Assembly: GCA_016783505.1 (NCBI GenBank)
Contig: JADHWK010000002.1
Coordinates: 1-64,000, forward strand
Source: Candidatus Zhuqueibacterota bacterium
GTDB lineage: Bacteria > BS750m-G25
Length of the DNA stretch: 64,000 bases
Direction of reading: 5' to 3'
Within the stretch, counting starts at the first letter, position 1; every line of letters starts with the position of its first letter. Shown here one piece after another: positions 1 to 64,000 of this stretch. A program made the position numbers and the translations under genes. A model generated the notes under the pieces. The model made no database searches. It saw nothing but the letters and a program-made list of their open reading frames with translations, and had not been told where the DNA came from.

Positions 1-111
1 TTCCATCTCTATCTGAAAGAAATCGAGTGGAGATTCAATCACAGAGATGAAAACTTGCTAAAAATCTTAAGAAAATACTTGAATCAGCCAGTTATCAAAG
101 AACAATTTTAG
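1..111 (+). mobile_element. 3' end of IS1595-family (ISXO2-like) transposase, cut by window edge
   Basis: Frame 1 reads FHLYLKEIEWRFNHRDENLLKILRKYLNQPVIKEQF*; YLxExxxRFN is the IS1595 C-terminal motif. Confidence 0.8.
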
Positions 112-403
112 TGCAACTTTAGTGGTCAATTACCAAAAAGATCAATACTAACACTGTATTTGAAGCTGTCTTTAATGCTTCAAGGTGCAACCTGGAAGCA
201 ACAGAATTCGAGTTTATGTTTATATAAACCCCGAGGTTTCGGGGTAACTCCGCTTGGAGTGAATTGTAGACCGATACTACACCCTACGGGTGTATTGCTA
301 ATACTTGATACCTCAAATTACGGCGTATCATTAACCCCCCTGTTACAAACAGTGTGAGAGCGCTTCTTGGAAGTCAAAAGGATAATTTTGCACCAAAAAC
401 CAA

Positions 404-1744
404 TTAGAACTCTGTAGTGCTGGAGAATGTAAATTGACTTATTTTCATGGCGGGCACCACGAACCCGCCCCCGAAGAAGGCAGAGGTAAAAACTCGCTCC
501 CTGGAGATTAATTCTACCCTGCCCAAGGCTTTTAGAACACTTTCAGTAAACCGAAGATTTTTCAGTGGGTAGGCGATCTCCCCGTGTTTAATCCAGAAGG
601 TCCCGTCCCGGGTCATCCCCGTCAGCACCATTTTTTTTGGGTCAATGACATTGGTGTAATGAAAATGAGTCACCAAAATACCTTTATCAGTAGAAGCGAT
701 CATTTCTTCAAGGGAGGAAGTCCCTGCCGAGAGGACCAGATTCAGGGGGATGGGGCCCATGGTATTAGGCTGGGGCAGGGCGTGGCCGGTGGAATCCATC
801 CCCGCCTTCTGGCCCGTGATCCGGTCGTGGACGACTCCCCTGGCCGTCCCTTTTTCCACCAGCACCACTGGCTGGCGGGGCAGACCCTCAAAATCAAAGG
901 CCAATCCGGGGTTCAGGGGATTGTAGGCGTCATCCACGATGGTGATCTTCTCGTCAAAGAGTTTCTCCCCAAATCGGTCTGAAAAGCAGCTCCGGCCCTC
1001 AACAAAGTTTAGCCCGCCGAAGGCTTCCCAGGCCATAAAGAGGAGAAATTCGGCCACCGCCGCCGGTTCCAAAACCACGGTATAGTCCCCAGGTTTTCTG
1101 TCCCTGGGACCTTGACTCTTTTCCGCCTTCTCAAGGGCCGTTTTACTTAATCGAGGGACGTCAATCTGGTTTACGTCTTTGTCCGTTCCCTCCGCCCAAC
1201 CCGACCCGTCCCCGGCGGTCACCGTGGCGCTGAAGGTGGCACCTGTCAGCTTTTGGAAGGCAAAAACGCCCTTTGAATTAGCCAGCCCCACTGCCTCTTC
1301 CCCATTAGAAAAGATACCAGCCGCCTGGAATTTTTTCCGTCGGCACCCCTCGGCAAGAAAGGCGATGCAGACAGCCCTCTCCTTGGGCCCCATAAGGGCT
1401 GTTTCGCCCACATGGGTTTGGACCGGTCGGTAGCTCTGTGAACCGATCAACGGTAAAAGTTCAAGATCCCGCTTTTGACAACGAGCCATCCTCTGGGCCG
1501 CGTCTACGATGGCTTTCAGGGAGTCGTCGTCGAATTTATTGGTTGTTGCCCGGCCTGCCCTTTTCCCTGTGATAGCCCGAATCGTAACGACACTGTTTTT
1601 CTGGGCCACGTTCTGGGTAATCACATTGTTGGAAAACCGGGTTATGGCCCCATCGGTTGCCGATAGGATGACCTCGGTTTCATCGGCATTTGAAAAGCCG
1701 AAAATTCGCTCGGCGATATGCTCAAATGTTTCTTCAGAAATCAT
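404..1744 (-). CDS. TldD/PmbA family protein (TldE/PmbA-like subunit)
   Basis: TRFSNNVITQN, YTVVLEPAAVAE, FDFEG, TGHA, TGMTRDGTF motifs; no HExxGH; start placed at MISEE. Confidence 0.88.
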   Translation of the reverse strand: MISEETFEHIAERIFGFSNADETEVILSATDGAITRFSNNVITQNVAQKNSVVTIRAITGKRAGRATTNKFDDDSLKAIVDAAQRMARCQKRDLELLPLIGSQSYRPVQTHVGETALMGPKERAVCIAFLAEGCRRKKFQAAGIFSNGEEAVGLANSKGVFAFQKLTGATFSATVTAGDGSGWAEGTDKDVNQIDVPRLSKTALEKAEKSQGPRDRKPGDYTVVLEPAAVAEFLLFMAWEAFGGLNFVEGRSCFSDRFGEKLFDEKITIVDDAYNPLNPGLAFDFEGLPRQPVVLVEKGTARGVVHDRITGQKAGMDSTGHALPQPNTMGPIPLNLVLSAGTSSLEEMIASTDKGILVTHFHYTNVIDPKKMVLTGMTRDGTFWIKHGEIAYPLKNLRFTESVLKALGRVELISRERVFTSAFFGGGFVVPAMKISQFTFSSTTEF

Positions 1745-1883
1745 AGTCGAAGTTTTCAACTTTACTTAATATAGATTTGCTTACCCAAAAGCCAATATAA
1801 CCCACCTGCCAAGCAACCTCATAACCCTCTTACAAGTTATAAGAAGTGATATTCTTTGAATTTACTATTCTGCCTGACATCAA

Positions 1884-1960
1884 GAGATTCTTCCCCCGAA
1901 ACTTCGGGGTCAGAATGACAATATTGGGAAGTGTCATTCTTAACGCAGTGAAGAATCTCA
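1884..1960. repeat. REP-like palindromic element (GATTCTTC..CAGAATGAC / GTCATTCT..ACGCAGTGAAGAATCTC)
   Basis: Inverted-repeat unit with a closely related copy at 3890-3946 and a partial copy near 1987-2002. Confidence 0.75.
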
Positions 1961-2061
1961 TTAGTTTCTTGATATTTTTCCAAATGAGATTCTTCAGAAT
2001 GATAGGTGAGTATCATTCGAAAGAGTATCGGCTTAGCCATATGAAGTTGACCACAAATCGG

Positions 2062-3504
2062 TCAGGCGCTCGGCTGATTTGTGGGCTGCTTCCAGCGGTT
2101 TTTTATCAAACTGACCCCGATGATGGCGAAAAGCGAAAGGAAAAACCCGGGGATTAACTCATAGAGGCTATTTTTCAAAACGGGAACATTATACCAGACC
2201 AAGACGGTGAGGGTGCCGGTGATCATCCCCGCCATAACCCCTTCCTTGGTGACTTTCTTCCACCATAGAGAAAGTAGGAGAGCCGGTCCGAAGCTGGCCC
2301 CCAGCCCGGCCCAGGCGTACAGCACCAACCAGTATACCAGCGATTCGGCCATCAGGGCTAAGATAAAGGCCACTATCCCGATGATGACCGTTGCCACTCT
2401 GCTGATGAGGACCAGCCTTTCCTGGGCGGCTCCCTTATTTATCATCTGCCGGTAGATGTCCTCGGAGATGGCCGAGGTGGTCACCAACAACTGGGAATCA
2501 GCGGTGGACATCATGGCGGCGATGGCCCCGGCAATAAGAATCCCCGCTATTCCCGAAGGAAGGAGATAGTTGGCCATGTAGGGCATAATCTGCTCCTGGT
2601 CCTGCACCACCTGTCCTAAAAGACCCAACCCAACGATCCCGATAAACACCGCTCCCCAGAAGGCCAGGATGGCCCAGCCCACGGCGATCAGGGTGCCCTG
2701 CCTTAAGCGTTGGGGATCCCGGATGGCCATGAACCGGGTCACCAGATGGGGCTGGCCCATATAACCCAATCCAATTCCCAATCCACCGATGACCGTCGCC
2801 AGCATCGGCCAGCCGCTCTGGCCCCCACCCACCAGAAGTAGGTCAGGATTGAGGGAGTTTAACGACTGGGCCAGTTTTCCCACCCCCCCCATTTCGATGA
2901 GACCGACGACGGGCAACAGCACTAATGTAAACACCATGAGCGACCCCTGGACTAAGTCGGTCCAAGCCACGGCAAAGAACCCCCCCATGATGGTATAAAA
3001 CAGGATAATACAGGCGCCGATCACCATCCCCCAGAACTGGCTAATACCAAAGGTGGCGTTTAAAACCTTCCCCGCCCCTAAGAACTGAGCCGCTACATAG
3101 AGGGCAAAGAAAAAGACAATGATGACAGTGGAAAGAATGCGCAAGGTGTGGGAGGAATCTTTAAACCGGGCCTCAAAGAAGTCGGGCAGCGTCAATGCGT
3201 TCAATCTGGCGCTCTGTAGCCTCAGCCGCTTGGCGATGAAGGTCCACGAGAAGAAGATGCCGAAGGTGCATCCCACCGCCGGCCAGATGGCCGAGAACCC
3301 CGAGGCCCAGGCCAGACCCGGCAGCCCGATCAAGAGCCAGGCACTCTCTCCCGAAGCCCGCTCGGAGAAAGCGACCACCCAATGGCCCAGCCTTCTCCCC
3401 GCCAGGATAAAATCCGCCAGGGTCCGGGTGAGCCTGAAGGTGAGGAAGCCGACCACTAAAACCAGGATTAAATACACGATAAAGCCGATGAGGGTCGCAT
3501 CCAT
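2062..3504 (-). CDS. putP: Sodium/proline (SSS family) symporter
   Basis: ~13 TM segments; AGRRLG, SGESAWLLIGLPG, GYMGQPH, AAMMSTADSQLL, YAWAGLGASFGP. Confidence 0.9.
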   Translation of the reverse strand: MDATLIGFIVYLILVLVVGFLTFRLTRTLADFILAGRRLGHWVVAFSERASGESAWLLIGLPGLAWASGFSAIWPAVGCTFGIFFSWTFIAKRLRLQSARLNALTLPDFFEARFKDSSHTLRILSTVIIVFFFALYVAAQFLGAGKVLNATFGISQFWGMVIGACIILFYTIMGGFFAVAWTDLVQGSLMVFTLVLLPVVGLIEMGGVGKLAQSLNSLNPDLLLVGGGQSGWPMLATVIGGLGIGLGYMGQPHLVTRFMAIRDPQRLRQGTLIAVGWAILAFWGAVFIGIVGLGLLGQVVQDQEQIMPYMANYLLPSGIAGILIAGAIAAMMSTADSQLLVTTSAISEDIYRQMINKGAAQERLVLISRVATVIIGIVAFILALMAESLVYWLVLYAWAGLGASFGPALLLSLWWKKVTKEGVMAGMITGTLTVLVWYNVPVLKNSLYELIPGFFLSLFAIIGVSLIKNRWKQPTNQPSA

Positions 3505-3608
3505 TATTGCTCCACCCTGGAATTATCGGTAAAAATATATATGCCGATAGTGAGAACCAACAATACCACAGTCGGCACCACCACCCAGAAAATGGTCCAA
3601 AAAGGCAT
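3504..3608 (-). CDS. 34-aa single-TM small protein, below the ORF-track cutoff
   Basis: MPFWTIFWVVVPTVVLLVLTIGIYIFTDNSRVEQ*; its TAA overlaps the putP ATG (TAATG); GAAGGGTGA upstream. Confidence 0.65.
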   Translation of the reverse strand: MPFWTIFWVVVPTVVLLVLTIGIYIFTDNSRVEQ

Positions 3609-3619
3609 GGCTCACCCTT

Positions 3620-3820
3620 CTATTTATACGTCTGAATAAACCTTGAAAACGACCTATCAAACGTCCTTTCCACATCATCTGGGAAAAAGCAGGCCGGCAG
3701 TTCTCTGGAGCGGAGATGATACTGGACGCATAAGCAGCAATTCCCCTTCTTATCACAACCGGGGTAAGAACAGTTGCAGAAATCCAGATTCTTATTTAGG
3801 TATTCACATTCTACCGCCAT
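3620..3820 (-). CDS. Small Cys-rich protein (DUF6485-like)
   Basis: CNCSYPGCDKKGNCCLCVQYH...ELPACFF...ERTFDRS; GGAGGAGG RBS. Confidence 0.75.
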   Translation of the reverse strand: MAVECEYLNKNLDFCNCSYPGCDKKGNCCLCVQYHLRSRELPACFFPDDVERTFDRSFSRFIQTYK

Positions 3821-3889
3821 ATCCCTCCTCCTTTCGATTTCAAAACGTCACTTCCCTATACTCTGCAAACGTAAATCTATGAGCGACAG

Positions 3890-3946
3890 GGATTCTTCAG
3901 AATGACAATATCGTGAGATGTCATTCTGAACGCAGTGAAGAATCTC
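3890..3946. repeat. REP-like palindromic element, second copy
   Basis: GATTCTTCAGAATGAC...GTCATTCTGAACGCAGTGAAGAATCTC. Confidence 0.75.
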
Positions 3947-3982
3947 TTTTCTCAAACCTCCACCCTCTGAATCGTAAAGTAT

Positions 3983-4816
3983 TCAAAACCACAGCCGGGT
4001 TCCCAGCATTAGGCTATTCAGACTATGATGGGGCGACCTAAGGGTTCGGAACCCCAGCCTGAATCCAGTTCTCCCATACAGGATTCCCACCCCCCCTTCC
4101 AGTTCCAAGAGCAACTTTTCGTTCAGAGAGGCAAATTGAACGCTCGCATCAATCATCCACGGGGGAACCGGGAAAACCTCCCCCGAAAAACCAAAGTCGG
4201 CCCCCACAAAATTCTCTTCCCCAGACAGCGTCTTGAATCCCATCTGGACATCAATCAAGACCGGTTCCCGGATCAGAAGGCTGTAGAGGAAATGACCCGA
4301 CAAAATTTGCATGCGGTCTTTATCCCCGTTCAACTGTTCAATGTACTGGTCAAAAGTGAAATCCACCCCGAACCGGGAGAGGAATTTGGCTTTACCGGCA
4401 AGAGAATATCCCATCAGGGAACGGGAAAGATACTGGTAATCGCCCCCAAATGTGAAGAAATAAGATTTATCCCGATAAAAGTCTAGTCGCGTGGCGAAAT
4501 TGTAACCGCCATCATAAGGATACGATAAGTAGTACCAACCCCTGTTGGAAGAATCCAGGGCAGATATTATTCCATAAAAGTTCTGTACCATAAAATCAGC
4601 GATTAAATCGGAAATCCAACCGTTATCTTCCTCCTCTTCATCCTCTTCACTCTTCTTTTTTCCCTTTTCCTTATCCTTAAAGTCTTTCTGAAATTCCCCC
4701 AACTTGCCCTTTTTTTCTTTTTCCTTTTTTGACTCATCCTCCTCCTGTGCCCACCCTACCCAAAGAGGAAACCAAAGAAATAGAAGGATTATGGTCAATA
4801 TTTTTGAGAAAGACAT
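3983..4816 (-). CDS. Hypothetical exported protein, probable outer-membrane beta-barrel
   Basis: Signal peptide, charged linker, amphipathic beta strands, C-terminal aromatic (..RLWF). Confidence 0.6.
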   Translation of the reverse strand: MSFSKILTIILLFLWFPLWVGWAQEEDESKKEKEKKGKLGEFQKDFKDKEKGKKKSEEDEEEEDNGWISDLIADFMVQNFYGIISALDSSNRGWYYLSYPYDGGYNFATRLDFYRDKSYFFTFGGDYQYLSRSLMGYSLAGKAKFLSRFGVDFTFDQYIEQLNGDKDRMQILSGHFLYSLLIREPVLIDVQMGFKTLSGEENFVGADFGFSGEVFPVPPWMIDASVQFASLNEKLLLELEGGVGILYGRTGFRLGFRTLRSPHHSLNSLMLGTRLWF

Positions 4817-4863
4817 TTACACCCCCTTAAATTTCATTCTCTTCCAAACAAATTATTCGAGCT

Positions 4864-5763
4864 TTAAACATATTTCAGCATCGCCTCTAATGCCCTTTGA
4901 GCAGACTTAATGATCCCCTCTGGCAGTTCGATGGCGTAGCGTTCCTCCTTCAGAGCGAGGTATACATCATTCAAGGTGGTTAGCTTCATATTTCGGCAGA
5001 TTTTGGCTGTACCGGCTGTATAAAACTCCTTCCCCGGATTCTCCTTCTTTAACCGATAGATGAGCCCTTCCTCTGTCCCTATGAGAAATCTCTTTTTATC
5101 CGATTCTTTTGCAAAGCTCACCATACCACTGGTTGACAGCACCTCATCGGCAAGGTCAATAACAGATGGATTACACTCTGGATGAACAAGAAGAAGGGCG
5201 TCGGGAAACCTTTCCTTTGCCAGAAGAACCTCTTCCTTTGTTATCCTTTCGTGGACATAGCAGAAGCCATTCCAGGGGATTATCTCTTTATTTACAAATC
5301 TCTGACAGTATGCAGCAAGATTCTTATCCGGGGTAAAAATAACCCTCTCTGCATCAATGTTTTTCACCACCTCTTTTGCATTTGCCGATGTGCAGCAGAC
5401 ATCAGATTCAGCCTTCACATCCGCATTAGTATTTACATAGGAGATCACCTTGGCTTCGGGATATTTTTCTTTCAGTGCCTTTAACTCCTCGCGGGTTATC
5501 ATATCCGCCATGGGACATCCTGCCTCCTTTCTTGGAAGGAGAACCCCCTTATCAGGTGAAAGTATCTTCGCAGTCTCCGCCATAAATTGAACACCACAGA
5601 AGACTATTATCTGGGCGTCAGTTTTTGCCGCCTTTTTTGCCAGTCCCAGGGAATCACCCAGGAAATCCGCGATATCCTGGACCTCCGGTCTCTGATAATT
5701 GTGGACCAGGATGACGGCATTTTTTTCTCTCTTCAGTCTGGCAATCTCTTCTACTATACTCAT
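4864..5763 (-). CDS. nadA: Quinolinate synthase A
   Basis: HNYQ, GDSL, FCGVxFMAETAK, AGCPMA, YVNT, CYVH, HPEC, STSGM. Confidence 0.96.
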   Translation of the reverse strand: MSIVEEIARLKREKNAVILVHNYQRPEVQDIADFLGDSLGLAKKAAKTDAQIIVFCGVQFMAETAKILSPDKGVLLPRKEAGCPMADMITREELKALKEKYPEAKVISYVNTNADVKAESDVCCTSANAKEVVKNIDAERVIFTPDKNLAAYCQRFVNKEIIPWNGFCYVHERITKEEVLLAKERFPDALLLVHPECNPSVIDLADEVLSTSGMVSFAKESDKKRFLIGTEEGLIYRLKKENPGKEFYTAGTAKICRNMKLTTLNDVYLALKEERYAIELPEGIIKSAQRALEAMLKYV

Positions 5764-6839
5764 TTTCCCTCCTTGGGGAACCTATATTTCTCAAGGGAAC
5801 CATAGAAGGCCTTCCAGAAGGGGTCAACTATAGGGTGCTCGAGTTTCCTCTCTCTTCCTCCATCCACCAGGACTATTCCCCCCTCGGGTTCTGTCATCTC
5901 CCCGACGATGGAGGACCTAATGGACTTTTGAGATAGGGCCTCAACCACTCCCTGGGCTTTGTGCTCACGACAGAGGATGATTAACGTTCCTTCGCTGATA
6001 GAGGCGTAGGGGTCAATACCAAAATATTGGCATATTTCAGTTACACAGTCTTCCACTACGATCTTATCCTTCTCTATCCTTGCTCCTAAGCCAGCAGCCT
6101 GAGCAAGCTCATGTAAGCCACCCCAGATTCCACACTCGGTGGCATCATGCATGGCACTAACCCCTTCTTCTCTCACTCCTACATCTACCGCGGTCAAGGC
6201 GTCCTCCACCACTGACATCATGTAAAATATTCGCTGGGCCTTCTGGCTGAAATCAGGATTAAACCTCTCTTCAATAAGATGGGGAAACATTGCGGAGAAA
6301 ATACCCACTGCTTCTATAGCAGGACCCTTAGTTATTATTATCTTGTCCCCAATTTTAGCAAATTTTGGGGTGACATATCCATTTTTGTGGCCCACAGCTA
6401 TTACTGTTGCCCCTCCGACCATAGGATAATGACAGTTTTCATACCTTGCAGTATGGCCACATATAACAGATATGCCTAACTTTTCACATTCAAGATGAAT
6501 AGTTTTCCAGACTATTTCCAATTCCTCTTTAGTCATCTCCATGGGAAGGTTCAGGTCTATGGAGAGGAATTTGGGGGCAAGTCCAGAAGTCACAACATCG
6601 GAAACTAAGATATGCAAAGCAAACCAGGCGGCTTTTTCCCACCCATATTCAGGAACAATAAATACCGGGTCTGTGGTCAATGCTACTGCTTTATCTCCTA
6701 TCTCCACAATTCCCACATCTACACCATGTTGAGGCCCAACCAATATTTTATCACTCTTTGCTCCAAGACGGGGAAAAATCAACTCGTTAAATATCCCTAG
6801 AGAAATTTTTCCTATGTCAGGAAGTTCCGCTTCTAACAT
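5760..6839 (-). CDS. AIR synthase family (HypE/ThiL-like) protein
   Basis: GPQHGVDVG, TTDP, CGHT, MHDATECG, ISEGTL; overlaps nadA start; start placed at MLEAE. Confidence 0.85.
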   Translation of the reverse strand: MLEAELPDIGKISLGIFNELIFPRLGAKSDKILVGPQHGVDVGIVEIGDKAVALTTDPVFIVPEYGWEKAAWFALHILVSDVVTSGLAPKFLSIDLNLPMEMTKEELEIVWKTIHLECEKLGISVICGHTARYENCHYPMVGGATVIAVGHKNGYVTPKFAKIGDKIIITKGPAIEAVGIFSAMFPHLIEERFNPDFSQKAQRIFYMMSVVEDALTAVDVGVREEGVSAMHDATECGIWGGLHELAQAAGLGARIEKDKIVVEDCVTEICQYFGIDPYASISEGTLIILCREHKAQGVVEALSQKSIRSSIVGEMTEPEGGIVLVDGGRERKLEHPIVDPFWKAFYGSLEKYRFPKEGK

Positions 6840-6879
6840 GATACCCTCCAAATTTAACAGAATATAGAAAATTTCCAAA

Positions 6880-6960
6880 TATAAGTTTCCTTACCACCTC
6901 TACGGCACCCATGGCATCATCGGCATATCCATCTGCGCCTATCTTTTTGGCAAATTTATG
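6880..6960 (-). pseudogene. C-terminal remnant of a cobalamin-binding corrinoid protein
   Basis: FAKKIGADGYADDAMGAVEVVRKL matches the FAxxIGADxY..DA..AV tail of B12-binding domains; rest absent. Confidence 0.7.
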
Positions 6961-7640
6961 ACTCTCTGGGCATCGCCAACGAAAACCTTCATCCCGTCTC
7001 TCTGAGGGCCTTAACAGATTTATCTGGTGATACATCTGCCCCTAGATTGATTATCTTAAGACACTTGATAAACCTTACCAGTTTATCACTTATCTAATAA
7101 AAACTGAAAAAACACCAATCACAGGAATTAAAGAAATCAGAATAGTAATTAGACTTTTCCACAATCTAACAGGAGTATAAAAACCACACCTGACAGCAGC
7201 CCTTCCTTATCTGCCGCAATCTCTTCTGTTGTCTTTCTCGGACTGGTAATAAATTTCCAAACATACAAAATAACTTTCTTCATTATATTTTTTTTTAGAA
7301 CATTACTTTGTTTTTTTTATGGATTCATCTCTCCATTGGATTTGGATATTAAATATAACTCCTCTTTCAAGCTGGGTTCGGAATTTCATAACGTTCGAGC
7401 ATCAAAAAGTCCCGATTTGTCGGGATTTGAGTGAGTCCCAATAAAACCAGGACAAATCTTCTATGTTGCACCAGCTTTATTAAACGCTGGTCAACTAATT
7501 TAATTCAAAGAGCAACCGACCTGTCAGTGACCCATCTTGGGACCGGTCAGGAAAAATTTTGCCTTTTTCGAGAAATCGGTCAGGCGTCAGTTAGGCACCT
7601 GACTAACCCGACTGAAAAGTGTTAGGCAAATATTTCATAC

Positions 7641-7988
7641 TTATAGAGATCTCCTTATTTCTTCGAGAGTCACTTTTGCCTCAGGGGTTTGAATATACTC
7701 CATAAGCTTATCGAGTTTTTCGCAAGGATACTCGTCACAATAAGCGCAGTTTTCGACATTCTTCTCAAACCCGCAACGTCTTACCTCACAAACTTCACAA
7801 AACTTGATTAATCTCTCCCCAACGGCGAGACATCCATCACAGTTAATATCCCCTGGCTTGAGTATTTCCTTCTCTGTTGACCAAGATTCAGCAACCTTTT
7901 TCCTCTCCTCGTCATCGTTTTTCTGCGTTGCAATAAATGCAGGGCAATCAGTACATATAATTCCACAAAAAGCAATCATCTTTTTCAT
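7641..7988 (-). CDS. Cys-rich DUF3795-like protein
   Basis: IAFCGIICTDCP, CDGC, CEVCEVRRC, NCAYCDEYPCEKL. Confidence 0.8.
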   Translation of the reverse strand: MKKMIAFCGIICTDCPAFIATQKNDDEERKKVAESWSTEKEILKPGDINCDGCLAVGERLIKFCEVCEVRRCGFEKNVENCAYCDEYPCEKLDKLMEYIQTPEAKVTLEEIRRSL

Positions 7989-8020
7989 GATTTCACCTCA
8001 TTTAAAAATGTTAATGGTTA

Positions 8021-9679
8021 CTACTCACTAAATAATTCTTCCCACTTGTAAGACGTCCACTGGCACAGGGGAGCTTCCCGAATCCTGTGAGCCAGATCCT
8101 CATAAGCCACATCAATAGTCATCTGATTAGGCTGAAAAATGATGCTGTGTTCGGTCCTGCGGCTGCCTGATGTCTGCAAAAGGTCAATCATCTCTTGCCT
8201 CCCGATGGTTCGACTGTAAGCAGCGAAACTGGTAAGTTTGTCTATCAAGTCGTGGTAGCGTCGTCCCCACTGGGCAGGCTGAGGTGAGGCGACCTGGTAC
8301 TTCAGAAAAGTATTGCAACAGACCAGGCAGTGCGGATCCGTGGGGGAAATTTCACCGGGATAGCGAATCACACTGCCGTAGTAATCATCCTCAAAAATCG
8401 CTGCAGGATAAGATTGACCCTGATAAGGGGAAACTACGTGAAGAATATTTCCCACACCCAAGGCGCCACCCGCTGGGGTGTTAAAAGAACGGATGATTTT
8501 TTCCGCTTCCACGATGGCATTCTCACCACTCACGGTCTCCAGAATCTCACGGACAATGAGGGACTTGGGCGTCAGGCCGGTTACGCCGGGGTCAGAGTCG
8601 GTATTGCCTTTGTGGGTAAAAACGCCGACACCAGACTCACTTATCCCGGAATAGGTGCCGATAAATCCGGGCCACATCACCGAAACCCACTTCTTTTTGT
8701 CAGGTGAAGAGGGTTCAATGGCAATGATCAACACTGAAAGCACGGTGGTTTTTCTGAGGTCAATTTCACCGTCCATGTCTCTGCCGAGGATCAGCCCACC
8801 TTTTAACTCATCATTCTGCGTCAAGGGCCCCCAGGCTGAGACGCTGGAACAGGACAGGGACAGCCATTCGCCATAGCAGTTGAGGGCCTTCAGGTCACTC
8901 TGCTTGACCTCCCTTCCTAGCGCCTCGATAATCATATCACAACCGGAGTCGCGCATCCCATGTAGCATCCCATCTAGTTCATCAATATCTGATGGCGAAA
9001 AGATAAAATTGGACTCAACGAAGGGAATGACCGTATTCTCATAATACGTAGCAGAGCGAGCACCAAACTCCACGCTAAAAAATTCGACCATATCCCTTAT
9101 CTGAGGACCCACGAGATACCCTTGGGCATATCCCTTTTCTCTGGGGGTGCCCCACAGATGCAGCATCTTCTTACCTTTGATGCTCTTAAGACAACCGTGC
9201 TCTATTCTCTTTTCTTCTTCGGGAAAAGGGGTGGGCTTCTTTAAAACTATGTTGATATTCTGCAGGTCATGTCCATTGGACATGGTCACGGGATCCAGTC
9301 CGCCACGGTCGGCGGAATACCAGCCTGTGGGTTCCGGGATATGGTAATCCACGACGCCGTTTCGATTCACATCCATCCAGATCCAGAGATAGTATGTGGA
9401 ATCGGCTATGTTGGATAACGTGTAGGGACCAAGCTCTTTTTGCTCAATTGTAGGGAAAGTAGTAAAGGGTTCCAATGCCCAAATATCAGGTAGTCTTTGA
9501 GCCTCCTTGGGCCAGGGGAAGGCTTTGACATAGATGGGGGCTCTTTCCGAACCCTGGTAGGATATCGTCCCTGAGATGGAACCCGCTTTGGTTGCTTTTT
9601 TTTGACATGATGAGTAAAAAACCACAGAGACTACTAAGGTTGCGGTTACAAAAAACAACTTCCCGACAGTCCTTTTCAT
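8021..9679 (-). CDS. Lipoprotein: Ig-like domain plus Cys-Ntn hydrolase (peptidase C45/AAT-like), paralogue 3
   Basis: Lipobox-like YSSC; WMDVNRNG; LHLWGT..GYAQG; CSSVSAWG; GRDMD; WPGFIGTYSG. Confidence 0.75.
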   Translation of the reverse strand: MKRTVGKLFFVTATLVVSVVFYSSCQKKATKAGSISGTISYQGSERAPIYVKAFPWPKEAQRLPDIWALEPFTTFPTIEQKELGPYTLSNIADSTYYLWIWMDVNRNGVVDYHIPEPTGWYSADRGGLDPVTMSNGHDLQNINIVLKKPTPFPEEEKRIEHGCLKSIKGKKMLHLWGTPREKGYAQGYLVGPQIRDMVEFFSVEFGARSATYYENTVIPFVESNFIFSPSDIDELDGMLHGMRDSGCDMIIEALGREVKQSDLKALNCYGEWLSLSCSSVSAWGPLTQNDELKGGLILGRDMDGEIDLRKTTVLSVLIIAIEPSSPDKKKWVSVMWPGFIGTYSGISESGVGVFTHKGNTDSDPGVTGLTPKSLIVREILETVSGENAIVEAEKIIRSFNTPAGGALGVGNILHVVSPYQGQSYPAAIFEDDYYGSVIRYPGEISPTDPHCLVCCNTFLKYQVASPQPAQWGRRYHDLIDKLTSFAAYSRTIGRQEMIDLLQTSGSRRTEHSIIFQPNQMTIDVAYEDLAHRIREAPLCQWTSYKWEELFSE

Positions 9680-9714
9680 TTTCCCACCCCTAACTGATTG
9701 GTCATCAGTCTACT

Positions 9715-11367
9715 TTATTCAAACAATTCCTCCCACCGGTAGCTCGTCCATTCACACAAAGCCGCCTCGCGAATGTCGTATACCAGGTTTTCGTAAGCCA
9801 GATCAATAGTCATCTGATTCGGTCGGAAAATAATACTGTGTTCGGTGGTTCGGTTGCCGGAGACTTGAATAAGTTCGATAATCTCTGGAGTCCCAATACT
9901 TTTGCCATAAACCTTAAACGCAACCAACCGATCGGCCAGGTCCGCATACCTACGGCAGAATCGCACCGCATGGTTTGGAGAAACCCTATATTTCAGGTAA
10001 GTATTGGTACAGACAAGGTTGTAGGAGCAGGTAGGGCGCGCCTCATCCGGATAGCGCATGACACCGCCCTCCATATCTACTTCATAGATGGCGGCCGGGA
10101 CCTTCTGTCCAACGTATGGCGAAACAATGAACAAAATCTCCCCGCTGTTAAATGGCCCCCCTTTGGGTCCACGAAATGTCATCATGGCCTTCTCGGCCTC
10201 ACTAACGGTGTTTTTAGCACCTACTGTCTCCAGCACATCCCGCATAATTAGGGTGCCTGGCCGATAACCCGCGATCGCAGGATCCGATTTGCCGTTGCCG
10301 CTATGATCAAAAATCCCTACACCTTCCTCGTTCATCCCGGAGTAGGTACCTATAAAACCCGGCCACATAACTGAAACCCATTTTTTCTTCTTGGGTGAAG
10401 CTGGTTCAACGGCAAATATCAACACGGAAATGATGGTAGTTTTTCTCAAATCGATCTCGCCGTCCATATCTCGACCAATAATCAGTCCGTCTTTGAGCTC
10501 GTCATTTTCGGTGGCTTTTCCCCAGGCAGAGACACTGGAACATGATAAATCCTCCCCCCACCATTCTCCATAGGCATTAAGGGCATAAAGGTCACCCCGA
10601 ATCACTTCCCGACCCAATGCATCAATAAACATATTGGAACCGGAATCGCGCATCCCCTTTAGCATGGCATCCAGCTCTTCATTATCTTCTTCAGTAAAGA
10701 CGGACCTAGATTCGACAAAGGGAATGACGCTTTTTTCATAATAGGAAGCTGAACGAGCGACAAACTCCACATTGAAGAATTCGATCATGTCCCGAATTTG
10801 AGGGCCAACTAAAAATCCTTGGGCATAACCCCTCTCGGCTGGTTTTCCCCAGAGATGCAGCACCTTTTTATCCTTGATAGTCCTCAGGCTGCCGTGTTCG
10901 ATTCTTTTATCCTCTGTGGGAAAGGGTGTGGGACGTTTTAGGATGATGTTTATATTTTGTACTTGACTATCTTCGTTTATAGTAACCTCATCCAGCGAGC
11001 CGTTGTCAGCTGTATACCAACCCGTAGGTTCGGGAATATCATAATCTACTTCTCCGTTGCCGTTTATATCCATCCAGGCCCAAAGGGTGTAATTGGAGTC
11101 GGGTAAATCGGAAATGGTATACGGGCCTAGGCTGTGGGTGCGTACAGATGAGAAAGTGATAAGAGGCTCGTGCTCCCAGATGTAGCGATGTCTACGCAAA
11201 CCTTTAGGTACCGGATAGGCTCTCACATAAATGGCACCTCTTTGGCGACCTTTGTAGGTTACTTTGCCTGCAATGGAGCCAGCTAAGCTTGAGTTTACCC
11301 CGGTAACCGCTAGGGTGAATACCAGCAAAATTGCGGTAAATGTCAAATATCGCAAAAGGGTTCTCAT
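9715..11367 (-). CDS. Exported Ig-like plus Cys-Ntn hydrolase, paralogue 2
   Basis: Signal peptide ending SLA; WMDINGNG; CSSVSAWG; GRDMD; WPGFIGTYSGMNEEG; start placed at MRTLL. Confidence 0.75.
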   Translation of the reverse strand: MRTLLRYLTFTAILLVFTLAVTGVNSSLAGSIAGKVTYKGRQRGAIYVRAYPVPKGLRRHRYIWEHEPLITFSSVRTHSLGPYTISDLPDSNYTLWAWMDINGNGEVDYDIPEPTGWYTADNGSLDEVTINEDSQVQNINIILKRPTPFPTEDKRIEHGSLRTIKDKKVLHLWGKPAERGYAQGFLVGPQIRDMIEFFNVEFVARSASYYEKSVIPFVESRSVFTEEDNEELDAMLKGMRDSGSNMFIDALGREVIRGDLYALNAYGEWWGEDLSCSSVSAWGKATENDELKDGLIIGRDMDGEIDLRKTTIISVLIFAVEPASPKKKKWVSVMWPGFIGTYSGMNEEGVGIFDHSGNGKSDPAIAGYRPGTLIMRDVLETVGAKNTVSEAEKAMMTFRGPKGGPFNSGEILFIVSPYVGQKVPAAIYEVDMEGGVMRYPDEARPTCSYNLVCTNTYLKYRVSPNHAVRFCRRYADLADRLVAFKVYGKSIGTPEIIELIQVSGNRTTEHSIIFRPNQMTIDLAYENLVYDIREAALCEWTSYRWEELFE

Positions 11368-11438
11368 CTCCTTATCTCCTGAAATATTCATAAAGATTAA
11401 ACCGCAAATAGACCAACAGAATAAATGGCTCTGACAAA

Positions 11439-13133
11439 TTACTTCCCCTTGCCGAATATCTCATCAAAATGAAACGTTGTCCATTTAAGAAACGGGGCAT
11501 CCCATTTGTCAAACTTCAGATCATCATTAGCCACATCGAACGTCATTTCATTGGGACGGAAAATAATGCTGTGTTCGGTGGTGCCATGGGCCACGCTTTG
11601 CAACAAATTGATCACCTCTTTAGTGCCAACAGGTTTATTCGTGCGAGCCCAGGCTTCGGCCTTGTTAATGGCAACGGTGACTCGCCATTGTGTGGAATAA
11701 TATGGTATCTGGCCAAATACTTTACCCAGTTTATCGGGCGAAACACCAAATTTAAAAAAGTGATTGGAGCCGACAATATTAAACGGACTGCTGGTCGGTG
11801 GTTCATCTGGATAGCGTACCTTACCACCAAACCGGTTGCCTTCATAAACCACAGCCGGATATTCTTGCCCCCTATAAGGAGCAGCGATAAACATAACGGT
11901 CGGTGCACCACAGGATCCACCGCCGCTGGATCGGTAGTGATCGATCACCTTCACCGCATCCTCTACCATGTTCTCCGGTCCTACTTCTTCCAGAATGGCT
12001 CGCATAATGAAGGTAACCGGTGTGTGATTCACGGTGATGGGCCCCGGTTTCTTACTGCCATAATTCAGCATGCAGTAAACACCGTCTTCATTAATGCCGG
12101 AATAGGTACCGATAAAGCCAGGCCATTTGAACGAAATCCATTTCTTTTTGCCCATAGGTTCAAAGGCAAAGATCAAAAAATCAATGACCGTAGTTTTTCG
12201 GATGTCACATTCACCGTCCATATTTCTTCCGGTAATGAGACCGCCCTCAAGTTCGCTATTTTCGGTCGCTTTTCCCCAGAAGGCACACTGAGTACAGGCC
12301 AGGCGGGACATCCAGAATTCTCCATAGGCATTGATCGCCAGCAAATCTATCCAGTCAATCTCTCTACTCAAGGGTTCGATGTACAAATCCGTACCACTAT
12401 CACGCATACCCTGAATCATGGCATCCAGTTCAGCCCTCAGATCCTTGGTTAACGTGATACGGGATTTAAGCACAGGAATAATTTTTTCTTTGTATTTGGT
12501 GGCTGAACCTACTTCATCTTCCAAGGTGAAAAATTCAAAGAAGTCCATTATTTGAGGGGCGATCAAATAGCCATGGGCATAACCCATCTCCACCGGCGTA
12601 CCCCAGAGGTGAAGCACCGGATACCCTCTTATCCTTTTGAGTGCCCCGTGTTCCGTTTTTAATTCTCTGTCAGGAAAAGGTCTTACCTCCCGCAGAATAA
12701 TGTTCGCTACTTGGGTATTTTCTTCCTGGGTTAGCGTTATCGGTTCCATTCTACCGTAATCCGAGCTATACCACCCGATGGGTTCCGGGGGATCAAAATT
12801 GACATGTTCGTTGTCATCCACATCCATCCAACCGTAGATGGCATATTGGGCATCGGGGAGGTCAGTTATGGTAAAATCTCCGGGATTGGTGAGTTTAATA
12901 AGCTTGAAATAGTCGTGCATCCAAATATCAGGCCTTTGGAATTTCGCTTCTGTACCGGGTGCGGGCAATTGGGATTGAAAAACACGGAGATAGACGGCAC
13001 CCTTTTTTGCCCCTTTATAAATAACCTTGCCGGAAATGGTACCTGCATGAAGAGAGGATAGGAGGATAAAAGTGGAAAGCACTATCAAAAACATCGAATG
13101 GATAAACATGAATTTAGTTGAAAGTTTCCGCAC
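11439..13133 (-). CDS. Exported Ig-like plus Cys-Ntn hydrolase, paralogue 1
   Basis: GTG start with AAGGAG RBS; signal ending LHA; WMDVDDNE; CTQCAFWG; GRNMD; WPGFIGTYSGINEDG; GSNHF. Confidence 0.75.
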   Translation of the reverse strand: MRKLSTKFMFIHSMFLIVLSTFILLSSLHAGTISGKVIYKGAKKGAVYLRVFQSQLPAPGTEAKFQRPDIWMHDYFKLIKLTNPGDFTITDLPDAQYAIYGWMDVDDNEHVNFDPPEPIGWYSSDYGRMEPITLTQEENTQVANIILREVRPFPDRELKTEHGALKRIRGYPVLHLWGTPVEMGYAHGYLIAPQIMDFFEFFTLEDEVGSATKYKEKIIPVLKSRITLTKDLRAELDAMIQGMRDSGTDLYIEPLSREIDWIDLLAINAYGEFWMSRLACTQCAFWGKATENSELEGGLITGRNMDGECDIRKTTVIDFLIFAFEPMGKKKWISFKWPGFIGTYSGINEDGVYCMLNYGSKKPGPITVNHTPVTFIMRAILEEVGPENMVEDAVKVIDHYRSSGGGSCGAPTVMFIAAPYRGQEYPAVVYEGNRFGGKVRYPDEPPTSSPFNIVGSNHFFKFGVSPDKLGKVFGQIPYYSTQWRVTVAINKAEAWARTNKPVGTKEVINLLQSVAHGTTEHSIIFRPNEMTFDVANDDLKFDKWDAPFLKWTTFHFDEIFGKGK

Positions 13134-13263
13134 GTTTAACTCCTTACTATTTTAATTCTAACTATAAACAAATGGTTTAAGAGGTTCAAACCCCTTTGAG
13201 ATCCCCATACTGTCGAATTTATCTGACTATTTCTCTGGGATTATAAGCCAACACCCGGAAGCC

Positions 13264-14793
13264 TTAAATTCTTTCATTTTCTTGCAAAAAGACTGTCTTT
13301 GAATTGTTATAATTAAAATTCCTGATTAATTCAAAGACCGAAGGAACCTTTTCCGATAACCTTTGAATAACCTCTATGGATATAGATTTTTTACTAAAGG
13401 GTACTCTTTTGACGTACTCCTGCATGAAACCCTCATTCCTGCCATATTTATATTCATATGTAAAGTCTCCTGATGAATCCACCTGAATATGGCTGTTCAA
13501 TTTATTTGGCACACTCACATAAAATTCACTTTTGTAAAAATTTTCGTCATTAAATAAATCAATTTCCACCAGATATTCATAAAGCTCCTTTGTTGTATTA
13601 ACTGCCGGATCAACTAATTCAATATGTCTGGCCATGAAAGGCCGGTATAAGTATTCACCATTTTCACGATAATTATAGAGTTCCTCAAGCTTCTTTTGAA
13701 AAGTTTCTCTATAAAAGGGATAATGGGTACATCCTAAGATGATGACTTTCAAGGGTTTTGCCCTGTGTGTTTTTCGTATTTCTTCCAGGAGGGAAACCAG
13801 GTGATAGGAGATGTAATTTTTGACGGAATTAATCTGTAGATCCTCTGGGTTCCCGACGTCACCCTTAAAAAGCATTTTATTTTTTTTCCATTCAAAACCG
13901 TACCTCTGCAATATTGACTGGTCTATCCTGGCATCGGGATTTTTTTCTAATGGTCCTCTATATTCCCTTCTCGGTAGGGTGGCATCAGGGGCAATATATT
14001 CATGAGAGCCGTCAATGGCCCCGGCCAGGCCGACCCCGGCCTGCTGAAAAACTGCAATGTCACCGGTGTAATTCATGGTAACCCTCTGGGCATTTAGCGA
14101 TTTCACATATCCTAAAGAGGCAACCGTGCCCGCCGTGGCCATGATGCCGATGCTCCCGTCCTCATCCTTCTGGAAGAGTGATAACGCTGCCCTAACCCCG
14201 GCGCCGATAACACCTATCACTTTAATCTCAATGCCCGCCTTGTCCATAAATTTCTCAATATCCGCTTTTCCATAGGCTGTTGCGGTGTTGCAGGCAATGA
14301 CAATGGCCTTTACCGGCACCTTATAAGTTTTGTACACCCTTGCATCCCCGGAGGGATAATATTTGTTACCCAGTAAAAACTGTATGTCCTTGATCACATG
14401 TTCCTTTAACAGGTTAGTTTTGTTTTCCCGGGGATAATTGCCGTAAGGCATGTTGGCCTGATCGCCAAGATAGATAAAATATTCTTCTTGGAAATCCCTG
14501 AGGCCGTCACCGCCTTTTTTAAAGGAATGACTTTTATTATCATATTGATCGAGGTTGATAATGGCATCCAGAACCGTGAGGCCGCCGGTTCCCGAATCGA
14601 ACACCCCGATGGGCAACCTTTCATTAAGCTCTGGATAATTCTCGGTATCCAGATAAAAAAAACTCTCCTTCTCATTTAATATGGCGTCAACGATATTGGT
14701 TTCTTTAATATGCGAATTTGTCTGACATTGGATAAAAGGGATGATGGCAAGAAGGGTGATCACCCAGCAGCTTGATTTTTTCAATACGACCAT
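13264..14793 (-). CDS. Enlarged, probably exported Asp/Glu racemase (MurI-like)
   Basis: IGVFDSGTGGLTVL, YLGDQANMPYG, ACNTATA, LGCTHYP; hydrophobic N-terminus ending IQC; ~510 aa; start placed at MVVLK. Confidence 0.8.
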   Translation of the reverse strand: MVVLKKSSCWVITLLAIIPFIQCQTNSHIKETNIVDAILNEKESFFYLDTENYPELNERLPIGVFDSGTGGLTVLDAIINLDQYDNKSHSFKKGGDGLRDFQEEYFIYLGDQANMPYGNYPRENKTNLLKEHVIKDIQFLLGNKYYPSGDARVYKTYKVPVKAIVIACNTATAYGKADIEKFMDKAGIEIKVIGVIGAGVRAALSLFQKDEDGSIGIMATAGTVASLGYVKSLNAQRVTMNYTGDIAVFQQAGVGLAGAIDGSHEYIAPDATLPRREYRGPLEKNPDARIDQSILQRYGFEWKKNKMLFKGDVGNPEDLQINSVKNYISYHLVSLLEEIRKTHRAKPLKVIILGCTHYPFYRETFQKKLEELYNYRENGEYLYRPFMARHIELVDPAVNTTKELYEYLVEIDLFNDENFYKSEFYVSVPNKLNSHIQVDSSGDFTYEYKYGRNEGFMQEYVKRVPFSKKSISIEVIQRLSEKVPSVFELIRNFNYNNSKTVFLQENERI

Positions 14794-15017
14794 AATATTA
14801 CCTTCCTTAAGAATTGCTTTATAATTCAAAGAACGTCCGATCTGTCAGTGACCCGTCTTGGAATCAGCCAGGAAATAATCTGCCATTTCTCGGGAGAATG
14901 GATATATTTATCATGCTGAAGCGTAGTGGAAGTCCCGACCCATCGGGAACTTTGGTCTTCAAAAGGTGTCCTCTGATAATGGTGAAGGATACACCTTTTA
15001 AAGACGATATTAAAATT

Positions 15018-15743
15018 TTATTTCAATTTTAACTTCCAAAGATAATGATAAAAAGGGGAAACGAGACCAAAGCCAAACATTAAATCGCCAACCAACTCCC
15101 TGCTGAAAAGACAGTTATCAATCTTTCTATTACAAACCAAATAGAGATTTCTTCTTTGATACCAATTTTGGATTTCTTCAGGTTTATTGTCATCTAGTAT
15201 CCTTCTATATTTCTCCCCTTCTACTACAAAAACCCGTTGTTTCGAATAGAACGAAATTGCCTTTAGAAATTCTTTTGGTTTCTTGTCAATCATCTCTCGG
15301 AATCTATCCATGGTATCTTTTGAAGCACTGTAAAATCCCATCCCATAGCGGTATGAATCTGGGGAAATTTCAAAGAAATAAGCTGGAGCATCCTTCCAGT
15401 CTTTATTTGGCCTTTTAAAAGTTATCCACATTGTAGTTTTGTAAAGGGATTTTTGTTTAGAAAATCTTGTATCACGATAAATCCTAGATATTGTCTTATT
15501 CACCGCAGGACTTATCTCAAAATACGGGTCAATGGTCAGCATAAATTCACCTATATCCACAACTAAATTTCGTAAGGGTTCCAATAAATATTTTTGATAA
15601 TTCTGCCTGTGTGATTCAAACCAAACCTTGTTGTTATTTACTTTCAGGTTCTTTAAGAAATCCGATGTCTTTGGTGAGAAGCCATAGAACATGCATGCTT
15701 TTTTATTGTCCATCTTTATATCCATATGTGATGAATTGATCAA
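15018..15743 (-). CDS. DUF2461 family protein
   Basis: FLKNLKVNNNKVWF, SRIYRDTRFS..KSLYK; start uncertain. Confidence 0.85.
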   Translation of the reverse strand: MINSSHMDIKMDNKKACMFYGFSPKTSDFLKNLKVNNNKVWFESHRQNYQKYLLEPLRNLVVDIGEFMLTIDPYFEISPAVNKTISRIYRDTRFSKQKSLYKTTMWITFKRPNKDWKDAPAYFFEISPDSYRYGMGFYSASKDTMDRFREMIDKKPKEFLKAISFYSKQRVFVVEGEKYRRILDDNKPEEIQNWYQRRNLYLVCNRKIDNCLFSRELVGDLMFGFGLVSPFYHYLWKLKLK

Positions 15744-15804
15744 AAATTAGATTCTGTCAGGTTTTAAAGATTATCCTTCCTGCTCGCTTTTCTCTCCTTT
15801 TGAG

Positions 15805-16419
15805 TCATTCTCTTACAGGCACAACATCTAAGCTTCTCCAAAGATACCAGGTAGCCACTGAACAATAAGGTTCCCATTTCTTAGCAAGCATCCTTAACTT
15901 GCTTTCGGAACGGAAATTTTCTATACCATAATGCCGCTGAACCGCTTTCTGGAACCCGAGATCATCAACAGGTAATACATTGGGTCTGCCCAGAGAAAAG
16001 ATCAAAAACATCTCTGCAGTCCAGCGACCAATACCTTTCACTTTTGTCAGATGCTCGATAATCTCTTCATCTGACATATCGGGAAATTTGGATGGTGTAA
16101 CAATACCATCTAGAAATTTATGTGAAAGGTCCTTTAAATATCGCGCCTTCTGGTTTGATATACCAACCTCCCGTAATTTTCCATCCGGTGTACTGAGTAC
16201 GTCTTTCGGGTCTGGAAAAGAGTAATTTGGGTAAATAGCCGTAAAGCGCTTCGCGATAGTACCAGCGGCCTTTATAGATAGCTGCTGATAGATTATTGAC
16301 TCTGTTAGTGCCTTAAAGGCATCCTGTTCGAGTTCGAGCGTACATGTCCCCACCCTATTGATGACTTCACGAAGTATCGGGTCCTTTGTTTTTAATACCG
16401 CTACTGCTTTTTCAAACAA
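15805..16419 (-). CDS. DNA-3-methyladenine glycosylase II (AlkA/HhH-GPD)
   Basis: IIYQQLS, KGIGRWTAEMFLIFSLGRPNVLPVDDLG, WEPYCSVATWYLW. Confidence 0.9.
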   Translation of the reverse strand: MFEKAVAVLKTKDPILREVINRVGTCTLELEQDAFKALTESIIYQQLSIKAAGTIAKRFTAIYPNYSFPDPKDVLSTPDGKLREVGISNQKARYLKDLSHKFLDGIVTPSKFPDMSDEEIIEHLTKVKGIGRWTAEMFLIFSLGRPNVLPVDDLGFQKAVQRHYGIENFRSESKLRMLAKKWEPYCSVATWYLWRSLDVVPVRE

Positions 16420-16773
16420 TTATTTGCCTCCTTTTTTCTTGCCAACGGGTAACTTCCGTCTCGCTACCGCTAATGCCTTTTTTGCCCACAGCGGCAGTGA
16501 TTGGTGATTTTCCAATACCTCAACTGGGACTTCGTAGTACTGCATCGCATAGGACATATCACCATAGGGCTTAAATGGTCCCATACCAGCCGCTTCGTAA
16601 TCTGGCCGATTTGAGTCATCAACCTTGAAATACAAAGTATCGTTAGCAATCAATCCAAAGAACAATCCATCAAAATAGAGTCCAACTCCACCGAACATGC
16701 TTTTTGCGGTGACTTGCCCCATACATCCAAGTTGTTCCAGTACGTAGTCCCGAAAACTTTCACTGACTGACAT
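16420..16773 (-). CDS. TfoX/Sxy N-terminal family protein
   Basis: KSMFGGVGLY..FFGLI..LYFKVD..YYEVP; start placed at MSVSE. Confidence 0.88.
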   Translation of the reverse strand: MSVSESFRDYVLEQLGCMGQVTAKSMFGGVGLYFDGLFFGLIANDTLYFKVDDSNRPDYEAAGMGPFKPYGDMSYAMQYYEVPVEVLENHQSLPLWAKKALAVARRKLPVGKKKGGK

Positions 16774-16785
16774 TGCGTTCAATCC

Positions 16786-17136
16786 TTATTGTGTGGTTAC
16801 TGACACTGAACGATAACGGTCTCGGTCGGAAAAATAATCAACTGCTCGGAAACCAGGGTAGATTCGCGCACAATGGACAGTTCCAGCCGGAATGAAATAG
16901 GTATCACCACGGCTGTACGTCCGAGTTTGCTCCCCAATTGTCAGTTCAATCTTTCCATCAATCACCACGCCCCACTGGTCTCCATGTGAGTGTTCAGGTA
17001 CGGGCGCCTCAATGTCCGATTCGATAAATAAAATTTGTCCTGATTCACTTTCAAGAAGCAAGCCACGAGTACCTACGAAGGGTAAATCGGCTTCAGAAAG
17101 ATTTTGCACAAAGGCTGGAAACTCGGATGAACTCAT
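16786..17136 (-). CDS. Cupin domain protein
   Basis: PEHSHGDQWGVVIDG..GDTYFIPAGTVH. Confidence 0.85.
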   Translation of the reverse strand: MSSSEFPAFVQNLSEADLPFVGTRGLLLESESGQILFIESDIEAPVPEHSHGDQWGVVIDGKIELTIGEQTRTYSRGDTYFIPAGTVHCARIYPGFRAVDYFSDRDRYRSVSVTTQ

Positions 17137-17300
17137 GATTTCTCTCCTTATACCTTATCTATTCTAGAATCTCCCATAGGCTTTGCATCCTTCATCTTTT
17201 ATTCTATTTTCCAAGCCAACTGCATATAAAGTTTTTATATGACGTTGTCCATATATTATATTTTCCTAATTTTATTCATGAGCTATTCTTTGCTAACCTT

Positions 17301-18089
17301 TTACAATTTCCTAACCCTCTTTGCGATCTTTTTCTTTATTTTCTCATAAGACGGGGGTGGCCCAGTTCTCACCTCTTTATCGTCAATATACAAAGCATCT
17401 GCAATTCCCCATTCCAAAAGGACCTCCCTGTCAAACGTGTTTATCCCGCGAAATACTACCTTATCCCCAAATTCTGAGGCGGCTCTTTTAGCCCTTTCAA
17501 AGACCAGATTTTGAGCTGGGCACCATCCGTTCAGGAAGGCTGTCACTGTTACCTTGCCTGGTGACGTTTCTGGTTTTTTCTTTTCTTTTATCCACTTGGG
17601 AGGGATAGCATCGTCGGTGGTAGGTTTCCATAAGAGAACCTGTCCCAAAATCCCCTGTTTATCCACCTTGGTGTATCCTTGCTTTTTGAACCACGATGCC
17701 TTCATCCAGAACGGCAAGGGAATTCCCCAGGCCGCCATACCCTTTGCGCCTTTGGATTTTGCATCAGTCTCAGCAGCCTGAAGCAATGCCTTGCCCATGC
17801 CTTTCTTCTGGAAGTTCCCCCTTCCCTTTTTATACCCATGAACCCAGATACAATTGATGAAATATAGGCCACTACCTTCAGCAAAAGATTGCTCTATGGG
17901 GACATATTGAATCATTCCTCCAACTTGTCCAATATCATCAACCGCCAGTTTCACCCTGAGGCCTTTATCCTCCATTTTATTGTACCAGACCTCTTTGTGG
18001 TTCCCCGCCTCTTTGATCTCTTCTGACCAATCTTCGAGACAAAGGAAATATAATTTCTTGTATTCATCTGTTAGATCAACAATTTTCAT
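17301..18089 (-). CDS. GNAT N-acetyltransferase with thioredoxin-like C-terminal domain
   Basis: INCIWV, FQKKGMGKALL motif A, FKKQGY; C-terminal NGWCP. Confidence 0.8.
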   Translation of the reverse strand: MKIVDLTDEYKKLYFLCLEDWSEEIKEAGNHKEVWYNKMEDKGLRVKLAVDDIGQVGGMIQYVPIEQSFAEGSGLYFINCIWVHGYKKGRGNFQKKGMGKALLQAAETDAKSKGAKGMAAWGIPLPFWMKASWFKKQGYTKVDKQGILGQVLLWKPTTDDAIPPKWIKEKKKPETSPGKVTVTAFLNGWCPAQNLVFERAKRAASEFGDKVVFRGINTFDREVLLEWGIADALYIDDKEVRTGPPPSYEKIKKKIAKRVRKL

Positions 18090-18338
18090 TTTAATGCCTC
18101 CGAATGTTCATAGTACCTTGAGAATAGACGTCAATCAGTTAACCATCTAGGATCGGTGAGAAAAAATTTTGCCATTTTCGGGAAATCAGCCAAGCTAGTC
18201 AGCTTAGCCAAGTCGGTCGGGCGCCTGACATATGCCTAACTAATGTATGATTGATAGGATATTCTTTTTCCTGCTAAGCGTAGCGGAAATCCCCATCCAT
18301 TGAGGACCTTGTCCTTTTTAAAGGGGTGATATACGAAG

Positions 18339-19034
18339 TCAATCATCCGTTTCAATAGTTACACGGGGGATAATCTCGCAAAACAGGCTTGATTCATCCA
18401 CCTCTACAATCCGTGCATCTACGTTTAATTCCGCGGTCAATGATAGGAATCGGTGTGGCTGCACTGTTGTTGCTGTGAAGCCGTCCTTGCATACAATCAA
18501 ACCGCGGCGCGTCTTTTTGCGGTCAATTTCTCCCAGGAGCCCGGCTTCCGACTGCAGTTGAAACCATTCCAATCGATCTTTCCAGAATTTATCGGAATAG
18601 CTTGAAAAGAGGACGGTTCCTCCAGGTTTGGCCACGCGAATGCTTTCCCGGATTAAGTCTTGTTGATTCACATGGAATGCCGATATTCCGTTCTGGATGC
18701 AGATGACCCGGTCGAAAATACGGTCGCGGAAGGCAAGTTGAACCGCACTCATATTAAGCAGATGGAATTTTGAAACAATGTGGTACATTCCCCGTCCGAG
18801 TAGCAAACTGGCAAGAGAAGTATCAATTCCAATAACCCATCCGGATTTTTGGGCGAGGCGGGAGAGTATTCGCCCATAACCACAGCCCAGTTCCAGAACC
18901 ATGTCGCCGGGGCGGATTTTTCGGAGAACATAGTTCACCTCCGCCTTCAGGTATTGCCGAACCCGCGGAGGGGCGATTTCGTAGCAACGCTTTAGCCGTT
19001 CGGCCGAGAGTTTATCATTGTAATAGCCGATCAC
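18339..19034 (-). CDS. Class I SAM-dependent methyltransferase
   Basis: VLELGCGYG, GIDTS, RVAKPGG. Confidence 0.85.
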   Translation of the reverse strand: MIGYYNDKLSAERLKRCYEIAPPRVRQYLKAEVNYVLRKIRPGDMVLELGCGYGRILSRLAQKSGWVIGIDTSLASLLLGRGMYHIVSKFHLLNMSAVQLAFRDRIFDRVICIQNGISAFHVNQQDLIRESIRVAKPGGTVLFSSYSDKFWKDRLEWFQLQSEAGLLGEIDRKKTRRGLIVCKDGFTATTVQPHRFLSLTAELNVDARIVEVDESSLFCEIIPRVTIETDD

Positions 19035-19163
19035 ATTCCCATTCTCTAGTGATGATTGGAATATCCGAGGGGTCTACCTCCAGTAAGCTTAGGCCAGGTT
19101 TCAACGCTCATTTCAGATAGTTCACATAAAACTTCTTTGGAGATTCTGCCTGCACTCTTAAAT

Positions 19164-20498
19164 CTACAACCGATAATAATTTACCTTCTTACCGTAAAAC
19201 AATTCATCGCCGTAGGCGGATACCGTACGGGCGAATGCTGAGCGATCGATGCCGGCTCTAACCAAGTTGTGTACAAATGTTGGGGGGTGGCTAAACGGGC
19301 AAACCTTCATGCATAAGCCGCAATCAGTACCGACCGCACGCCAGTAGAGGATACATTTCTCCGCATCCAGTGGCCATTTCTCCACGCCCCTGACGACAGT
19401 TTTGCTTCCTTTTTCTATGGCCCCTGTGGGACAATTCGTCGCGCACTTTAAGCACTTTTCGCAGAAATCCTGAACGCCGAATGATATCGGTTTATCAGGT
19501 ACGAGTGGTAGATCGGTTGTGATGGCGCCCAGTCGGACTCTGGCACCAAACTTCGGTGAAATCAGATAGCCGCACCGTCCAAGTTCGCCCAGACCAGCGT
19601 CGTGAGCCACCGGTGTGAGCATAATCTGGTAATTGCTGCCGGAGATATGTGACCGAGCTGGGTATCCCAGGGCTCGAATATATTGCGCAAGAGAAATTGA
19701 AATCTGCGCCCCTCTTAAATATTGCAACACCGATTCCTCTGTTATGGGCAAATCTGGCGCTGCTTCAACATGGGCATAATCCATCTCGAGAGAATAGGCG
19801 ATAGCAAACTGATGATTGTTCTCGATCGGCGCGCCCCAATTCTCAGGTCCGCGACCGACATGGGAATAAACATACATTGGGTTAAGCTCGGCTATGCCAA
19901 CTGCATCTGCGCCAAGACGACGAACCAATTCCTTTACCTTACCGCTCATTTCAGCCGGATCAATTTCTATACGGGTTTGGCTGACTTCTCCGTCAACCCT
20001 TGTCGTCCAATCTTTAATCATCGTAAATATTGATCGTATATTATGTGACCGTTCCGGGTCATAGTAAAGACCGCCGAGTTCCAGTAACTCCGGTAGTTTA
20101 CGTATTTCATCATCAATCGTTTTGTATTCGGGCCGCATAGTATAATATTTCTCATATTTTTCAATGCCGGAAAAGTATTCTTCCCTGGCAAAGATAGTAT
20201 CGCGCTCGTCAACTTTTAAATCAATTTTTCCGATATATAGAGATTTATGTGAGCCAACCGGGCCAAAAAAAAGTATAGCCAATACAGCGATCGTTACTAA
20301 TGGAAAGGCCAGAACATAGCCAGAGGGTAGAAACAAAAAGTATCCCCCGAACCATGCTAGACTAACGACAATAAGTGTTGCTGCGCTGATCGCAATTGCT
20401 CGAGGTTTTCGTTCACAGATAGAGCTGACAGTAAATAGTCCGAAAAAAATGCAAATCACTCCGCCGGTACATAGAAAAATTAAACAAAAAATATCCAT
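19164..20498 (-). CDS. Reductive dehalogenase-like (RdhA/QueG superfamily) protein with three N-terminal TM helices
   Basis: LGADAVGIA, DAGLGELGR, GARVRL..ITTDLPLVPDKP; CX2CX2CX3CP and CX10CX2CX3CP; no twin-arginine. Confidence 0.85.
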   Translation of the reverse strand: MDIFCLIFLCTGGVICIFFGLFTVSSICERKPRAIAISAATLIVVSLAWFGGYFLFLPSGYVLAFPLVTIAVLAILFFGPVGSHKSLYIGKIDLKVDERDTIFAREEYFSGIEKYEKYYTMRPEYKTIDDEIRKLPELLELGGLYYDPERSHNIRSIFTMIKDWTTRVDGEVSQTRIEIDPAEMSGKVKELVRRLGADAVGIAELNPMYVYSHVGRGPENWGAPIENNHQFAIAYSLEMDYAHVEAAPDLPITEESVLQYLRGAQISISLAQYIRALGYPARSHISGSNYQIMLTPVAHDAGLGELGRCGYLISPKFGARVRLGAITTDLPLVPDKPISFGVQDFCEKCLKCATNCPTGAIEKGSKTVVRGVEKWPLDAEKCILYWRAVGTDCGLCMKVCPFSHPPTFVHNLVRAGIDRSAFARTVSAYGDELFYGKKVNYYRL

Positions 20499-20920
20499 CG
20501 CTCACCGAACTTGAAAATAATACCCAAAGTTGTCCTCAAACCCAACTTTTTATAAACAGGAGGAATTCTTGAATCGAAATATTTCAATTATCCTTAAGCC
20601 TTGATAGCCTCTTCTAGCGACTAACGCAACAGAGCCAGCCATCCTCCAGTGTTTTCTGCATAATAATTTTATTTTCCATCGGGTATCAACTCGGCATGAA
20701 CGTTTCCCGTCCCCCAATTTTTTGAAATAGCCCATATACTATTTCTCTTTTTCTACCTCAAGGCAGCGTTGATAGATCACCTCCTGTCCCGAAGGGATCT
20801 TAATGGAAAAGCCATTCCCCAGGGTATTGTGCACCTTCATGGCACAACCGATGATTTTATTAGTTAAAATATCATCAATTTTTTCTTCTAAAAACACCTT
20901 TCTTGGTTTGGTTTTAGGTC

Positions 20921-21124
20921 ACCCCCACCTTCACCCCGTTAGATTAAGTAAACTATCTAACGGGGCAAGCCCTCCCCTTTCAAGGGGGAGGGAATTCCAT
21001 TGTTTTTTTTGCAAAATTCTGGGATGGTCTAAAAAAAATATTGAGAATTAAGTTAAACCTCTTTTTTCATTAATCAATAAGCATTGGTTCCCCTCCCTTG
21101 ATGGGAGGGGTCAGGGGTGGGTGA
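20921..21124. repeat. Inverted pair of C/G-rich REP-like hairpins
   Basis: ACCCCCACC...CCCTCCCCTTTCAAGGGGGAGGG and CCCCTCCCTTGATGGGAGGGG...GGGGTGGGTG. Confidence 0.65.
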
Positions 21125-21229
21125 TGTAACCTATTTCTCACAATACTCAAGTGGATTTTTGTGTTCCTTTGTGGCCGATTTTGGACATGGAGGTTTCATC
21201 TTATCTGTCTTTTTATCATGGACATTCTA

Positions 21230-22960
21230 TCATCCTGTAAATCCTGGTCCAGAAATCCTTTCCAATTGCTTCTTATAGGGGATATGTTCCCGGGAAAAAT
21301 AATCTTTGGTGAGATGAGCGGTGGTTTTGGAAAGGGCGATCAGGGCGATCAAATTAGGAATGGCCATCAGTCCCAGGGCGGCATCCCCGAAGCCCCACAC
21401 CACCTCTAAGGAAAACATTGCTCCCAGGAAATGCACGATGCAATAGACCAACTTGTAAGGCTTGATGGCCCTTGAACCCAGCAGGTACTGGATACTGCGG
21501 TCGCCGTAATAGGACCAGGAGATGGCGGTGGACAGGGCAAAGAGAAACACGGCCAAGGTAACAATGTAATTTCCAAAATTGCCCAATATGGGCTTAAGAC
21601 CCAGTTGAAAGGACCAGGCCGTCAAGGGGGAGGAATGCTGGGGCATCCGTCCCCGAATTTCCACCAAGCTGTTGCTGACCCCCAGGCCGTTCTGATCGAA
21701 AATGCTGATGGTGCCTTCTTCATCCACGGAAAATGACCCGGTGAAGGGTTGATCATCCAGCAGGATTTCATCCTCCTCGATGCCCCCGTCCCTGCGGACG
21801 AAGACTACCCCTTGGGCTTGACCTTCCTCTACTGGGAAGGTGCCCACGAAACGGTCCTCATCGTCAATAAAGGCATCCATTTCCACCCGGCCCTCTTCTT
21901 TCAGAACCAGAATGGCATTCTTGGCCTCGAAATTGACCGTCTCGGTCCTCTTCTGATTCCAGGTCCCCATGATGATGATTACCAGTCCTGTCATGGTGCA
22001 GACGACGAGGGTATCAATGAAGGGGCCGATCATAGCCACCGTCCCCTCCCGGACCGACCACTTCGTCTTCGCCGCTGCGTGGGCGATGGGCGCTGACCCC
22101 TGTCCCGCCTCATTGGAGAACAGCCCCCTCTTGACCCCCCACATCAGCGTCCACACTAAGGTGGCTCCGGCGAACCCCCCGATCCCCGCCGTCGGGGTAA
22201 AGGCGTGCTTAAAGATCAGGACAAAGGTTCCCGGAACTTTTTCAATGTTCAGCAAAAGGATGATCACCGCCCCGGTTACGTAGACGATCATCATACCCGG
22301 GGCCAGCTTAGAGGCCACCTTCCCGATCCGTTTGATCCCCCCGATGATCACCAGGGCCACTAAGGAGGACATGATAAGACCGGTAACCCACTGGGGGATG
22401 CCCAGGTCGGCACGGAAGGAATCGGCCACCGTAAACGCCTGGATAGCGTTACCCTGGCCAAAAGAGCTAATCACCGCACAGGCGGCGAAGAGAATAGCTA
22501 TCGGTTTCCACCGGCGCCCCAACCCTTTTTCGATGTAATACATCGGTCCCCCCGAGGCGGAGCCGTCGGGGTTGATTTTGCGGTAAAAGTGTGAAAGGGT
22601 GCATTCGGTATATTTCAATGCCATTCCAAATATGGCGGTGACCCACATCCAGAACAGCGCTCCCGGCCCCCCGTAGTGGATGGCGGTAGCCACCCCGGCG
22701 ATGTTGCCAATACCCACCGTGGCTGAAAGGGCTGCCGATAGGGCCTGAAAATGGGTAATGTCCCCCTCGTCGGCCGGGTCGTCGTAGCGACCGGAGATAA
22801 CCCCCAAAGAGTGTTTGAACTTCCGTATCTGCACCCAGCCCATCCGGAAGGTGATGAACACCCCCGTTCCCACCAGCAGCACCACCAAAAAGGGAAGCTG
22901 GGGGGGATATTCCCAGATAAAACTCTTAGCCGCATCCACCAGGTTCTTCAGCGTCTCCAT
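21230..22960 (-). CDS. Sodium:alanine/glycine symporter (AGCS family) with large soluble insertion
   Basis: ATVGIGNIAGVA, GGPGALFWMW, GGPMYY, RGLFSNEAGQGS, FIDT, WSYYG, MAIPNLIAL. Confidence 0.93.
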   Translation of the reverse strand: METLKNLVDAAKSFIWEYPPQLPFLVVLLVGTGVFITFRMGWVQIRKFKHSLGVISGRYDDPADEGDITHFQALSAALSATVGIGNIAGVATAIHYGGPGALFWMWVTAIFGMALKYTECTLSHFYRKINPDGSASGGPMYYIEKGLGRRWKPIAILFAACAVISSFGQGNAIQAFTVADSFRADLGIPQWVTGLIMSSLVALVIIGGIKRIGKVASKLAPGMMIVYVTGAVIILLLNIEKVPGTFVLIFKHAFTPTAGIGGFAGATLVWTLMWGVKRGLFSNEAGQGSAPIAHAAAKTKWSVREGTVAMIGPFIDTLVVCTMTGLVIIIMGTWNQKRTETVNFEAKNAILVLKEEGRVEMDAFIDDEDRFVGTFPVEEGQAQGVVFVRRDGGIEEDEILLDDQPFTGSFSVDEEGTISIFDQNGLGVSNSLVEIRGRMPQHSSPLTAWSFQLGLKPILGNFGNYIVTLAVFLFALSTAISWSYYGDRSIQYLLGSRAIKPYKLVYCIVHFLGAMFSLEVVWGFGDAALGLMAIPNLIALIALSKTTAHLTKDYFSREHIPYKKQLERISGPGFTG

Positions 22961-23116
22961 AACCGATTAATCCTCCTCCATTTTCGAGACAGTTCTGTTT
23001 GTGGAAAGTATAAGGAAAAAATTGTAAATTGTCAACAAAAAAATCAGCAGGGCTACATTTAATTGCCCGAACAAATTTTCACCTTAACAATTTGCTATTT
23101 TCTATCAAAGTCAGGT

Positions 23117-23590
23117 TCACGGCTTTAAAATATCCAAAATCTTGTATCTAATCTTTCCGGTAGAAGTCCCGATTTCGAACACATCCCCTACCGATTTCCC
23201 CACCAGTGTTTTGCCCACCGGGGATCCCAATGATACCATGTTCATGTCAAAATCAACATCAGTTGTTGAGACAAGGACATACTCTAATTTCTCGTCAGTA
23301 TCGAGGTCTAACAGAACCACCTTATTGCCCAGATACACTTTATCAGTGGGAACCTCCTTGTTATCGAAGATCCTTGCCCTGGCCAAAAGGTCTTCTAACT
23401 TAAGAATCTTGCTTTCCAGAAGGGATTGATCTTCTTTTGCCGCATCATATCCGGCGTTTTCCCGCAGGTCTCCCTGTTCCCTGGCCTCAGCAACACTCCT
23501 TATAACCTTAGGTCGTTCAACCCTTTTTAAATGGTCAAGCTCCCTCTCCAGCTTCTGGTATTCATCTTTGGTAAGGTAGATAAACTTCAT
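23117..23590 (-). CDS. greA: Transcription elongation factor GreA
   Basis: AREQGDLRENAGYDAAKE, SPVGKTL. Confidence 0.92.
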   Translation of the reverse strand: MKFIYLTKDEYQKLERELDHLKRVERPKVIRSVAEAREQGDLRENAGYDAAKEDQSLLESKILKLEDLLARARIFDNKEVPTDKVYLGNKVVLLDLDTDEKLEYVLVSTTDVDFDMNMVSLGSPVGKTLVGKSVGDVFEIGTSTGKIRYKILDILKP

Positions 23591-23690
23591 CTGTTCTCCC
23601 TCCCATAAATCTCATTTAATCTTGTCCGGCAACAGTTCAGGACTAAACCATTTTACCAATAACCCGAAACCAATTTATTATGCTTAAGGT

Positions 23691-24155
23691 CTAAAATTCA
23701 ACCTTATCCCCCACTCGAATTCCGTTTTCCTCAAACCATCCCTGGTTCATCTCGAGGGCATATAGAATTGGTGTTGGGGGGACATAAACCTTTGTATCGT
23801 CCAAGGGCTCCATTCGTTGGATATCTACAATTTCACCCTTAATGTTGATAAAAGCGATATCCAGTTGGATAAAGGTATTTTTCATCCAGAAGGAATGAAG
23901 CCCTTCATATTCAAAGACAAAAAGCATGCCCTCATTGGGGGGGAGATATTGGCGAAACATCAATCCTCGTCGCCTTGCCTCAGGGGTCTGGGCAATCTCC
24001 ACCCCGATGGAAATTCTGCCGACTTTTAAGGGCACCAAATCATCTTTTTGCCCTTGAATATAACCATTCTCCCCCTCTTCACGGAAAAACACAATAATGA
24101 GTATAACGGAAAACCCTAAGATGAGGGGAAGAAGGATCTTCTTACCCAAAACCAA
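23691..24155 (-). CDS. DUF192 family protein
   Basis: VEIA..RRRGLMFR..GMLFVF..FWMKNT..LDIAFI..ALEMN. Confidence 0.9.
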   Translation of the reverse strand: MVLGKKILLPLILGFSVILIIVFFREEGENGYIQGQKDDLVPLKVGRISIGVEIAQTPEARRRGLMFRQYLPPNEGMLFVFEYEGLHSFWMKNTFIQLDIAFINIKGEIVDIQRMEPLDDTKVYVPPTPILYALEMNQGWFEENGIRVGDKVEF

Positions 24156-24452
24156 CCCTCCAAAAATCCTATATCATTATTCCTCAAAAAAGTATAAGGA
24201 AAAAATAGTAATTTGTCAACAAAAAAATTTGACCAGGCTGAATTAAAATGCCCATCCCAATTTTCACCTTGACATTTTTCCCGAAATATCTTATATTTAT
24301 CAAAAGACATAAACGAACCAAAGGTCTGTGAAACATGCCCATCAGTCGAGATTCTAGAAAGATGTGGAAAACAACACGCAATAGTTCGTTTATAAATTGT
24401 TAGGTGCAATGATTTAAACTGTTTCGCCAACCATCAGTGGTCGGCTAAGAAT

Positions 24453-25132
24453 ATGTATACATTTGGTGATGAATTGAATATATTGGAAATAAAGGATAAT
24501 TGTAGGGCCAATTTCAACAAATACACTAGAAAAGCATTTGAATCTATCCCGAAAATTGAAAATCCAAATATTCTAGATCTTGGTTGTGGGACTGGCGTAC
24601 CAACCATTGAAATAGCAAATTTGTCTAATGGAAATATACTTGCTATTGATTCAGACAAGGAGTGTCTAGATTGGCTTAAGCAAAAGATTAAGATATTAAA
24701 CTATGGTGAAAGAATTTCAATTATTCATGATTCCATTTTTACAGTGAATCTTCCTGAAAATAATTATGATATAATTCTTGCAGAAGGATTATTTAATATT
24801 ATTGGTTTTGAAAAAGGCCTATTGGGCTTTTCTAAGTTTTTGAAAACGAATGGCTATTTCATAATTCATGATGAATTTCAAAATAGAGAAAAAAATTACA
24901 TATTATTGAAGAATATCAATATGAGTTAGTGAAATCCTTCATTTTAGATGAAAAGATTTGGTGGAATGAATACTATAGTTGTCTAGAAAAAAAGATGATG
25001 GATTTTAAGAAAGAAATTGCTAATAACATAAATTCAAAGAATGTATTTAAACGAGAAAGATCTGAAATAGATATGTATAAGAAAAATCCATTGAAATTTA
25101 GATCAATATATTATGTTCTTAAAAAAATATGA
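24453..25132 (+). pseudogene. SAM methyltransferase split by a 1-bp deletion in an A-run; cassette cargo
   Basis: ILDLGCGTG; one more A in the A7 at 24889-24895 fuses the two ORFs (..NREKKLHIIEEYQYELVKSFILDEKIWW..). Confidence 0.8.
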
Positions 25133-25195
25133 AAAAATTGCTTTGCCTTCGCCGTCCTGGCTTCGGCAAGAAATAATAAATGGCATATGCACTGC

Positions 25196-25263
25196 ACCTT
25201 ACACGGCATATCCAAAATTACTCCCTTTGGTCGCAACTTCGGATTATGCAGGTACCGTTAGCT
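25196..25263 (+). mobile_element. attC-like site 1
   Basis: TGCACCTTAC (25193-25202) pairs 9/10 with GTTAGGTGCA (24399); inner GGCATATCC/GGATTATGC arms; ends GTTAGCT. Confidence 0.7.
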
Positions 25264-25574
25264 GAAATAAGCCCAATTTTATCAGCGGTAAAAAGATAGC
25301 CGTGAATATGGATATTATATTATTGAGATCCTTATGAGCATTTGTCTAGCGAAAGTGGATGAACATAGATCTAGGATTTAAGGCGTAAGCCTTTTATAAA
25401 ATCCTTATGGATTAAATCCGTTCAAGTCGTGATGAACTTTTCAAAAACAATTAGACAATAGAACAATTTTAGAGTATAACATTTGTTTTACTCATCTCTA
25501 ATTCTCGAATTGCTACGGTAATTAGTATAAAAGCCAAGATGAACAAAAATTGAAAGGAAAATAAAGAGTAAAAG

Positions 25575-28145
25575 ATGTTCAAAATCCAATGTTATTTTAT
25601 ATTGTTTTTAATATTTTTCTGGCAAACGTTTGTTTTTGCAGAAGAACACTCTATCCCGACCATCAACGCCGTTCGAACAGAAGAAGAGATCATTATTGAC
25701 GGGCTTTTGAATGAATCTATATGGCAGGGAGAAGGGTATTCCGACCTGATTCAAAAAAATCCCATTGAAGGGGCACCCCCTACGGAAAAAACTTCCGTTC
25801 ATATTGCCTATAATGATCAAGGGTTGTATATCGGGGCTCGTTGCTATCATAGCGGGAGCGATTCCATTCAGGGCGGGCTTGCCAGAAGAGATAAATCGGT
25901 TCAGTCAGATTGGTTCTGGTTCTGGATAGATCCCGATAAGAACGGGCATAACGGATTTGGTTTTGCTGTCAATCCAGACGGTTCCATTATTGACAGGAAG
26001 CTCTTCCAGGATATTCATTATGATAATGACTGGGATGGAGTCTGGGAAGCTGCTGCCAAAAAACATGAAAATGTTTGGACAGTGGAAATGTTAATACCCT
26101 ACAATCAACTCCGATTCGATAAAAAAGATGAATATGTTATGGGAATAAATTTTATGCGCTATATTCTTAAAAACGCCGAATATGATTATTTTGTAATGGT
26201 ACCCAAAAAGGAAACCGGTTTTGTTTCCAAATTTGGATTGCTAAAAGGAATCAAAGGGATTGAACCCCCATCGAGGTTTCAAATTATGCCCTATACAATG
26301 GCAAAAGCCTATGATTTATCTGAAGATAAAGACAGCCCCTTTTATGATGATAACAAATACATGCAGAATATTGGGATTGATTTGAAATATGGAATAACTG
26401 GAAATTTGACCTTAGATTTGACCATGAATCCTGATTTTGGCCAGGCGGAAGTAGACCCGGCCCAGATTAACCTCTCTGCTTTCGAAACCTATTATTCTGA
26501 AAAAAGAACTTTTTTTATTGAAGGTTCGGAAATATTCTCTTTTGGGGACAATCCAGCCGGGGGATTGTGGGGATGTTACTGGGCTGAGCCGGATATTTTT
26601 TACAGCAGAAGGATCGGAAGAAATCCTAAAGGGGAGGCCTCTCATGAGGGATTTGAAGACAGACCGGAACAAACCACTATTTTGGGGGCGGCAAAAATAA
26701 CCGGCAGGATAGGAGACTGGTCGGTCGGTAGTGTCAGTGCGGTCACCGATAGAGAATTTGCCAGAGTTGATTCTTCAGGAATACGATTCAAAGAGGAAAT
26801 AGAACCCCGTTCTTATTATGGAGTTTTAAGAAGCAGTAAAGAATTCAGTAAAGGAAATCAGGGGCTGGGGTTTATTATGACAGGGGTGACAAGGGATTTG
26901 AGAACCCAAGGGCTAAAACAGATTTATAACCGGAATGCGTTCGTATATGGAATGGATGGTTGGTCGTTTCTGGACAAAGCGAGGGAATGGGCGTTTATAG
27001 GAAAATTTGCCCATTCATATGCGGATGGGACCAAGGAGAGAATTCTGGACCTACAGCAGGAGTCAGGGCATTATTATCAAAGACCTGATTTTGACTATAT
27101 ATCTCTGGATTCAAACCGAACTTCATTGTCCGGAAGCATGGCAAGGTTTGGTCTATTAAAAACAAAGGGGAATGTATCATTTCAATCAGCGCTGGGAATT
27201 ATCTCTCCCGGTTTTGATACAAATGATCTGGGATTTAGCTGGTTTACAAATGTGATCAATATGCATGTTGTTGGAGGATATAGCTGGTTCCAACCCACTA
27301 ATTGGTTCAGAAGATCCAGTATTAATTTGATGATTTCAAGAAATTATGATTTCGACGGGAATAAATTGTTTCAACAGTACTATTTTACGGGACATATTAC
27401 CTTTCTTAATTACTGGGGCATTCATTCGTCCCTACAAATCACCCCGGATGGATTGGATTTATTTGATACCCGGGGTGGACCGGCTATTGCATATCACGGA
27501 TATCAGTATATGAACCTGGGATTTTATTCAGACGACAGAAAAAAAGTGAGGGTTTATGGAAGTATGAGTTATCGGGCTGTGAATGATGGGGCATATAGTA
27601 GAGATTTTGATATTGATTTTGTTTATAATCCCTCCCCTTCAATAAAGTTGACCCTTTCCGCAAACCTTTACAAAGAACTTGACCATCAGCAATGGGTGGA
27701 TAACATTGCCGATTCCTCTGCGGTTTCTACTTATGATACAAAATATATTTTTTCAGATTTAGACGAAACAATAAGATCGGGCACAATCCGACTGGATTGG
27801 GGATTCACGCCCAGACTATCATTTCAAATGTATATTCAGCCCTATATTGCAGTGGGACATTACTCTCATTTCAAGGAATTAATGGAGGGGGGCACCTATC
27901 ATTTTAAAGAATATGATTATCAGGAATCTAATCCGGATTTTAATTATAAATCTTTCAAAGCGAATATGGTTTTACGTTGGGAATATCGTCCCGGCTCTTT
28001 GATCTATTTGGTATGGACACAAAACCGGGAAAATGATGACAGACCCGGAGTTTATAATTTAAAGGATGATATCCAATCTCTTAGGGATGAAGATTCTGAC
28101 AACATATTCCTGGTTAAATTAAACTATTTATTCACTGTTCGTTGA
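25575..28145 (+). CDS. CBM9-like plus DUF5916 outer-membrane protein
   Basis: Signal peptide; IDGLLNESIW; DWDGVW; LTMNPDFGQAEVD; EKRTFFIEG; FYSRRIG; LRWEYRPGS. Confidence 0.85.
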   Translation: MFKIQCYFILFLIFFWQTFVFAEEHSIPTINAVRTEEEIIIDGLLNESIWQGEGYSDLIQKNPIEGAPPTEKTSVHIAYNDQGLYIGARCYHSGSDSIQGGLARRDKSVQSDWFWFWIDPDKNGHNGFGFAVNPDGSIIDRKLFQDIHYDNDWDGVWEAAAKKHENVWTVEMLIPYNQLRFDKKDEYVMGINFMRYILKNAEYDYFVMVPKKETGFVSKFGLLKGIKGIEPPSRFQIMPYTMAKAYDLSEDKDSPFYDDNKYMQNIGIDLKYGITGNLTLDLTMNPDFGQAEVDPAQINLSAFETYYSEKRTFFIEGSEIFSFGDNPAGGLWGCYWAEPDIFYSRRIGRNPKGEASHEGFEDRPEQTTILGAAKITGRIGDWSVGSVSAVTDREFARVDSSGIRFKEEIEPRSYYGVLRSSKEFSKGNQGLGFIMTGVTRDLRTQGLKQIYNRNAFVYGMDGWSFLDKAREWAFIGKFAHSYADGTKERILDLQQESGHYYQRPDFDYISLDSNRTSLSGSMARFGLLKTKGNVSFQSALGIISPGFDTNDLGFSWFTNVINMHVVGGYSWFQPTNWFRRSSINLMISRNYDFDGNKLFQQYYFTGHITFLNYWGIHSSLQITPDGLDLFDTRGGPAIAYHGYQYMNLGFYSDDRKKVRVYGSMSYRAVNDGAYSRDFDIDFVYNPSPSIKLTLSANLYKELDHQQWVDNIADSSAVSTYDTKYIFSDLDETIRSGTIRLDWGFTPRLSFQMYIQPYIAVGHYSHFKELMEGGTYHFKEYDYQESNPDFNYKSFKANMVLRWEYRPGSLIYLVWTQNRENDDRPGVYNLKDDIQSLRDEDSDNIFLVKLNYLFTVR

Positions 28146-28188
28146 TGTTATTAATAACCATCCCCATACAATTAAAGGATCACAATCC

Positions 28189-28626
28189 TTGATTCCAGTT
28201 CTTTTAACTTGTAACATGCTTACACACAAAATTAAAATGAATAAACAAACTTCAGCAAATGACATCCCCTCTGTAAACGAAACTTTTACCTTTATAATCC
28301 CTTATCATACCCTTCAAGTTACCCCTCAAGTCACCGAGCAAGTCACCGAGCAAGTCACCGAACAAGTCACCGAACAAGTCACCGGACAAGTCACCGGACA
28401 AGTCGAAATGATGGATAGAATTGCTTCCACGTTAAAACACTGTGAAACACCGAGGTCTCTAAGAGAGATCATGACGTTTTTAAAGCTGAAACATAGAGAG
28501 ACCTTTATGGAAAAAGTGCTACATCCACTCTTAGAGAAAGGCTACTTAAGAAGGACAATCCCAGATAAACCGAGAAGTAGATTTCAGAGGTATGTAGCAG
28601 TAAAGGAAAAGAAAAATGAGCAATAA
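28189..28626 (+). pseudogene. C-terminal remnant of a Fic/RecG-C type protein (QVT repeats plus winged helix)
   Basis: (QVTE)n followed by LKHRETF..LHPLLEKGYL..TIPDKPRSRFQRY; N-terminal catalytic part absent. Confidence 0.7.
28316..28404 (+). repeat. 12-bp tandem repeat CAAGTCACCG(A/G)(A/G), ~7 copies
   Basis: Direct reading; encodes QVTP/QVTE/QVTG. Confidence 0.9.
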
Positions 28627-28744
28627 TCCAAAACCCGGCTACAAACTCACCGAACTAGGTGAAATACCAGAAGAGTGGCAAGTGGTAAGGTTTGGGGAGG
28701 TCATTTTGGTAAAACTCAGGTATAAAGGAGTCAATAATAGATAA
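28616..28744 (+). pseudogene. Type I RM hsdS 5' stub 1
   Basis: MSNNPKPGYKLTELGEIPEEWQVVRFGEV then unrelated sequence and stop. Confidence 0.8.
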
Positions 28745-28751
28745 TCAAGCA

Positions 28752-29258
28752 ATGGTTCCAATAGAAATAATTGAGAAGCGAATTTATTTGCTCCGTGGAA
28801 AGAAGGTTATGATTGATTCGCATTTGGCAGAATTATATGGAGTAGAAACAAAACAATTAAAAAGACAAGTTAGAAGAAATGTAGAAAGATTTCCTGATGA
28901 TTTCATGTTTGAGTTAACACAAGAAGAATATCAGGATTTTTTAAGGCGCCAATTTGGCACCTTAAAGAGAGGCAAATATTCAAAATATATTCCATACGCA
29001 TTCACAGAACAGGGTATAGCTATGCTTTCCAGTGTGCTGAATAGCAAACGAGCTATACAGGTTAATATCCAGGTTATGCGAGCTTTTGTAAAACTCCGTG
29101 AGATGCTTACTACACACAAAGAACTTGCTCGCAAATTAGAACAATTGGAAAAGAAATATGATGCACAGTTCAAAATAGTATTTGATGCAATCCACCAGCT
29201 TATGGCACCACCCAAAAAGCCACACCGAAAGATTGGGTTTCATAGAGAGGGGAAATAA
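28752..29258 (+). CDS. ORF6N domain DNA-binding protein
   Basis: RGKKVMID..LAELYGVET..VRRNVERFPDDFMFELT..PYAFTEQGIAMLSSVLNS..RKIGF. Confidence 0.92.
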   Translation: MVPIEIIEKRIYLLRGKKVMIDSHLAELYGVETKQLKRQVRRNVERFPDDFMFELTQEEYQDFLRRQFGTLKRGKYSKYIPYAFTEQGIAMLSSVLNSKRAIQVNIQVMRAFVKLREMLTTHKELARKLEQLEKKYDAQFKIVFDAIHQLMAPPKKPHRKIGFHREGK

Positions 29259-29326
29259 TGAATAAATACAATAAGTTTAAACAAACAAAAATCGGCGAAA
29301 TACCTGAGGAGTGGAAGAATGTTTGA
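29258..29326 (+). pseudogene. Type I RM hsdS 5' stub 2
   Basis: MNKYNKFKQTKIGEIPEEWKNV*; ATG overlaps the ORF6N stop. Confidence 0.75.
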
Positions 29327-29604
29327 ACCAAATTTCCGCTACAGTCATAAGATTGTTAAAAATCTCACGCTAATTAAGCAAAGATATCAAGATTCTTAAA
29401 GAGAGGGGACAAATTGCATTAACTGAGAGGCAGATGAAGATTGTGGAATGGATATTACAAAATGGCAAGATAACAAATAAAGATGTAAGAGAGATGTTTA
29501 AAATTTCAGATCGAGCAGCCTTGAAGGAAATAAGAAAATTGGTGGATTCAGAAGTGGTTAAATCAGAAGGTAAAGGAAGAAGCCTGTATTATATTCTGGA
29601 ATAA
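29319..29604 (+). pseudogene. Internally deleted Fic-family gene (N-terminus plus C-terminal HTH only)
   Basis: MFEPNFRYSHKIVKNL joined out of frame to ..LTERQMKIVEWILQNGKITNKDVREMFKISDRAALKEIRKLV..GKGRSLYY*. Confidence 0.65.
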
Positions 29605-29614
29605 TGCGGTATAT

Positions 29615-29662
29615 GGTTCGGGATTAGGTTCGGGATTAGGTTGGCGATTAGGTTGGCGATTA
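29615..29662. repeat. 12-bp tandem repeat, 4 copies (GGTTCGGGATTA x2, GGTTGGCGATTA x2)
   Basis: Direct reading. Confidence 0.85.
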
Positions 29663-29687
29663 CTAGTTGGGAAAGACAAAAATTAAC

Positions 29688-29770
29688 AATAGCCTAAGCC
29701 CTGACTAAAAACTCACCGAATTTGGAAAGACACCAGAAGAGTGGTTAGGCTGGGTGATATACTTTCATTT
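29688..29770 (+). pseudogene. Type I RM hsdS 5' stub 3 (degenerate)
   Basis: ..PD*KLTEFGKTPEEW..RLGDIL; aligns to stub 1 with TAC to TAA change. Confidence 0.65.
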
Positions 29771-30059
29771 AAGGGTTGCCAAAAAGAAGAGACCCAAAAA
29801 TATAAACCAACTAAGAGATCGTGAAACATGCCAATAAGGGATGTTATTCAAAATGCTTCGCTTATACATAGTTATCTGACATTGCCCGCCCTGGAAAGTT
29901 GATGTCAATGAAAACTGATAAAGAAATATCTCCAAATGTTAGCATCCACCACCGAATTAAAGCTACTAGAAGCGTGGGTATGTGCCACTGGGAGGTACAA
30001 AACAAAAGAACATATAATAAGAGAAATGTTTTATCAAATCTGGAATACTCGGGGGTGAG

Positions 30060-33000
30060 ATGATGGCCATTAAAATCAAATGGGACCACGAATTTATTAA
30101 ACAAGTTGCAGCTCAAAATGAGAAATATAAAGATGATCCACTAGTAGAAAAATTAACGGATTTTATTGCTAAGAGTGTCTACTCATCCCCATCTCATTTT
30201 GCATTAGAAATGATCCAAAATGCTGACGACGAAAAATCTACTGAGATAAAATTTTATTTTGAAAAGAATAATAAAATCATAGTTACTAATAATGGTAAAA
30301 AATTTTCAAAAGATGATGTCAGGACAATTTGTTACGCAGGGCATAGCCTAAAGAAAAACAAAAAGGGATTTTTCGGAATAGGATTTAAATCGGTTAAAAG
30401 GATAACAGATACTCCTCAAATTATATCTAGCAATTACAATTTCGTTATCCATAAATATTATCACCCAGAACCATGCAAAGAGATCCCAGAAGATATAACA
30501 TTCAACCCTCAAAAAGGTGCAATTTTTATTTTGCCTTTGAAATCTAAAAAAGAATATAACAACATTTTCAAAAATTTTATGGAAGAAACCAATGAGAATC
30601 TATTATTGTTTCTTGATTATATTAAGAAAATTTATATTATCGACAGGAGGAAAAAAGAAGAAAAGACTCATGTTTTGTCTTATGACCGTAAATATGGAAT
30701 TTTAGAAAATTCATATACGGGTAATAAATCGTTTTGGAAAGTATTTAAGAAGATAATCTATGTACCCAAACGTATTCGTAAACCAATGGGAAAAGAAAGG
30801 GTAAGAAAAACTGAGATGGCTTTAGCATTTCCAGCAGATATAAAGGATACCCCAGATCCCCAAAAACTATTTTGTTATCTGCCGACAGAGCGTTTCACCG
30901 GTTACCCCTTTATAGTTCAGGGCGACTTTTTACCCATATTAGGCAGGAGCAACATAGACGAAGAAGATCCTTGGAATAAACACCTATTAAACCAATTGTC
31001 AGAATTAATTGCAGACGCCTTTGAAAATCTAAGAAACTATCCCAATTTTAGATTGCGAATACTTTCATTTCTTCCACTAAAGGAAGAATGTCATGATGAG
31101 TTATTTATTAAGTATATAGACGCTATCTATACGGAATTAAAGAACAGAGAGATTGCATTCACACGAGATATATGTTTTAAAAAACCGACAGATTCTATCG
31201 ATCTTTCCCGCGATCTATGGGAGCTCTTTAGCAATGATGATTTACAAGAGATTTACAAAAATGAAAAATTTGTGATATCGGACGGGTATAATGACCATGA
31301 AAGGAAGATTTTATCTCTGTTGGGCATGGAAACGTTCGGATTAGATAATATAATCTCATTCTTCAAAAATAATAAGGGTATAAGGAAGAAAGTTGTGGAT
31401 CCAAATTGGTTTGTTTCTATTTATGCATACATAAATGACGATTTTGACGACTATGAGAAAGATGATTTGAGGAATGTTCCATTTCTCTTATCTGAAACAG
31501 AGGAGCTTATTTACTCAGAAGATCCAAAAAAAATGGATAAACCAAGGCTAATTGCCAATCAGTATATGAACAAGGAAACCTCATTTTTTTCTGAATTGTT
31601 CAATAAAGATAAACTAATATTCCTCCATAAGAGATTTAGAATATCTAGAAATCAAAAGAAGAATAAAAATTACGATCGCCGACTCGATAAGGTTCATCAG
31701 TTATTTGAATTTCTTGGTGTAATTAGAATGGTTGAGGCGCATCATATTATTACACAACTCATATTACCAAAATTTCAGGAAACGCGAAACGGGAAACGTC
31801 TAGGTCATAAAAAAGCCATTTTATTCACAAATTTTATTCTTGAAAATTTGTCATATTACCGTAAAATATACGGAAGCCGTACAAAAACTGATGATTGGGA
31901 AATTTTCTCAGACATTAGGTCAAAAATCCTAGTACTTGCAGAAAAGAGGGATTCTACTAGTAAGAAAAGATATGTCTTTTTATCCCCAACGGAGGTTTAT
32001 AGACGTGGTGAGGGAAAGAAACTACTCCCTGAAAAATATTTTAGGGGTTTGACTGAGGTACCATTTATCTCCAGAAAATATTTTTCCAAAAAGATCTTAG
32101 GTAGTTTTACTAGCATACCGATTACGCAAGCAAGTAAAAGACGTAAGATATATTCTTGGGATGCTTTCTTCCATTTGATGGGGGGTTGGGAAATCCCAAG
32201 AGTAATACCAATTAGTCGGAGTTATTCTCGATACGACTCAAGACTAAAAGATGATTTCCCAAATGTCGATTGGGACTATGAATATGATTCTACAACAGGA
32301 TACGAAATTAAAGATTGGATAATGCCAGAGTTAACTGATACCATTCGAAAGTACATCAACACAAAGGTTAAAGTTGAAAAAGACCGATTGAAACATCGGT
32401 TAGTTTATATTAGAGAAAGCGTTGCAAAAAATTGGAAAAAATACAAAGATTATAAAAAAGCAGAAGCCTCATATTTTTATTATTCAGATGGGGATATCAA
32501 AGTAGGTTCAACTTTTTATCAACAGCTAAAAAAACCTTGGTTTCCAAGATCTACCGACGGAAAATTAATAATACCTTCAAAAAATTACAAAGATACAATT
32601 GATAATAGATATTTAGCGCCCAAAGGCTCTGATTTTATAGATATACCCCCAGGGTCGAAAGAATTTTATAAGGAAATAGGGGTAATTGAAGATCCTGATC
32701 CAAAGGATGTGCTTGAAAGATTGCAGAAGATAAAAGCACATTGGGATAAAGTTAACAAGATACCCCTAGATAGCTTTAAGAAAATGGAGGCTTATTATAA
32801 GTATTTAGTTGATAAAAGTAAAACAAATCCTGATTTAAAAGATGCAATCGAAAGTATATTTTCAAAAAAGTATGTAATATTTCTTCCTACAAAAGTCCGT
32901 GGTAAAACGAAAATATGGTGGCATAGAGACCAAGTATTTGCAATAGAAACTTTGGATCATTCCCTTACACCATTTTTTCAATCGTTATTTCAGGAAGGAG

Positions 33001-34574
33001 CATACAGCATAGAACTAGAAGAGACATTTATTTCCCTAGGCGTTAGAATTAGTCCGAGCTTTAGAGACTACAAAGAAACCTTTCAACACATTATGAAGGA
33101 GTGGGGAAAAGCCTCAACAAACAAAAGATTGGAACTTAAGGGAAAAATTAGTTATGCTTTAGAAGGGCTAAGTACATTGATCGAAAGCGAATCGGTAGAC
33201 GATGATGAAAAAATTAGGAAACTATTCGATGAAAATATTTTCTTAACCGATCAGAATGAATTTTTAACACCCAATGAAATATATTTGAAAGACGATTACG
33301 AAATCTATGAGGTATTTCAAGATTGTATTCCCACATTGTGGTACAACGGTGAAATAGCATCTATTTCATCATCATTGATAAGGATAGGTTTCAACTCGTT
33401 AAAAGATTATAAAGACAAAAGAAAAGCAAGGTTTATTGATAAAGAATTTATTCATAAAGATGATCTTCCAAAAATGATAGAATTTTGTGAAGTTATTGAG
33501 GCCTTCATAGAAAATAGATTCAGTACATTATATGATAAGCAAAGGGAGAATATCGCTAGATCTAAAGATTTACAAATTTATACAGCAAAAAATATAAAAG
33601 TTACTTACTTCTTAGAGGGCAAAAAGCGAATAAAAAATAATGTGCCCATTTACTTATCGAAAAATGAACTTGTGATATCTACCGCCGAAAACGATCCATG
33701 GTTAGAAGTAATCAGAGATGACTTTTCAAAATGTTTGTCCTCAATTTTTGGAGATTTAGGTCCTCATTTGAGACCTTTGATCAATGATTTGCATCAAAAC
33801 CCAGAAGACATTAACGTTGTCATTCAAAAGTGGGGGTTAGAAAGGGGACGTGTATTTAAAAAATATGTTGAGGAGGAAAGCCAAGTAATCAAGATGCCTT
33901 TGGCTCAAGCGAAAAAAGAACTTGAGACCTTTGGAGAAGAGGTCGAAGAAGAACCAATAACCCAAGTAGTTGATATCACAACCACACCAACCCAAACACC
34001 ACAACCCAAGAGCAAGGATGAGGAAGTTTTCCCGTTAGAAACAATCAACGGTTTTATTATAAAAAACATTAAAACAGGCGAAGTGACTACATTACCACTC
34101 AAAAGAAGAAAGATAAGAAAAAGTAAATTGCCAAAAAAGAAGGGAATTTCTAAAACTTATACCCCATTTTCATCTCAAATGACGGAGGATATAGCTGTAG
34201 AAATCGTAAAAAAGTTTGAAGAATCTCAAGATCGAGTGGATATAAAAGATGTGAGAGATGATGAAGATGAGGGTTGTGACTTAATTTCATCTGGGAGGGG
34301 TGGGAATCGTCTGATAGAAATAAAAGCTTCCAAGGGTAAAAGACCGCAAATTAAACTTCGGCCATCTCAATATAAAAGAGCAAAACAAGATAAAGAGAAG
34401 TATTACATTTACAAAGTAGAAAACATAGAGAAAGGAAAATTACCACATATCGAAATAGTTCAGAATCCGATAGAGAATCCAAAGATTAGAATTGTTCATT
34501 TAGGAGAAGTTAAAATAGAAGGATGGGAAAACTCGGATAAAATCTCAATCGATGTAAGGATTGAAGAAAATTAG
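30060..34574 (+). CDS. Sacsin/NOV-like GHKL ATPase with C-terminal DUF3883 (PD-(D/E)XK) domain; candidate defence protein
   Basis: ALEMIQNADD, NNGKKF, GFFGIGFKSV, FCYLPT, QGDF; C-terminal GCDLIS..LIEIKAS..SQY; AT-rich. Confidence 0.85.
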   Translation: MMAIKIKWDHEFIKQVAAQNEKYKDDPLVEKLTDFIAKSVYSSPSHFALEMIQNADDEKSTEIKFYFEKNNKIIVTNNGKKFSKDDVRTICYAGHSLKKNKKGFFGIGFKSVKRITDTPQIISSNYNFVIHKYYHPEPCKEIPEDITFNPQKGAIFILPLKSKKEYNNIFKNFMEETNENLLLFLDYIKKIYIIDRRKKEEKTHVLSYDRKYGILENSYTGNKSFWKVFKKIIYVPKRIRKPMGKERVRKTEMALAFPADIKDTPDPQKLFCYLPTERFTGYPFIVQGDFLPILGRSNIDEEDPWNKHLLNQLSELIADAFENLRNYPNFRLRILSFLPLKEECHDELFIKYIDAIYTELKNREIAFTRDICFKKPTDSIDLSRDLWELFSNDDLQEIYKNEKFVISDGYNDHERKILSLLGMETFGLDNIISFFKNNKGIRKKVVDPNWFVSIYAYINDDFDDYEKDDLRNVPFLLSETEELIYSEDPKKMDKPRLIANQYMNKETSFFSELFNKDKLIFLHKRFRISRNQKKNKNYDRRLDKVHQLFEFLGVIRMVEAHHIITQLILPKFQETRNGKRLGHKKAILFTNFILENLSYYRKIYGSRTKTDDWEIFSDIRSKILVLAEKRDSTSKKRYVFLSPTEVYRRGEGKKLLPEKYFRGLTEVPFISRKYFSKKILGSFTSIPITQASKRRKIYSWDAFFHLMGGWEIPRVIPISRSYSRYDSRLKDDFPNVDWDYEYDSTTGYEIKDWIMPELTDTIRKYINTKVKVEKDRLKHRLVYIRESVAKNWKKYKDYKKAEASYFYYSDGDIKVGSTFYQQLKKPWFPRSTDGKLIIPSKNYKDTIDNRYLAPKGSDFIDIPPGSKEFYKEIGVIEDPDPKDVLERLQKIKAHWDKVNKIPLDSFKKMEAYYKYLVDKSKTNPDLKDAIESIFSKKYVIFLPTKVRGKTKIWWHRDQVFAIETLDHSLTPFFQSLFQEGAYSIELEETFISLGVRISPSFRDYKETFQHIMKEWGKASTNKRLELKGKISYALEGLSTLIESESVDDDEKIRKLFDENIFLTDQNEFLTPNEIYLKDDYEIYEVFQDCIPTLWYNGEIASISSSLIRIGFNSLKDYKDKRKARFIDKEFIHKDDLPKMIEFCEVIEAFIENRFSTLYDKQRENIARSKDLQIYTAKNIKVTYFLEGKKRIKNNVPIYLSKNELVISTAENDPWLEVIRDDFSKCLSSIFGDLGPHLRPLINDLHQNPEDINVVIQKWGLERGRVFKKYVEEESQVIKMPLAQAKKELETFGEEVEEEPITQVVDITTTPTQTPQPKSKDEEVFPLETINGFIIKNIKTGEVTTLPLKRRKIRKSKLPKKKGISKTYTPFSSQMTEDIAVEIVKKFEESQDRVDIKDVRDDEDEGCDLISSGRGGNRLIEIKASKGKRPQIKLRPSQYKRAKQDKEKYYIYKVENIEKGKLPHIEIVQNPIENPKIRIVHLGEVKIEGWENSDKISIDVRIEEN

Positions 34575-34644
34575 CAAATAATAAACACACAATCCGAAAG
34601 AAATATTTGCACCTCCCACATATAACCGAGAGGCGGGCAACATC

Positions 34645-34736
34645 AGATAACACAGCATATACACTTCGGGCTTACGCCTTTGCCCTTTGGGACATTTTGC
34701 TATCGCAAAACGTCGTATATGCTGGAAACGTCATAC
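34645..34736 (+). mobile_element. attC-like site 2
   Basis: TCAGATAAC (34643-34651) is the exact complement of GTTATCTGA (29871); CAGCATATAC/GTATATGCTG arms; right core GTCATAC. Confidence 0.75.
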
Positions 34737-34940
34737 GCCATGCAGTGCCTGAAAAAGAATAAGGAGACTTATAGAGAAAAAAAGCCGAACAGCAAGTTAA
34801 AGAGACTGGCTTTCAGAAATGGCGTCATCCAGGTGGTAAACTTAGGGAACTTGGTATTGAGTCAATTTTAAATAATAAAACCCGAATAAATTCAAAGCGT
34901 CTACTTTGGTCAGAAATTACAAAATAAAAGGAGGTTTAAA

Positions 34941-36221
34941 ATGAAGAGATTTTTAAGTATCCTGTTTGCTTTGTGCTTGAGCGGACTTTTGGCTTCCGCA
35001 CCCTTGGCACAAACCAACAAGGTCAAGTACATCAAAAAGTACTATGACCCGGTTCTCGAGGAGATGAGGGAAAAAGCCAAAAAGGAAAAAGAGGAAAGCG
35101 ATTCCTTAACCACCGAGATCCGTGACCGACAGAAGGAACGGAAGGAAGAAGAACGAAAAGAGAAGGAGATCATCCGTTTCAATTTTGTCAAGGTCAAAAA
35201 ACCCGCTTCTCCCGAGGTTTTTAAATCAGCATTCCACTTCTCCCCCATGCCCCAATTCCGCACCGGCACCTGCTGGAGCTTCTCCACCACCTCTTTCCTG
35301 GAATCGGAAGTAACCCGCCTGACCGGGCAAAAAATAAAACTCTCGGAAATGCATACGGTTTACTACGAATACCTGGAAAAGGTGCGCCGCTACGTTCAGG
35401 AACGGGGCGACTCCGAGATGGGTCAGGGTTCCGAGGCCAACGCGGTCACCCGTATCATCAAGAAATATGGCATGGTGCCGCGGGAGGTTTACCCCAGCCT
35501 GATGGATGAAGATGATCGCTACGAGCACACCCGACTCGCCAAGGAGATAAAAAACTACCTGCGCTGGGTGGATAAGCACGGCTACTGGGACGAGGAGGGG
35601 GTTATCGCCGCGGTTAAGGCTATCCTGAACAGATACATGGGAGCCCCACCCATCTCCTTTGAATACAACGGGGAGACGATGACCCCCCTGGAGTTCCTGC
35701 AGGACATCCTCAAACTGAACTCCGACGATTACGTGGGCGTGATGTCCACCCTCTCGCTCCCCTTTTACACCCAGGGCGAGTTCAAGGTGCCCGATAACTG
35801 GTGGCACAGCAAAGACTACTACAACGTTCCTTTAAAGGAGTGGTACGGCATCATCAAGAGTGCGGTGAAAAAGGGCTACACCCTTACCATTGGCGGGGAC
35901 GTGAGCGAGCCGGGCTACAACGGCTTTGAGGACGCTGCCATCGTTCCGGATTTTGACATCCCCCAGAAATATATCAATCAGGACTCACGGGAGTTCCGCT
36001 TCTACAACAAGACCAGCACCGATGACCACGGTATTCACCTGATCGGTTATGCTAAGGTCGGCGGCCGCGATTGGTTCCTGATCAAAGACTCAGCCCGCAG
36101 CTCCCGCCACGGCAAATTTAAGGGCTACTATTTCTACCGAGATGATTACATCAAGCTGAAGATGCTGACCTTCATGGTACACAAAGACGCCATGAAGGAC
36201 ATCCTGAAAAAGTTCAATTAA
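34941..36221 (+). CDS. Exported C1 (papain/bleomycin hydrolase-like) cysteine peptidase
   Basis: Signal peptide; QFRTGTCWSFS; LSEM; DDHGIHLIG; IKDS. Confidence 0.88.
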   Translation: MKRFLSILFALCLSGLLASAPLAQTNKVKYIKKYYDPVLEEMREKAKKEKEESDSLTTEIRDRQKERKEEERKEKEIIRFNFVKVKKPASPEVFKSAFHFSPMPQFRTGTCWSFSTTSFLESEVTRLTGQKIKLSEMHTVYYEYLEKVRRYVQERGDSEMGQGSEANAVTRIIKKYGMVPREVYPSLMDEDDRYEHTRLAKEIKNYLRWVDKHGYWDEEGVIAAVKAILNRYMGAPPISFEYNGETMTPLEFLQDILKLNSDDYVGVMSTLSLPFYTQGEFKVPDNWWHSKDYYNVPLKEWYGIIKSAVKKGYTLTIGGDVSEPGYNGFEDAAIVPDFDIPQKYINQDSREFRFYNKTSTDDHGIHLIGYAKVGGRDWFLIKDSARSSRHGKFKGYYFYRDDYIKLKMLTFMVHKDAMKDILKKFN

Positions 36222-36357
36222 GCTTTGATGCAATTGATTTTTTCATGCCGCCGATTTCGGTATATGCGGATTGCACCATAGTGTTCACCAACATCCTCCT
36301 TCGGCGGGGATACACTCGATACGTTATGGGAAATCGCGTGTATAGAGGGGTAAAATC

Positions 36358-36843
36358 ATGTCTGAAATAAGGTACAAGCCAATAGGAATCATTCATTCTC
36401 CGTTCAAAGAACCTTATGGTACACCTATACAATCAGCAGGGGCGCGGGGGATTGAAGGAGTCGTTGAGATATTTCCTGAGTATGCCGAAGGCCTCAAAGA
36501 TATTGAAGGATTTTCGCATATTATTTTGATATACCATTTTCATCTATCCAAGGGGTTTTCCTTAAGGGTGAAGCCATATCTGGATGACCAGTTGCACGGA
36601 GTTTTTGTTACACGGGCACCGGCGCGACCGAACCCAATCGGCATATCAATAGTGCGCCTCGTCAGGATCGAAGGTGTAAAACTCTATATTCAGGATGTAG
36701 ATATCGTAGATGGCACGCCCCTTTTGGACATTAAGCCTTATGTTCCAGAGTTTGATATACGAGAAGTAGATAATATAGGATGGCTTGAAAAAAATGTGAA
36801 TAAGCTTCATAAGACAAAGGATGATGGGAGGTTTAAAAATTGA
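36358..36843 (+). CDS. tsaA: TrmO/TsaA-like SAM-binding protein
   Basis: PIGIIHSPF, GLKDIEGFSHI, GVFVTRAPARPNPIG, DGTPLLDIKPY. Confidence 0.9.
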   Translation: MSEIRYKPIGIIHSPFKEPYGTPIQSAGARGIEGVVEIFPEYAEGLKDIEGFSHIILIYHFHLSKGFSLRVKPYLDDQLHGVFVTRAPARPNPIGISIVRLVRIEGVKLYIQDVDIVDGTPLLDIKPYVPEFDIREVDNIGWLEKNVNKLHKTKDDGRFKN

Positions 36844-36934
36844 TTTATGCGACTTCCGATAACAACGGCAGAGGGCTCCCCCGATAGCTCGGGGTCGCTC
36901 GAATTTGCCCCCGACAAATTTCATATACTCACAG

Positions 36935-37138
36935 AGATCGGGGACGAAGCTCCTTTTAGAAATTGAACGGAAGGCAAGGGAGACTGGTAATAACAAAATC
37001 ATCTTAGATGTAGAAACGAGTGACCAAAAAGCGGTTAAATTTTATTAGAGACATGGATATATTATAGAAAAGGAAACGCCAACTTTTGAAATTAACGGAA
37101 AAATTTTTAAATTTTTTAGACTGTGTAAGATATTATAA
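36935..37138 (+). pseudogene. GNAT acetyltransferase C-terminal remnant
   Basis: ..TKLLLEIERKARETGNNKIILDV..AVKFY*RHGY..; internal TAG, no 5' half. Confidence 0.65.
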
Positions 37139-37157
37139 TATAAAGAGGTAATGGGCA

Positions 37158-37715
37158 ATGCCCTGGATCAGTATCAAAGATGAGGGGAAAGCTACCGGAC
37201 AGTTAAAGGAAATTTACGAAGAGCTTAAAGGAAAACGCGGCAAGATTTCAAATATTATGAGGGTTCAGAGTTTGAATCCCGGAGCTATGAAAGCCCATCT
37301 GAATCTTTATATTAACCTGATGTTCGGGCAATCGGGGTTATCCCGCGAGGACCGTGAAATGATCGCTGTTGTTGTTTCCGCCGCAAATGGCTGTGAATAT
37401 TGTGTGAACCATCATGCAGAGTCTTTAAATCATTACTGGAAAGATAGTGAAAGAATACAGCAGTTTATAAAGGACTTCAACCCCCTTGAACTGGCTGAAA
37501 GGACGTCCCAAATGCTTAATTATGCGGTTAAATTGACTAAGACTCCAAAAGGGGTCCATCGGTCTGATATTTATGCTTTACGTGAATGCGGTTTTTCAGA
37601 TGAGGATATCTTGAACATAAATTTGATAGTTAGTTATTTCAACTTTGTAAATCGGATTGCGAATGGTCTTGGGGTGGAATTCACGCCGGAAGAGGTACAA
37701 GGGTATAAACTATAA
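37158..37715 (+). CDS. Peroxidase-related AhpD/CMD family protein
   Basis: REMIAVVVS..NGCEYCVNHH..YFNFVNRIANGLG. Confidence 0.88.
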   Translation: MPWISIKDEGKATGQLKEIYEELKGKRGKISNIMRVQSLNPGAMKAHLNLYINLMFGQSGLSREDREMIAVVVSAANGCEYCVNHHAESLNHYWKDSERIQQFIKDFNPLELAERTSQMLNYAVKLTKTPKGVHRSDIYALRECGFSDEDILNINLIVSYFNFVNRIANGLGVEFTPEEVQGYKL

Positions 37716-37729
37716 AGGAGATAAAAGCA

Positions 37730-38080
37730 ATGGGTGAGAGAGAGATTGAACAATTCAAAGCGGAGCGAGCAAAACTGAACCAGATCGTGATGAAATACAG
37801 CGGCAGGAATATCAAGAGGTTCTACAGTCTCGATTCCCAGGTATTTAGTGAGGGCGTTCTTCCAAAGAAGATGAAGGAGTTGTTAGGTCTCGTTGCTTCG
37901 CTGGTACTGCGATGTGACGATTGTATTACGCATCACATCATTCGGTGTTATGAAGAGGGCGTGAAGGATGATGAACTTGAGGAGGCAGTTGCTATCGCCC
38001 TTATGGTAGGGGGATCAATTACTATTCCACATCTCAGGAGAGCCCTCCAGACATGGGATCAATTGAAAGGGCAGGAATAG
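37730..38080 (+). CDS. Carboxymuconolactone decarboxylase family protein
   Basis: KELLGLVASLVLRCDDCITHH..VGGSITIPH. Confidence 0.88.
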   Translation: MGEREIEQFKAERAKLNQIVMKYSGRNIKRFYSLDSQVFSEGVLPKKMKELLGLVASLVLRCDDCITHHIIRCYEEGVKDDELEEAVAIALMVGGSITIPHLRRALQTWDQLKGQE

Positions 38081-38100
38081 TCCCCAAGAAAGGTGAGCTA

Positions 38101-38568
38101 ATGAGGGATAAAACGAAGTTGTTCCATTCTCTTCTCAATAGTGTGACAGAAACTGTGAATGGCCCACGGGATAAAAACGAAAAACTTAATGTTATCTGCA
38201 AATTGCTAAAGGATAAGGTTCCCTATTATGATTGGGTGGGATTCTATTTAGTTTGCGAATCAAAAAGGGAACTTATTCTTGGCCCTTTTGCGGGAGAACC
38301 GACAGAACACGTTCGGATACCCTTCGGTGATGGTATTTGCGGCCAGGCAGCGGAGAGAAAAAAGCCGTTTATTGTACAGGATGTTTCAAAAGAGATAAAC
38401 TATCTTGCGTGCAGTGTAAAAGTCAAATCTGAAATAGTGATTCCTATTTTCAAAAATGAAGGGATTATAGGGGAACTGGACATAGACTCCCACACCCTAT
38501 CACCTTTTACTGAAGAAGACAGAAGATTCCTTGAAAATGTGTGTAAAATGGTATCTGAGCTGTTCTAG
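38101..38568 (+). CDS. GAF-domain protein (free methionine-R-sulfoxide reductase-like)
   Basis: WVGFYL, LGPF, GICGQAA, YLACS..SEIVIP..ELDIDS. Confidence 0.85.
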   Translation: MRDKTKLFHSLLNSVTETVNGPRDKNEKLNVICKLLKDKVPYYDWVGFYLVCESKRELILGPFAGEPTEHVRIPFGDGICGQAAERKKPFIVQDVSKEINYLACSVKVKSEIVIPIFKNEGIIGELDIDSHTLSPFTEEDRRFLENVCKMVSELF

Positions 38569-38953
38569 ATGTCTTCATTATCTAAGATTTTAAAGTTTAT
38601 GTCAAGTTTTTGCGCTGAAATCAAACTGTGCCACTTTGAAATTCGATCCCGAAAGTTAGGAACAAATCTTCAAAACCTGTTCCTGACAGGTTCAGGAATT
38701 CAAAATAACTCAAGGCTGAGTTGCTCTAGGCAAAGACTTTTTGGTTTGGAACATTAGGATTTTGGTCATTGGAATTTGTTTCGGCCTATGGCTCGTAGAG
38801 CCAACAGCTCTGAGAGGTTTCGATATTCGTCCGCCGTAGGCGGATTCTTACTCACTTCGTGCCTCGTCTGTTTGCCTGCCAGGTCCGTAGGAAGCTACGC
38901 TCCCAAGGAGGCGATGCTTCGCTAGAGGAGTAAGAGCTGGCATTAGGGGTCAA

Positions 38954-39613
38954 ATGAGCACATATATCCTGATGAAGATATTGGAATCCGCCCCGAGCAG
39001 GTATGACCGGGGCATTCGAATTCTTACGCTGGGAAGATTGGATAAAGTTTATGATCGTTTAACGTCCCATATAAAAAGCGGGGAAAGGGTCCTTGACATT
39101 GGCTGTGGCACCGGAGCACTGTCACTTCGGGCGGCCCAGAAAGGCGCTAAAGTGAAAGGAATTGACGTCAATTCCCAGATGTTAGAAATCACCCAAAAGC
39201 GGGCAATGGAGGCGAATCTTACTCAGAATATGGAATTATGTGAGATGGGTGTTGCTGAGCTGGGAAGCGACGAATCTGAAAGCTACGACGCGGTGATGAG
39301 TGGTCTTTGTTTTTCTGAGTTGACGGAAGATGAATTAGCTTATTCCCTGAAAGAGCTGAGAAGAATATTGAAGCCGGGAGGCCTTCTGCTCATTGCTGAT
39401 GAAGTAAGACCTAAAAGAATTTTAAAGAAGATGGTGAACTGGCTGATAAGGTTTCCCCTTGTCATCATTACTTACCTTATCACCCAAACGACTACAAAAG
39501 CTGTAAAGGAACTGCCTAAAAAGATAGAAGAATCAGGCTTTCTCATAGAATCGGTCACATTAAACAGAATGGGGAATTTTATCGAGTTAGTAACAAAAAG
39601 GCCTGAGAAATGA
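38954..39613 (+). CDS. SAM methyltransferase (corrinoid protein-associated, CpaM-like)
   Basis: MKILESAPSRYDRGI, VLDIGCGTG, LKPGG..ADE; stop overlaps start of the HgcAB-like gene. Confidence 0.8.
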   Translation: MSTYILMKILESAPSRYDRGIRILTLGRLDKVYDRLTSHIKSGERVLDIGCGTGALSLRAAQKGAKVKGIDVNSQMLEITQKRAMEANLTQNMELCEMGVAELGSDESESYDAVMSGLCFSELTEDELAYSLKELRRILKPGGLLLIADEVRPKRILKKMVNWLIRFPLVIITYLITQTTTKAVKELPKKIEESGFLIESVTLNRMGNFIELVTKRPEK

Positions 39614-40755
39614 ATCCCTTTAGTTATATTGTTGTGAATGTAGTTGAAATCTTGCTGAGGGTTGTTCCTCTTCCCTGCAGGGCAGGTTTGGTTAAAATAG
39701 GGAATCCGGAGCGGCACTCGCCTGTTTTCTTAACCTGCAATTATCATCTGACTGTAGAGAGGGTAAAAAGAGCATTGAAGGGGGTTGATTGTTATCTTCT
39801 TGTTGCTAATAGCCGGGGAATCAACGTGTGGTGTGCGGCGGCCGATGGCCATTTCACCAATCACGATGTTATCTCAGTTCTTAAAACCAGTGGAATTGAA
39901 GAACTGGTAGATCACAGAAATGTGATAATGCCCCAACTGGCTGCCACCGGTGTTGAGGCCAAAATTATTCATAAGAAATCAGGATGGAAGACTATCTGGG
40001 GGCCGGTTTATGCCAAAGATATTCCCCTTTTCATACAAAACAATCTCAAGAAAACCCCGGAAATACGGGAAGTTGAGTTTCCTCTGACCCAACGTATTGA
40101 ATTAGCTGCCAGTTGGGCATTTCCGATTTCCATATTCTTAGCTCTCATCATAATTCCATTTTGGCCTGAAGCGATTTTCCCCATCATTCTTATGATTTGG
40201 GGGTTGTCCTTCTTAATCTTCATGTCTTTTCCCCTTTATAGCCGGTGGCTAAGTTCTGAGGGAAAGAGGATTGGCCTTATCTTCTTCGATTTTGGGCGAG
40301 GAGGATTTCAACTAATCCTATGGTGTTTACTTATTATTGGGATTATTGCTTATAGTCATTTATTTGTAGAGTTTAGTTGGGGATTTATTTTTCGCTGGGG
40401 TTTTATTTCATTCATTGTTGTTCTCGTGCTAAGCCTTGATCTAATGGGCAGTACCCCTGTATATCATAGCGGCTTACATGAAGATAGATTGCTAAAAGTC
40501 ATTCTTGATGAGAAGAAATGCAGGGGGGCTGGTTTTTGCGAGCAGGTTTGCCCCAGGAATTGCTATGGGGTGGATAGCAACCGGCATATGGCGGCAATGC
40601 CGAAAACCGAACGCTGTGTTCAATGCGGGGCCTGTATCGTCCAATGCCCCTTCAATGCCTTGTATTTTAAAAATCCCAAGGGGGAAATAATACTCCCGGA
40701 TACCATCAGAAAATTTAAGTTAAACCTTTTAGGCAAGCGTCTAAGGGAGAAATGA
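39610..40755 (+). CDS. Fused HgcAB-like protein (corrinoid domain, 4 TM, ferredoxin)
   Basis: SPVFLTCNY, GINVWCAAADG, PQLAA, WGPVYAKDI; TM block; CRGAGFCEQVCP and CVQCGACIVQCP. Confidence 0.88.
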   Translation: MNPFSYIVVNVVEILLRVVPLPCRAGLVKIGNPERHSPVFLTCNYHLTVERVKRALKGVDCYLLVANSRGINVWCAAADGHFTNHDVISVLKTSGIEELVDHRNVIMPQLAATGVEAKIIHKKSGWKTIWGPVYAKDIPLFIQNNLKKTPEIREVEFPLTQRIELAASWAFPISIFLALIIIPFWPEAIFPIILMIWGLSFLIFMSFPLYSRWLSSEGKRIGLIFFDFGRGGFQLILWCLLIIGIIAYSHLFVEFSWGFIFRWGFISFIVVLVLSLDLMGSTPVYHSGLHEDRLLKVILDEKKCRGAGFCEQVCPRNCYGVDSNRHMAAMPKTERCVQCGACIVQCPFNALYFKNPKGEIILPDTIRKFKLNLLGKRLREK

Positions 40756-40756
40756 G

Positions 40757-40781
40757 AAAAGCCGGGCTTGACCCGGCTTTG
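40757..40781. terminator. Probable bidirectional intrinsic terminator
   Basis: AAAAGCCGGG-CTTGA-CCCGGCTTT between convergent genes. Confidence 0.7.
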
Positions 40782-40904
40782 TTGTCTCTGGAGTTGGGCT
40801 TACATCATTTCAAAACGGAGAAATGTTGATAATAATGTCCATCTGTTGGAAGCGGGGTCTTACCTGTTTAAAGGTATTTAGTTGAAGTGAAGAATGTTGG
40901 GGGG

Positions 40905-41585
40905 TTAAAACACCCATTCAGCAACTAAAATCCCTGTCGCTCCGTGATGGAAAGAATGGACTTTCAGTTCAGATAGATCAAATTTGGAAATTACCCCCCT
41001 TAATCCCCCCTCCCCCATGAATTGCTTAAAGTTCCTGAAGTGATCCCCGCCAGCCTTCCTTTCAACGGCTCTCTGGACCAAAGCTATCATCTTAGAAATC
41101 GGGGTTGTGGGAACGACATAGTCAGCGATGAGGAGCTTACCTCCCGATGTGGTAACTCTATGGGCTTCTCCTAAAACCCGTTTTCTATCATCCGGGGTTT
41201 TTTCGTGCAGGGCAAAGGATAAAATTACGCAGTCAAAGGTTCGGTCCTCAAAGTGCAGATGCCTCGCATCTTCCCTGAAATAATGAATGCCGCCCGGACT
41301 ACTTTCCCTGGCCATCCGGATCATCGCTTCGGAAGAATCAACCCCTGAGACCCGGAACCCTTTATTATGAAGAAGAATGCACTGCGCCCCCGTTCCACAG
41401 CATAAATCAAGGATATTCTGAAAGCTAAATCTTTCTGCAATGGCAACTATCTCCTTCTTTATAGACCTTAACACGGGCTCAAGGAGGTAACCATAAACCC
41501 ATGTTGAATATTCGTAATCAGCTTTCGGCTTGGTTACCGCCTCAGGTACGCTTCGCACTATGATTGTAGATGTTTCCGTATTCAT
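40905..41585 (-). CDS. Class I SAM-dependent methyltransferase (UbiE-like)
   Basis: ILDLCCGTG, GVDSS, SFALHE; ATG at 41585 overlaps the permease TGA. Confidence 0.85.
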   Translation of the reverse strand: MNTETSTIIVRSVPEAVTKPKADYEYSTWVYGYLLEPVLRSIKKEIVAIAERFSFQNILDLCCGTGAQCILLHNKGFRVSGVDSSEAMIRMARESSPGGIHYFREDARHLHFEDRTFDCVILSFALHEKTPDDRKRVLGEAHRVTTSGGKLLIADYVVPTTPISKMIALVQRAVERKAGGDHFRNFKQFMGEGGLRGVISKFDLSELKVHSFHHGATGILVAEWVF

Positions 41586-42079
41586 AGGACAGTGCGGGAA
41601 AAGAACATCTGGGCGATTATTCCGGCGATGGGGGGAAAGATGAAGGTGCAGGCCAGGCGGATGGCGGTAAACTTCCAGCCCAGGATTCCCACCTCCATGG
41701 GCAACCGAGCGATGGCCCACAGGGACCATCCGGTCAGGAAGGCCACCATGGTCCCCACCCCGGCCCCGGACTTTAACAACCCGGCCACGATGGGCAGGCT
41801 CACATAGGGCCCCCCTGGGGATATTCCCCCGGCTATGGTTCCCAAAATAATCCCCCTTAAGCCCGATCCCGCCCCCACCCATTTTGACAAAAATTCCTGG
41901 GGGAGAAGGACCCGAATCATTCCGGCCACGATAAGGGCGAAAACCAGTAGGGGCAGCATTTGAACGATCATGCCCGCTGCGGATTTCAATCCAACAACGT
42001 GCTGGCCTCCACCCTTGGTGTAGCCCAAAAAGAATAAAACCGCTGCCAGGACTCCCATGATAATCGTCGGTATCAGCAT
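41582..42079 (-). CDS. Small permease (DUF318/ArsP-like half transporter)
   Basis: Hydrophobic; PGGPYVSLP..GAGVG..AFLTGW..RLPME; start placed at MLIPT. Confidence 0.75.
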   Translation of the reverse strand: MLIPTIIMGVLAAVLFFLGYTKGGGQHVVGLKSAAGMIVQMLPLLVFALIVAGMIRVLLPQEFLSKWVGAGSGLRGIILGTIAGGISPGGPYVSLPIVAGLLKSGAGVGTMVAFLTGWSLWAIARLPMEVGILGWKFTAIRLACTFIFPPIAGIIAQMFFSRTVL

Positions 42080-42233
42080 ATTTGCGTTCCTCTTTTGTTT
42101 TTTATTTTTATCGTTCATTGATCCCAACCAGAGTAGATTCCGGCGGATGACCCACCACTAAAAATTGGCAGGCAGGCAACATCTAACACAGGCAAAAATA
42201 ACACATTTATTTAAAAAATGCAATTGAAAAATA

Positions 42234-42266
42234 AAAAAGCGATACCCTTGGGTACGGCTTTTTTTG
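42234..42266. terminator. Probable intrinsic terminator
   Basis: AAAAAAGC.ATACCC..GGGTAC.GCTTTTTTT. Confidence 0.5.
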
Positions 42267-42353
42267 CTTTTTGAATTTTATGGCAATTTACAAGCTCTAA
42301 CGTAGGTGTCCCCAATTGATCCTATCCATCGCACCTTTTTTCAACTGATCTTC

Positions 42354-43193
42354 TCATTTTAACTCTTTCAATTCCGGGGCTGATGCCAACTGGGTTTTCA
42401 CCCAGATCTCCTGTTTTTTGGGCGGTTGCATGCGGGAACCACCCCTAGAGCCACCACTGCCACTACCACCGCGTCGGCCGCCCCCCATGCCACCCCTACC
42501 ACCACCGCGTTGGCGATCACCCATCCTGATGCCGCCCCACTCCAATCCGAGACTGATGGTTTGTCCCGGCTCCGCACCGATGCCATAATCGAAAACATCG
42601 CTTTTCTTCAGCGGAACTCTGAATTCATACGTGTAGATATCTTGGGGAGTGGCAAAGCTAACAGCCGGGCCGCTGGAACCATCAGCGGGAATGTTTATCG
42701 CTTGATCCCCTTTTTTGAGGATAACGGTGATTTGATCGGCTCTGGCCCTCCGCTGCATGAGACGCTCTCTCTGTTCCGGGGTCAGGCTCTCCCAGAATCC
42801 GCCCTCGCCAGTCATTCCCGGCCTTTGCATTTGCAAAAGAGGGGGTCCGCCGGTGTAGCGGATGCCGAAATCCTTCTTCTTTTTCCCGGAATTGTCCAAC
42901 CACAGGGTCAGGCCGCCCATGCGGATGGCCCGCGCCCATTTAGGGTCGTTGAAACGAAAAAGTACGTAGAGGTTTTCGCTATCATTGCACAAACCCAGTA
43001 GCACGCCGCTGTCCTCAAAATAGGTAGTGGGCACACCTTCCCATTCCGGCATTTTACCATCTACCAGCACCGGCTCCGCCGACCAGTGGGTCTGCACCTC
43101 CTGGCTTTTGCAACCCGCTAACAGGATTGAGCCAGCGAATATTAATGTGAGGAGTGCTTTTGCACTCAACGATGTAAAATCCTTGTAAACCAT
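42354..43193 (-). CDS. Hypothetical lipoprotein with Gly/Arg-rich tail
   Basis: LLAGC lipobox; VDGKMPEW; NDSENLYV; YEFRVPL; start placed at MVYKD. Confidence 0.7.
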   Translation of the reverse strand: MVYKDFTSLSAKALLTLIFAGSILLAGCKSQEVQTHWSAEPVLVDGKMPEWEGVPTTYFEDSGVLLGLCNDSENLYVLFRFNDPKWARAIRMGGLTLWLDNSGKKKKDFGIRYTGGPPLLQMQRPGMTGEGGFWESLTPEQRERLMQRRARADQITVILKKGDQAINIPADGSSGPAVSFATPQDIYTYEFRVPLKKSDVFDYGIGAEPGQTISLGLEWGGIRMGDRQRGGGRGGMGGGRRGGSGSGGSRGGSRMQPPKKQEIWVKTQLASAPELKELK

Positions 43194-43286
43194 TTTTTCA
43201 CCCCATTCATGACTGATTGAAAAACGGGGGTGACCGGAACGATTGTTCACCCCCACCGAATGGATACAATTCTTAGAAGCTCCATT

Positions 43287-44069
43287 TTATTTAAGCAAGA
43301 CCATCCGCTTGGTTAGTGCTTGGGGCCCTGCTTCGATGCGATAGAAATATATCCCACTGGCTAGTTGGACTCCATTCACATCACGGCCATCCCAGAGCAG
43401 GTTGTAACTGCCCGGTGCCTGGTATCCCATCTCATAGGTGCGAATTGTCTGTCCTTTCATATTATAGATCAAAACCCGCACCCTTTCCCCGGTTTGCAGG
43501 GTATAGTTAATCTGGGTCTCGGGGTTGGCGGGATTGGGATGGTTGGATACCCTGATGATAGTCTTTTTATCCCCCCAACGACCTTGGCCCATTCGCCTAC
43601 CGCGGCGCCAGCTGCCCGGATCGCGCCACCACAGACCATTTATCTCGTAAACCACAATCACATCCGGGTCTGGACTCGTCATCAACCCACCGGTAATCGT
43701 CAGCTCCTCACCTTCTGCAGGGCGAGCAGCCCCGTTTCCGGGATCATACCAGGGTGGTCCAAAGGCCAGGCGATAATCAGCAGCACCATCGCCATCTTCG
43801 TCTAAATAATAGCAAACCCGCACCGTACTGGAATCACCAAGGGTATCCAGGATTGTGATGCCAGAAACCGTGATCGTTTGTAGCGAATCGGGACGATGCC
43901 AATGTCCATGATGACCGCCATGTCCGGGGCCGTGTCCGCTACCATGGCCACCCCCATGTCCACCTGGGCCACCCCCGTGCTGGGCTAAAACGATGTCGCT
44001 CATTCCAGATATGAGAAACACGGAAAGCAATGTTACCAGGATCATGATCGGCACTCGAAATCGCTTCAT
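43287..44069 (-). CDS. Exported His/Gly-rich protein with C-terminal FlgD-Ig/T9SS-type sorting domain
   Basis: Signal peptide; HGGGPGGHGGGHGSGHGPGHGGHHGHWH; DEDGDG; NHPNPAN..IYN..GQ..WDG..SGIYFY..KRMVLLK. Confidence 0.75.
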   Translation of the reverse strand: MKRFRVPIMILVTLLSVFLISGMSDIVLAQHGGGPGGHGGGHGSGHGPGHGGHHGHWHRPDSLQTITVSGITILDTLGDSSTVRVCYYLDEDGDGAADYRLAFGPPWYDPGNGAARPAEGEELTITGGLMTSPDPDVIVVYEINGLWWRDPGSWRRGRRMGQGRWGDKKTIIRVSNHPNPANPETQINYTLQTGERVRVLIYNMKGQTIRTYEMGYQAPGSYNLLWDGRDVNGVQLASGIYFYRIEAGPQALTKRMVLLK

Positions 44070-44079
44070 GGTAGACCTC

Positions 44080-44316
44080 CTATTTTGTTGAAATCATCTT
44101 TTTTAAATTCCGCACCTCATTGTAGAACTGGATAAACTCGCTGTTGATGAACTCTACCTTCAGTTGATCAGTATTCCCATCACACTCGAAAGTAAAGTAA
44201 GCCTTTGATTTTTTCTGATCTGATTTGATCAAGCGGTGTCCCTTCATCTTCAGATAGGCTGAAAACGGAAGGTCATCGGTGGTGATGTGATTGTTTTTGA
44301 TTTTATTTGATCTCAT
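44080..44316 (-). CDS. Small protein (DUF5659-like)
   Basis: TDDLPFSAYL..G..L..YFTF..FYNEVRNLK; GAGG RBS. Confidence 0.55.
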   Translation of the reverse strand: MRSNKIKNNHITTDDLPFSAYLKMKGHRLIKSDQKKSKAYFTFECDGNTDQLKVEFINSEFIQFYNEVRNLKKMISTK

Positions 44317-44436
44317 TGTTATTAACCTCTTTTAACTTGCAGGACAGAGGTCCTTCTCCGTTTCCCATTCCAAGATCTTTCAACACTTCCCGGCGGGCTT
44401 GTATAATTTGACGTCATCTGGTATAGAAGTGGTCTA

Positions 44437-44919
44437 TTACCACCTCCCACCGCCCACGCGACCATGTCGCCCATCAGGTCCGGGTCGACCCCGATGTCCC
44501 AAGCCGAAGCCCTTGCTGTCGAAATAAACCCGCTGTTCTTCGGTTAAGATCCTGCGGACGGCCTGGTGGTGAGCCACCTTTTTCTTCATCATCCTGGTCC
44601 GCAGCCTGCTGATGTCGTCAATGAGTTTGTTGATGGCCTTCTCATCGGTTTTATTGGCGGTCATCAGGGTCCTGAGCCGAGCCCGCTTTTCCCCGATTTC
44701 ATTCTTCAGGGGCAAACCTTCTTTCATAAAGTCCACCCTCATTCCCCGGATCTTGGCCTCTTGTTCTTCCGTCAGGTCGGGGATATTCATCCGATCCCAA
44801 CTCGGGCGTGGACCCAAACCCATTCCACAGGGGCCTTTTCCCAGCCCCTGGGCCAAAACCGGCCCTACGGCCAACGTCAACACCAGCAACCCTGCCAGCA
44901 TTCCCATGGACTTTTTCAT
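44437..44919 (-). CDS. Spy/CpxP family periplasmic protein
   Basis: Signal peptide; two LTxxQ motifs (LTEEQ). Confidence 0.85.
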   Translation of the reverse strand: MKKSMGMLAGLLVLTLAVGPVLAQGLGKGPCGMGLGPRPSWDRMNIPDLTEEQEAKIRGMRVDFMKEGLPLKNEIGEKRARLRTLMTANKTDEKAINKLIDDISRLRTRMMKKKVAHHQAVRRILTEEQRVYFDSKGFGLGHRGRPGPDGRHGRVGGGRW

Positions 44920-44977
44920 TTTACCTTCCTCCTTTCAGGTTTAATGTAAAATTTTGGTAAAAATGTGAACTAAAGAT

Positions 44978-45505
44978 TTACCATGGAGAGTTATATTCTT
45001 TAGGTGGTGGATACCCTCTACCCATCCGGCCCGGTCCCCGACCCCGGCGGTGGGGCATCATCCGGCCATGACGGAAGCGATCTTTAAACAGGGTAAAGAA
45101 CTCCTCCCGCTGCTGGGGGGTGAGGATATTTCTCATTTTTACGGTTTTTCTGATAGCCCTTTTTTCCAACTTTGCCTGAAGGGCGGCGATCTCATCCAGT
45201 TTCCGGTCTATTGTTAATGAATCGGATTCCGCATTTCTCAGAAGGTCAATCAGTTCTCCTCGCTTCTGATGAAGTTGATCCCGCAGCCCGGATAAATCAG
45301 CCCGAAAAGTCCCCCACATATCTTCCATCCGGGCGATCTGGGAATCAGTCAGTTTCAGCGGACCGCGCTCCCAGCCCCGCCCCCAGAAGGGGCGTTTTAC
45401 CCTTGGTCGGGATTCCCTCCACCAATGGTAACCAATAGTGCCAACAGCGGCCAGGTTGACAGCCAGCGAAAAGATCAACACGATCAAAAGCCAATTTTTC
45501 TTCAT
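44978..45505 (-). CDS. Spy/CpxP-like periplasmic heavy-metal sensor protein
   Basis: N-terminal TM with SLAVNL; LTDSQ; LTPQQ. Confidence 0.8.
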   Translation of the reverse strand: MKKNWLLIVLIFSLAVNLAAVGTIGYHWWRESRPRVKRPFWGRGWERGPLKLTDSQIARMEDMWGTFRADLSGLRDQLHQKRGELIDLLRNAESDSLTIDRKLDEIAALQAKLEKRAIRKTVKMRNILTPQQREEFFTLFKDRFRHGRMMPHRRGRGPGRMGRGYPPPKEYNSPW

Positions 45506-45514
45506 GTTCTTCCT

Positions 45515-45991
45515 CTATTGTTGATTCGTTTGGGTTAAGGCAAGCAGTGTTTCCCCTAAGGATCCTTCAGGAATATCATCCAGGGTACCCAGCCCCAGGA
45601 CGTTGACAAATTCCACCTCAGGACTTTCCAGCACCCGGGACTCAAAAGCGGTGGAATACAACCTATTACCAAAATGAATTCCGATGACTAACCCCACGAT
45701 TAAAACGGCGGTAACCGCCGCCGGTACAACATACCGATCAATTAACCCTTCCCAAAAAGGCACAGGACTGGGTTTTTCTGCAACCCTTTTTCGGACCTTT
45801 TCCCAGAGAAAAGGGGTGGGTTCTACCCGCTCCCACGTTCCCAGAAGGTCCCAGACCCCCTGAAGCTCCTGGACCTCGGCAGCGCATCGGGGACAGAACT
45901 TGAGGTGATCCGAAATCCTTTTACCCTCCTCTTCGGGCAACTCACCGTCCAAGTAAGCGGACAGCCTCTTTTTGATAAATCGGCACTTCAT
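45515..45991 (-). CDS. Zinc-finger (zf-HC2) anti-sigma factor
   Basis: C..LSAYLDGEL..HLKFCPRC; one TM. Confidence 0.88.
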   Translation of the reverse strand: MKCRFIKKRLSAYLDGELPEEEGKRISDHLKFCPRCAAEVQELQGVWDLLGTWERVEPTPFLWEKVRKRVAEKPSPVPFWEGLIDRYVVPAAVTAVLIVGLVIGIHFGNRLYSTAFESRVLESPEVEFVNVLGLGTLDDIPEGSLGETLLALTQTNQQ

Positions 45992-46015
45992 GGGTTTTTT
46001 CCTCTTTCTGTTAAC

Positions 46016-46044
46016 TTAGACACAGTAGATGCCAAAAACTTTCG
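46016..46044 (-). promoter_or_regulatory. Candidate ECF promoter CGAAAGT-N16-GTCTAA, copy between sigma and anti-sigma genes
   Basis: Same boxes and spacing as 46759-46787. Confidence 0.7.
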
Positions 46045-46045
46045 T

Positions 46046-46612
46046 TTATGTCAATAGTGGGGACAGTTTTTTCCTGAGGTTCAGTTTGGCCCGGTGAATC
46101 AGGGACTCTACTGCTGAAAGAGAGGTATTCATCACCCCGGCGATTTCTTTGTAGGACAAACCCTCGTAACGGTGCAGGATGATAGCAGTTCGCTGCTTCT
46201 TGGGTAAAGCGTGCAGGGCTTTCTTTACGCTCTCCTCTTTTTCCTTCTTCATAAGTTGGGCATCCGGTTCGCCGTCCGAAGGAGCGGGGAAGTCGTTAAG
46301 TTGGGATTCTTTAGTGGAAACACAATCCAGGGGAAAAAATAACCGGGTCCGCTTGCGTAAGACGTTTAACGAAAGATTAATGGCAATACGATAGAGCCAG
46401 GTGGAAACTTTGGCCTCGTGTCTGAAGCTGCCGGCGGAGTGATAGGCTTTGATGAAAACATCCTGGGTAATGTCCTCAGCATCATGGCGACTTTCCAGCA
46501 TTCGATAGGCTACATTAAACACCATAGACTGATATTTCCGTACCAAATCCTGGAAAGCAGTTTGATCCCCGGCGGCGATCCGGGTTAGATATTCCGATTC
46601 AATCCCTGACAT
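46046..46612 (-). CDS. ECF RNA polymerase sigma factor
   Basis: AEDITQDVFIK, STWLYRIAIN, EGLSYKEIA..VESLIHRAK. Confidence 0.93.
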   Translation of the reverse strand: MSGIESEYLTRIAAGDQTAFQDLVRKYQSMVFNVAYRMLESRHDAEDITQDVFIKAYHSAGSFRHEAKVSTWLYRIAINLSLNVLRKRTRLFFPLDCVSTKESQLNDFPAPSDGEPDAQLMKKEKEESVKKALHALPKKQRTAIILHRYEGLSYKEIAGVMNTSLSAVESLIHRAKLNLRKKLSPLLT

Positions 46613-46758
46613 TAAAATAGGTCCTGCACCCCATATGTAAATGAGACAAACGAATCCTCGTTAGGTTTAATTAACTATAAAAGCCCAAATTGGTAAGGAT
46701 TGCCATATGGTATTATACCAAAAAGGGGAAAGTGAGTTAATTTGGGGTATCCTAAGGA

Positions 46759-46787
46759 TTAGACAAGGAAAGGGGCCAAAACTTTCG
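46759..46787 (-). promoter_or_regulatory. Candidate ECF autoregulatory promoter CGAAAGT-N16-GTCTAA
   Basis: Upstream of the sigma gene; duplicate of 46016-46044. Confidence 0.7.
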
Positions 46788-47068
46788 GATGGTGATCGAG
46801 AACACTGAGGTGTGAACAAATTATGCTTTTTATCGTTTAATCCAGGGAAACAGGGCAGCGCTATCCTTACCGGTCCCTTTGTGGGTCTTTGATAGGTGAC
46901 CCCCCAATTCCTAAAATCTTATTGAGCAAGACGTCCTGTAAAAAAGGCGACTAACTTGAAATGTCAATCGCTTTTTTTGGTTATTCACTGCCTGATATAA
47001 CCTTCAATTGGTACAGAACCGACTTTATCTTATTAGCATCATTATTAGTATATTTGGCTAAATCACCA

Positions 47069-49471
47069 TTAAAACTCGAAACTGACCCCACCGACCGGCA
47101 GAATGCTAAACTGATAGACGGTATTCCGGGCCCCATCAACATTGTATTCATAAAAGGCTATGTTACGGCGATTGTAAGCGTTTTCTAAGTCCAAATAAAC
47201 TACAATGTTCCAGTTTTTGAAATGGTAACGGTTATCGAACCGGATGTCCAACCGGTGATAGGGTGGGTAGCGCTGGGAGTTTATTTCTCCGTCAACCCAG
47301 ACGGAGTCACGGGTTACCGGGTCAAATTCCCAATCTTTAGGGGTATAGGGCAGTCCCCCCAGGTATCGCCAGCGGAAGGCCAGCTCCAGTTCGTCCCCCC
47401 CAATGGGAAGCACGTGGGTCAGGAATCCCAGGGGAGAACTCTGCCATTTCTTATACCAATCGAATCTTTTAAAACAGGTTTTGACCCCAAATATATAGGT
47501 GAACACATGGCGGAAATCGTAATCCCAATTGAATTCTCTTACCTGCGCATCTTCCCGGGGGTCCTGGGCCCGTGATATACCGTAGGAATAACTAATAGTC
47601 CCATAATAATTTTTAACCAATTTCTGCTGCAAGAAGAACTCTATTCCCCGGGAGAATCCCTCTCCCTCATTCACCAATTTCCAGGAGCGAAAGGTATCGT
47701 CCGAACTTAAAAACTGCTCCCCTATCAGAATATCATTGTAGAGCTTCCAATAAGCCTCGATGCTTCCCAATAGTCCCTCGCCCAGCAGATGTTCAAACCC
47801 GAGGACAAAATGCCGACAATGGTGGTTTTTGACGGTGCGGTTTCCCCCATTTGGATCCTGGGTGTAATAATAGTAGGGGGGAGTCTGATAAAACTCCCCG
47901 TAGACTGCATTTATGCTTGTCAAGTTTGAAAGATGATAGGTTAATCCCAGTCGGGGGCTTAAGTTTTTTCTCCGGCTGTAATCGAAATAATCATGTCGTA
48001 ACCCCAGGTTGAGCATTAGCTTTTCCACCGGCCTCCACTTAAACTGGATGTAGACAGCGGATTTGAAGGATTTTATTCGGTCGTTGGTATCGTGGGCGGG
48101 GGTAATTACCGTGGTATCAGCGTTAGTGTTGCCGCTAAAATAATATTCAGTGGTATCAGCTCCCCACCAGATTTCATGATCGAACCGAACGGGTTTATAA
48201 GATATGCCCCATCCCATTTCATTGCGTCTGGAGAATTGGTAGGTAAAATCAGCCTTGGCGGTATATTCTATTTCGATTGATTTGTTGTCATAAACGACCG
48301 TTCCATCCTCCTCATCGACCATAGTGTCCCAGAAGTTGAGGGATTTGGAAATGGTGAACAGGGAATATCCCTTTTTGCTCCACAGGGACTTCCAGGTCAG
48401 CCCCAAGGCGTATTGATGTGAACGGGCCTCCACCCTGTTGGCCCCACGGGAGTAGGCCCCTTCCTCTTCAATTTTTATATAGTCGCTACCGTAAATACCG
48501 TTGAATATTAGCCAATTTCTGGGCCCCAGATCGTAGACGGCCTTTCCCTGGGTATCCCAGTAGTGGGGCACGGCGGTCAACCCGATGGGGCTTAAGATCA
48601 GGTCCAAGTAGCTCTTGCGGGCTGAGAAAAGCCACGAGCCTCTGCCGTTAGCTAAAGGCCCTTCAAAGGTTCCTCCGGCCCCAGCCATGCTCAGGTTCAG
48701 ATCCCCCACCAGCCGCTCCCGGTTACCCTCCCTCAGGGAAATATCCAATACCGAGGAGAGTTTGTCCCCGTACTTAGCGGGAAACCCCCCGGTAATAAAA
48801 TCTATCTCCTGGATGAAATCGGTGTTAATCATGTTGATGGGACCCCCGGTGCCCCCCTGGTATCCAAAGTGATTGGAATTGGGAATTTCGATATTATCCA
48901 GCAGGGTCAGATTCTCAATGGGGCTGCCCCCCCGGACGATGATTTCGTTGTTCTGATCGTTGGAGTTGGCCACGCTGGGCAGGGCCTGGATCACCCGCTG
49001 CACATCCTCAGCGGCCCCGGGGGCGCGGCGAATCTCCTCATAGTTGAGACTGCGGCTGGAAGTAAAGGCATCATTGGTCTTGGAAAAATAATTGGCGGTA
49101 ATGGTGACCTCTTCCCCCCTTAAAATCTCCCCGGCCATCTGGACAACCAGCGTGGTGGCCCTATTAGGATTAACGATGACGTCGGTCTTGACCACGGGAC
49201 GATAACCCATCATCATCACTTTCACGTTGTAGCTTCCCGCGGGAACGTTTTCAACCACAAACTTTCCGTCCGGCCCCGTGGCCGCCCCCATGGGGGTGTC
49301 CATCAAGATCACGTTGGCAAAGGGCAGGGGCTGCTGGGTGGATCGGTCCCTGATGATCCCTTTAAGGGACCCCACAGGCCTTTCCTCTTCCTGACCAAAA
49401 GCCGGATTAAGGAGAAAAATGATGGCCATAGCTAACGAAAAAAAAGAATGTGAGTTTTTCATCATCTTCAC
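47069..49471 (-). CDS. TonB-dependent receptor with carboxypeptidase-regulatory-like N-domain
   Basis: Signal peptide; IIVRGGSPIEN..LDNIEI; GGFPAKYGDKLSS; RLDIR; C-terminal FEF. Confidence 0.9.
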   Translation of the reverse strand: MKMMKNSHSFFSLAMAIIFLLNPAFGQEEERPVGSLKGIIRDRSTQQPLPFANVILMDTPMGAATGPDGKFVVENVPAGSYNVKVMMMGYRPVVKTDVIVNPNRATTLVVQMAGEILRGEEVTITANYFSKTNDAFTSSRSLNYEEIRRAPGAAEDVQRVIQALPSVANSNDQNNEIIVRGGSPIENLTLLDNIEIPNSNHFGYQGGTGGPINMINTDFIQEIDFITGGFPAKYGDKLSSVLDISLREGNRERLVGDLNLSMAGAGGTFEGPLANGRGSWLFSARKSYLDLILSPIGLTAVPHYWDTQGKAVYDLGPRNWLIFNGIYGSDYIKIEEEGAYSRGANRVEARSHQYALGLTWKSLWSKKGYSLFTISKSLNFWDTMVDEEDGTVVYDNKSIEIEYTAKADFTYQFSRRNEMGWGISYKPVRFDHEIWWGADTTEYYFSGNTNADTTVITPAHDTNDRIKSFKSAVYIQFKWRPVEKLMLNLGLRHDYFDYSRRKNLSPRLGLTYHLSNLTSINAVYGEFYQTPPYYYYTQDPNGGNRTVKNHHCRHFVLGFEHLLGEGLLGSIEAYWKLYNDILIGEQFLSSDDTFRSWKLVNEGEGFSRGIEFFLQQKLVKNYYGTISYSYGISRAQDPREDAQVREFNWDYDFRHVFTYIFGVKTCFKRFDWYKKWQSSPLGFLTHVLPIGGDELELAFRWRYLGGLPYTPKDWEFDPVTRDSVWVDGEINSQRYPPYHRLDIRFDNRYHFKNWNIVVYLDLENAYNRRNIAFYEYNVDGARNTVYQFSILPVGGVSFEF

Positions 49472-49482
49472 CCCTCATTACT

Positions 49483-51621
49483 CTATTCCGATAGTGCAAA
49501 ATCCACCGTGCGGGTATTCTTATCCACCCGCACCACCCTGACTTTCACGTGATCCCCCAGCCGATAGCGGTTCCCGAATGTCCTTCCCACCAGCGTTAAT
49601 CGCTTCTCATCAAAGACGTAATAATCATCTTTCAGGTCGGTGATGTGTACCAACCCTTCGACTAAAAGTTCCGTGATCTCCACAAAGATGCCGAATGCCA
49701 CCACCCCGGAGATAATCCCTTTGTATACTTCACCGATGTGATCTTTGAGGTATTCAATCTGTTTCAATTTTATGGACATCCTTTCTGCTTCCACAGCTCG
49801 GATCTCCATCTCCGTTGAGTGGTTGCAGATGGGCTTTAGGCTCTGTCCGATGGCTCTTTTTCGTTCCGGTTGGACGGGGTTTTCATATTGGGCCAGCAGC
49901 CGGTGGACCATTAGATCGGGATAGCGCCTGATGGGGGAGGTAAAATGGGTATAGTGCTTGAAGGCGAGCCCAAAGTGCCCGCTGTTTTTGGGGCTGTAGA
50001 TGGCTTTCATCATGGACCGGAGGGCCACCTCCTCAATGACCACTTTCTCCTCGGTGCGCTTTATTTTCCGCAGGAATTGCTGAAAGTCCATCGGGGTGAC
50101 CGGGTCTTTATGGTTAAAGGTGTAACCCATTGCCCGCACGAACGCTGAGAACTGCTCCAATTTTTTGTCACTCGGCCGTTCGTGCACCCGGTAGACAAAG
50201 GGAAGGCGTTCATTTCTGCGCTTTCGGGCGATGTATTCGGTTACCGTGCGGTTGGCCAGCAGCATAAACTCCTCGATCAGCCGGTGACTCTCCAGCCGCT
50301 CCCTGTGCCTGATTTCTGTCGGTCTCCCATTCCCATCCAGGGTGATCTTCACCTCAGGAAGGTCAAAGTCCATGCTGCCCCGGTAAACCCGCTTCTTCAA
50401 GAGCGTCTGACTTAGCTGATACATCCTTCGGATCGCTTCATAAAATTCTCGGTCTGGATCCCCCTGTGATGGTCCTTCGCCCCTTTTAACCGCATCAATA
50501 ATCTTCTGCACCTCCTCATAGGTGAACCTCCTCCGGCTGCGGATGACCGATTTACGGATCGCATAATCCAGCAGGTCTCCTTCGGTATTTAGCTTCATGA
50601 TAACCGAATAGGTGAGTCGTTTCTCGTTGGGTTTAAGACTGCATAGCTCATTAGAGAGCCTCTCCGGCAGCATAGGGACCACCCCATCAACCAAGTAGAC
50701 GCTGGTGCCCCGCTTAAGCGCCTCCTGATCTACAACGTTCCCTGCCAGCACGTAATGGCCCACGTCGGCAATGTGGGCACCCAGTTCGATCTCACCATTC
50801 CCCAGTCTCTCTATCGAGACGGCATCGTCGAAGTCCCGGGCGTCCTCGGGGTCAATGGTGAAGATTACCTTATCGGTCAGATCCAGCCTGCCGGCCGCTC
50901 CCGGGTCCTCCACCAGCCCATCGCCCATCATGTCCACCTCCTGGAGAACATCAGGGGGAAAGGTAGTGGGAATGGCAAAATGGCGGATGACCACTTGAAA
51001 GTCCAGGGCCGGGTCATCGGCCTCACCTAAGACTTCTGTCACCTCCCCCTGGAGTGGCCTGTGGGATGACCCCCAGTCCACCACCTTCACCACCACCCGC
51101 TGACCGGTCTCTGCTCCGGCGGATTTCCCCTCTGGGATGAAGATGTCCGGGCACTTTATATTGTCCGGAAAAAACAGCCCAAAGTTTCCTTCCTTCCGAT
51201 ATATGCCCACAAACTCCATGCGGGTTCGTTCCATCACCTGAACAACCTTACCCTCGGGAGCCTGGCCCTGCCGGCGGGCGAAGAGGGCCACCTGAACCCG
51301 ATCCTCGGGAAAGGCACCCCCGAGATTTCGTCGGGGTATGAATACGTCCTCGCCCCCGTCGTCCCGGATCAAAAACCCATAGCCCTGGGTTTTCAAGTGG
51401 ACCTTGCCGGTCACCAAATTGACCCGCTGGGAGAGGCCGTACCTTCCCCCCCGAAACCGCAACACCCGGCCCTCCCCCTCCAGTCCGGCCAGGGCATCCC
51501 GAAAATCGGCATATTGCCCAGGGTTCAGTTTCAATTCCCGGAACAGATCCCGTTTACGGAAGGTGCGATCAGGATGGAGTTTTAAAAATTTGACGATTTT
51601 TTCTTTCAATGCCACCTTCAA
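49483..51621 (-). CDS. rnr: Ribonuclease R
   Basis: TIDPEDARDFDDA, HIADV, RGTSVY, IEEFMLLAN, HFTSPIRRYPDL, S1 domain. Confidence 0.96.
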   Translation of the reverse strand: MKVALKEKIVKFLKLHPDRTFRKRDLFRELKLNPGQYADFRDALAGLEGEGRVLRFRGGRYGLSQRVNLVTGKVHLKTQGYGFLIRDDGGEDVFIPRRNLGGAFPEDRVQVALFARRQGQAPEGKVVQVMERTRMEFVGIYRKEGNFGLFFPDNIKCPDIFIPEGKSAGAETGQRVVVKVVDWGSSHRPLQGEVTEVLGEADDPALDFQVVIRHFAIPTTFPPDVLQEVDMMGDGLVEDPGAAGRLDLTDKVIFTIDPEDARDFDDAVSIERLGNGEIELGAHIADVGHYVLAGNVVDQEALKRGTSVYLVDGVVPMLPERLSNELCSLKPNEKRLTYSVIMKLNTEGDLLDYAIRKSVIRSRRRFTYEEVQKIIDAVKRGEGPSQGDPDREFYEAIRRMYQLSQTLLKKRVYRGSMDFDLPEVKITLDGNGRPTEIRHRERLESHRLIEEFMLLANRTVTEYIARKRRNERLPFVYRVHERPSDKKLEQFSAFVRAMGYTFNHKDPVTPMDFQQFLRKIKRTEEKVVIEEVALRSMMKAIYSPKNSGHFGLAFKHYTHFTSPIRRYPDLMVHRLLAQYENPVQPERKRAIGQSLKPICNHSTEMEIRAVEAERMSIKLKQIEYLKDHIGEVYKGIISGVVAFGIFVEITELLVEGLVHITDLKDDYYVFDEKRLTLVGRTFGNRYRLGDHVKVRVVRVDKNTRTVDFALSE

Positions 51622-51748
51622 AAAAAGAACAGAACTCCTTAAGGACTACTGAAATATTGGTCAACAGCCTGAAATAAAAGTCAAAACAATAGATGCATAA
51701 GTGATCTATCTTTCGCCATATTCCATTTCAAGCAACAATGCCAATGTC

Positions 51749-51869
51749 CTCGTTCCAAAACTCTGTTTTGGAACGAAATTGTAAAGAAACTTTGTTTCGT
51801 TTTTCGGTTTAACTTGCGAAACATGGTTTCACATGCATGTCTGTTCCCAAACTGGAGTTTGGGAACAAG
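51749..51869. repeat. REP-like doublet / small non-coding element
   Basis: CGTTCCAAAAC.CTGTTTTGGAACG and TGTTCCCAAACTGGAGTTTGGGAACA hairpins around TTTCG..GCGAAAC. Confidence 0.65.
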
Positions 51870-51896
51870 AAGAAAATTCGGAAAGAACCAAGAAAA

Positions 51897-52787
51897 TTAT
51901 CGAAGTCGCCCCACGATCACCCGGTCATGGCCGGTGTAATCTTGATAGACCCTTATCCCCCCGAATCTATCTTTCATCATCTCCCGAACCCGCGGGGCCT
52001 GGCCGATTCCGATCTCTAGAAACAGCCACCCCTCTGATTTTAGCAGGGAGGGAGACAGGTCTGCGATTCTTTTAAAAAACAAAAGCCCGTCCCCCCCGGC
52101 CACCAGCGCCCCCTTCGGTTCGTAGTCCCTAATTTCAGGGGATAAGGTTTTGTACTCCCCCTCAGTAACATAGGGGGGATTGGAAACGATAAGATCAAAT
52201 AGACCGGGAAGCCGGGAGATGTCCCTTTCATTAAAGATATTCCATCGCTTGAAATGAACCTTAGCTACCGTGCCATTCAACCGGCTGTTCTTCCGGGCAA
52301 ACCTAAGGGCTGTTCGGTAAATATCAACCGCAAGGACCTGAACCCGATCCAGGTTTTTGGCCAGCGAGATGGTGATGTTTCCGCAGCCGGAGCCAATGTC
52401 TAAGATGGAAAGGTTCCCATCGCCCTGAGCACAATGGAGACCCTGAGCATATTCAACGACCTTCTCCACCAGAATCTCGGTGTCCGGACGAGGGATCAAC
52501 ACTCCTTCACCCACCTTAAAAGGCAGCGAGAAGAATTCTGTTTCCCCTAAGATATACTGCAGGGGCCGATGGGCCAACCGCTGGCTAACCCCTTTGTTCA
52601 ACTTGCGGATCTCTTTGGCTTTCAAAGTGCGATTGAAATTCAGGTAGAGATCGGCCCTCTTCATCTTAAGAACGTAGCCCATAAGCCTTTCGGCGTTTCC
52701 CCTGGGGTTGGGGATGCCCGCCCTTTCCAGCCTTTTGACAGTATCATTCAGGGCTCCCGAAAGCCTGATTAAGGGTTTTTTAGCCAT
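51897..52787 (-). CDS. prmC: Release factor glutamine methyltransferase
   Basis: PLQYILG, VLIPRPDTE, DIGSGCG, SNPPY, GGDGL; start placed at MAKKP. Confidence 0.93.
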   Translation of the reverse strand: MAKKPLIRLSGALNDTVKRLERAGIPNPRGNAERLMGYVLKMKRADLYLNFNRTLKAKEIRKLNKGVSQRLAHRPLQYILGETEFFSLPFKVGEGVLIPRPDTEILVEKVVEYAQGLHCAQGDGNLSILDIGSGCGNITISLAKNLDRVQVLAVDIYRTALRFARKNSRLNGTVAKVHFKRWNIFNERDISRLPGLFDLIVSNPPYVTEGEYKTLSPEIRDYEPKGALVAGGDGLLFFKRIADLSPSLLKSEGWLFLEIGIGQAPRVREMMKDRFGGIRVYQDYTGHDRVIVGRLR

Positions 52788-52907
52788 TCGGATATTAAGA
52801 TAAAAGCGGATGCCATCACCCGCTTTTGTTACTAACAACTAAGCTTTGGCAAAATGATCAAAATTTATAAATCATAAGCTCCAAATCCCAAATTACAAAC
52901 AAATCGG

Positions 52908-54020
52908 TCAGGAGCCGGACTGATGGTTATTGGAATTTACGGCCCAGGCTGGAGAGAAAGCCTCTTTCATCCGATCTTCCTGATCAGCCAGTTGCAATTT
53001 TTCGATCAACTCGTCCAGTTCCCCGGCCAAAATTTCCTCCAACCGGTAGAGTGTCAGGTTAATCCGGTGGTCGGTCACCCTCCCCTGGGGAAAGTTGTAG
53101 GTACGGATCTTGGCACTCCGGTCTCCGCTGCCCACCTGAAGTCGGCGGCTCTCGGCAATTTTGGCTTCTTCCTCCCTTCTCTTCATATCGTAGAGCCGGG
53201 CTCGCAGAACCTTAAGGGCTTTCGCCTTGTTCTTATGCTGGGATTTCTCATCCTGACAGCTAACCACCAATCCACTGGGAAGGTGGGTGACCCGCACCGC
53301 CGAATCGGTAGTGTTTACGCTCTGGCCCCCGGGTCCGGTGGAACGAAAGACATCAATGCGCAGCTCCTCGGGGTTAATCTTGATATCTATATCCTCGGCC
53401 TCGGGCAGCACCGCCACCGAAGCTGCTGAAGTGTGAATGCGACCACTGGATTCAGTCATTGGCACCCGCTGCACCCGGTGAACACCGCTCTCAAACTTAA
53501 GCTTCCTGAATACGTCTTCCCCCTTCACCGAAAAGATGATCTCCTTAAACCCCCCAATACCGGTGGGATTAGAGTTCAAAACCTCCGGTTTCCAGCCCTG
53601 GTTCTCCGCATATTTGGCGTACATTTTGTAAAGGTCACTGGCAAACAGGGCTGCTTCCCCTCCCCCAGTCCCCGCCCGGATCTCCATGATAATGTCCTTA
53701 GGATCATCGGGATGACTGGGGAGAAGTAACAACTTCATCTCTTTGATTATCCTTTCCTCCTCTACCTTCAACTCCTCCAATTCCATCAGGGCGATCTCCT
53801 TTAACTCCTGATCCCCCGAGTTCTTCACCAAGTCCTCATCTTCAGCCAAACTTTTTTTAACCTGCTGATACCGCTGGTACTTCTCCACGATTTTTTCCAG
53901 TCTATTCCGTTCCTTAGCCAGGGCCCTGAACTTAGGATAATCGTGAATCACCCCGGGGTCGCTAAGCTGCTCGCCCAGTTCATCATAACGTTTTTTGATC
54001 TGTTCTAATTTTTCTACCAT
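52908..54020 (-). CDS. prfA: Peptide chain release factor 1
   Basis: [17 protein letters not shown] (PxT), [23 protein letters not shown]. Confidence 0.97.
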
Positions 54021-54040
54021 ATAAATCCTGTTTTTCTAAG

Positions 54041-54338
54041 CCGCAGTTCAGCCCTTCAAGACACTAAGATTAGAATTTAACCCCTTCGGAGCGACCGGCC
54101 AATTTCTGGGACATTCAGTTCGGTCAGGAGCCCGACTGATACGTCAAATTGTTGTCCCGAAAATTCGGGAAAGTTTCGGTATTTCGTCTATCGTCAATCG
54201 GTCTTCTGCCGACGGCACGCAACCGTTTGCCGTTTTCCCGAAACTTCGGGACAACCGAAAGACGTTTCACGCAACCTAATAATCTTATTAAAGTCAATTC
54301 TTAGAAATTCCGAGATGTCTTGGTGGCTGAAATGTTAT
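54041..54338. repeat. Inverted-repeat-bounded intergenic element, family B
   Basis: CAGTTCAGCC..CAAGACAC at left, TGTCTTGGTGGCTGAAATGTTA at right; related ends at 58387-58538. Confidence 0.55.
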
Positions 54339-55273
54339 TTTTCCAATACGGCATTCAAGGCCGCCAGGGCCACTTCAAGCTGTTCCTCATCCGGCTCCAG
54401 GGTGGTGATCTTCTGCAACCAGAGCCCTGGCTGGCTTAGCAAGGCTACCAACCTGGATTTTCTCTTCTCCCCGGACAGCTTCAATATTTCATAAGAGATC
54501 CCCGCCACCAGCGGGATCAAGGGTAGGTGAACCAGAAACCTCACCCCCACGTTTGGATAATCCCCAGCTACGGAAACCACTACCGAATCGAATAAGGCAA
54601 AGAACAGAATGGCCAATACGGCCACGATGAGGATAAAGCTGGTTCCACAGCGGGGATGATGGGTCCCATACTTGGCTACGCTTTGGGGGGACAGATTTTC
54701 ACCGGCTTCCAGGGCAAAGATGGACTTATGCTCGGCCCCGTGGTATTCGAAAATGCGGCGGATCTCCTTCCAGCGGGAGATAAGGTAAAGATAGCCCAGA
54801 AAGAAAAGCATTCGAATAGCCCCTGCGATCAGATGAAAGACAAACTGGTTCTGGCCTACCTCCTTTAAGGCACGGGATAGCCAGTAGGGAATATACATAA
54901 AAATGATCAATCCCAAGGCAAAGGCAAAAACGGTCATCAGTCCCGTGCCCAGCTTCGCCCAGTCTTCTCCTGTCTTTTCCCCATGTTTCCGGTCCCTTTT
55001 TTCCCTCCCCTCTTCCATCGCTATCTCAGCCGACCAGTTCAAGGCCCTGATCCCGATGATCAAGGCCTCCACCAGTACCACCGCCCCCCGCACCAGGGGC
55101 CAGCCCCAAAAGCCTCCTTTCGCTGTAAGCGAAGAAAGTTCCTCTCTTTTCAGGGAAATCCCTCCCTGGTGGTTCCTGACTGCAATAGCCATTCTCTGGG
55201 GCGAACGCATCATCACCCCCTCGATCACTGCCTGGCCGCCGATATGTAAATCCCTATTCATGGGTTGGTTCAT
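54335..55273 (-). CDS. DUF1385 membrane protein
   Basis: IGGQAVIEGVMMR, YHGAEHK, HPRCGTSF, PGLWLQKITT.EP. Confidence 0.92.
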   Translation of the reverse strand: MNQPMNRDLHIGGQAVIEGVMMRSPQRMAIAVRNHQGGISLKREELSSLTAKGGFWGWPLVRGAVVLVEALIIGIRALNWSAEIAMEEGREKRDRKHGEKTGEDWAKLGTGLMTVFAFALGLIIFMYIPYWLSRALKEVGQNQFVFHLIAGAIRMLFFLGYLYLISRWKEIRRIFEYHGAEHKSIFALEAGENLSPQSVAKYGTHHPRCGTSFILIVAVLAILFFALFDSVVVSVAGDYPNVGVRFLVHLPLIPLVAGISYEILKLSGEKRKSRLVALLSQPGLWLQKITTLEPDEEQLEVALAALNAVLEK

Positions 55274-55304
55274 GGGACTAACCTAGATTCATAAAATCGT
55301 GATT

Positions 55305-55482
55305 GTTTAGCAATCCGAAGTTAAAAAGTAGCAGAGGGGTGGGGGAGCAGGGGAGAAAAAAACCCTATCTCCTTTTAGTCGGGCACCTGACCGATTCCCC
55401 CTTGCTCCCCTGCACCCCTGCTCTTCCATTCTGAGACTTTCCCTTTCGTTGTCAACTTCACATAGCTAAACTGATACGTTAT
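55305..55482. repeat. Inverted-repeat-bounded intergenic element, family A
   Basis: GTTTAGCAATCCGAAGTT ... AACTTCACATAGCTAAAC; internal GGGGAGCAGGGG/CCCCTTGCTCCCC. Confidence 0.65.
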
Positions 55483-55493
55483 ATCTTTAGGGA

Positions 55494-56192
55494 CTATTTC
55501 CGGTGAACAACTCCGGGAACAAGCAGGTTTTTAATCTTTTTGCCGCAGTACTTAAGTTCCGGGCAGTAACCGATGTGCTCGCATTTGGGTTCTAAGAAGC
55601 GGGCGAAAAAGGGTGCCGCCTTTCTGACCTCCCGTTTGATCAGGGTGAACAATTGGATAATTTCCCACTGGGCGTTCAGACACAACCTTTCCCCGCTGGC
55701 GTGAAAAAGTTCCCTTAGGTTCATACTCATGACCAAATTGGTTTTCAGGGCGTTGGGGAAGAGGTAGCGGGCATCCTCGGGGGGGATGCCATCCTGAACG
55801 AATTCTCGATAGGTATCGAAAAGCTGCCCCATTAATTTATCGAATTTTTCACGTTTCTCATAATCCCCCTTGACTTTGGGGGGAACAACATATTGGGGGC
55901 GACTATACTCCACAAACCGCTGGCTCTGTTGGCTGTAAGATGCGATCCGGTGGCGCACCAACTGATGGGAACAAACCCGGGAGATCCCTTCGATGGCGAA
56001 GGTGAAACACACGTGTTCGAAGATGGAGTGATGACCGGCTCGAAAGGTCTTTTTCACTAACGCCATCATCTTATCTTTATCATATTGACCCTCTGAAATG
56101 GCTATAGGCGTCGTCTCGGAATAGCAGGTGCGAGCGGCGGTAAACACTACCTTGAGCGGATCCTGCGTATATTGAACCAGCCTGACTCTCAA
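55494..56192 (-). CDS. thyX: FAD-dependent thymidylate synthase
   Basis: GHHSIFEH, SHQLVRHR, SQQSQR, EDARY, AQWEI. Confidence 0.95.
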   Translation of the reverse strand: MRVRLVQYTQDPLKVVFTAARTCYSETTPIAISEGQYDKDKMMALVKKTFRAGHHSIFEHVCFTFAIEGISRVCSHQLVRHRIASYSQQSQRFVEYSRPQYVVPPKVKGDYEKREKFDKLMGQLFDTYREFVQDGIPPEDARYLFPNALKTNLVMSMNLRELFHASGERLCLNAQWEIIQLFTLIKREVRKAAPFFARFLEPKCEHIGYCPELKYCGKKIKNLLVPGVVHRK

Positions 56193-56194
56193 GC

Positions 56195-56611
56195 CTATAC
56201 TCCCTTATCTTTGAAAATTCTCTCCACGAGACTAACAACAAAACCAGCACTCTGTAAAGCCTCCTTGGCATCATCTCTCTCGAAAAGGTTCACTGCTAAC
56301 TCTTCTTCTGATCCGTAAAATGATATTTCCCTATCAATGGCTAATTGATCAGAAATGTCCGCCAATTTTCCAAGTGTATCAGAATCTATCTCATATTTAA
56401 GATTTGAATCCAATAGAATCTTTCCCAGGCGATGGGATTTTGGGTATTCAACCCCCAAAAATCTCAGCAGTCCTTTCAGGGCTAACTCTGAAGCCTCCTG
56501 GCATTTCCGCACTGTGCGATGGTAATGTTTCTTGGCTAGGGACTCCTTAGCCTCGTCGAAAATTATCTTTGCATCACCAAGATAGCCCCTAGCAATCTCG
56601 GTGTTTTTCAT
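56195..56611 (-). CDS. HEPN domain protein
   Basis: CQEASELALKG, YPKSH, REISFYG; overlaps MNT stop. Confidence 0.85.
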   Translation of the reverse strand: MKNTEIARGYLGDAKIIFDEAKESLAKKHYHRTVRKCQEASELALKGLLRFLGVEYPKSHRLGKILLDSNLKYEIDSDTLGKLADISDQLAIDREISFYGSEEELAVNLFERDDAKEALQSAGFVVSLVERIFKDKGV

Positions 56612-57108
56612 AGGGTAAAAACCTCTCCGAGTTTAATATCTGGCTTCAGATTCCAATACCAACTTCCATCATCCAAATAGATCTTTTTAGACCCCAGCGC
56701 CTTCATCCTTTCTTTGATCTCCTCCAACTTTTTCCCAAAAGTCCCATCATCCAAGAGAATAATTCCATCATCAATCATATCCAGAAAAATGGGTTTAGTA
56801 TCCCTTATCTCGTTCTTAGTAAATAACAGGGGTGAAATCTCAGGGTAATAACCGCTATTATAAAGCTCGATATAGGAATCCTTATCTCTCATTTCCTTTA
56901 ATAAAGGAAAAATGATCTTAACCCTTTTGTACCGACTTTTAGGCAGAGCGTTCATGACGACGCACACATCCACATCACTGGATGGGCTAAGCTGTCCTCG
57001 TGCTGCTGACCCATAGAGAACGACAGAGACAAGATTGTCCTTAAAATGTTTCTGTAACAGTTTAACAAAATCGGTCATTAACTGCATCAACAAGGGGTAA
57101 ACTTTCAT
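56608..57108 (-). CDS. Minimal nucleotidyltransferase (MNT)
   Basis: SVVLYGSAARG..SDVDV; start placed at MKVYP. Confidence 0.85.
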   Translation of the reverse strand: MKVYPLLMQLMTDFVKLLQKHFKDNLVSVVLYGSAARGQLSPSSDVDVCVVMNALPKSRYKRVKIIFPLLKEMRDKDSYIELYNSGYYPEISPLLFTKNEIRDTKPIFLDMIDDGIILLDDGTFGKKLEEIKERMKALGSKKIYLDDGSWYWNLKPDIKLGEVFTL

Positions 57109-57242
57109 CTCTATTCCTGGGCATTTACAAAAAACGGAATGCCAAGGCATCCCGTTAATTCTTCTGACTTCCAATTTTTTTCAGAGAAAAGCTTTCCTTC
57201 GCATTTATCCCTTTCAATAAAAAATATGAAAATTTTCCGCTG

Positions 57243-57455
57243 CTATTGATCTTTGGCCTTTATTTTGTACCGACGGTAGTACTTCTCCACCCTTCCCGCC
57301 GTGTCCACCAGCTTCTGCTTGCCGGTGAAGAAGGGATGGCATTGGGAACAGATTTCGATCCTTAAGTCGCCCACCGTGGTCCGGGTCTGAAAGGTGTTGC
57401 CGCAGGCGCATTTTACGGTGGCAATCTCATATTTGGGATGAATATCTTTTTTCAT
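57243..57455 (-). CDS. rpmE: 50S ribosomal protein L31 (Zn-binding type)
   Basis: [30 protein letters not shown]. Confidence 0.97.
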
Positions 57456-57559
57456 TCCACTCCTATTCTTGTATCCAACCTAAATATAACAATTTTTTAA
57501 AGGAAATGCAACTGAAAATAAAATTTAAAAAGAGCTAATCTTTAGCGTCACTTTCTGGA

Positions 57560-58168
57560 TTATGGAAACTGTTTCCACTTAATATTTTCCTTTGGATTTA
57601 ACCCATAATTGGTAATGACTAATGAATCCGTGTATTCCCAAATGCAAGTATCCCCCAAACTCTCCTCTACTACACCTTCCTCTATGGTCTTTATGACTTT
57701 GATAAAAGTAGAATCAACGGGTAATTTAATTGTTCTATTGAAGGATTTAATATAGATGTCTAACGAGACTGTATTAATTGTATCAATCCCGGAAACAGAA
57801 GCTGCCCAATTCAAATAATCTGGTATGAAATATACGGGATTTAATTTAACCAAGGCTCCACCTGCTCCTGCCAAAGGAAAGAAAATATGTTTCATCCCAA
57901 AAACCATCTGCAAATCGTTATTTATTGGAAATTGAGGGCTACGCCAGTATTCAAGGGCTTTTGTATCATGGTTATAATCGTAATCGGTACCAGTATGTGG
58001 ATCATCACCTATAGCACAATGACCTTCTAGCTCTCTAGCTGAAGAAAATATTAGCATTTCAATAAAGATATAATCTCCTTCTATTTCGTTTGACGAAGTA
58101 GTATTTTTCTCACAGGAGTATATAAGAAACATAATCAGTGCAAAAAAAAGGCAAATATTTCTTCTCAT
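57560..58168 (-). CDS. Hypothetical AT-rich lipoprotein
   Basis: LIYSC lipobox-like; GAGGA RBS. Confidence 0.6.
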   Translation of the reverse strand: MRRNICLFFALIMFLIYSCEKNTTSSNEIEGDYIFIEMLIFSSARELEGHCAIGDDPHTGTDYDYNHDTKALEYWRSPQFPINNDLQMVFGMKHIFFPLAGAGGALVKLNPVYFIPDYLNWAASVSGIDTINTVSLDIYIKSFNRTIKLPVDSTFIKVIKTIEEGVVEESLGDTCIWEYTDSLVITNYGLNPKENIKWKQFP

Positions 58169-58386
58169 TGGTTAATTCCTCAACTATTTGGCCTCCTCCT
58201 CAAAGACCTCAACTCCTACCAATGGTTTTGAATCGGGAAAAGGGGTTCATCTAATTCATTAACTTCTGACAATCCCTGAAATAGGATCATTAGTTAAGCA
58301 CAACAAGGACTAAAATTAAAGTCTATTAAAAATGGTTTGTTCCCTTTTTAACCTTTTTATGGTAAAACCATTTTAAAAAAAATCGA

Positions 58387-58538
58387 AGTAACAGTTCATC
58401 ACGCCTGCCACAGGCAGGGAACTATACAGAAGCGACCAACAGTCATAATTAGCAATTAACAATCAGCAATCAGCTTTTAGCGTTAAACCTTATTTAAGTC
58501 TCTTATCTATCTTAGTGCCTTGATGGCTGAGCTGTTAC
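58387..58538. repeat. Inverted-repeat-bounded intergenic element, family B, second copy
   Basis: GTAACAGTTCA ... TGATGGCTGAGCTGTTAC; contains CCTGCCACAGGCAGG and 7-mer-like repeats. Confidence 0.5.
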
Positions 58539-58547
58539 AAATCGAAT

Positions 58548-59795
58548 TTATCTAGTCATCATCTTAAAAAATTCCCGGTTGGATTTGGTATCGGCCATCT
58601 TTTCCAGCACGAATTTCATCGCTTCCACTGAATTCATATCCGAGAGCAGGTTGCGGAGAATCCACATCCGGTTGAGTTCGTTTTTGCTCAGCAGCAATTC
58701 TTCTTTACGGGTCCCTGACCGGTTGATGTCCATGGCCGGGAAGATGCGACGGTCTGATAGCTTGCGATCCAGAACCATTTCCATATTTCCGGTGCCTTTA
58801 AACTCCTCGAAGATCACCTCGTCCATCCTGCTTCCGGTCTCGATCAGGGCGGTGGCAATGATAGTGAGACTGCCTTCCTCCTCGGTATTCCGGGCCGCTC
58901 CGAAAAAACCCTTGGGCTCATAAAGGGCATTAGCGTCTACCCCACCCGAGAGCACCCGACCTGAAGGGGGAGTCACCGAATTGTGGGCCCGCGCCAGCCT
59001 GGTAATAGAATCCAAAAGGATCACCACATCTTTCCCGTACTCCACCATACGTTTTGACTTCCCCAGCACCATCTGGGATACCTGAACGTGTCGCTCGGGT
59101 TTCTCGTCAAAGGTGGAACTCACCACCTCAGCATCAACATTGCGGGCCATTTCGGTAACCTCCTCGGGCCGCTCGTCAATAAGAAGAACAATGGTATAAA
59201 TTTCCGGATGATTGGCAACGATGGAATTGGCGATCTTCTGAAGCAGGATGGTCTTGCCCGCCTTGGGGGGCGAGACGATCAGCCCCCGCTGCCCCTTCCC
59301 GATAGGGGTAAAGATGTCCATAATCCTGGTGGAATGGTCGTTGGGATTCGATTCCAGCCGAATCTTTTCAGTGGGGTGAAGGGGGGTCAGATTGTCGAAC
59401 AGGATCTTCTCCCGTACTTCCTCCGGGTTCTCAAAGTTGACAGCTTCTACCTTCAACAGGGCGAAGAAACGCTCTTCATCCTTGGGCGGCCTCATCTGAC
59501 CGCTGACGATATTGCCCCGCCTCAGGCTGAATCGTTTGATCTGGGACGGGGAGATGTAGATGTCGTCGGGCCCAGGCAAGTAGCTGGCATGCCTGGATCT
59601 TAAAAATCCGTAGCCCTCGGGTAGAATATCCAGCACCCCTTCGGCGTAGAACAACCCGTTCTTTTCAGTCTGTTTCTGCAGAATCTTGAAGATAAGATCC
59701 TGCTTCCGCATGCCGCTGAAACCGGTGATCTCCAATTCCTTGGCCATGTCACCCAACTCGGAAATCCTCATGGCTTTTAATTCTGTTAAATCCAT
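58548..59795 (-). CDS. rho: Transcription termination factor Rho
   Basis: [47 protein letters not shown]. Confidence 0.98.
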
Positions 59796-59829
59796 AAAAC
59801 GCTCCTATTCCATATCAGTAGGTCATATT

Positions 59830-59970
59830 AAGAAGCTTGTAAATTGCCAAAATTTCAAGAATTGCTGTAATTTAGTCTGATTTCTTAGAAGTGCTATGTT
59901 CGGTAATTCGATAGCGAGTTTAATAATCTGAACTGCAAACCGTTTAGTTCGCTTTTCAAGCTTTTTGCCT
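59830..59970 (-). pseudogene. Four-helix-bundle (23S rRNA-IVS/Avd-like) gene remnant
   Basis: KKLEKRTKRFAVQIIKLAIELP then, in another frame, LEILAIY; flanked by AATTTAGGCAAT repeats. Confidence 0.6.
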
Positions 59971-60265
59971 TTTATCTTTTAAATTTAGGCAATCTTTGCC
60001 CCGATGCTTCGGGGGAAATTTAGGCAATTCGACATGGTTTTGCCTGATTGTGGGATACTGACATAAGCGCCCTAAAAAGCGTTTAAGTCTTGACTTACAG
60101 GTATCAAACAAGGTTTCTCAGCAAGTAAGAAATGGCAAGATAAGGGAGGATGAAAATAGGTTTGATATAGGAAGAAGTGAGATTCAGATTAATTTCAGTT
60201 AAATTTAAAACATTTTTTTTATTTTGTCAAGCTTTTTCTTGGTCACCGGGACAATAATACTGACA

Positions 60266-61462
60266 TTACAAATTACCTGAATTTATCCGTGCAATGATCG
60301 CATCTGTCATCTGTTTGGTGCTTGAAGCCCCCTGGCTCAAAACCCCGGGACCGCCGGGCAGTCTGAGCATATCATAACTTCGGACGTTACCCTCTTCTAT
60401 AACAGCAGCAATTGAATTCCTTATTCTGTTGGCTCTCTCTACCTCACCTAAGTAGTCCAGCATCATACATGAACTTAAGATCATAGCAATTGGGTTAACG
60501 ATTGAGGGCTTTAGATCGGCATACTTGGGGGCGGAGCCGTGGGTAGGCTCAAAGACAGCACAATCTTTCCCAATATTGCCACTGCAGGCAAATCCAAGCC
60601 CACCCACGAGCCCCGCAAATCCATCAGAGACAATATCGCCAAACATATTGCCCGCCACAATAACACCATAATCTTCAGGGTTCTTGGTAAGCCACATCAT
60701 TTGGGCGTCAATGTTAGTAAACCAGAGCTGGATGTCTGGAAATCCGGGTGCAATCTTCTCTGCCTCTTCCCCCATCATGCCCGATGTTTCCCGGATAACG
60801 TTTGGTTTTTCACAAATTGTCACCGATTTGTAACCGAATTTCTTAGCATATATGAACGCCTCCTTGACTATACGATGGCAGGCGGGGCGGCTGAAGATTC
60901 GGCAGGAAATGGCCAAGTCTGCCCCCGGCACATCTTTAAACCTGGCCATTTTAGGATGAGTTTCCAGGGCCGAGCGCACCCCCGGCGGCGGATTGGTCCA
61001 TTCTACCCCTGAATACAGCCCTTCTGTGTTTTGACGGAAGATAACCACATCCACCCCGGGCTCTTCAAAACCATCCCCTCTGCGGCGGATAAAGTTCAAC
61101 GGATTCCCCTTGAACGAACGGCAGGGACGGATACATATATCCAGATTAAAGTGCTGACGGAGTCCTACGATGGGACTGTAGTAAACATATCCTTTACCTT
61201 GAAGTTCCGGCGAGATTTCACCGGCGGCCTGGGCCTTCGGCTTGGAAGTAATGGCACCAAAAAGACCTATCCTATGCTCTTCGAGAAGGTCTAAGGTGCG
61301 CTGTGGTAATGCATTCCCCTCCTTGACCCAAAATTCCCATCCAATATCCTCCTCAATATAATTCGCCTTAAATCCAACGGCGTCCAGAACCCGAATGGCC
61401 TCTGGAAGGACAATCTTGCCAATACCATCACCGGGCATGATTACGATGCTCTTATTACCCAT
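60266..61462 (-). CDS. Isocitrate/isopropylmalate dehydrogenase family protein
   Basis: MPGDGIG, RQNTEGLY, NMFGDIVSD, FEPTHGSAPK, NPIAMILS. Confidence 0.92.
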   Translation of the reverse strand: MGNKSIVIMPGDGIGKIVLPEAIRVLDAVGFKANYIEEDIGWEFWVKEGNALPQRTLDLLEEHRIGLFGAITSKPKAQAAGEISPELQGKGYVYYSPIVGLRQHFNLDICIRPCRSFKGNPLNFIRRRGDGFEEPGVDVVIFRQNTEGLYSGVEWTNPPPGVRSALETHPKMARFKDVPGADLAISCRIFSRPACHRIVKEAFIYAKKFGYKSVTICEKPNVIRETSGMMGEEAEKIAPGFPDIQLWFTNIDAQMMWLTKNPEDYGVIVAGNMFGDIVSDGFAGLVGGLGFACSGNIGKDCAVFEPTHGSAPKYADLKPSIVNPIAMILSSCMMLDYLGEVERANRIRNSIAAVIEEGNVRSYDMLRLPGGPGVLSQGASSTKQMTDAIIARINSGNL

Positions 61463-61546
61463 GAATTAACTCCCAAATTTTAAGCTATTAATCTTTTTAA
61501 GACCCCTAAATATTTTTCACTGACTTTTAGTACAATTTCAGTTATC

Positions 61547-62854
61547 CTACGGACATTTTATTCCTATGACCTGCAAGGCCTCGCCCACAGTGAAATGAGA
61601 CCCGGTTACACACACCAGATCATCCTTTGAAGCCAATCCCAGGGCATAGCTGAAGCCCTTAGCCACCCCTTTAAAAGGTGAAACCTTAAGGGTGCATTTT
61701 GAAAACTCCCGGGCCAGTTCAGTCGAAGGCAAGGCCCCTTTTCTTTGGGGCTCCACGGGGATAACATGGTCGCAGATAGGCGCCATTTCCCGGATCATTC
61801 CCCGATAATCTTTATGCTTGAGAACCCCGAAAACGAGAATAAGTTTATTGTAAGAGAACAATTGGATAAGATTTTCCCTGAGGGCTTTTATCCCGCCGGG
61901 GTTATGGGCAACGTCGAGGAGAATCAGCGGGTTCTCTCCCACCAACTGCATCCGACCCGGCCATCTTACCTTCTTAAGGCCCTCTATAATATGATCAATT
62001 TTGATATTAAAATGCTTAAATTTCAGCCGTTCACAAGCGGACAAAACCAACCTGACGTTCGCCATCTGATGGGTGCCCGGTAAAGTCAGCTTCACCAAGG
62101 GGAACTTCCCAAAACCCCTTAGGGGAGTTGGTGTTGTGTTGGATCTTTTAGGATAAAACGACGTAAAACGACGGTAAAACCGGGGGACCCCCAGATCCCA
62201 TGTGCTTGAGCTGTCAACAAAGGGGGCCTGGACCTGACGACAGATTTCTTTCAGGACATCGGCTGTCTGGGGTTGGGACCCATCGGTCACCAGTTCCACT
62301 CCTTTTTTAATAATTCCCCCTTTTTCTCTGGCAATGGAGATCAAATCCCGACCTAAATGCTCAGAATGATCATAATCAATGGGGGTAATGATGGTCAGCA
62401 GGGGCTTGACAACGTTGGTGGCATCCAGCCGACCCCCCATCCCCACCTCCACGACGGCCAGATCTATCCCCTGCTCGGCAAAATACAGAAACCCCAAGGC
62501 GGTGACCGATTCGAAAAAAGTGCATTTCAGTTCGATCACGGCTGGCTTGATCATTTCCACGTATTGGACGACCCGAGCTTTCGGAATCTTCTTCCCACCG
62601 ATGCAAATCCTCTCCCGGAAGTCCACCAGATGGGGGGAGGTGTAAAGCCCGACTTTATACCCGGCTGCGGTGAGCGTGGAGCCCAGCATGGCGGCCGTTG
62701 ACCCCTTTCCGTTGGTGCCAGCGATGTGGATGGCCGGGAAGGCCAGATGGGGATCTCCCACCCGACCCAAAAGTCTGGTAACATTATCCAGGCCCAGTTT
62801 TATACCAAATCCCTCCAGGTCATAGAGGAATTTTACAGCTTCACCGTAGGTCAT
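61547..62854 (-). CDS. folC: Folylpolyglutamate synthase/dihydrofolate synthase
   Basis: HIAGTNGKGS, YTSPHL, EVGMGGRLDATN, WPGRMQ, DVAHN, TGS. Confidence 0.95.
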   Translation of the reverse strand: MTYGEAVKFLYDLEGFGIKLGLDNVTRLLGRVGDPHLAFPAIHIAGTNGKGSTAAMLGSTLTAAGYKVGLYTSPHLVDFRERICIGGKKIPKARVVQYVEMIKPAVIELKCTFFESVTALGFLYFAEQGIDLAVVEVGMGGRLDATNVVKPLLTIITPIDYDHSEHLGRDLISIAREKGGIIKKGVELVTDGSQPQTADVLKEICRQVQAPFVDSSSTWDLGVPRFYRRFTSFYPKRSNTTPTPLRGFGKFPLVKLTLPGTHQMANVRLVLSACERLKFKHFNIKIDHIIEGLKKVRWPGRMQLVGENPLILLDVAHNPGGIKALRENLIQLFSYNKLILVFGVLKHKDYRGMIREMAPICDHVIPVEPQRKGALPSTELAREFSKCTLKVSPFKGVAKGFSYALGLASKDDLVCVTGSHFTVGEALQVIGIKCP

Positions 62855-62858
62855 AAGT

Positions 62859-63092
62859 CAAACGCATCAGTTAAGCTATGTGAAGTTAATAATAGATAGA
62901 AAGGTATCAGAATGGAAGATCAGTGGAGCATGGGATAGTGGAGAAATGGGTAATTGGTCAAGTATCCTACAGACGCCCGACTGAAAGGAAATAGGGATTT
63001 TTTCTCTCCTCTACCCCCCCAGGCCCTCCCTGGCCGTTCCCGGCTACAGGCAGGCTGCTCCTCTGCCGGTTTTCAATTTCAGACAACTAAAC
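62859..63092. repeat. Inverted-repeat-bounded intergenic element, family A, second copy (inverted)
   Basis: 62861-62887 matches the reverse complement of 55454-55480 at 25/27 positions; far end AATTTCAGACAACTAAAC. Confidence 0.65.
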
Positions 63093-63118
63093 ACCTACAT
63101 CTTTTTTTTGTGTTTACC

Positions 63119-64000
63119 TCACATCTTTTCATGTTTCTTTTTGAACTCCACGATGCTTTCATAAAGCCCCTCCGCTATTTTCTGACGAAGCTTTTTCGTC
63201 CTCAGCAGCTTCTCCTCGTGGGGATTGGAGATAAAGGCGGTTTCCACCAGAACAGATGGCATGGAGGCCCCCATAAGCACATAGAACCCAGCCTGGTCAA
63301 CCCCCCGGTTTTTGAGATTAATCCTTCGGTCCACCTTCTGCTGAATGATCGCCGCCAAGTCCTCGCTTTCCCTGACAAAACTGGCCTGGGCCATGGCCAA
63401 CAGGATAAAGTTTTCATCGGTTAGATCAGGATACTTGTGGGTCTCCTCTTCGTATTTGATCACCGAGTTCTCTCGCATGGCCACCTCCATGGCCTCATCG
63501 TTTCGAGCCGGGGATAGGAAGTAGGTTTCAAATCCACCCGCATAGCGGCTCAATGAGGCATTACAATGAATGCTAATGAAAAGCTTTCCCCCTTTTTGAT
63601 TGGCCAGTTTGGGGCGGTCGGCCAGAGGAATAAAGGTATCGTCATCCCGGGTTAGGATTACCCGTAGATCAGTGCGCCGACGGAGTAGCCTGGCCAACCT
63701 TTTAGCGATATCTAAGGTGGCGGTTTTTTCTTGATACCCCGACTTCCCAATGGCTCCCGGGTCCTTCCCGCCGTGTCCGGGATCAATAACGATGCAATCA
63801 ATAGCCCACTTGGCCCGTTCCTTCTCCAGGTTATCCTTCAAGCTTTTAGGGGTAGCAGTTCGGGAAGGGCCCACTTCGGTGGAGGTGACCAGGGAGATGG
63901 TGATCGCTCGATCACTTACTTCCTTGATCTTTTCTTTGACTTTACCTTTAAGGAGGAAGGAAATTTGGGCGGACTCGGGAAGCTGAAAGGGAAGGATTTT
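63119..64000 (-). CDS. N-acetylmuramoyl-L-alanine amidase (Amidase_3), 5' part outside window
   Basis: IDPGHGGKDPGA, EK, LTR, SIHCN, PSVLVETAFISN; frame stays open to the window edge. Confidence 0.93.
   Translation of the reverse strand, partial: KILPFQLPESAQISFLLKGKVKEKIKEVSDRAITISLVTSTEVGPSRTATPKSLKDNLEKERAKWAIDCIVIDPGHGGKDPGAIGKSGYQEKTATLDIAKRLARLLRRRTDLRVILTRDDDTFIPLADRPKLANQKGGKLFISIHCNASLSRYAGGFETYFLSPARNDEAMEVAMRENSVIKYEEETHKYPDLTDENFILLAMAQASFVRESEDLAAIIQQKVDRRINLKNRGVDQAGFYVLMGASMPSVLVETAFISNPHEEKLLRTKKLRQKIAEGLYESIVEFKKKHEKM

Follow-up and report, generated by a model that had tools for sequence, protein, structure and literature searches.

How did a single gene of 4.5 kb, with a short sequence before it and the complement of that sequence at the opening of a fold-back behind it, come to sit where it does, and is it a mobile gene cassette? 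From the whole 64-kb stretch of DNA that was analysed (the window), we consider it probable, at roughly 0.78, that positions 29872–34730 make up a single gene cassette belonging to an integron-like system. At its end lies a folded attC-like site, from a family that is conserved in sequence and found in many genomes of bacteria and archaea, and the first ~20 nt of the cassette pair with bases ending in the inner core of that site.

The cargo consists of one gene and the leader in front of it:

30060–34574, plus strand: tmtA, encoding a Tiamat defence protein of 1504 aa with PADLOC, Pfam and NCBIfam matches
29891–30059, plus strand: 5' leader of the cassette, ~87% identical at the nucleotide level, from 29877 onward, to that of a tmtA homologue in the metagenome locus L030

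The sequence-only reading had described the product as a sacsin-type ATPase/nuclease. Both domains were found, in a layout of an N-terminal sacsin-type GHKL ATPase, a long middle region and a C-terminal NOV_C/DUF3883 PD-(D/E)xK nuclease: Pfam SACS covers residues 30–130 (51.7 bits, cut-off 32.8), NOV_C covers residues 1376–1459 (35.9 bits, cut-off 22.1), and the NCBIfam model P_loop_sacsin for the sacsin ATP-binding domain scores 69.9 bits (cut-off 50). The sharper identity is Tiamat TmtA: residues 11–1472 align with positions 5–1286 of 1302 in the PADLOC TmtA profile PDLC03972 at E 3.8e-93, and seven more PADLOC TmtA profiles match, each with E <1e-15. The catalytic sets are present in both domains (E..QNA.D and a glycine-rich lid in the ATPase, D...ExK in the nuclease); Q53, N54, D57, N77, G106, G108, D1407, E1420 and K1422 are invariant in 24 of 24 aligned homologues, and E50 is nearly so, in at least 90% of them. 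Judged by its sequence, the gene is a full-length Tiamat TmtA with intact catalytic residues. By analogy with the Bacillus cereus protein, the GHKL ATPase would license the C-terminal PD-(D/E)xK nuclease against phage DNA, and we infer an anti-phage function from this homology. The association with defence that had been proposed for the gene is borne out by the PADLOC match; other site-bounded units of the genome carry defence genes as well.

Identity to most members of the Tiamat family is ~20–30%. The protein falls into a tight subgroup of metagenomic proteins at 58–85% identity, which includes one from a Thermoplasmata archaeon MAG at 62%; a search of the genome contig collection gave no close TmtA relative. 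Upstream of tmtA, a plus-strand scan returned no sigma-70-like promoter, by a consensus that may not be that of the host.

The core at 29871 and its complement at 34643, on which the sequence-only reading was built, are present and are the tips of a longer structure. GTTATCTGA (29871–29879) and TCAGATAAC (34643–34651) are the outermost parts of an inverted repeat of 20 nt, 29871–29890 and 34632–34651, in which 18 of 20 positions are complementary. With up to 3 mismatches allowed, the 20-mer occurs at two places only in the window, and two matches were reached in 0 of 100 shuffles. The ends are laid out as follows:

29871–29890, plus strand: cassette start, the left arm of the inverted repeat, in which TTATCT is the half of the R' core that belongs to the cassette
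Within 29871–29890, plus strand: extension GACATTGCCCGCC, which pairs with 34632–34644
34632–34651, plus strand: right arm of the 20-nt inverted repeat, made up of the extension GGCGGGCAACATC and the R'' core AGATAAC (34645–34651)

G29871 is presumably the last base of the upstream partner. Among upstream stretches, the cassette start pairs best with the R'' extension of the site, with 2 of 17 positions mismatched against a control minimum of 4. At 4.86 kb, 4.5 kb of which are filled by the gene, the cassette is the largest of the eight with defined ends in the genome, in keeping with the earlier description of an unusually large single-gene cassette.

A repeat that brackets a gene could also be read as the terminal repeats of a non-autonomous transposon carrying tmtA, with the fold-back as an unrelated neighbour. 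This would suit the 18/20 repeat on either side of the gene, as it would the homology to L030, which is bounded by the repeat; yet no transposase was found, and there is no target-site duplication at 29870/34652. The outer 7 nt of the repeat are, moreover, the R'/R'' cores of the site family, and like start/end repeats bound cassettes between chained sites on contig C82 and in other genomes, where the left arm abuts the previous site. These points make a transposon very improbable.

The right arm leads directly into the site that closes the preferred reading, the cassette:

34645–34736, plus strand: attC-like recombination site of 92 nt, supported by the covariance models R1 and R2, the fold and L-stem covariation
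34645–34651, plus strand: R'' AGATAAC, followed by one spacer base
34653–34662, plus strand: L'' CAGCATATAC, the first of the two exact arms
Between L'' and L', plus strand: two inner hairpins, as given by the site architecture
34715–34724, plus strand: L' GTATATGCTG, the second of the two exact arms
34725–34729, plus strand: spacer GAAAC between L' and R'
34730–34736, plus strand: R' GTCATAC, as read in the window

The 92-nt fold-back, with its exact arms and its end in GTCATAC, is thus as it had been reported from the letters, and crossover presumably falls after G34730. The bottom strand, for which an attC-type structure had been anticipated, folds over 34625–34745 with −21.3 kcal/mol (z = −3.1), equalled in 1 of 200 shuffles; the top strand of the same stretch has a z of −2.6. 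Taken alone, the 10-mer L arm is not significant (17 of 100 shuffles reach 4 matches at ≤1 mismatch), so that the weight rests on the 20-nt repeat and the family models. Of these, R1 is a covariance model from 9 sites of the same genome, excluding the tmtA site and its near-twin on C82, and R2 was made only from other species (99 sites, 76 loci). R1 ranks 34645–34736 first in the window at full length (30 bits, E 3.5e-4), and R2 matches exactly 34645–34736, again at full length, with 44.4 bits (E 2.4e-8 in the window, 9.5e-7 genome-wide); both scores, 30 and 44 bits, lie below the 50–86 bits of typical family members. Compensatory changes occur in 10 of 12 L-stem pairs, in the 9-site and the 99-site alignment alike, and the inner L-stem pairs of the tmtA site differ from the consensus on both sides with pairing kept. 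Its arms are 96–97% identical to C82:10383–10443, part of an array of three sites.

Across bacterial and archaeal phyla the family shares sequence, with a conserved inner stretch of ~70 nt, a perfect L stem, R–L spacers of 1 nt versus 5 nt, and an outer stem that extends 10–20 bp past the 7-nt cores. GTT is found in 87 of 98 sites, GTC in 4 of 98, and TAAC in nearly all. As GTC recurs in these other sites, the suggestion that a change from GTT to GTC locked the tmtA cassette in place is a conjecture. The R'' of the tmtA site keeps TAAC, with purines at two Y positions of RYYYAAC, and its R' departs from GTTRRRY, which places it outside the canonical core-site definition. Of the earlier proposal of an integron-type cassette, the start/end complementarity and the R1 and R2 matches hold; the site departs from a canonical attC, and no upstream site abuts the cassette. 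No Rfam family reached its gathering score in the window, and the conserved sequence of the site, searched as text in the main texts of the literature, was found in no paper. Naive genome scans for hairpins with AAC/GTT were unspecific (819 matches in a scan with no shuffle control; 159 against 92 and 73 against 47 in shuffles) and served only for choosing seed sites by eye. A further hairpin candidate at 18234–18355 on the minus strand was confirmed by neither R1 nor R2.

Do the sites behave like cassette boundaries? In arrays of the family, the first 17 nt of a cassette are complementary to the stretch that precedes the next site, rather than to the one preceding its own. Among adjacent site pairs of other genomes, the extension of the next site is matched in 7 of 10 (≤4/17 mismatches), the own extension in 0 of 10. 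In the genome studied here, 8 of 21 sites have an upstream partner at ≤3/17 mismatches, the tmtA site among them with 2; the chain controls, 20 random 8-kb stretches per site, gave minima of 3–5 mismatches. The tmtA unit obeys the start/end complementarity rule of its family. A same-strand ORF ends ≤400 nt upstream in 21 of 21 sites and ≤70 nt upstream in 14 of them, a count made without a control. Near such arrays elsewhere, the recombinase, where there is one, is co-oriented with the array and comes without the IntI-specific insertion.

The fold-back might still be unrelated to mobility, as a terminator or a generic intergenic palindrome of the REP/BIME kind. It lies 70 nt past the stop codon and folds stably, and the genome has other hairpin repeats, for example at C1:40268–41284. 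No T-run follows the stem, however, and a terminator was considered and dropped; a palindrome of this kind would leave much unexplained: the orientation to the upstream ORF fixed in every one of the 21 sites, the conserved AAC...GTT cores, the chaining to the next site rather than the own, the sequence conservation across bacterial and archaeal phyla, and the tyrosine recombinase that adjoins sites of the family in 8 of 80 loci. We find such an origin scarcely credible. A tRNA-fragment attachment site was also considered as a reading of the fold-back and dropped; no tRNA or tmRNA usable as an attachment site was found.

On the cassette reading, a tyrosine recombinase would cut at G|TT in the 3' core, and the last six bases of the core would go to the next cassette; the start/end pairing of the tmtA cassette is the footprint expected of such a cut. 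The unit would once have moved as a circle via the folded bottom strand of its site, and would now be stranded on the right margin of a cassette island at 24399–34736 that is decayed and low in GC. A foreign origin is favoured by a GC content of 0.31–0.36 against 0.46 for the genome; GC stays at 0.29–0.40 over 24000–35000 against 0.42–0.60 in the flanks. The remainder of the island comprises:

24399–25263, plus strand: probable neighbouring cassette, decayed, with the start GTTAGGTGCAATG, on the left margin of this low-GC island
24453–25132, plus strand: frameshifted methyltransferase gene in the decayed cassette, from a reading of the sequence
25196–25263, plus strand: degenerate site of the decayed cassette, with R'' ACCTTAC and R' GTTAGCT
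28189–29870, plus strand: gene debris between the two cassettes, with no R1 or R2 match at E up to 10 and filters off

The stretch 24399–25263 is probably a decayed cassette of the same island, although the case is weak: its site reaches 16.6 bits with R1 (E 0.35) and 18.9 bits with R2 (E 0.05), and its start/end complementarity of 12/17 is no better than in controls. The debris holds a Fic-like_C fragment, an ORF6N gene (PADLOC PDC-S05), a 12-bp tandem repeat and three N-terminal stubs with the motif 'GEIPEEW', which we take to be HsdS-like from the typical N-termini of HsdS. No site ends at 29871; with R1 and R2, filters off and E up to 10, nothing was found between 25263 and 34645, so the tmtA cassette does not stand in a tidy array. 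Searches for the start of a further cassette gave no partner within 3 mismatches of 20 for the bases after 34730 or for those after 25257. The nearest candidate site, 25196–25263, is 9.4 kb from the tmtA site, beyond the spacing of a CALIN, which is defined as at least two attC sites <4 kb apart with no integrase.

Could the genome have supplied the recombinase? The MAG is 59.9% complete, and all genome-wide negatives cover its recovered part. There, no integron integrase exceeds the curated cut-off of 265 bits, and the search for intI that the sequence-only reading had put forward as a check yielded no intact gene, only an internally deleted remnant on another contig (C44:2866–3190), which joins positions 1–55 and 263–304 of the integron-integrase model; integron integrase is the top NCBIfam match for both pieces. 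On C82, three chained sites lie behind a recombinase fragment. The fragment and its full-length relatives match TIGR02249 with 236 bits in two stretches, the insertion being absent, and recombinases of this type score 230.9 bits with XerA_Arch, above the cut-off of 220. Other site-bounded units of the genome hold a type II R-M system (C36), a methyltransferase (C29), a CARF6 gene with an ORC/Cdc6-like ATPase (C82) and a SIR2/pAgo-associated-like protein (C9); those with R-M and CARF genes measure 3.5–3.9 kb. The 30 comparison genomes share only the domain with this genome, and no close relative is among them.

The homologue loci complicate the picture. The sequence-only reading would take homologues never flanked by attC as a refutation, and this is the case at the three loci fetched with close tmtA homologues (81–85% aa identity), none of which has a model match next to the gene. 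Conversely, TmtA is absent from the 80 site-bearing loci that were fetched, so that gene and site are found together only here. Nucleotide homology to L030 spans ~29877 to ~34646 and stops at the outer edge of each 7-nt core, to within 1–2 nt, rather than at G|TT, and contigs of one other study share only 34639–34736, TCATAC included. Neither observation is predicted by simple movement of a whole cassette. In contigs and reads of four runs there was no joint skipping 29871–34730 and no empty site, which says little, as three of the runs gave only short or partial contigs.

Several of these observations would fit another account, in which the site and the two 7-nt cores belong to a resident cassette of the C82 kind and the tmtA unit, with its own inner inverted repeat, came from an AT-rich donor and replaced the content of that cassette, so that gene and site never travelled together. 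The L030 homology covers just the interior between the cores, the site is missing from all three homologue loci and shared by itself with the contigs of the other study, and a C82 cassette with an unrelated 219-aa gene has the same cores GTTATCTG/CAGATAAC and the same two L arms. A precise cargo swap between cores, however, has no known mechanism. The ends of L030 (GAAATTGCTCGCC ... GGCGGGCAACATC) resemble the extended boxes typical of cassette starts in the family, so L030 may itself be a decayed cassette of that family, and the core 7-mers come from a small repertoire, which makes a shared core weak evidence of common descent. We judge a foreign cargo in a native shell unlikely, and retain the cassette as a unit of gene and site.

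A wider proposal is possible rather than probable: that the sites belong to a pan-prokaryotic integron-like system distinct from classical integrons, with a ~70-nt conserved core, the 1/5 spacer and the 10–20-bp outer stem, a XerA/IntI-like integrase without the IntI insertion, and routine multi-kb defence cassettes. In such a system the integrase would point the same way as the array, with a short hairpin and then G|TT behind it. The halt of cargo homology at the edges of the 7-nt cores hints that its cassettes may arise, or be refilled, when cargo is joined to site shells that are ready-made, which, if true, bears on the open question of cassette origin.

Why would this matter? In 2025, defence genes were reportedly shown in integron cassettes, mostly in Vibrio, and cassettes are said to be small and streamlined, as size limits recombination. 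A 1504-aa Tiamat as one cassette in an uncultured marine or aquatic bacterium runs against this picture. If cassettes of this size are mobile, or once were, the limit does not hold generally, and Tiamat, which is called rare in prokaryotes, gains a means of transport between phyla and even between domains; the archaeal protein in the close TmtA subgroup would accord with this. R1 and R2 together are a searchable handle for defence cargo in thousands of metagenome-assembled genomes.

Finally, we would like to place the locus among known systems. It resembles integron cassettes and attC sites, CALIN and SALIN included, in that behind one promoterless-looking gene lies a folded site whose cores are AAC...GTT and whose L stem covaries; site and ORF point the same way, the first cassette bases are complementary to the inverse core, and arrays are co-oriented. 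Canonical attC sites have a roughly symmetric unpaired central spacer and extrahelical (bulged) bases in the L stem, which set the choice of strand, a task that the asymmetric spacer of the family may or may not take over. The site family differs from these in its 1 versus 5 nt R–L spacer, the lack of textbook L-stem bulges and the 10–20-bp outer extension. Unlike a complete integron, the tmtA locus has a singleton site, a GTC in R', and intI as a remnant on another contig only; it is a lone site, or SALIN in the wording used in the excerpted text of Darracq et al. (bioRxiv 10.1101/2024.07.02.601686). Nearly identical sites in bacteria and archaea recall the cross-domain attCs of Ghaly et al. 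2022 (bioRxiv 10.1101/2022.02.06.479319), whose excerpts give 23 archaeal attCs as 95–100% identical to bacterial ones.

An anti-phage gene as an integron-type cassette, in a genome with several other site-bounded defence units, is a likeness to the bacteriophage-resistance integron cassettes (BRiCs) of mobile integrons, going by excerpts of Kieffer et al. (bioRxiv 10.1101/2024.07.02.601719), and to the defence cassettes in the sedentary chromosomal integrons of Darracq et al. In the excerpts of the latter, cassette defence systems are smaller than elsewhere, never have more than two components, and long loci are absent; excerpts of the preprint 10.64898/2026.03.17.712381 report no recovery of a cassette whose sites were 4 kb apart, and lower recovery as size grows. 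Unlike these limits, a single 4.5-kb gene is found here in a 4.86-kb cassette. The word 'Tiamat' does not occur in the main texts of Kieffer et al. and Darracq et al., whose supplementary tables may list it.

As a defence system, Tiamat itself consists of a single gene (Millman et al. 2022, as cited in bioRxiv 10.64898/2026.09.30.754977). According to excerpts of the latter (Yuan et al. 2026), the B. cereus protein protects against T5 and T6, E44A abolishes protection, and pure Tiamat hydrolyses ATP and cuts ssDNA. There, Tiamat is recognized by an N-terminal GHKL/HSP90-like ATPase and a C-terminal NOV_C (DUF3883) domain in one protein, which the tmtA product combines, with SACS and NOV_C above cut-off. 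It is also Tiamat-like in its order of GHKL/sacsin ATPase, long middle and NOV_C/DUF3883 PD-(D/E)xK nuclease, its ~1500 aa and its kept catalytic residues. The contexts given in the text of that paper are defence islands and neighbouring helicases, methyltransferases and nucleases, and the word 'integron' occurs 0 times in it, unlike the probable integron-like cassette around tmtA here.

The unit at 29872-34730, which contains the gene tmtA, is well supported as one 4.86-kb cassette of an integron-like system. The sequence-only reading had proposed a large integron-type anti-phage cassette here, and its observation was confirmed as a whole: the repeat, the fold-back and the 1504-aa ORF are all present. 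The two 9-mers that it had picked out, found at 29871 and 34643, mark the outer ends of a 20-nt inverted repeat that has no other copy in the window, and two matches were obtained in none of 100 shuffles. Folding of the bottom strand, as it had suggested, gave -21.3 kcal/mol for the fold-back (z = -3.1).

Features of the tmtA cassette, in window coordinates
29871-29890 and 34632-34651: arms of the inverted repeat, 18 of 20 bases complementary
30060-34574: tmtA, the single long ORF between the repeat arms, 1504 aa
34653-34662 and 34715-34724: exact 10-nt arms of the fold-back, starting one base past the right arm of the repeat
34730-34736: GTCATAC, the 3' core, separated from the fold-back arm by GAAAC

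BLAST of the tmtA 3' flank against the window's own genome assembly (G000) returned both arms again, at 96-97% identity, on contig C82. This C82 copy is the middle site of three, which come after three gene units of like orientation with a tyrosine-recombinase fragment ahead of them. A simple pattern scan found similar elements on many G000 contigs. Nine G000 elements, with the window's site and its C82 twin left out, were aligned for a covariance model (R1); in this alignment RNAalifold predicted a 12-bp stem, 10 pairs of which show compensatory changes. Over the window with all filters off, R1 ranked 34645-34736 first (30 bits, E 3.5e-4), and the match takes in the full model length and ends exactly as expected. 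Over G000, its matches at E up to 1 numbered 19, with E < 1e-4 for 14 of them. Beyond this genome, a pattern drawn from the commonest site form occurs in at least 115 stretches of species-representative genomes, which come from very many bacterial and archaeal phyla; some of the stretches are on contigs of 140 kb to 1.6 Mb. A second model (R2) was built on 99 foreign sites alone, gathered by R1 from 76 loci. Their alignment runs in the order TAAC, one base, a covarying L stem, two small inner hairpins around a CCCAAAT box, five bases and GTT, the last being present in 87 of 98 sites. R2 scored 44.4 bits at 34645-34736 (E 2.4e-8 for the window, 9.5e-7 for the whole genome); the covariance-model check that had been called for, carried out with family-specific models, thereby gave a match with both.

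Where does such a cassette begin? In classical integrons, crossover splits the 3' core between G and TT. The six core bases beyond that G are therefore part of the following cassette and pair with its inverse core. For 21 G000 sites, the 17 nt ending in the inverse core were reverse-complemented and looked for in as much as 8 kb of upstream sequence, with twenty random controls per site (minima 3-5 mismatches, medians 5-7). A partner with at most 3 mismatches was found for 8 of the 21 sites, defining cassettes of 452, 673, 686, 813, 3471, 3849 and 4860 nt and an ambiguous one of 5052 nt. The partner of the tmtA site lies at 29871 (2 mismatches), and on C82 and C1 the preceding site's 3' core is precisely where the partner begins. 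In other genomes, the extension of the next site was matched (at most 4 mismatches in 17) in 7 of 10 adjacent site pairs and a site's own extension in 0 of 10. These partner tests in G000 and elsewhere make the long start/end repeat a regular trait of the site family. A same-strand ORF ends within 400 nt upstream of all 21 sites and within 70 nt of 14, counts made without a control.

Other site-bounded units and attC-like sites in G000, by contig
C82:6524-12320 (locus L009): a 139-aa C-terminal piece of an XerA/IntI-like recombinase, followed by three chained sites
C36:51336-54812: 3.47-kb cassette with a type II methyltransferase and a restriction enzyme
C29:6343-11470: large unit with a 610-aa methyltransferase
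C9:1783-5600: large unit with a SIR2/pAgo-associated-like protein and a protease-domain protein
C11:968-1100, C30:5823-5949, C37:24358-24449, C53:6168-6242 and C77:7446-7521: second kind of attC-like site

Defence genes are the cargo of the large units on C36, C29 and C9. The third C82 cassette (3.85 kb) encodes an ORC/Cdc6-like ATPase, a 187-aa ORF and a CARF6 protein (PADLOC E 1.5e-35). The second, more canonical-looking kind of site, seen in a pattern scan only, reads AGCTAAC .. CCGCATCAACTCGG ... CCGGTTATGCGG AGC GTTAGGC and has bulged bases in its L stem. Separately, contig C1 carries a 116-nt hairpin repeat in two identical copies at an interval of 900 nt (40268-40383 and 41169-41284), with CCAAC...GTTGG ends.

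The cassette was also followed in four public sequencing runs, which come from three studies. One run yields a 5142-nt contig identical to the window over 29701-34842. A join across the cassette is absent from the contigs and reads of all four runs, and nothing in them points to excision at the present day. Depth over the site region alone is several-fold higher, with contigs that diverge on both sides (bin 34532-34815, runs X2 and X8), a depth that fits a repeated site. Contigs of run X8, from another study, match only 34639-34736, including TCATAC, and diverge on either side; T>C at 34679 occurs in five contigs in each of two runs. Since these site-only contigs diverge on both sides, the site subtype is carried by other cassettes in those communities. 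The GTC of the tmtA 3' core, a change proposed from sequence as one that may have locked the cassette in, turns up in 4 of the 98 sites from other genomes and in the contigs sharing only 34639-34736, and is a recurrent variant.

The cargo is of a known kind, Tiamat. PADLOC identified the 1504-aa protein as TmtA, the single Tiamat protein (E 3.8e-93; residues 11-1472 aligned to positions 5-1286 of the 1302-position profile). Pfam places an N-terminal sacsin-type ATPase domain and a C-terminal NOV_C domain (formerly DUF3883) above cut-off, and an NCBIfam profile concurs on the TmtA ATPase domain. In an alignment with 23 homologues of 18-84% identity, Q53, N54, D57, N77, G106, G108, D1407, E1420 and K1422 are invariant and E50 nearly so; the 'QNADD' and 'D..ExK' motifs named from sequence are therefore real and intact. 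The nearest relatives are metagenomic proteins (75-85% identity), followed by a tier at 58-62% that includes one from a Thermoplasmata archaeon MAG; most of the Tiamat family is 20-30% identical.

Of its 91-kb contig, the window covers the first 64 kb, and G000 comprises 2.5 Mb in 89 contigs (59.9% complete, GC 0.46). Among 30 comparison genomes, none is nearer than the same domain, making an empty-site comparison impossible. Within the window, tmtA lies in a low-GC island (0.29-0.40) at about 24000-35000, flanked by GC 0.42-0.60.

Features of the island to the left of the cassette
24453-25132: methyltransferase gene at the left edge, in two overlapping frames (24453-24929 and 24929-25132)
1.7 kb upstream of 29871: gene debris with a Fic-like C-terminal fragment, an ORF6N gene, three HsdS-like stubs and a 12-bp tandem repeat
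28620-28700, 29258-29326 and 29710-29760: HsdS-like N-terminal stubs reading '..GEIPEEW..'
29607-29654: tandem repeat of four 12-bp CGGGATTAGGTT-like units

The split methyltransferase gene suggests a frameshift, and the putative start of its unit, GTTAGGTGCAATG at 24399, is the left edge of the island. Neither R1 nor R2 found a site abutting 29871 in the window; the nearest candidate, at 25196-25263, is weak (E 0.05-0.35), lies 9.4 kb from the tmtA site and follows the frameshifted gene. The three stubs, which we take to be N-termini of type I restriction specificity subunits (HsdS), are interspersed with a pair of Fic-like C-terminal winged-helix fragments and the ORF6N gene, which matches PADLOC candidate PDC-S05; the region has the appearance of a ruined type I R-M neighbourhood. 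We infer that the island is a decayed array with tmtA as its right-most member.

Three metagenome loci encode a TmtA 81-85% identical to the window's. The expectation that homologues would be flanked by attC sites did not hold for these, as no model match lies beside the gene in any of the three. TmtA is encoded in none of 80 site-bearing loci. In the best-preserved locus, L030, the DNA is about 87% identical from window position 29877 to at least 34629 and, by eye, on to 34646 across a 39-nt insertion; the homology therefore spans the interior enclosed by both 7-nt cores, ending 1-2 nt from their outer edges. The GC of the tmtA unit (0.31-0.36) is donor-like, not host-like, and its cores and L arms are those of the unrelated C82 cassette. 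Either L030 is a decayed cassette whose cores and site have been lost, or the tmtA cargo was joined to a resident site shell within the window's lineage.

The cassette leader contains a small ORF (29899-30063) starting M(S)MKTDKEIS, a start kept in L030 and the related contig L032, with the frames parting some 12 codons in; this ORF is possibly a leader peptide, possibly of no significance. The metagenome contigs also share a repeat of about 190 nt (copies 80% identical; L030:5286-5477, L031:5648-5842 and 10588-10631, L032:5-87), just 5' of the tmtA homologues and of a GIY-YIG-like gene. Rfam gave no match for this repeat; beside one partial copy lies a weak group II intron D1-D4 match (E 0.025).

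What about the integrase? A search of the 59.9% complete G000 for intI returned no integron integrase over the curated cut-off. The sole canonical IntI trace is an internally deleted gene at C44:2866-3190 (L033), directly 3' of an HtrA-like protease gene, which joins model positions 1-55 to 263-304 in a different frame; its N-terminal piece matches integron-integrase models and no XerC/D model. The C82 recombinase fragment is 60% identical to a full-length 369-aa protein of another genome, co-oriented with an adjoining three-site array, and relatives occur in 8 of 80 fetched loci. These recombinases lack the IntI-specific insertion and pass an 'XerA / integron integrase' model, not the integron-integrase model. 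On C82, a short hairpin and G|TT lie 53 nt past the fragment's stop, and a short hairpin followed by the G|TT of the first cassette is likewise found 3' of the recombinase stop in two other genomes. Canonical IntI (418 bits) was present in one of five genomes checked, on a short contig without such sites. Compared with canonical attC sites, which differ in R-L spacing, L stem and outer stem, the family has an uneven spacing between R and L boxes, with one base on one side against five on the other, a perfect L stem and a 10-20 bp outer stem. Packaging in an integron-like system is well supported; membership of the classical integrons is not established.

Finally, we would like to place the cassette beside published systems, where its size and the separate histories of its cargo and site are the points of interest. 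The conserved site sequence was not found printed in searchable papers, 'integron' is absent from the accessible text of the Tiamat paper (bioRxiv 10.64898/2026.09.30.754977), and 'Tiamat' from the accessible main texts of Kieffer et al. and Darracq et al. According to the Tiamat preprint (Yuan et al. 2026), Bacillus cereus Tiamat protects modestly against T5 and T6, depending on its ATPase glutamate, and the pure protein is an ATPase that also nicks duplex DNA and cuts single-stranded DNA. That integron cassettes can carry defence systems is established (Kieffer et al., Science 2025; bioRxiv 10.1101/2024.07.02.601719; Darracq et al., Science 2025; bioRxiv 10.1101/2024.07.02.601686); those described by Darracq et al. 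are small, with at most two components and long loci absent. A 2026 preprint (10.64898/2026.03.17.712381) reports that cassette size and recovery are negatively correlated, a cassette with sites 4 kb apart being unrecoverable. Near-identical attCs common to archaea and bacteria have been described by Ghaly et al. (bioRxiv 10.1101/2022.02.06.479319).
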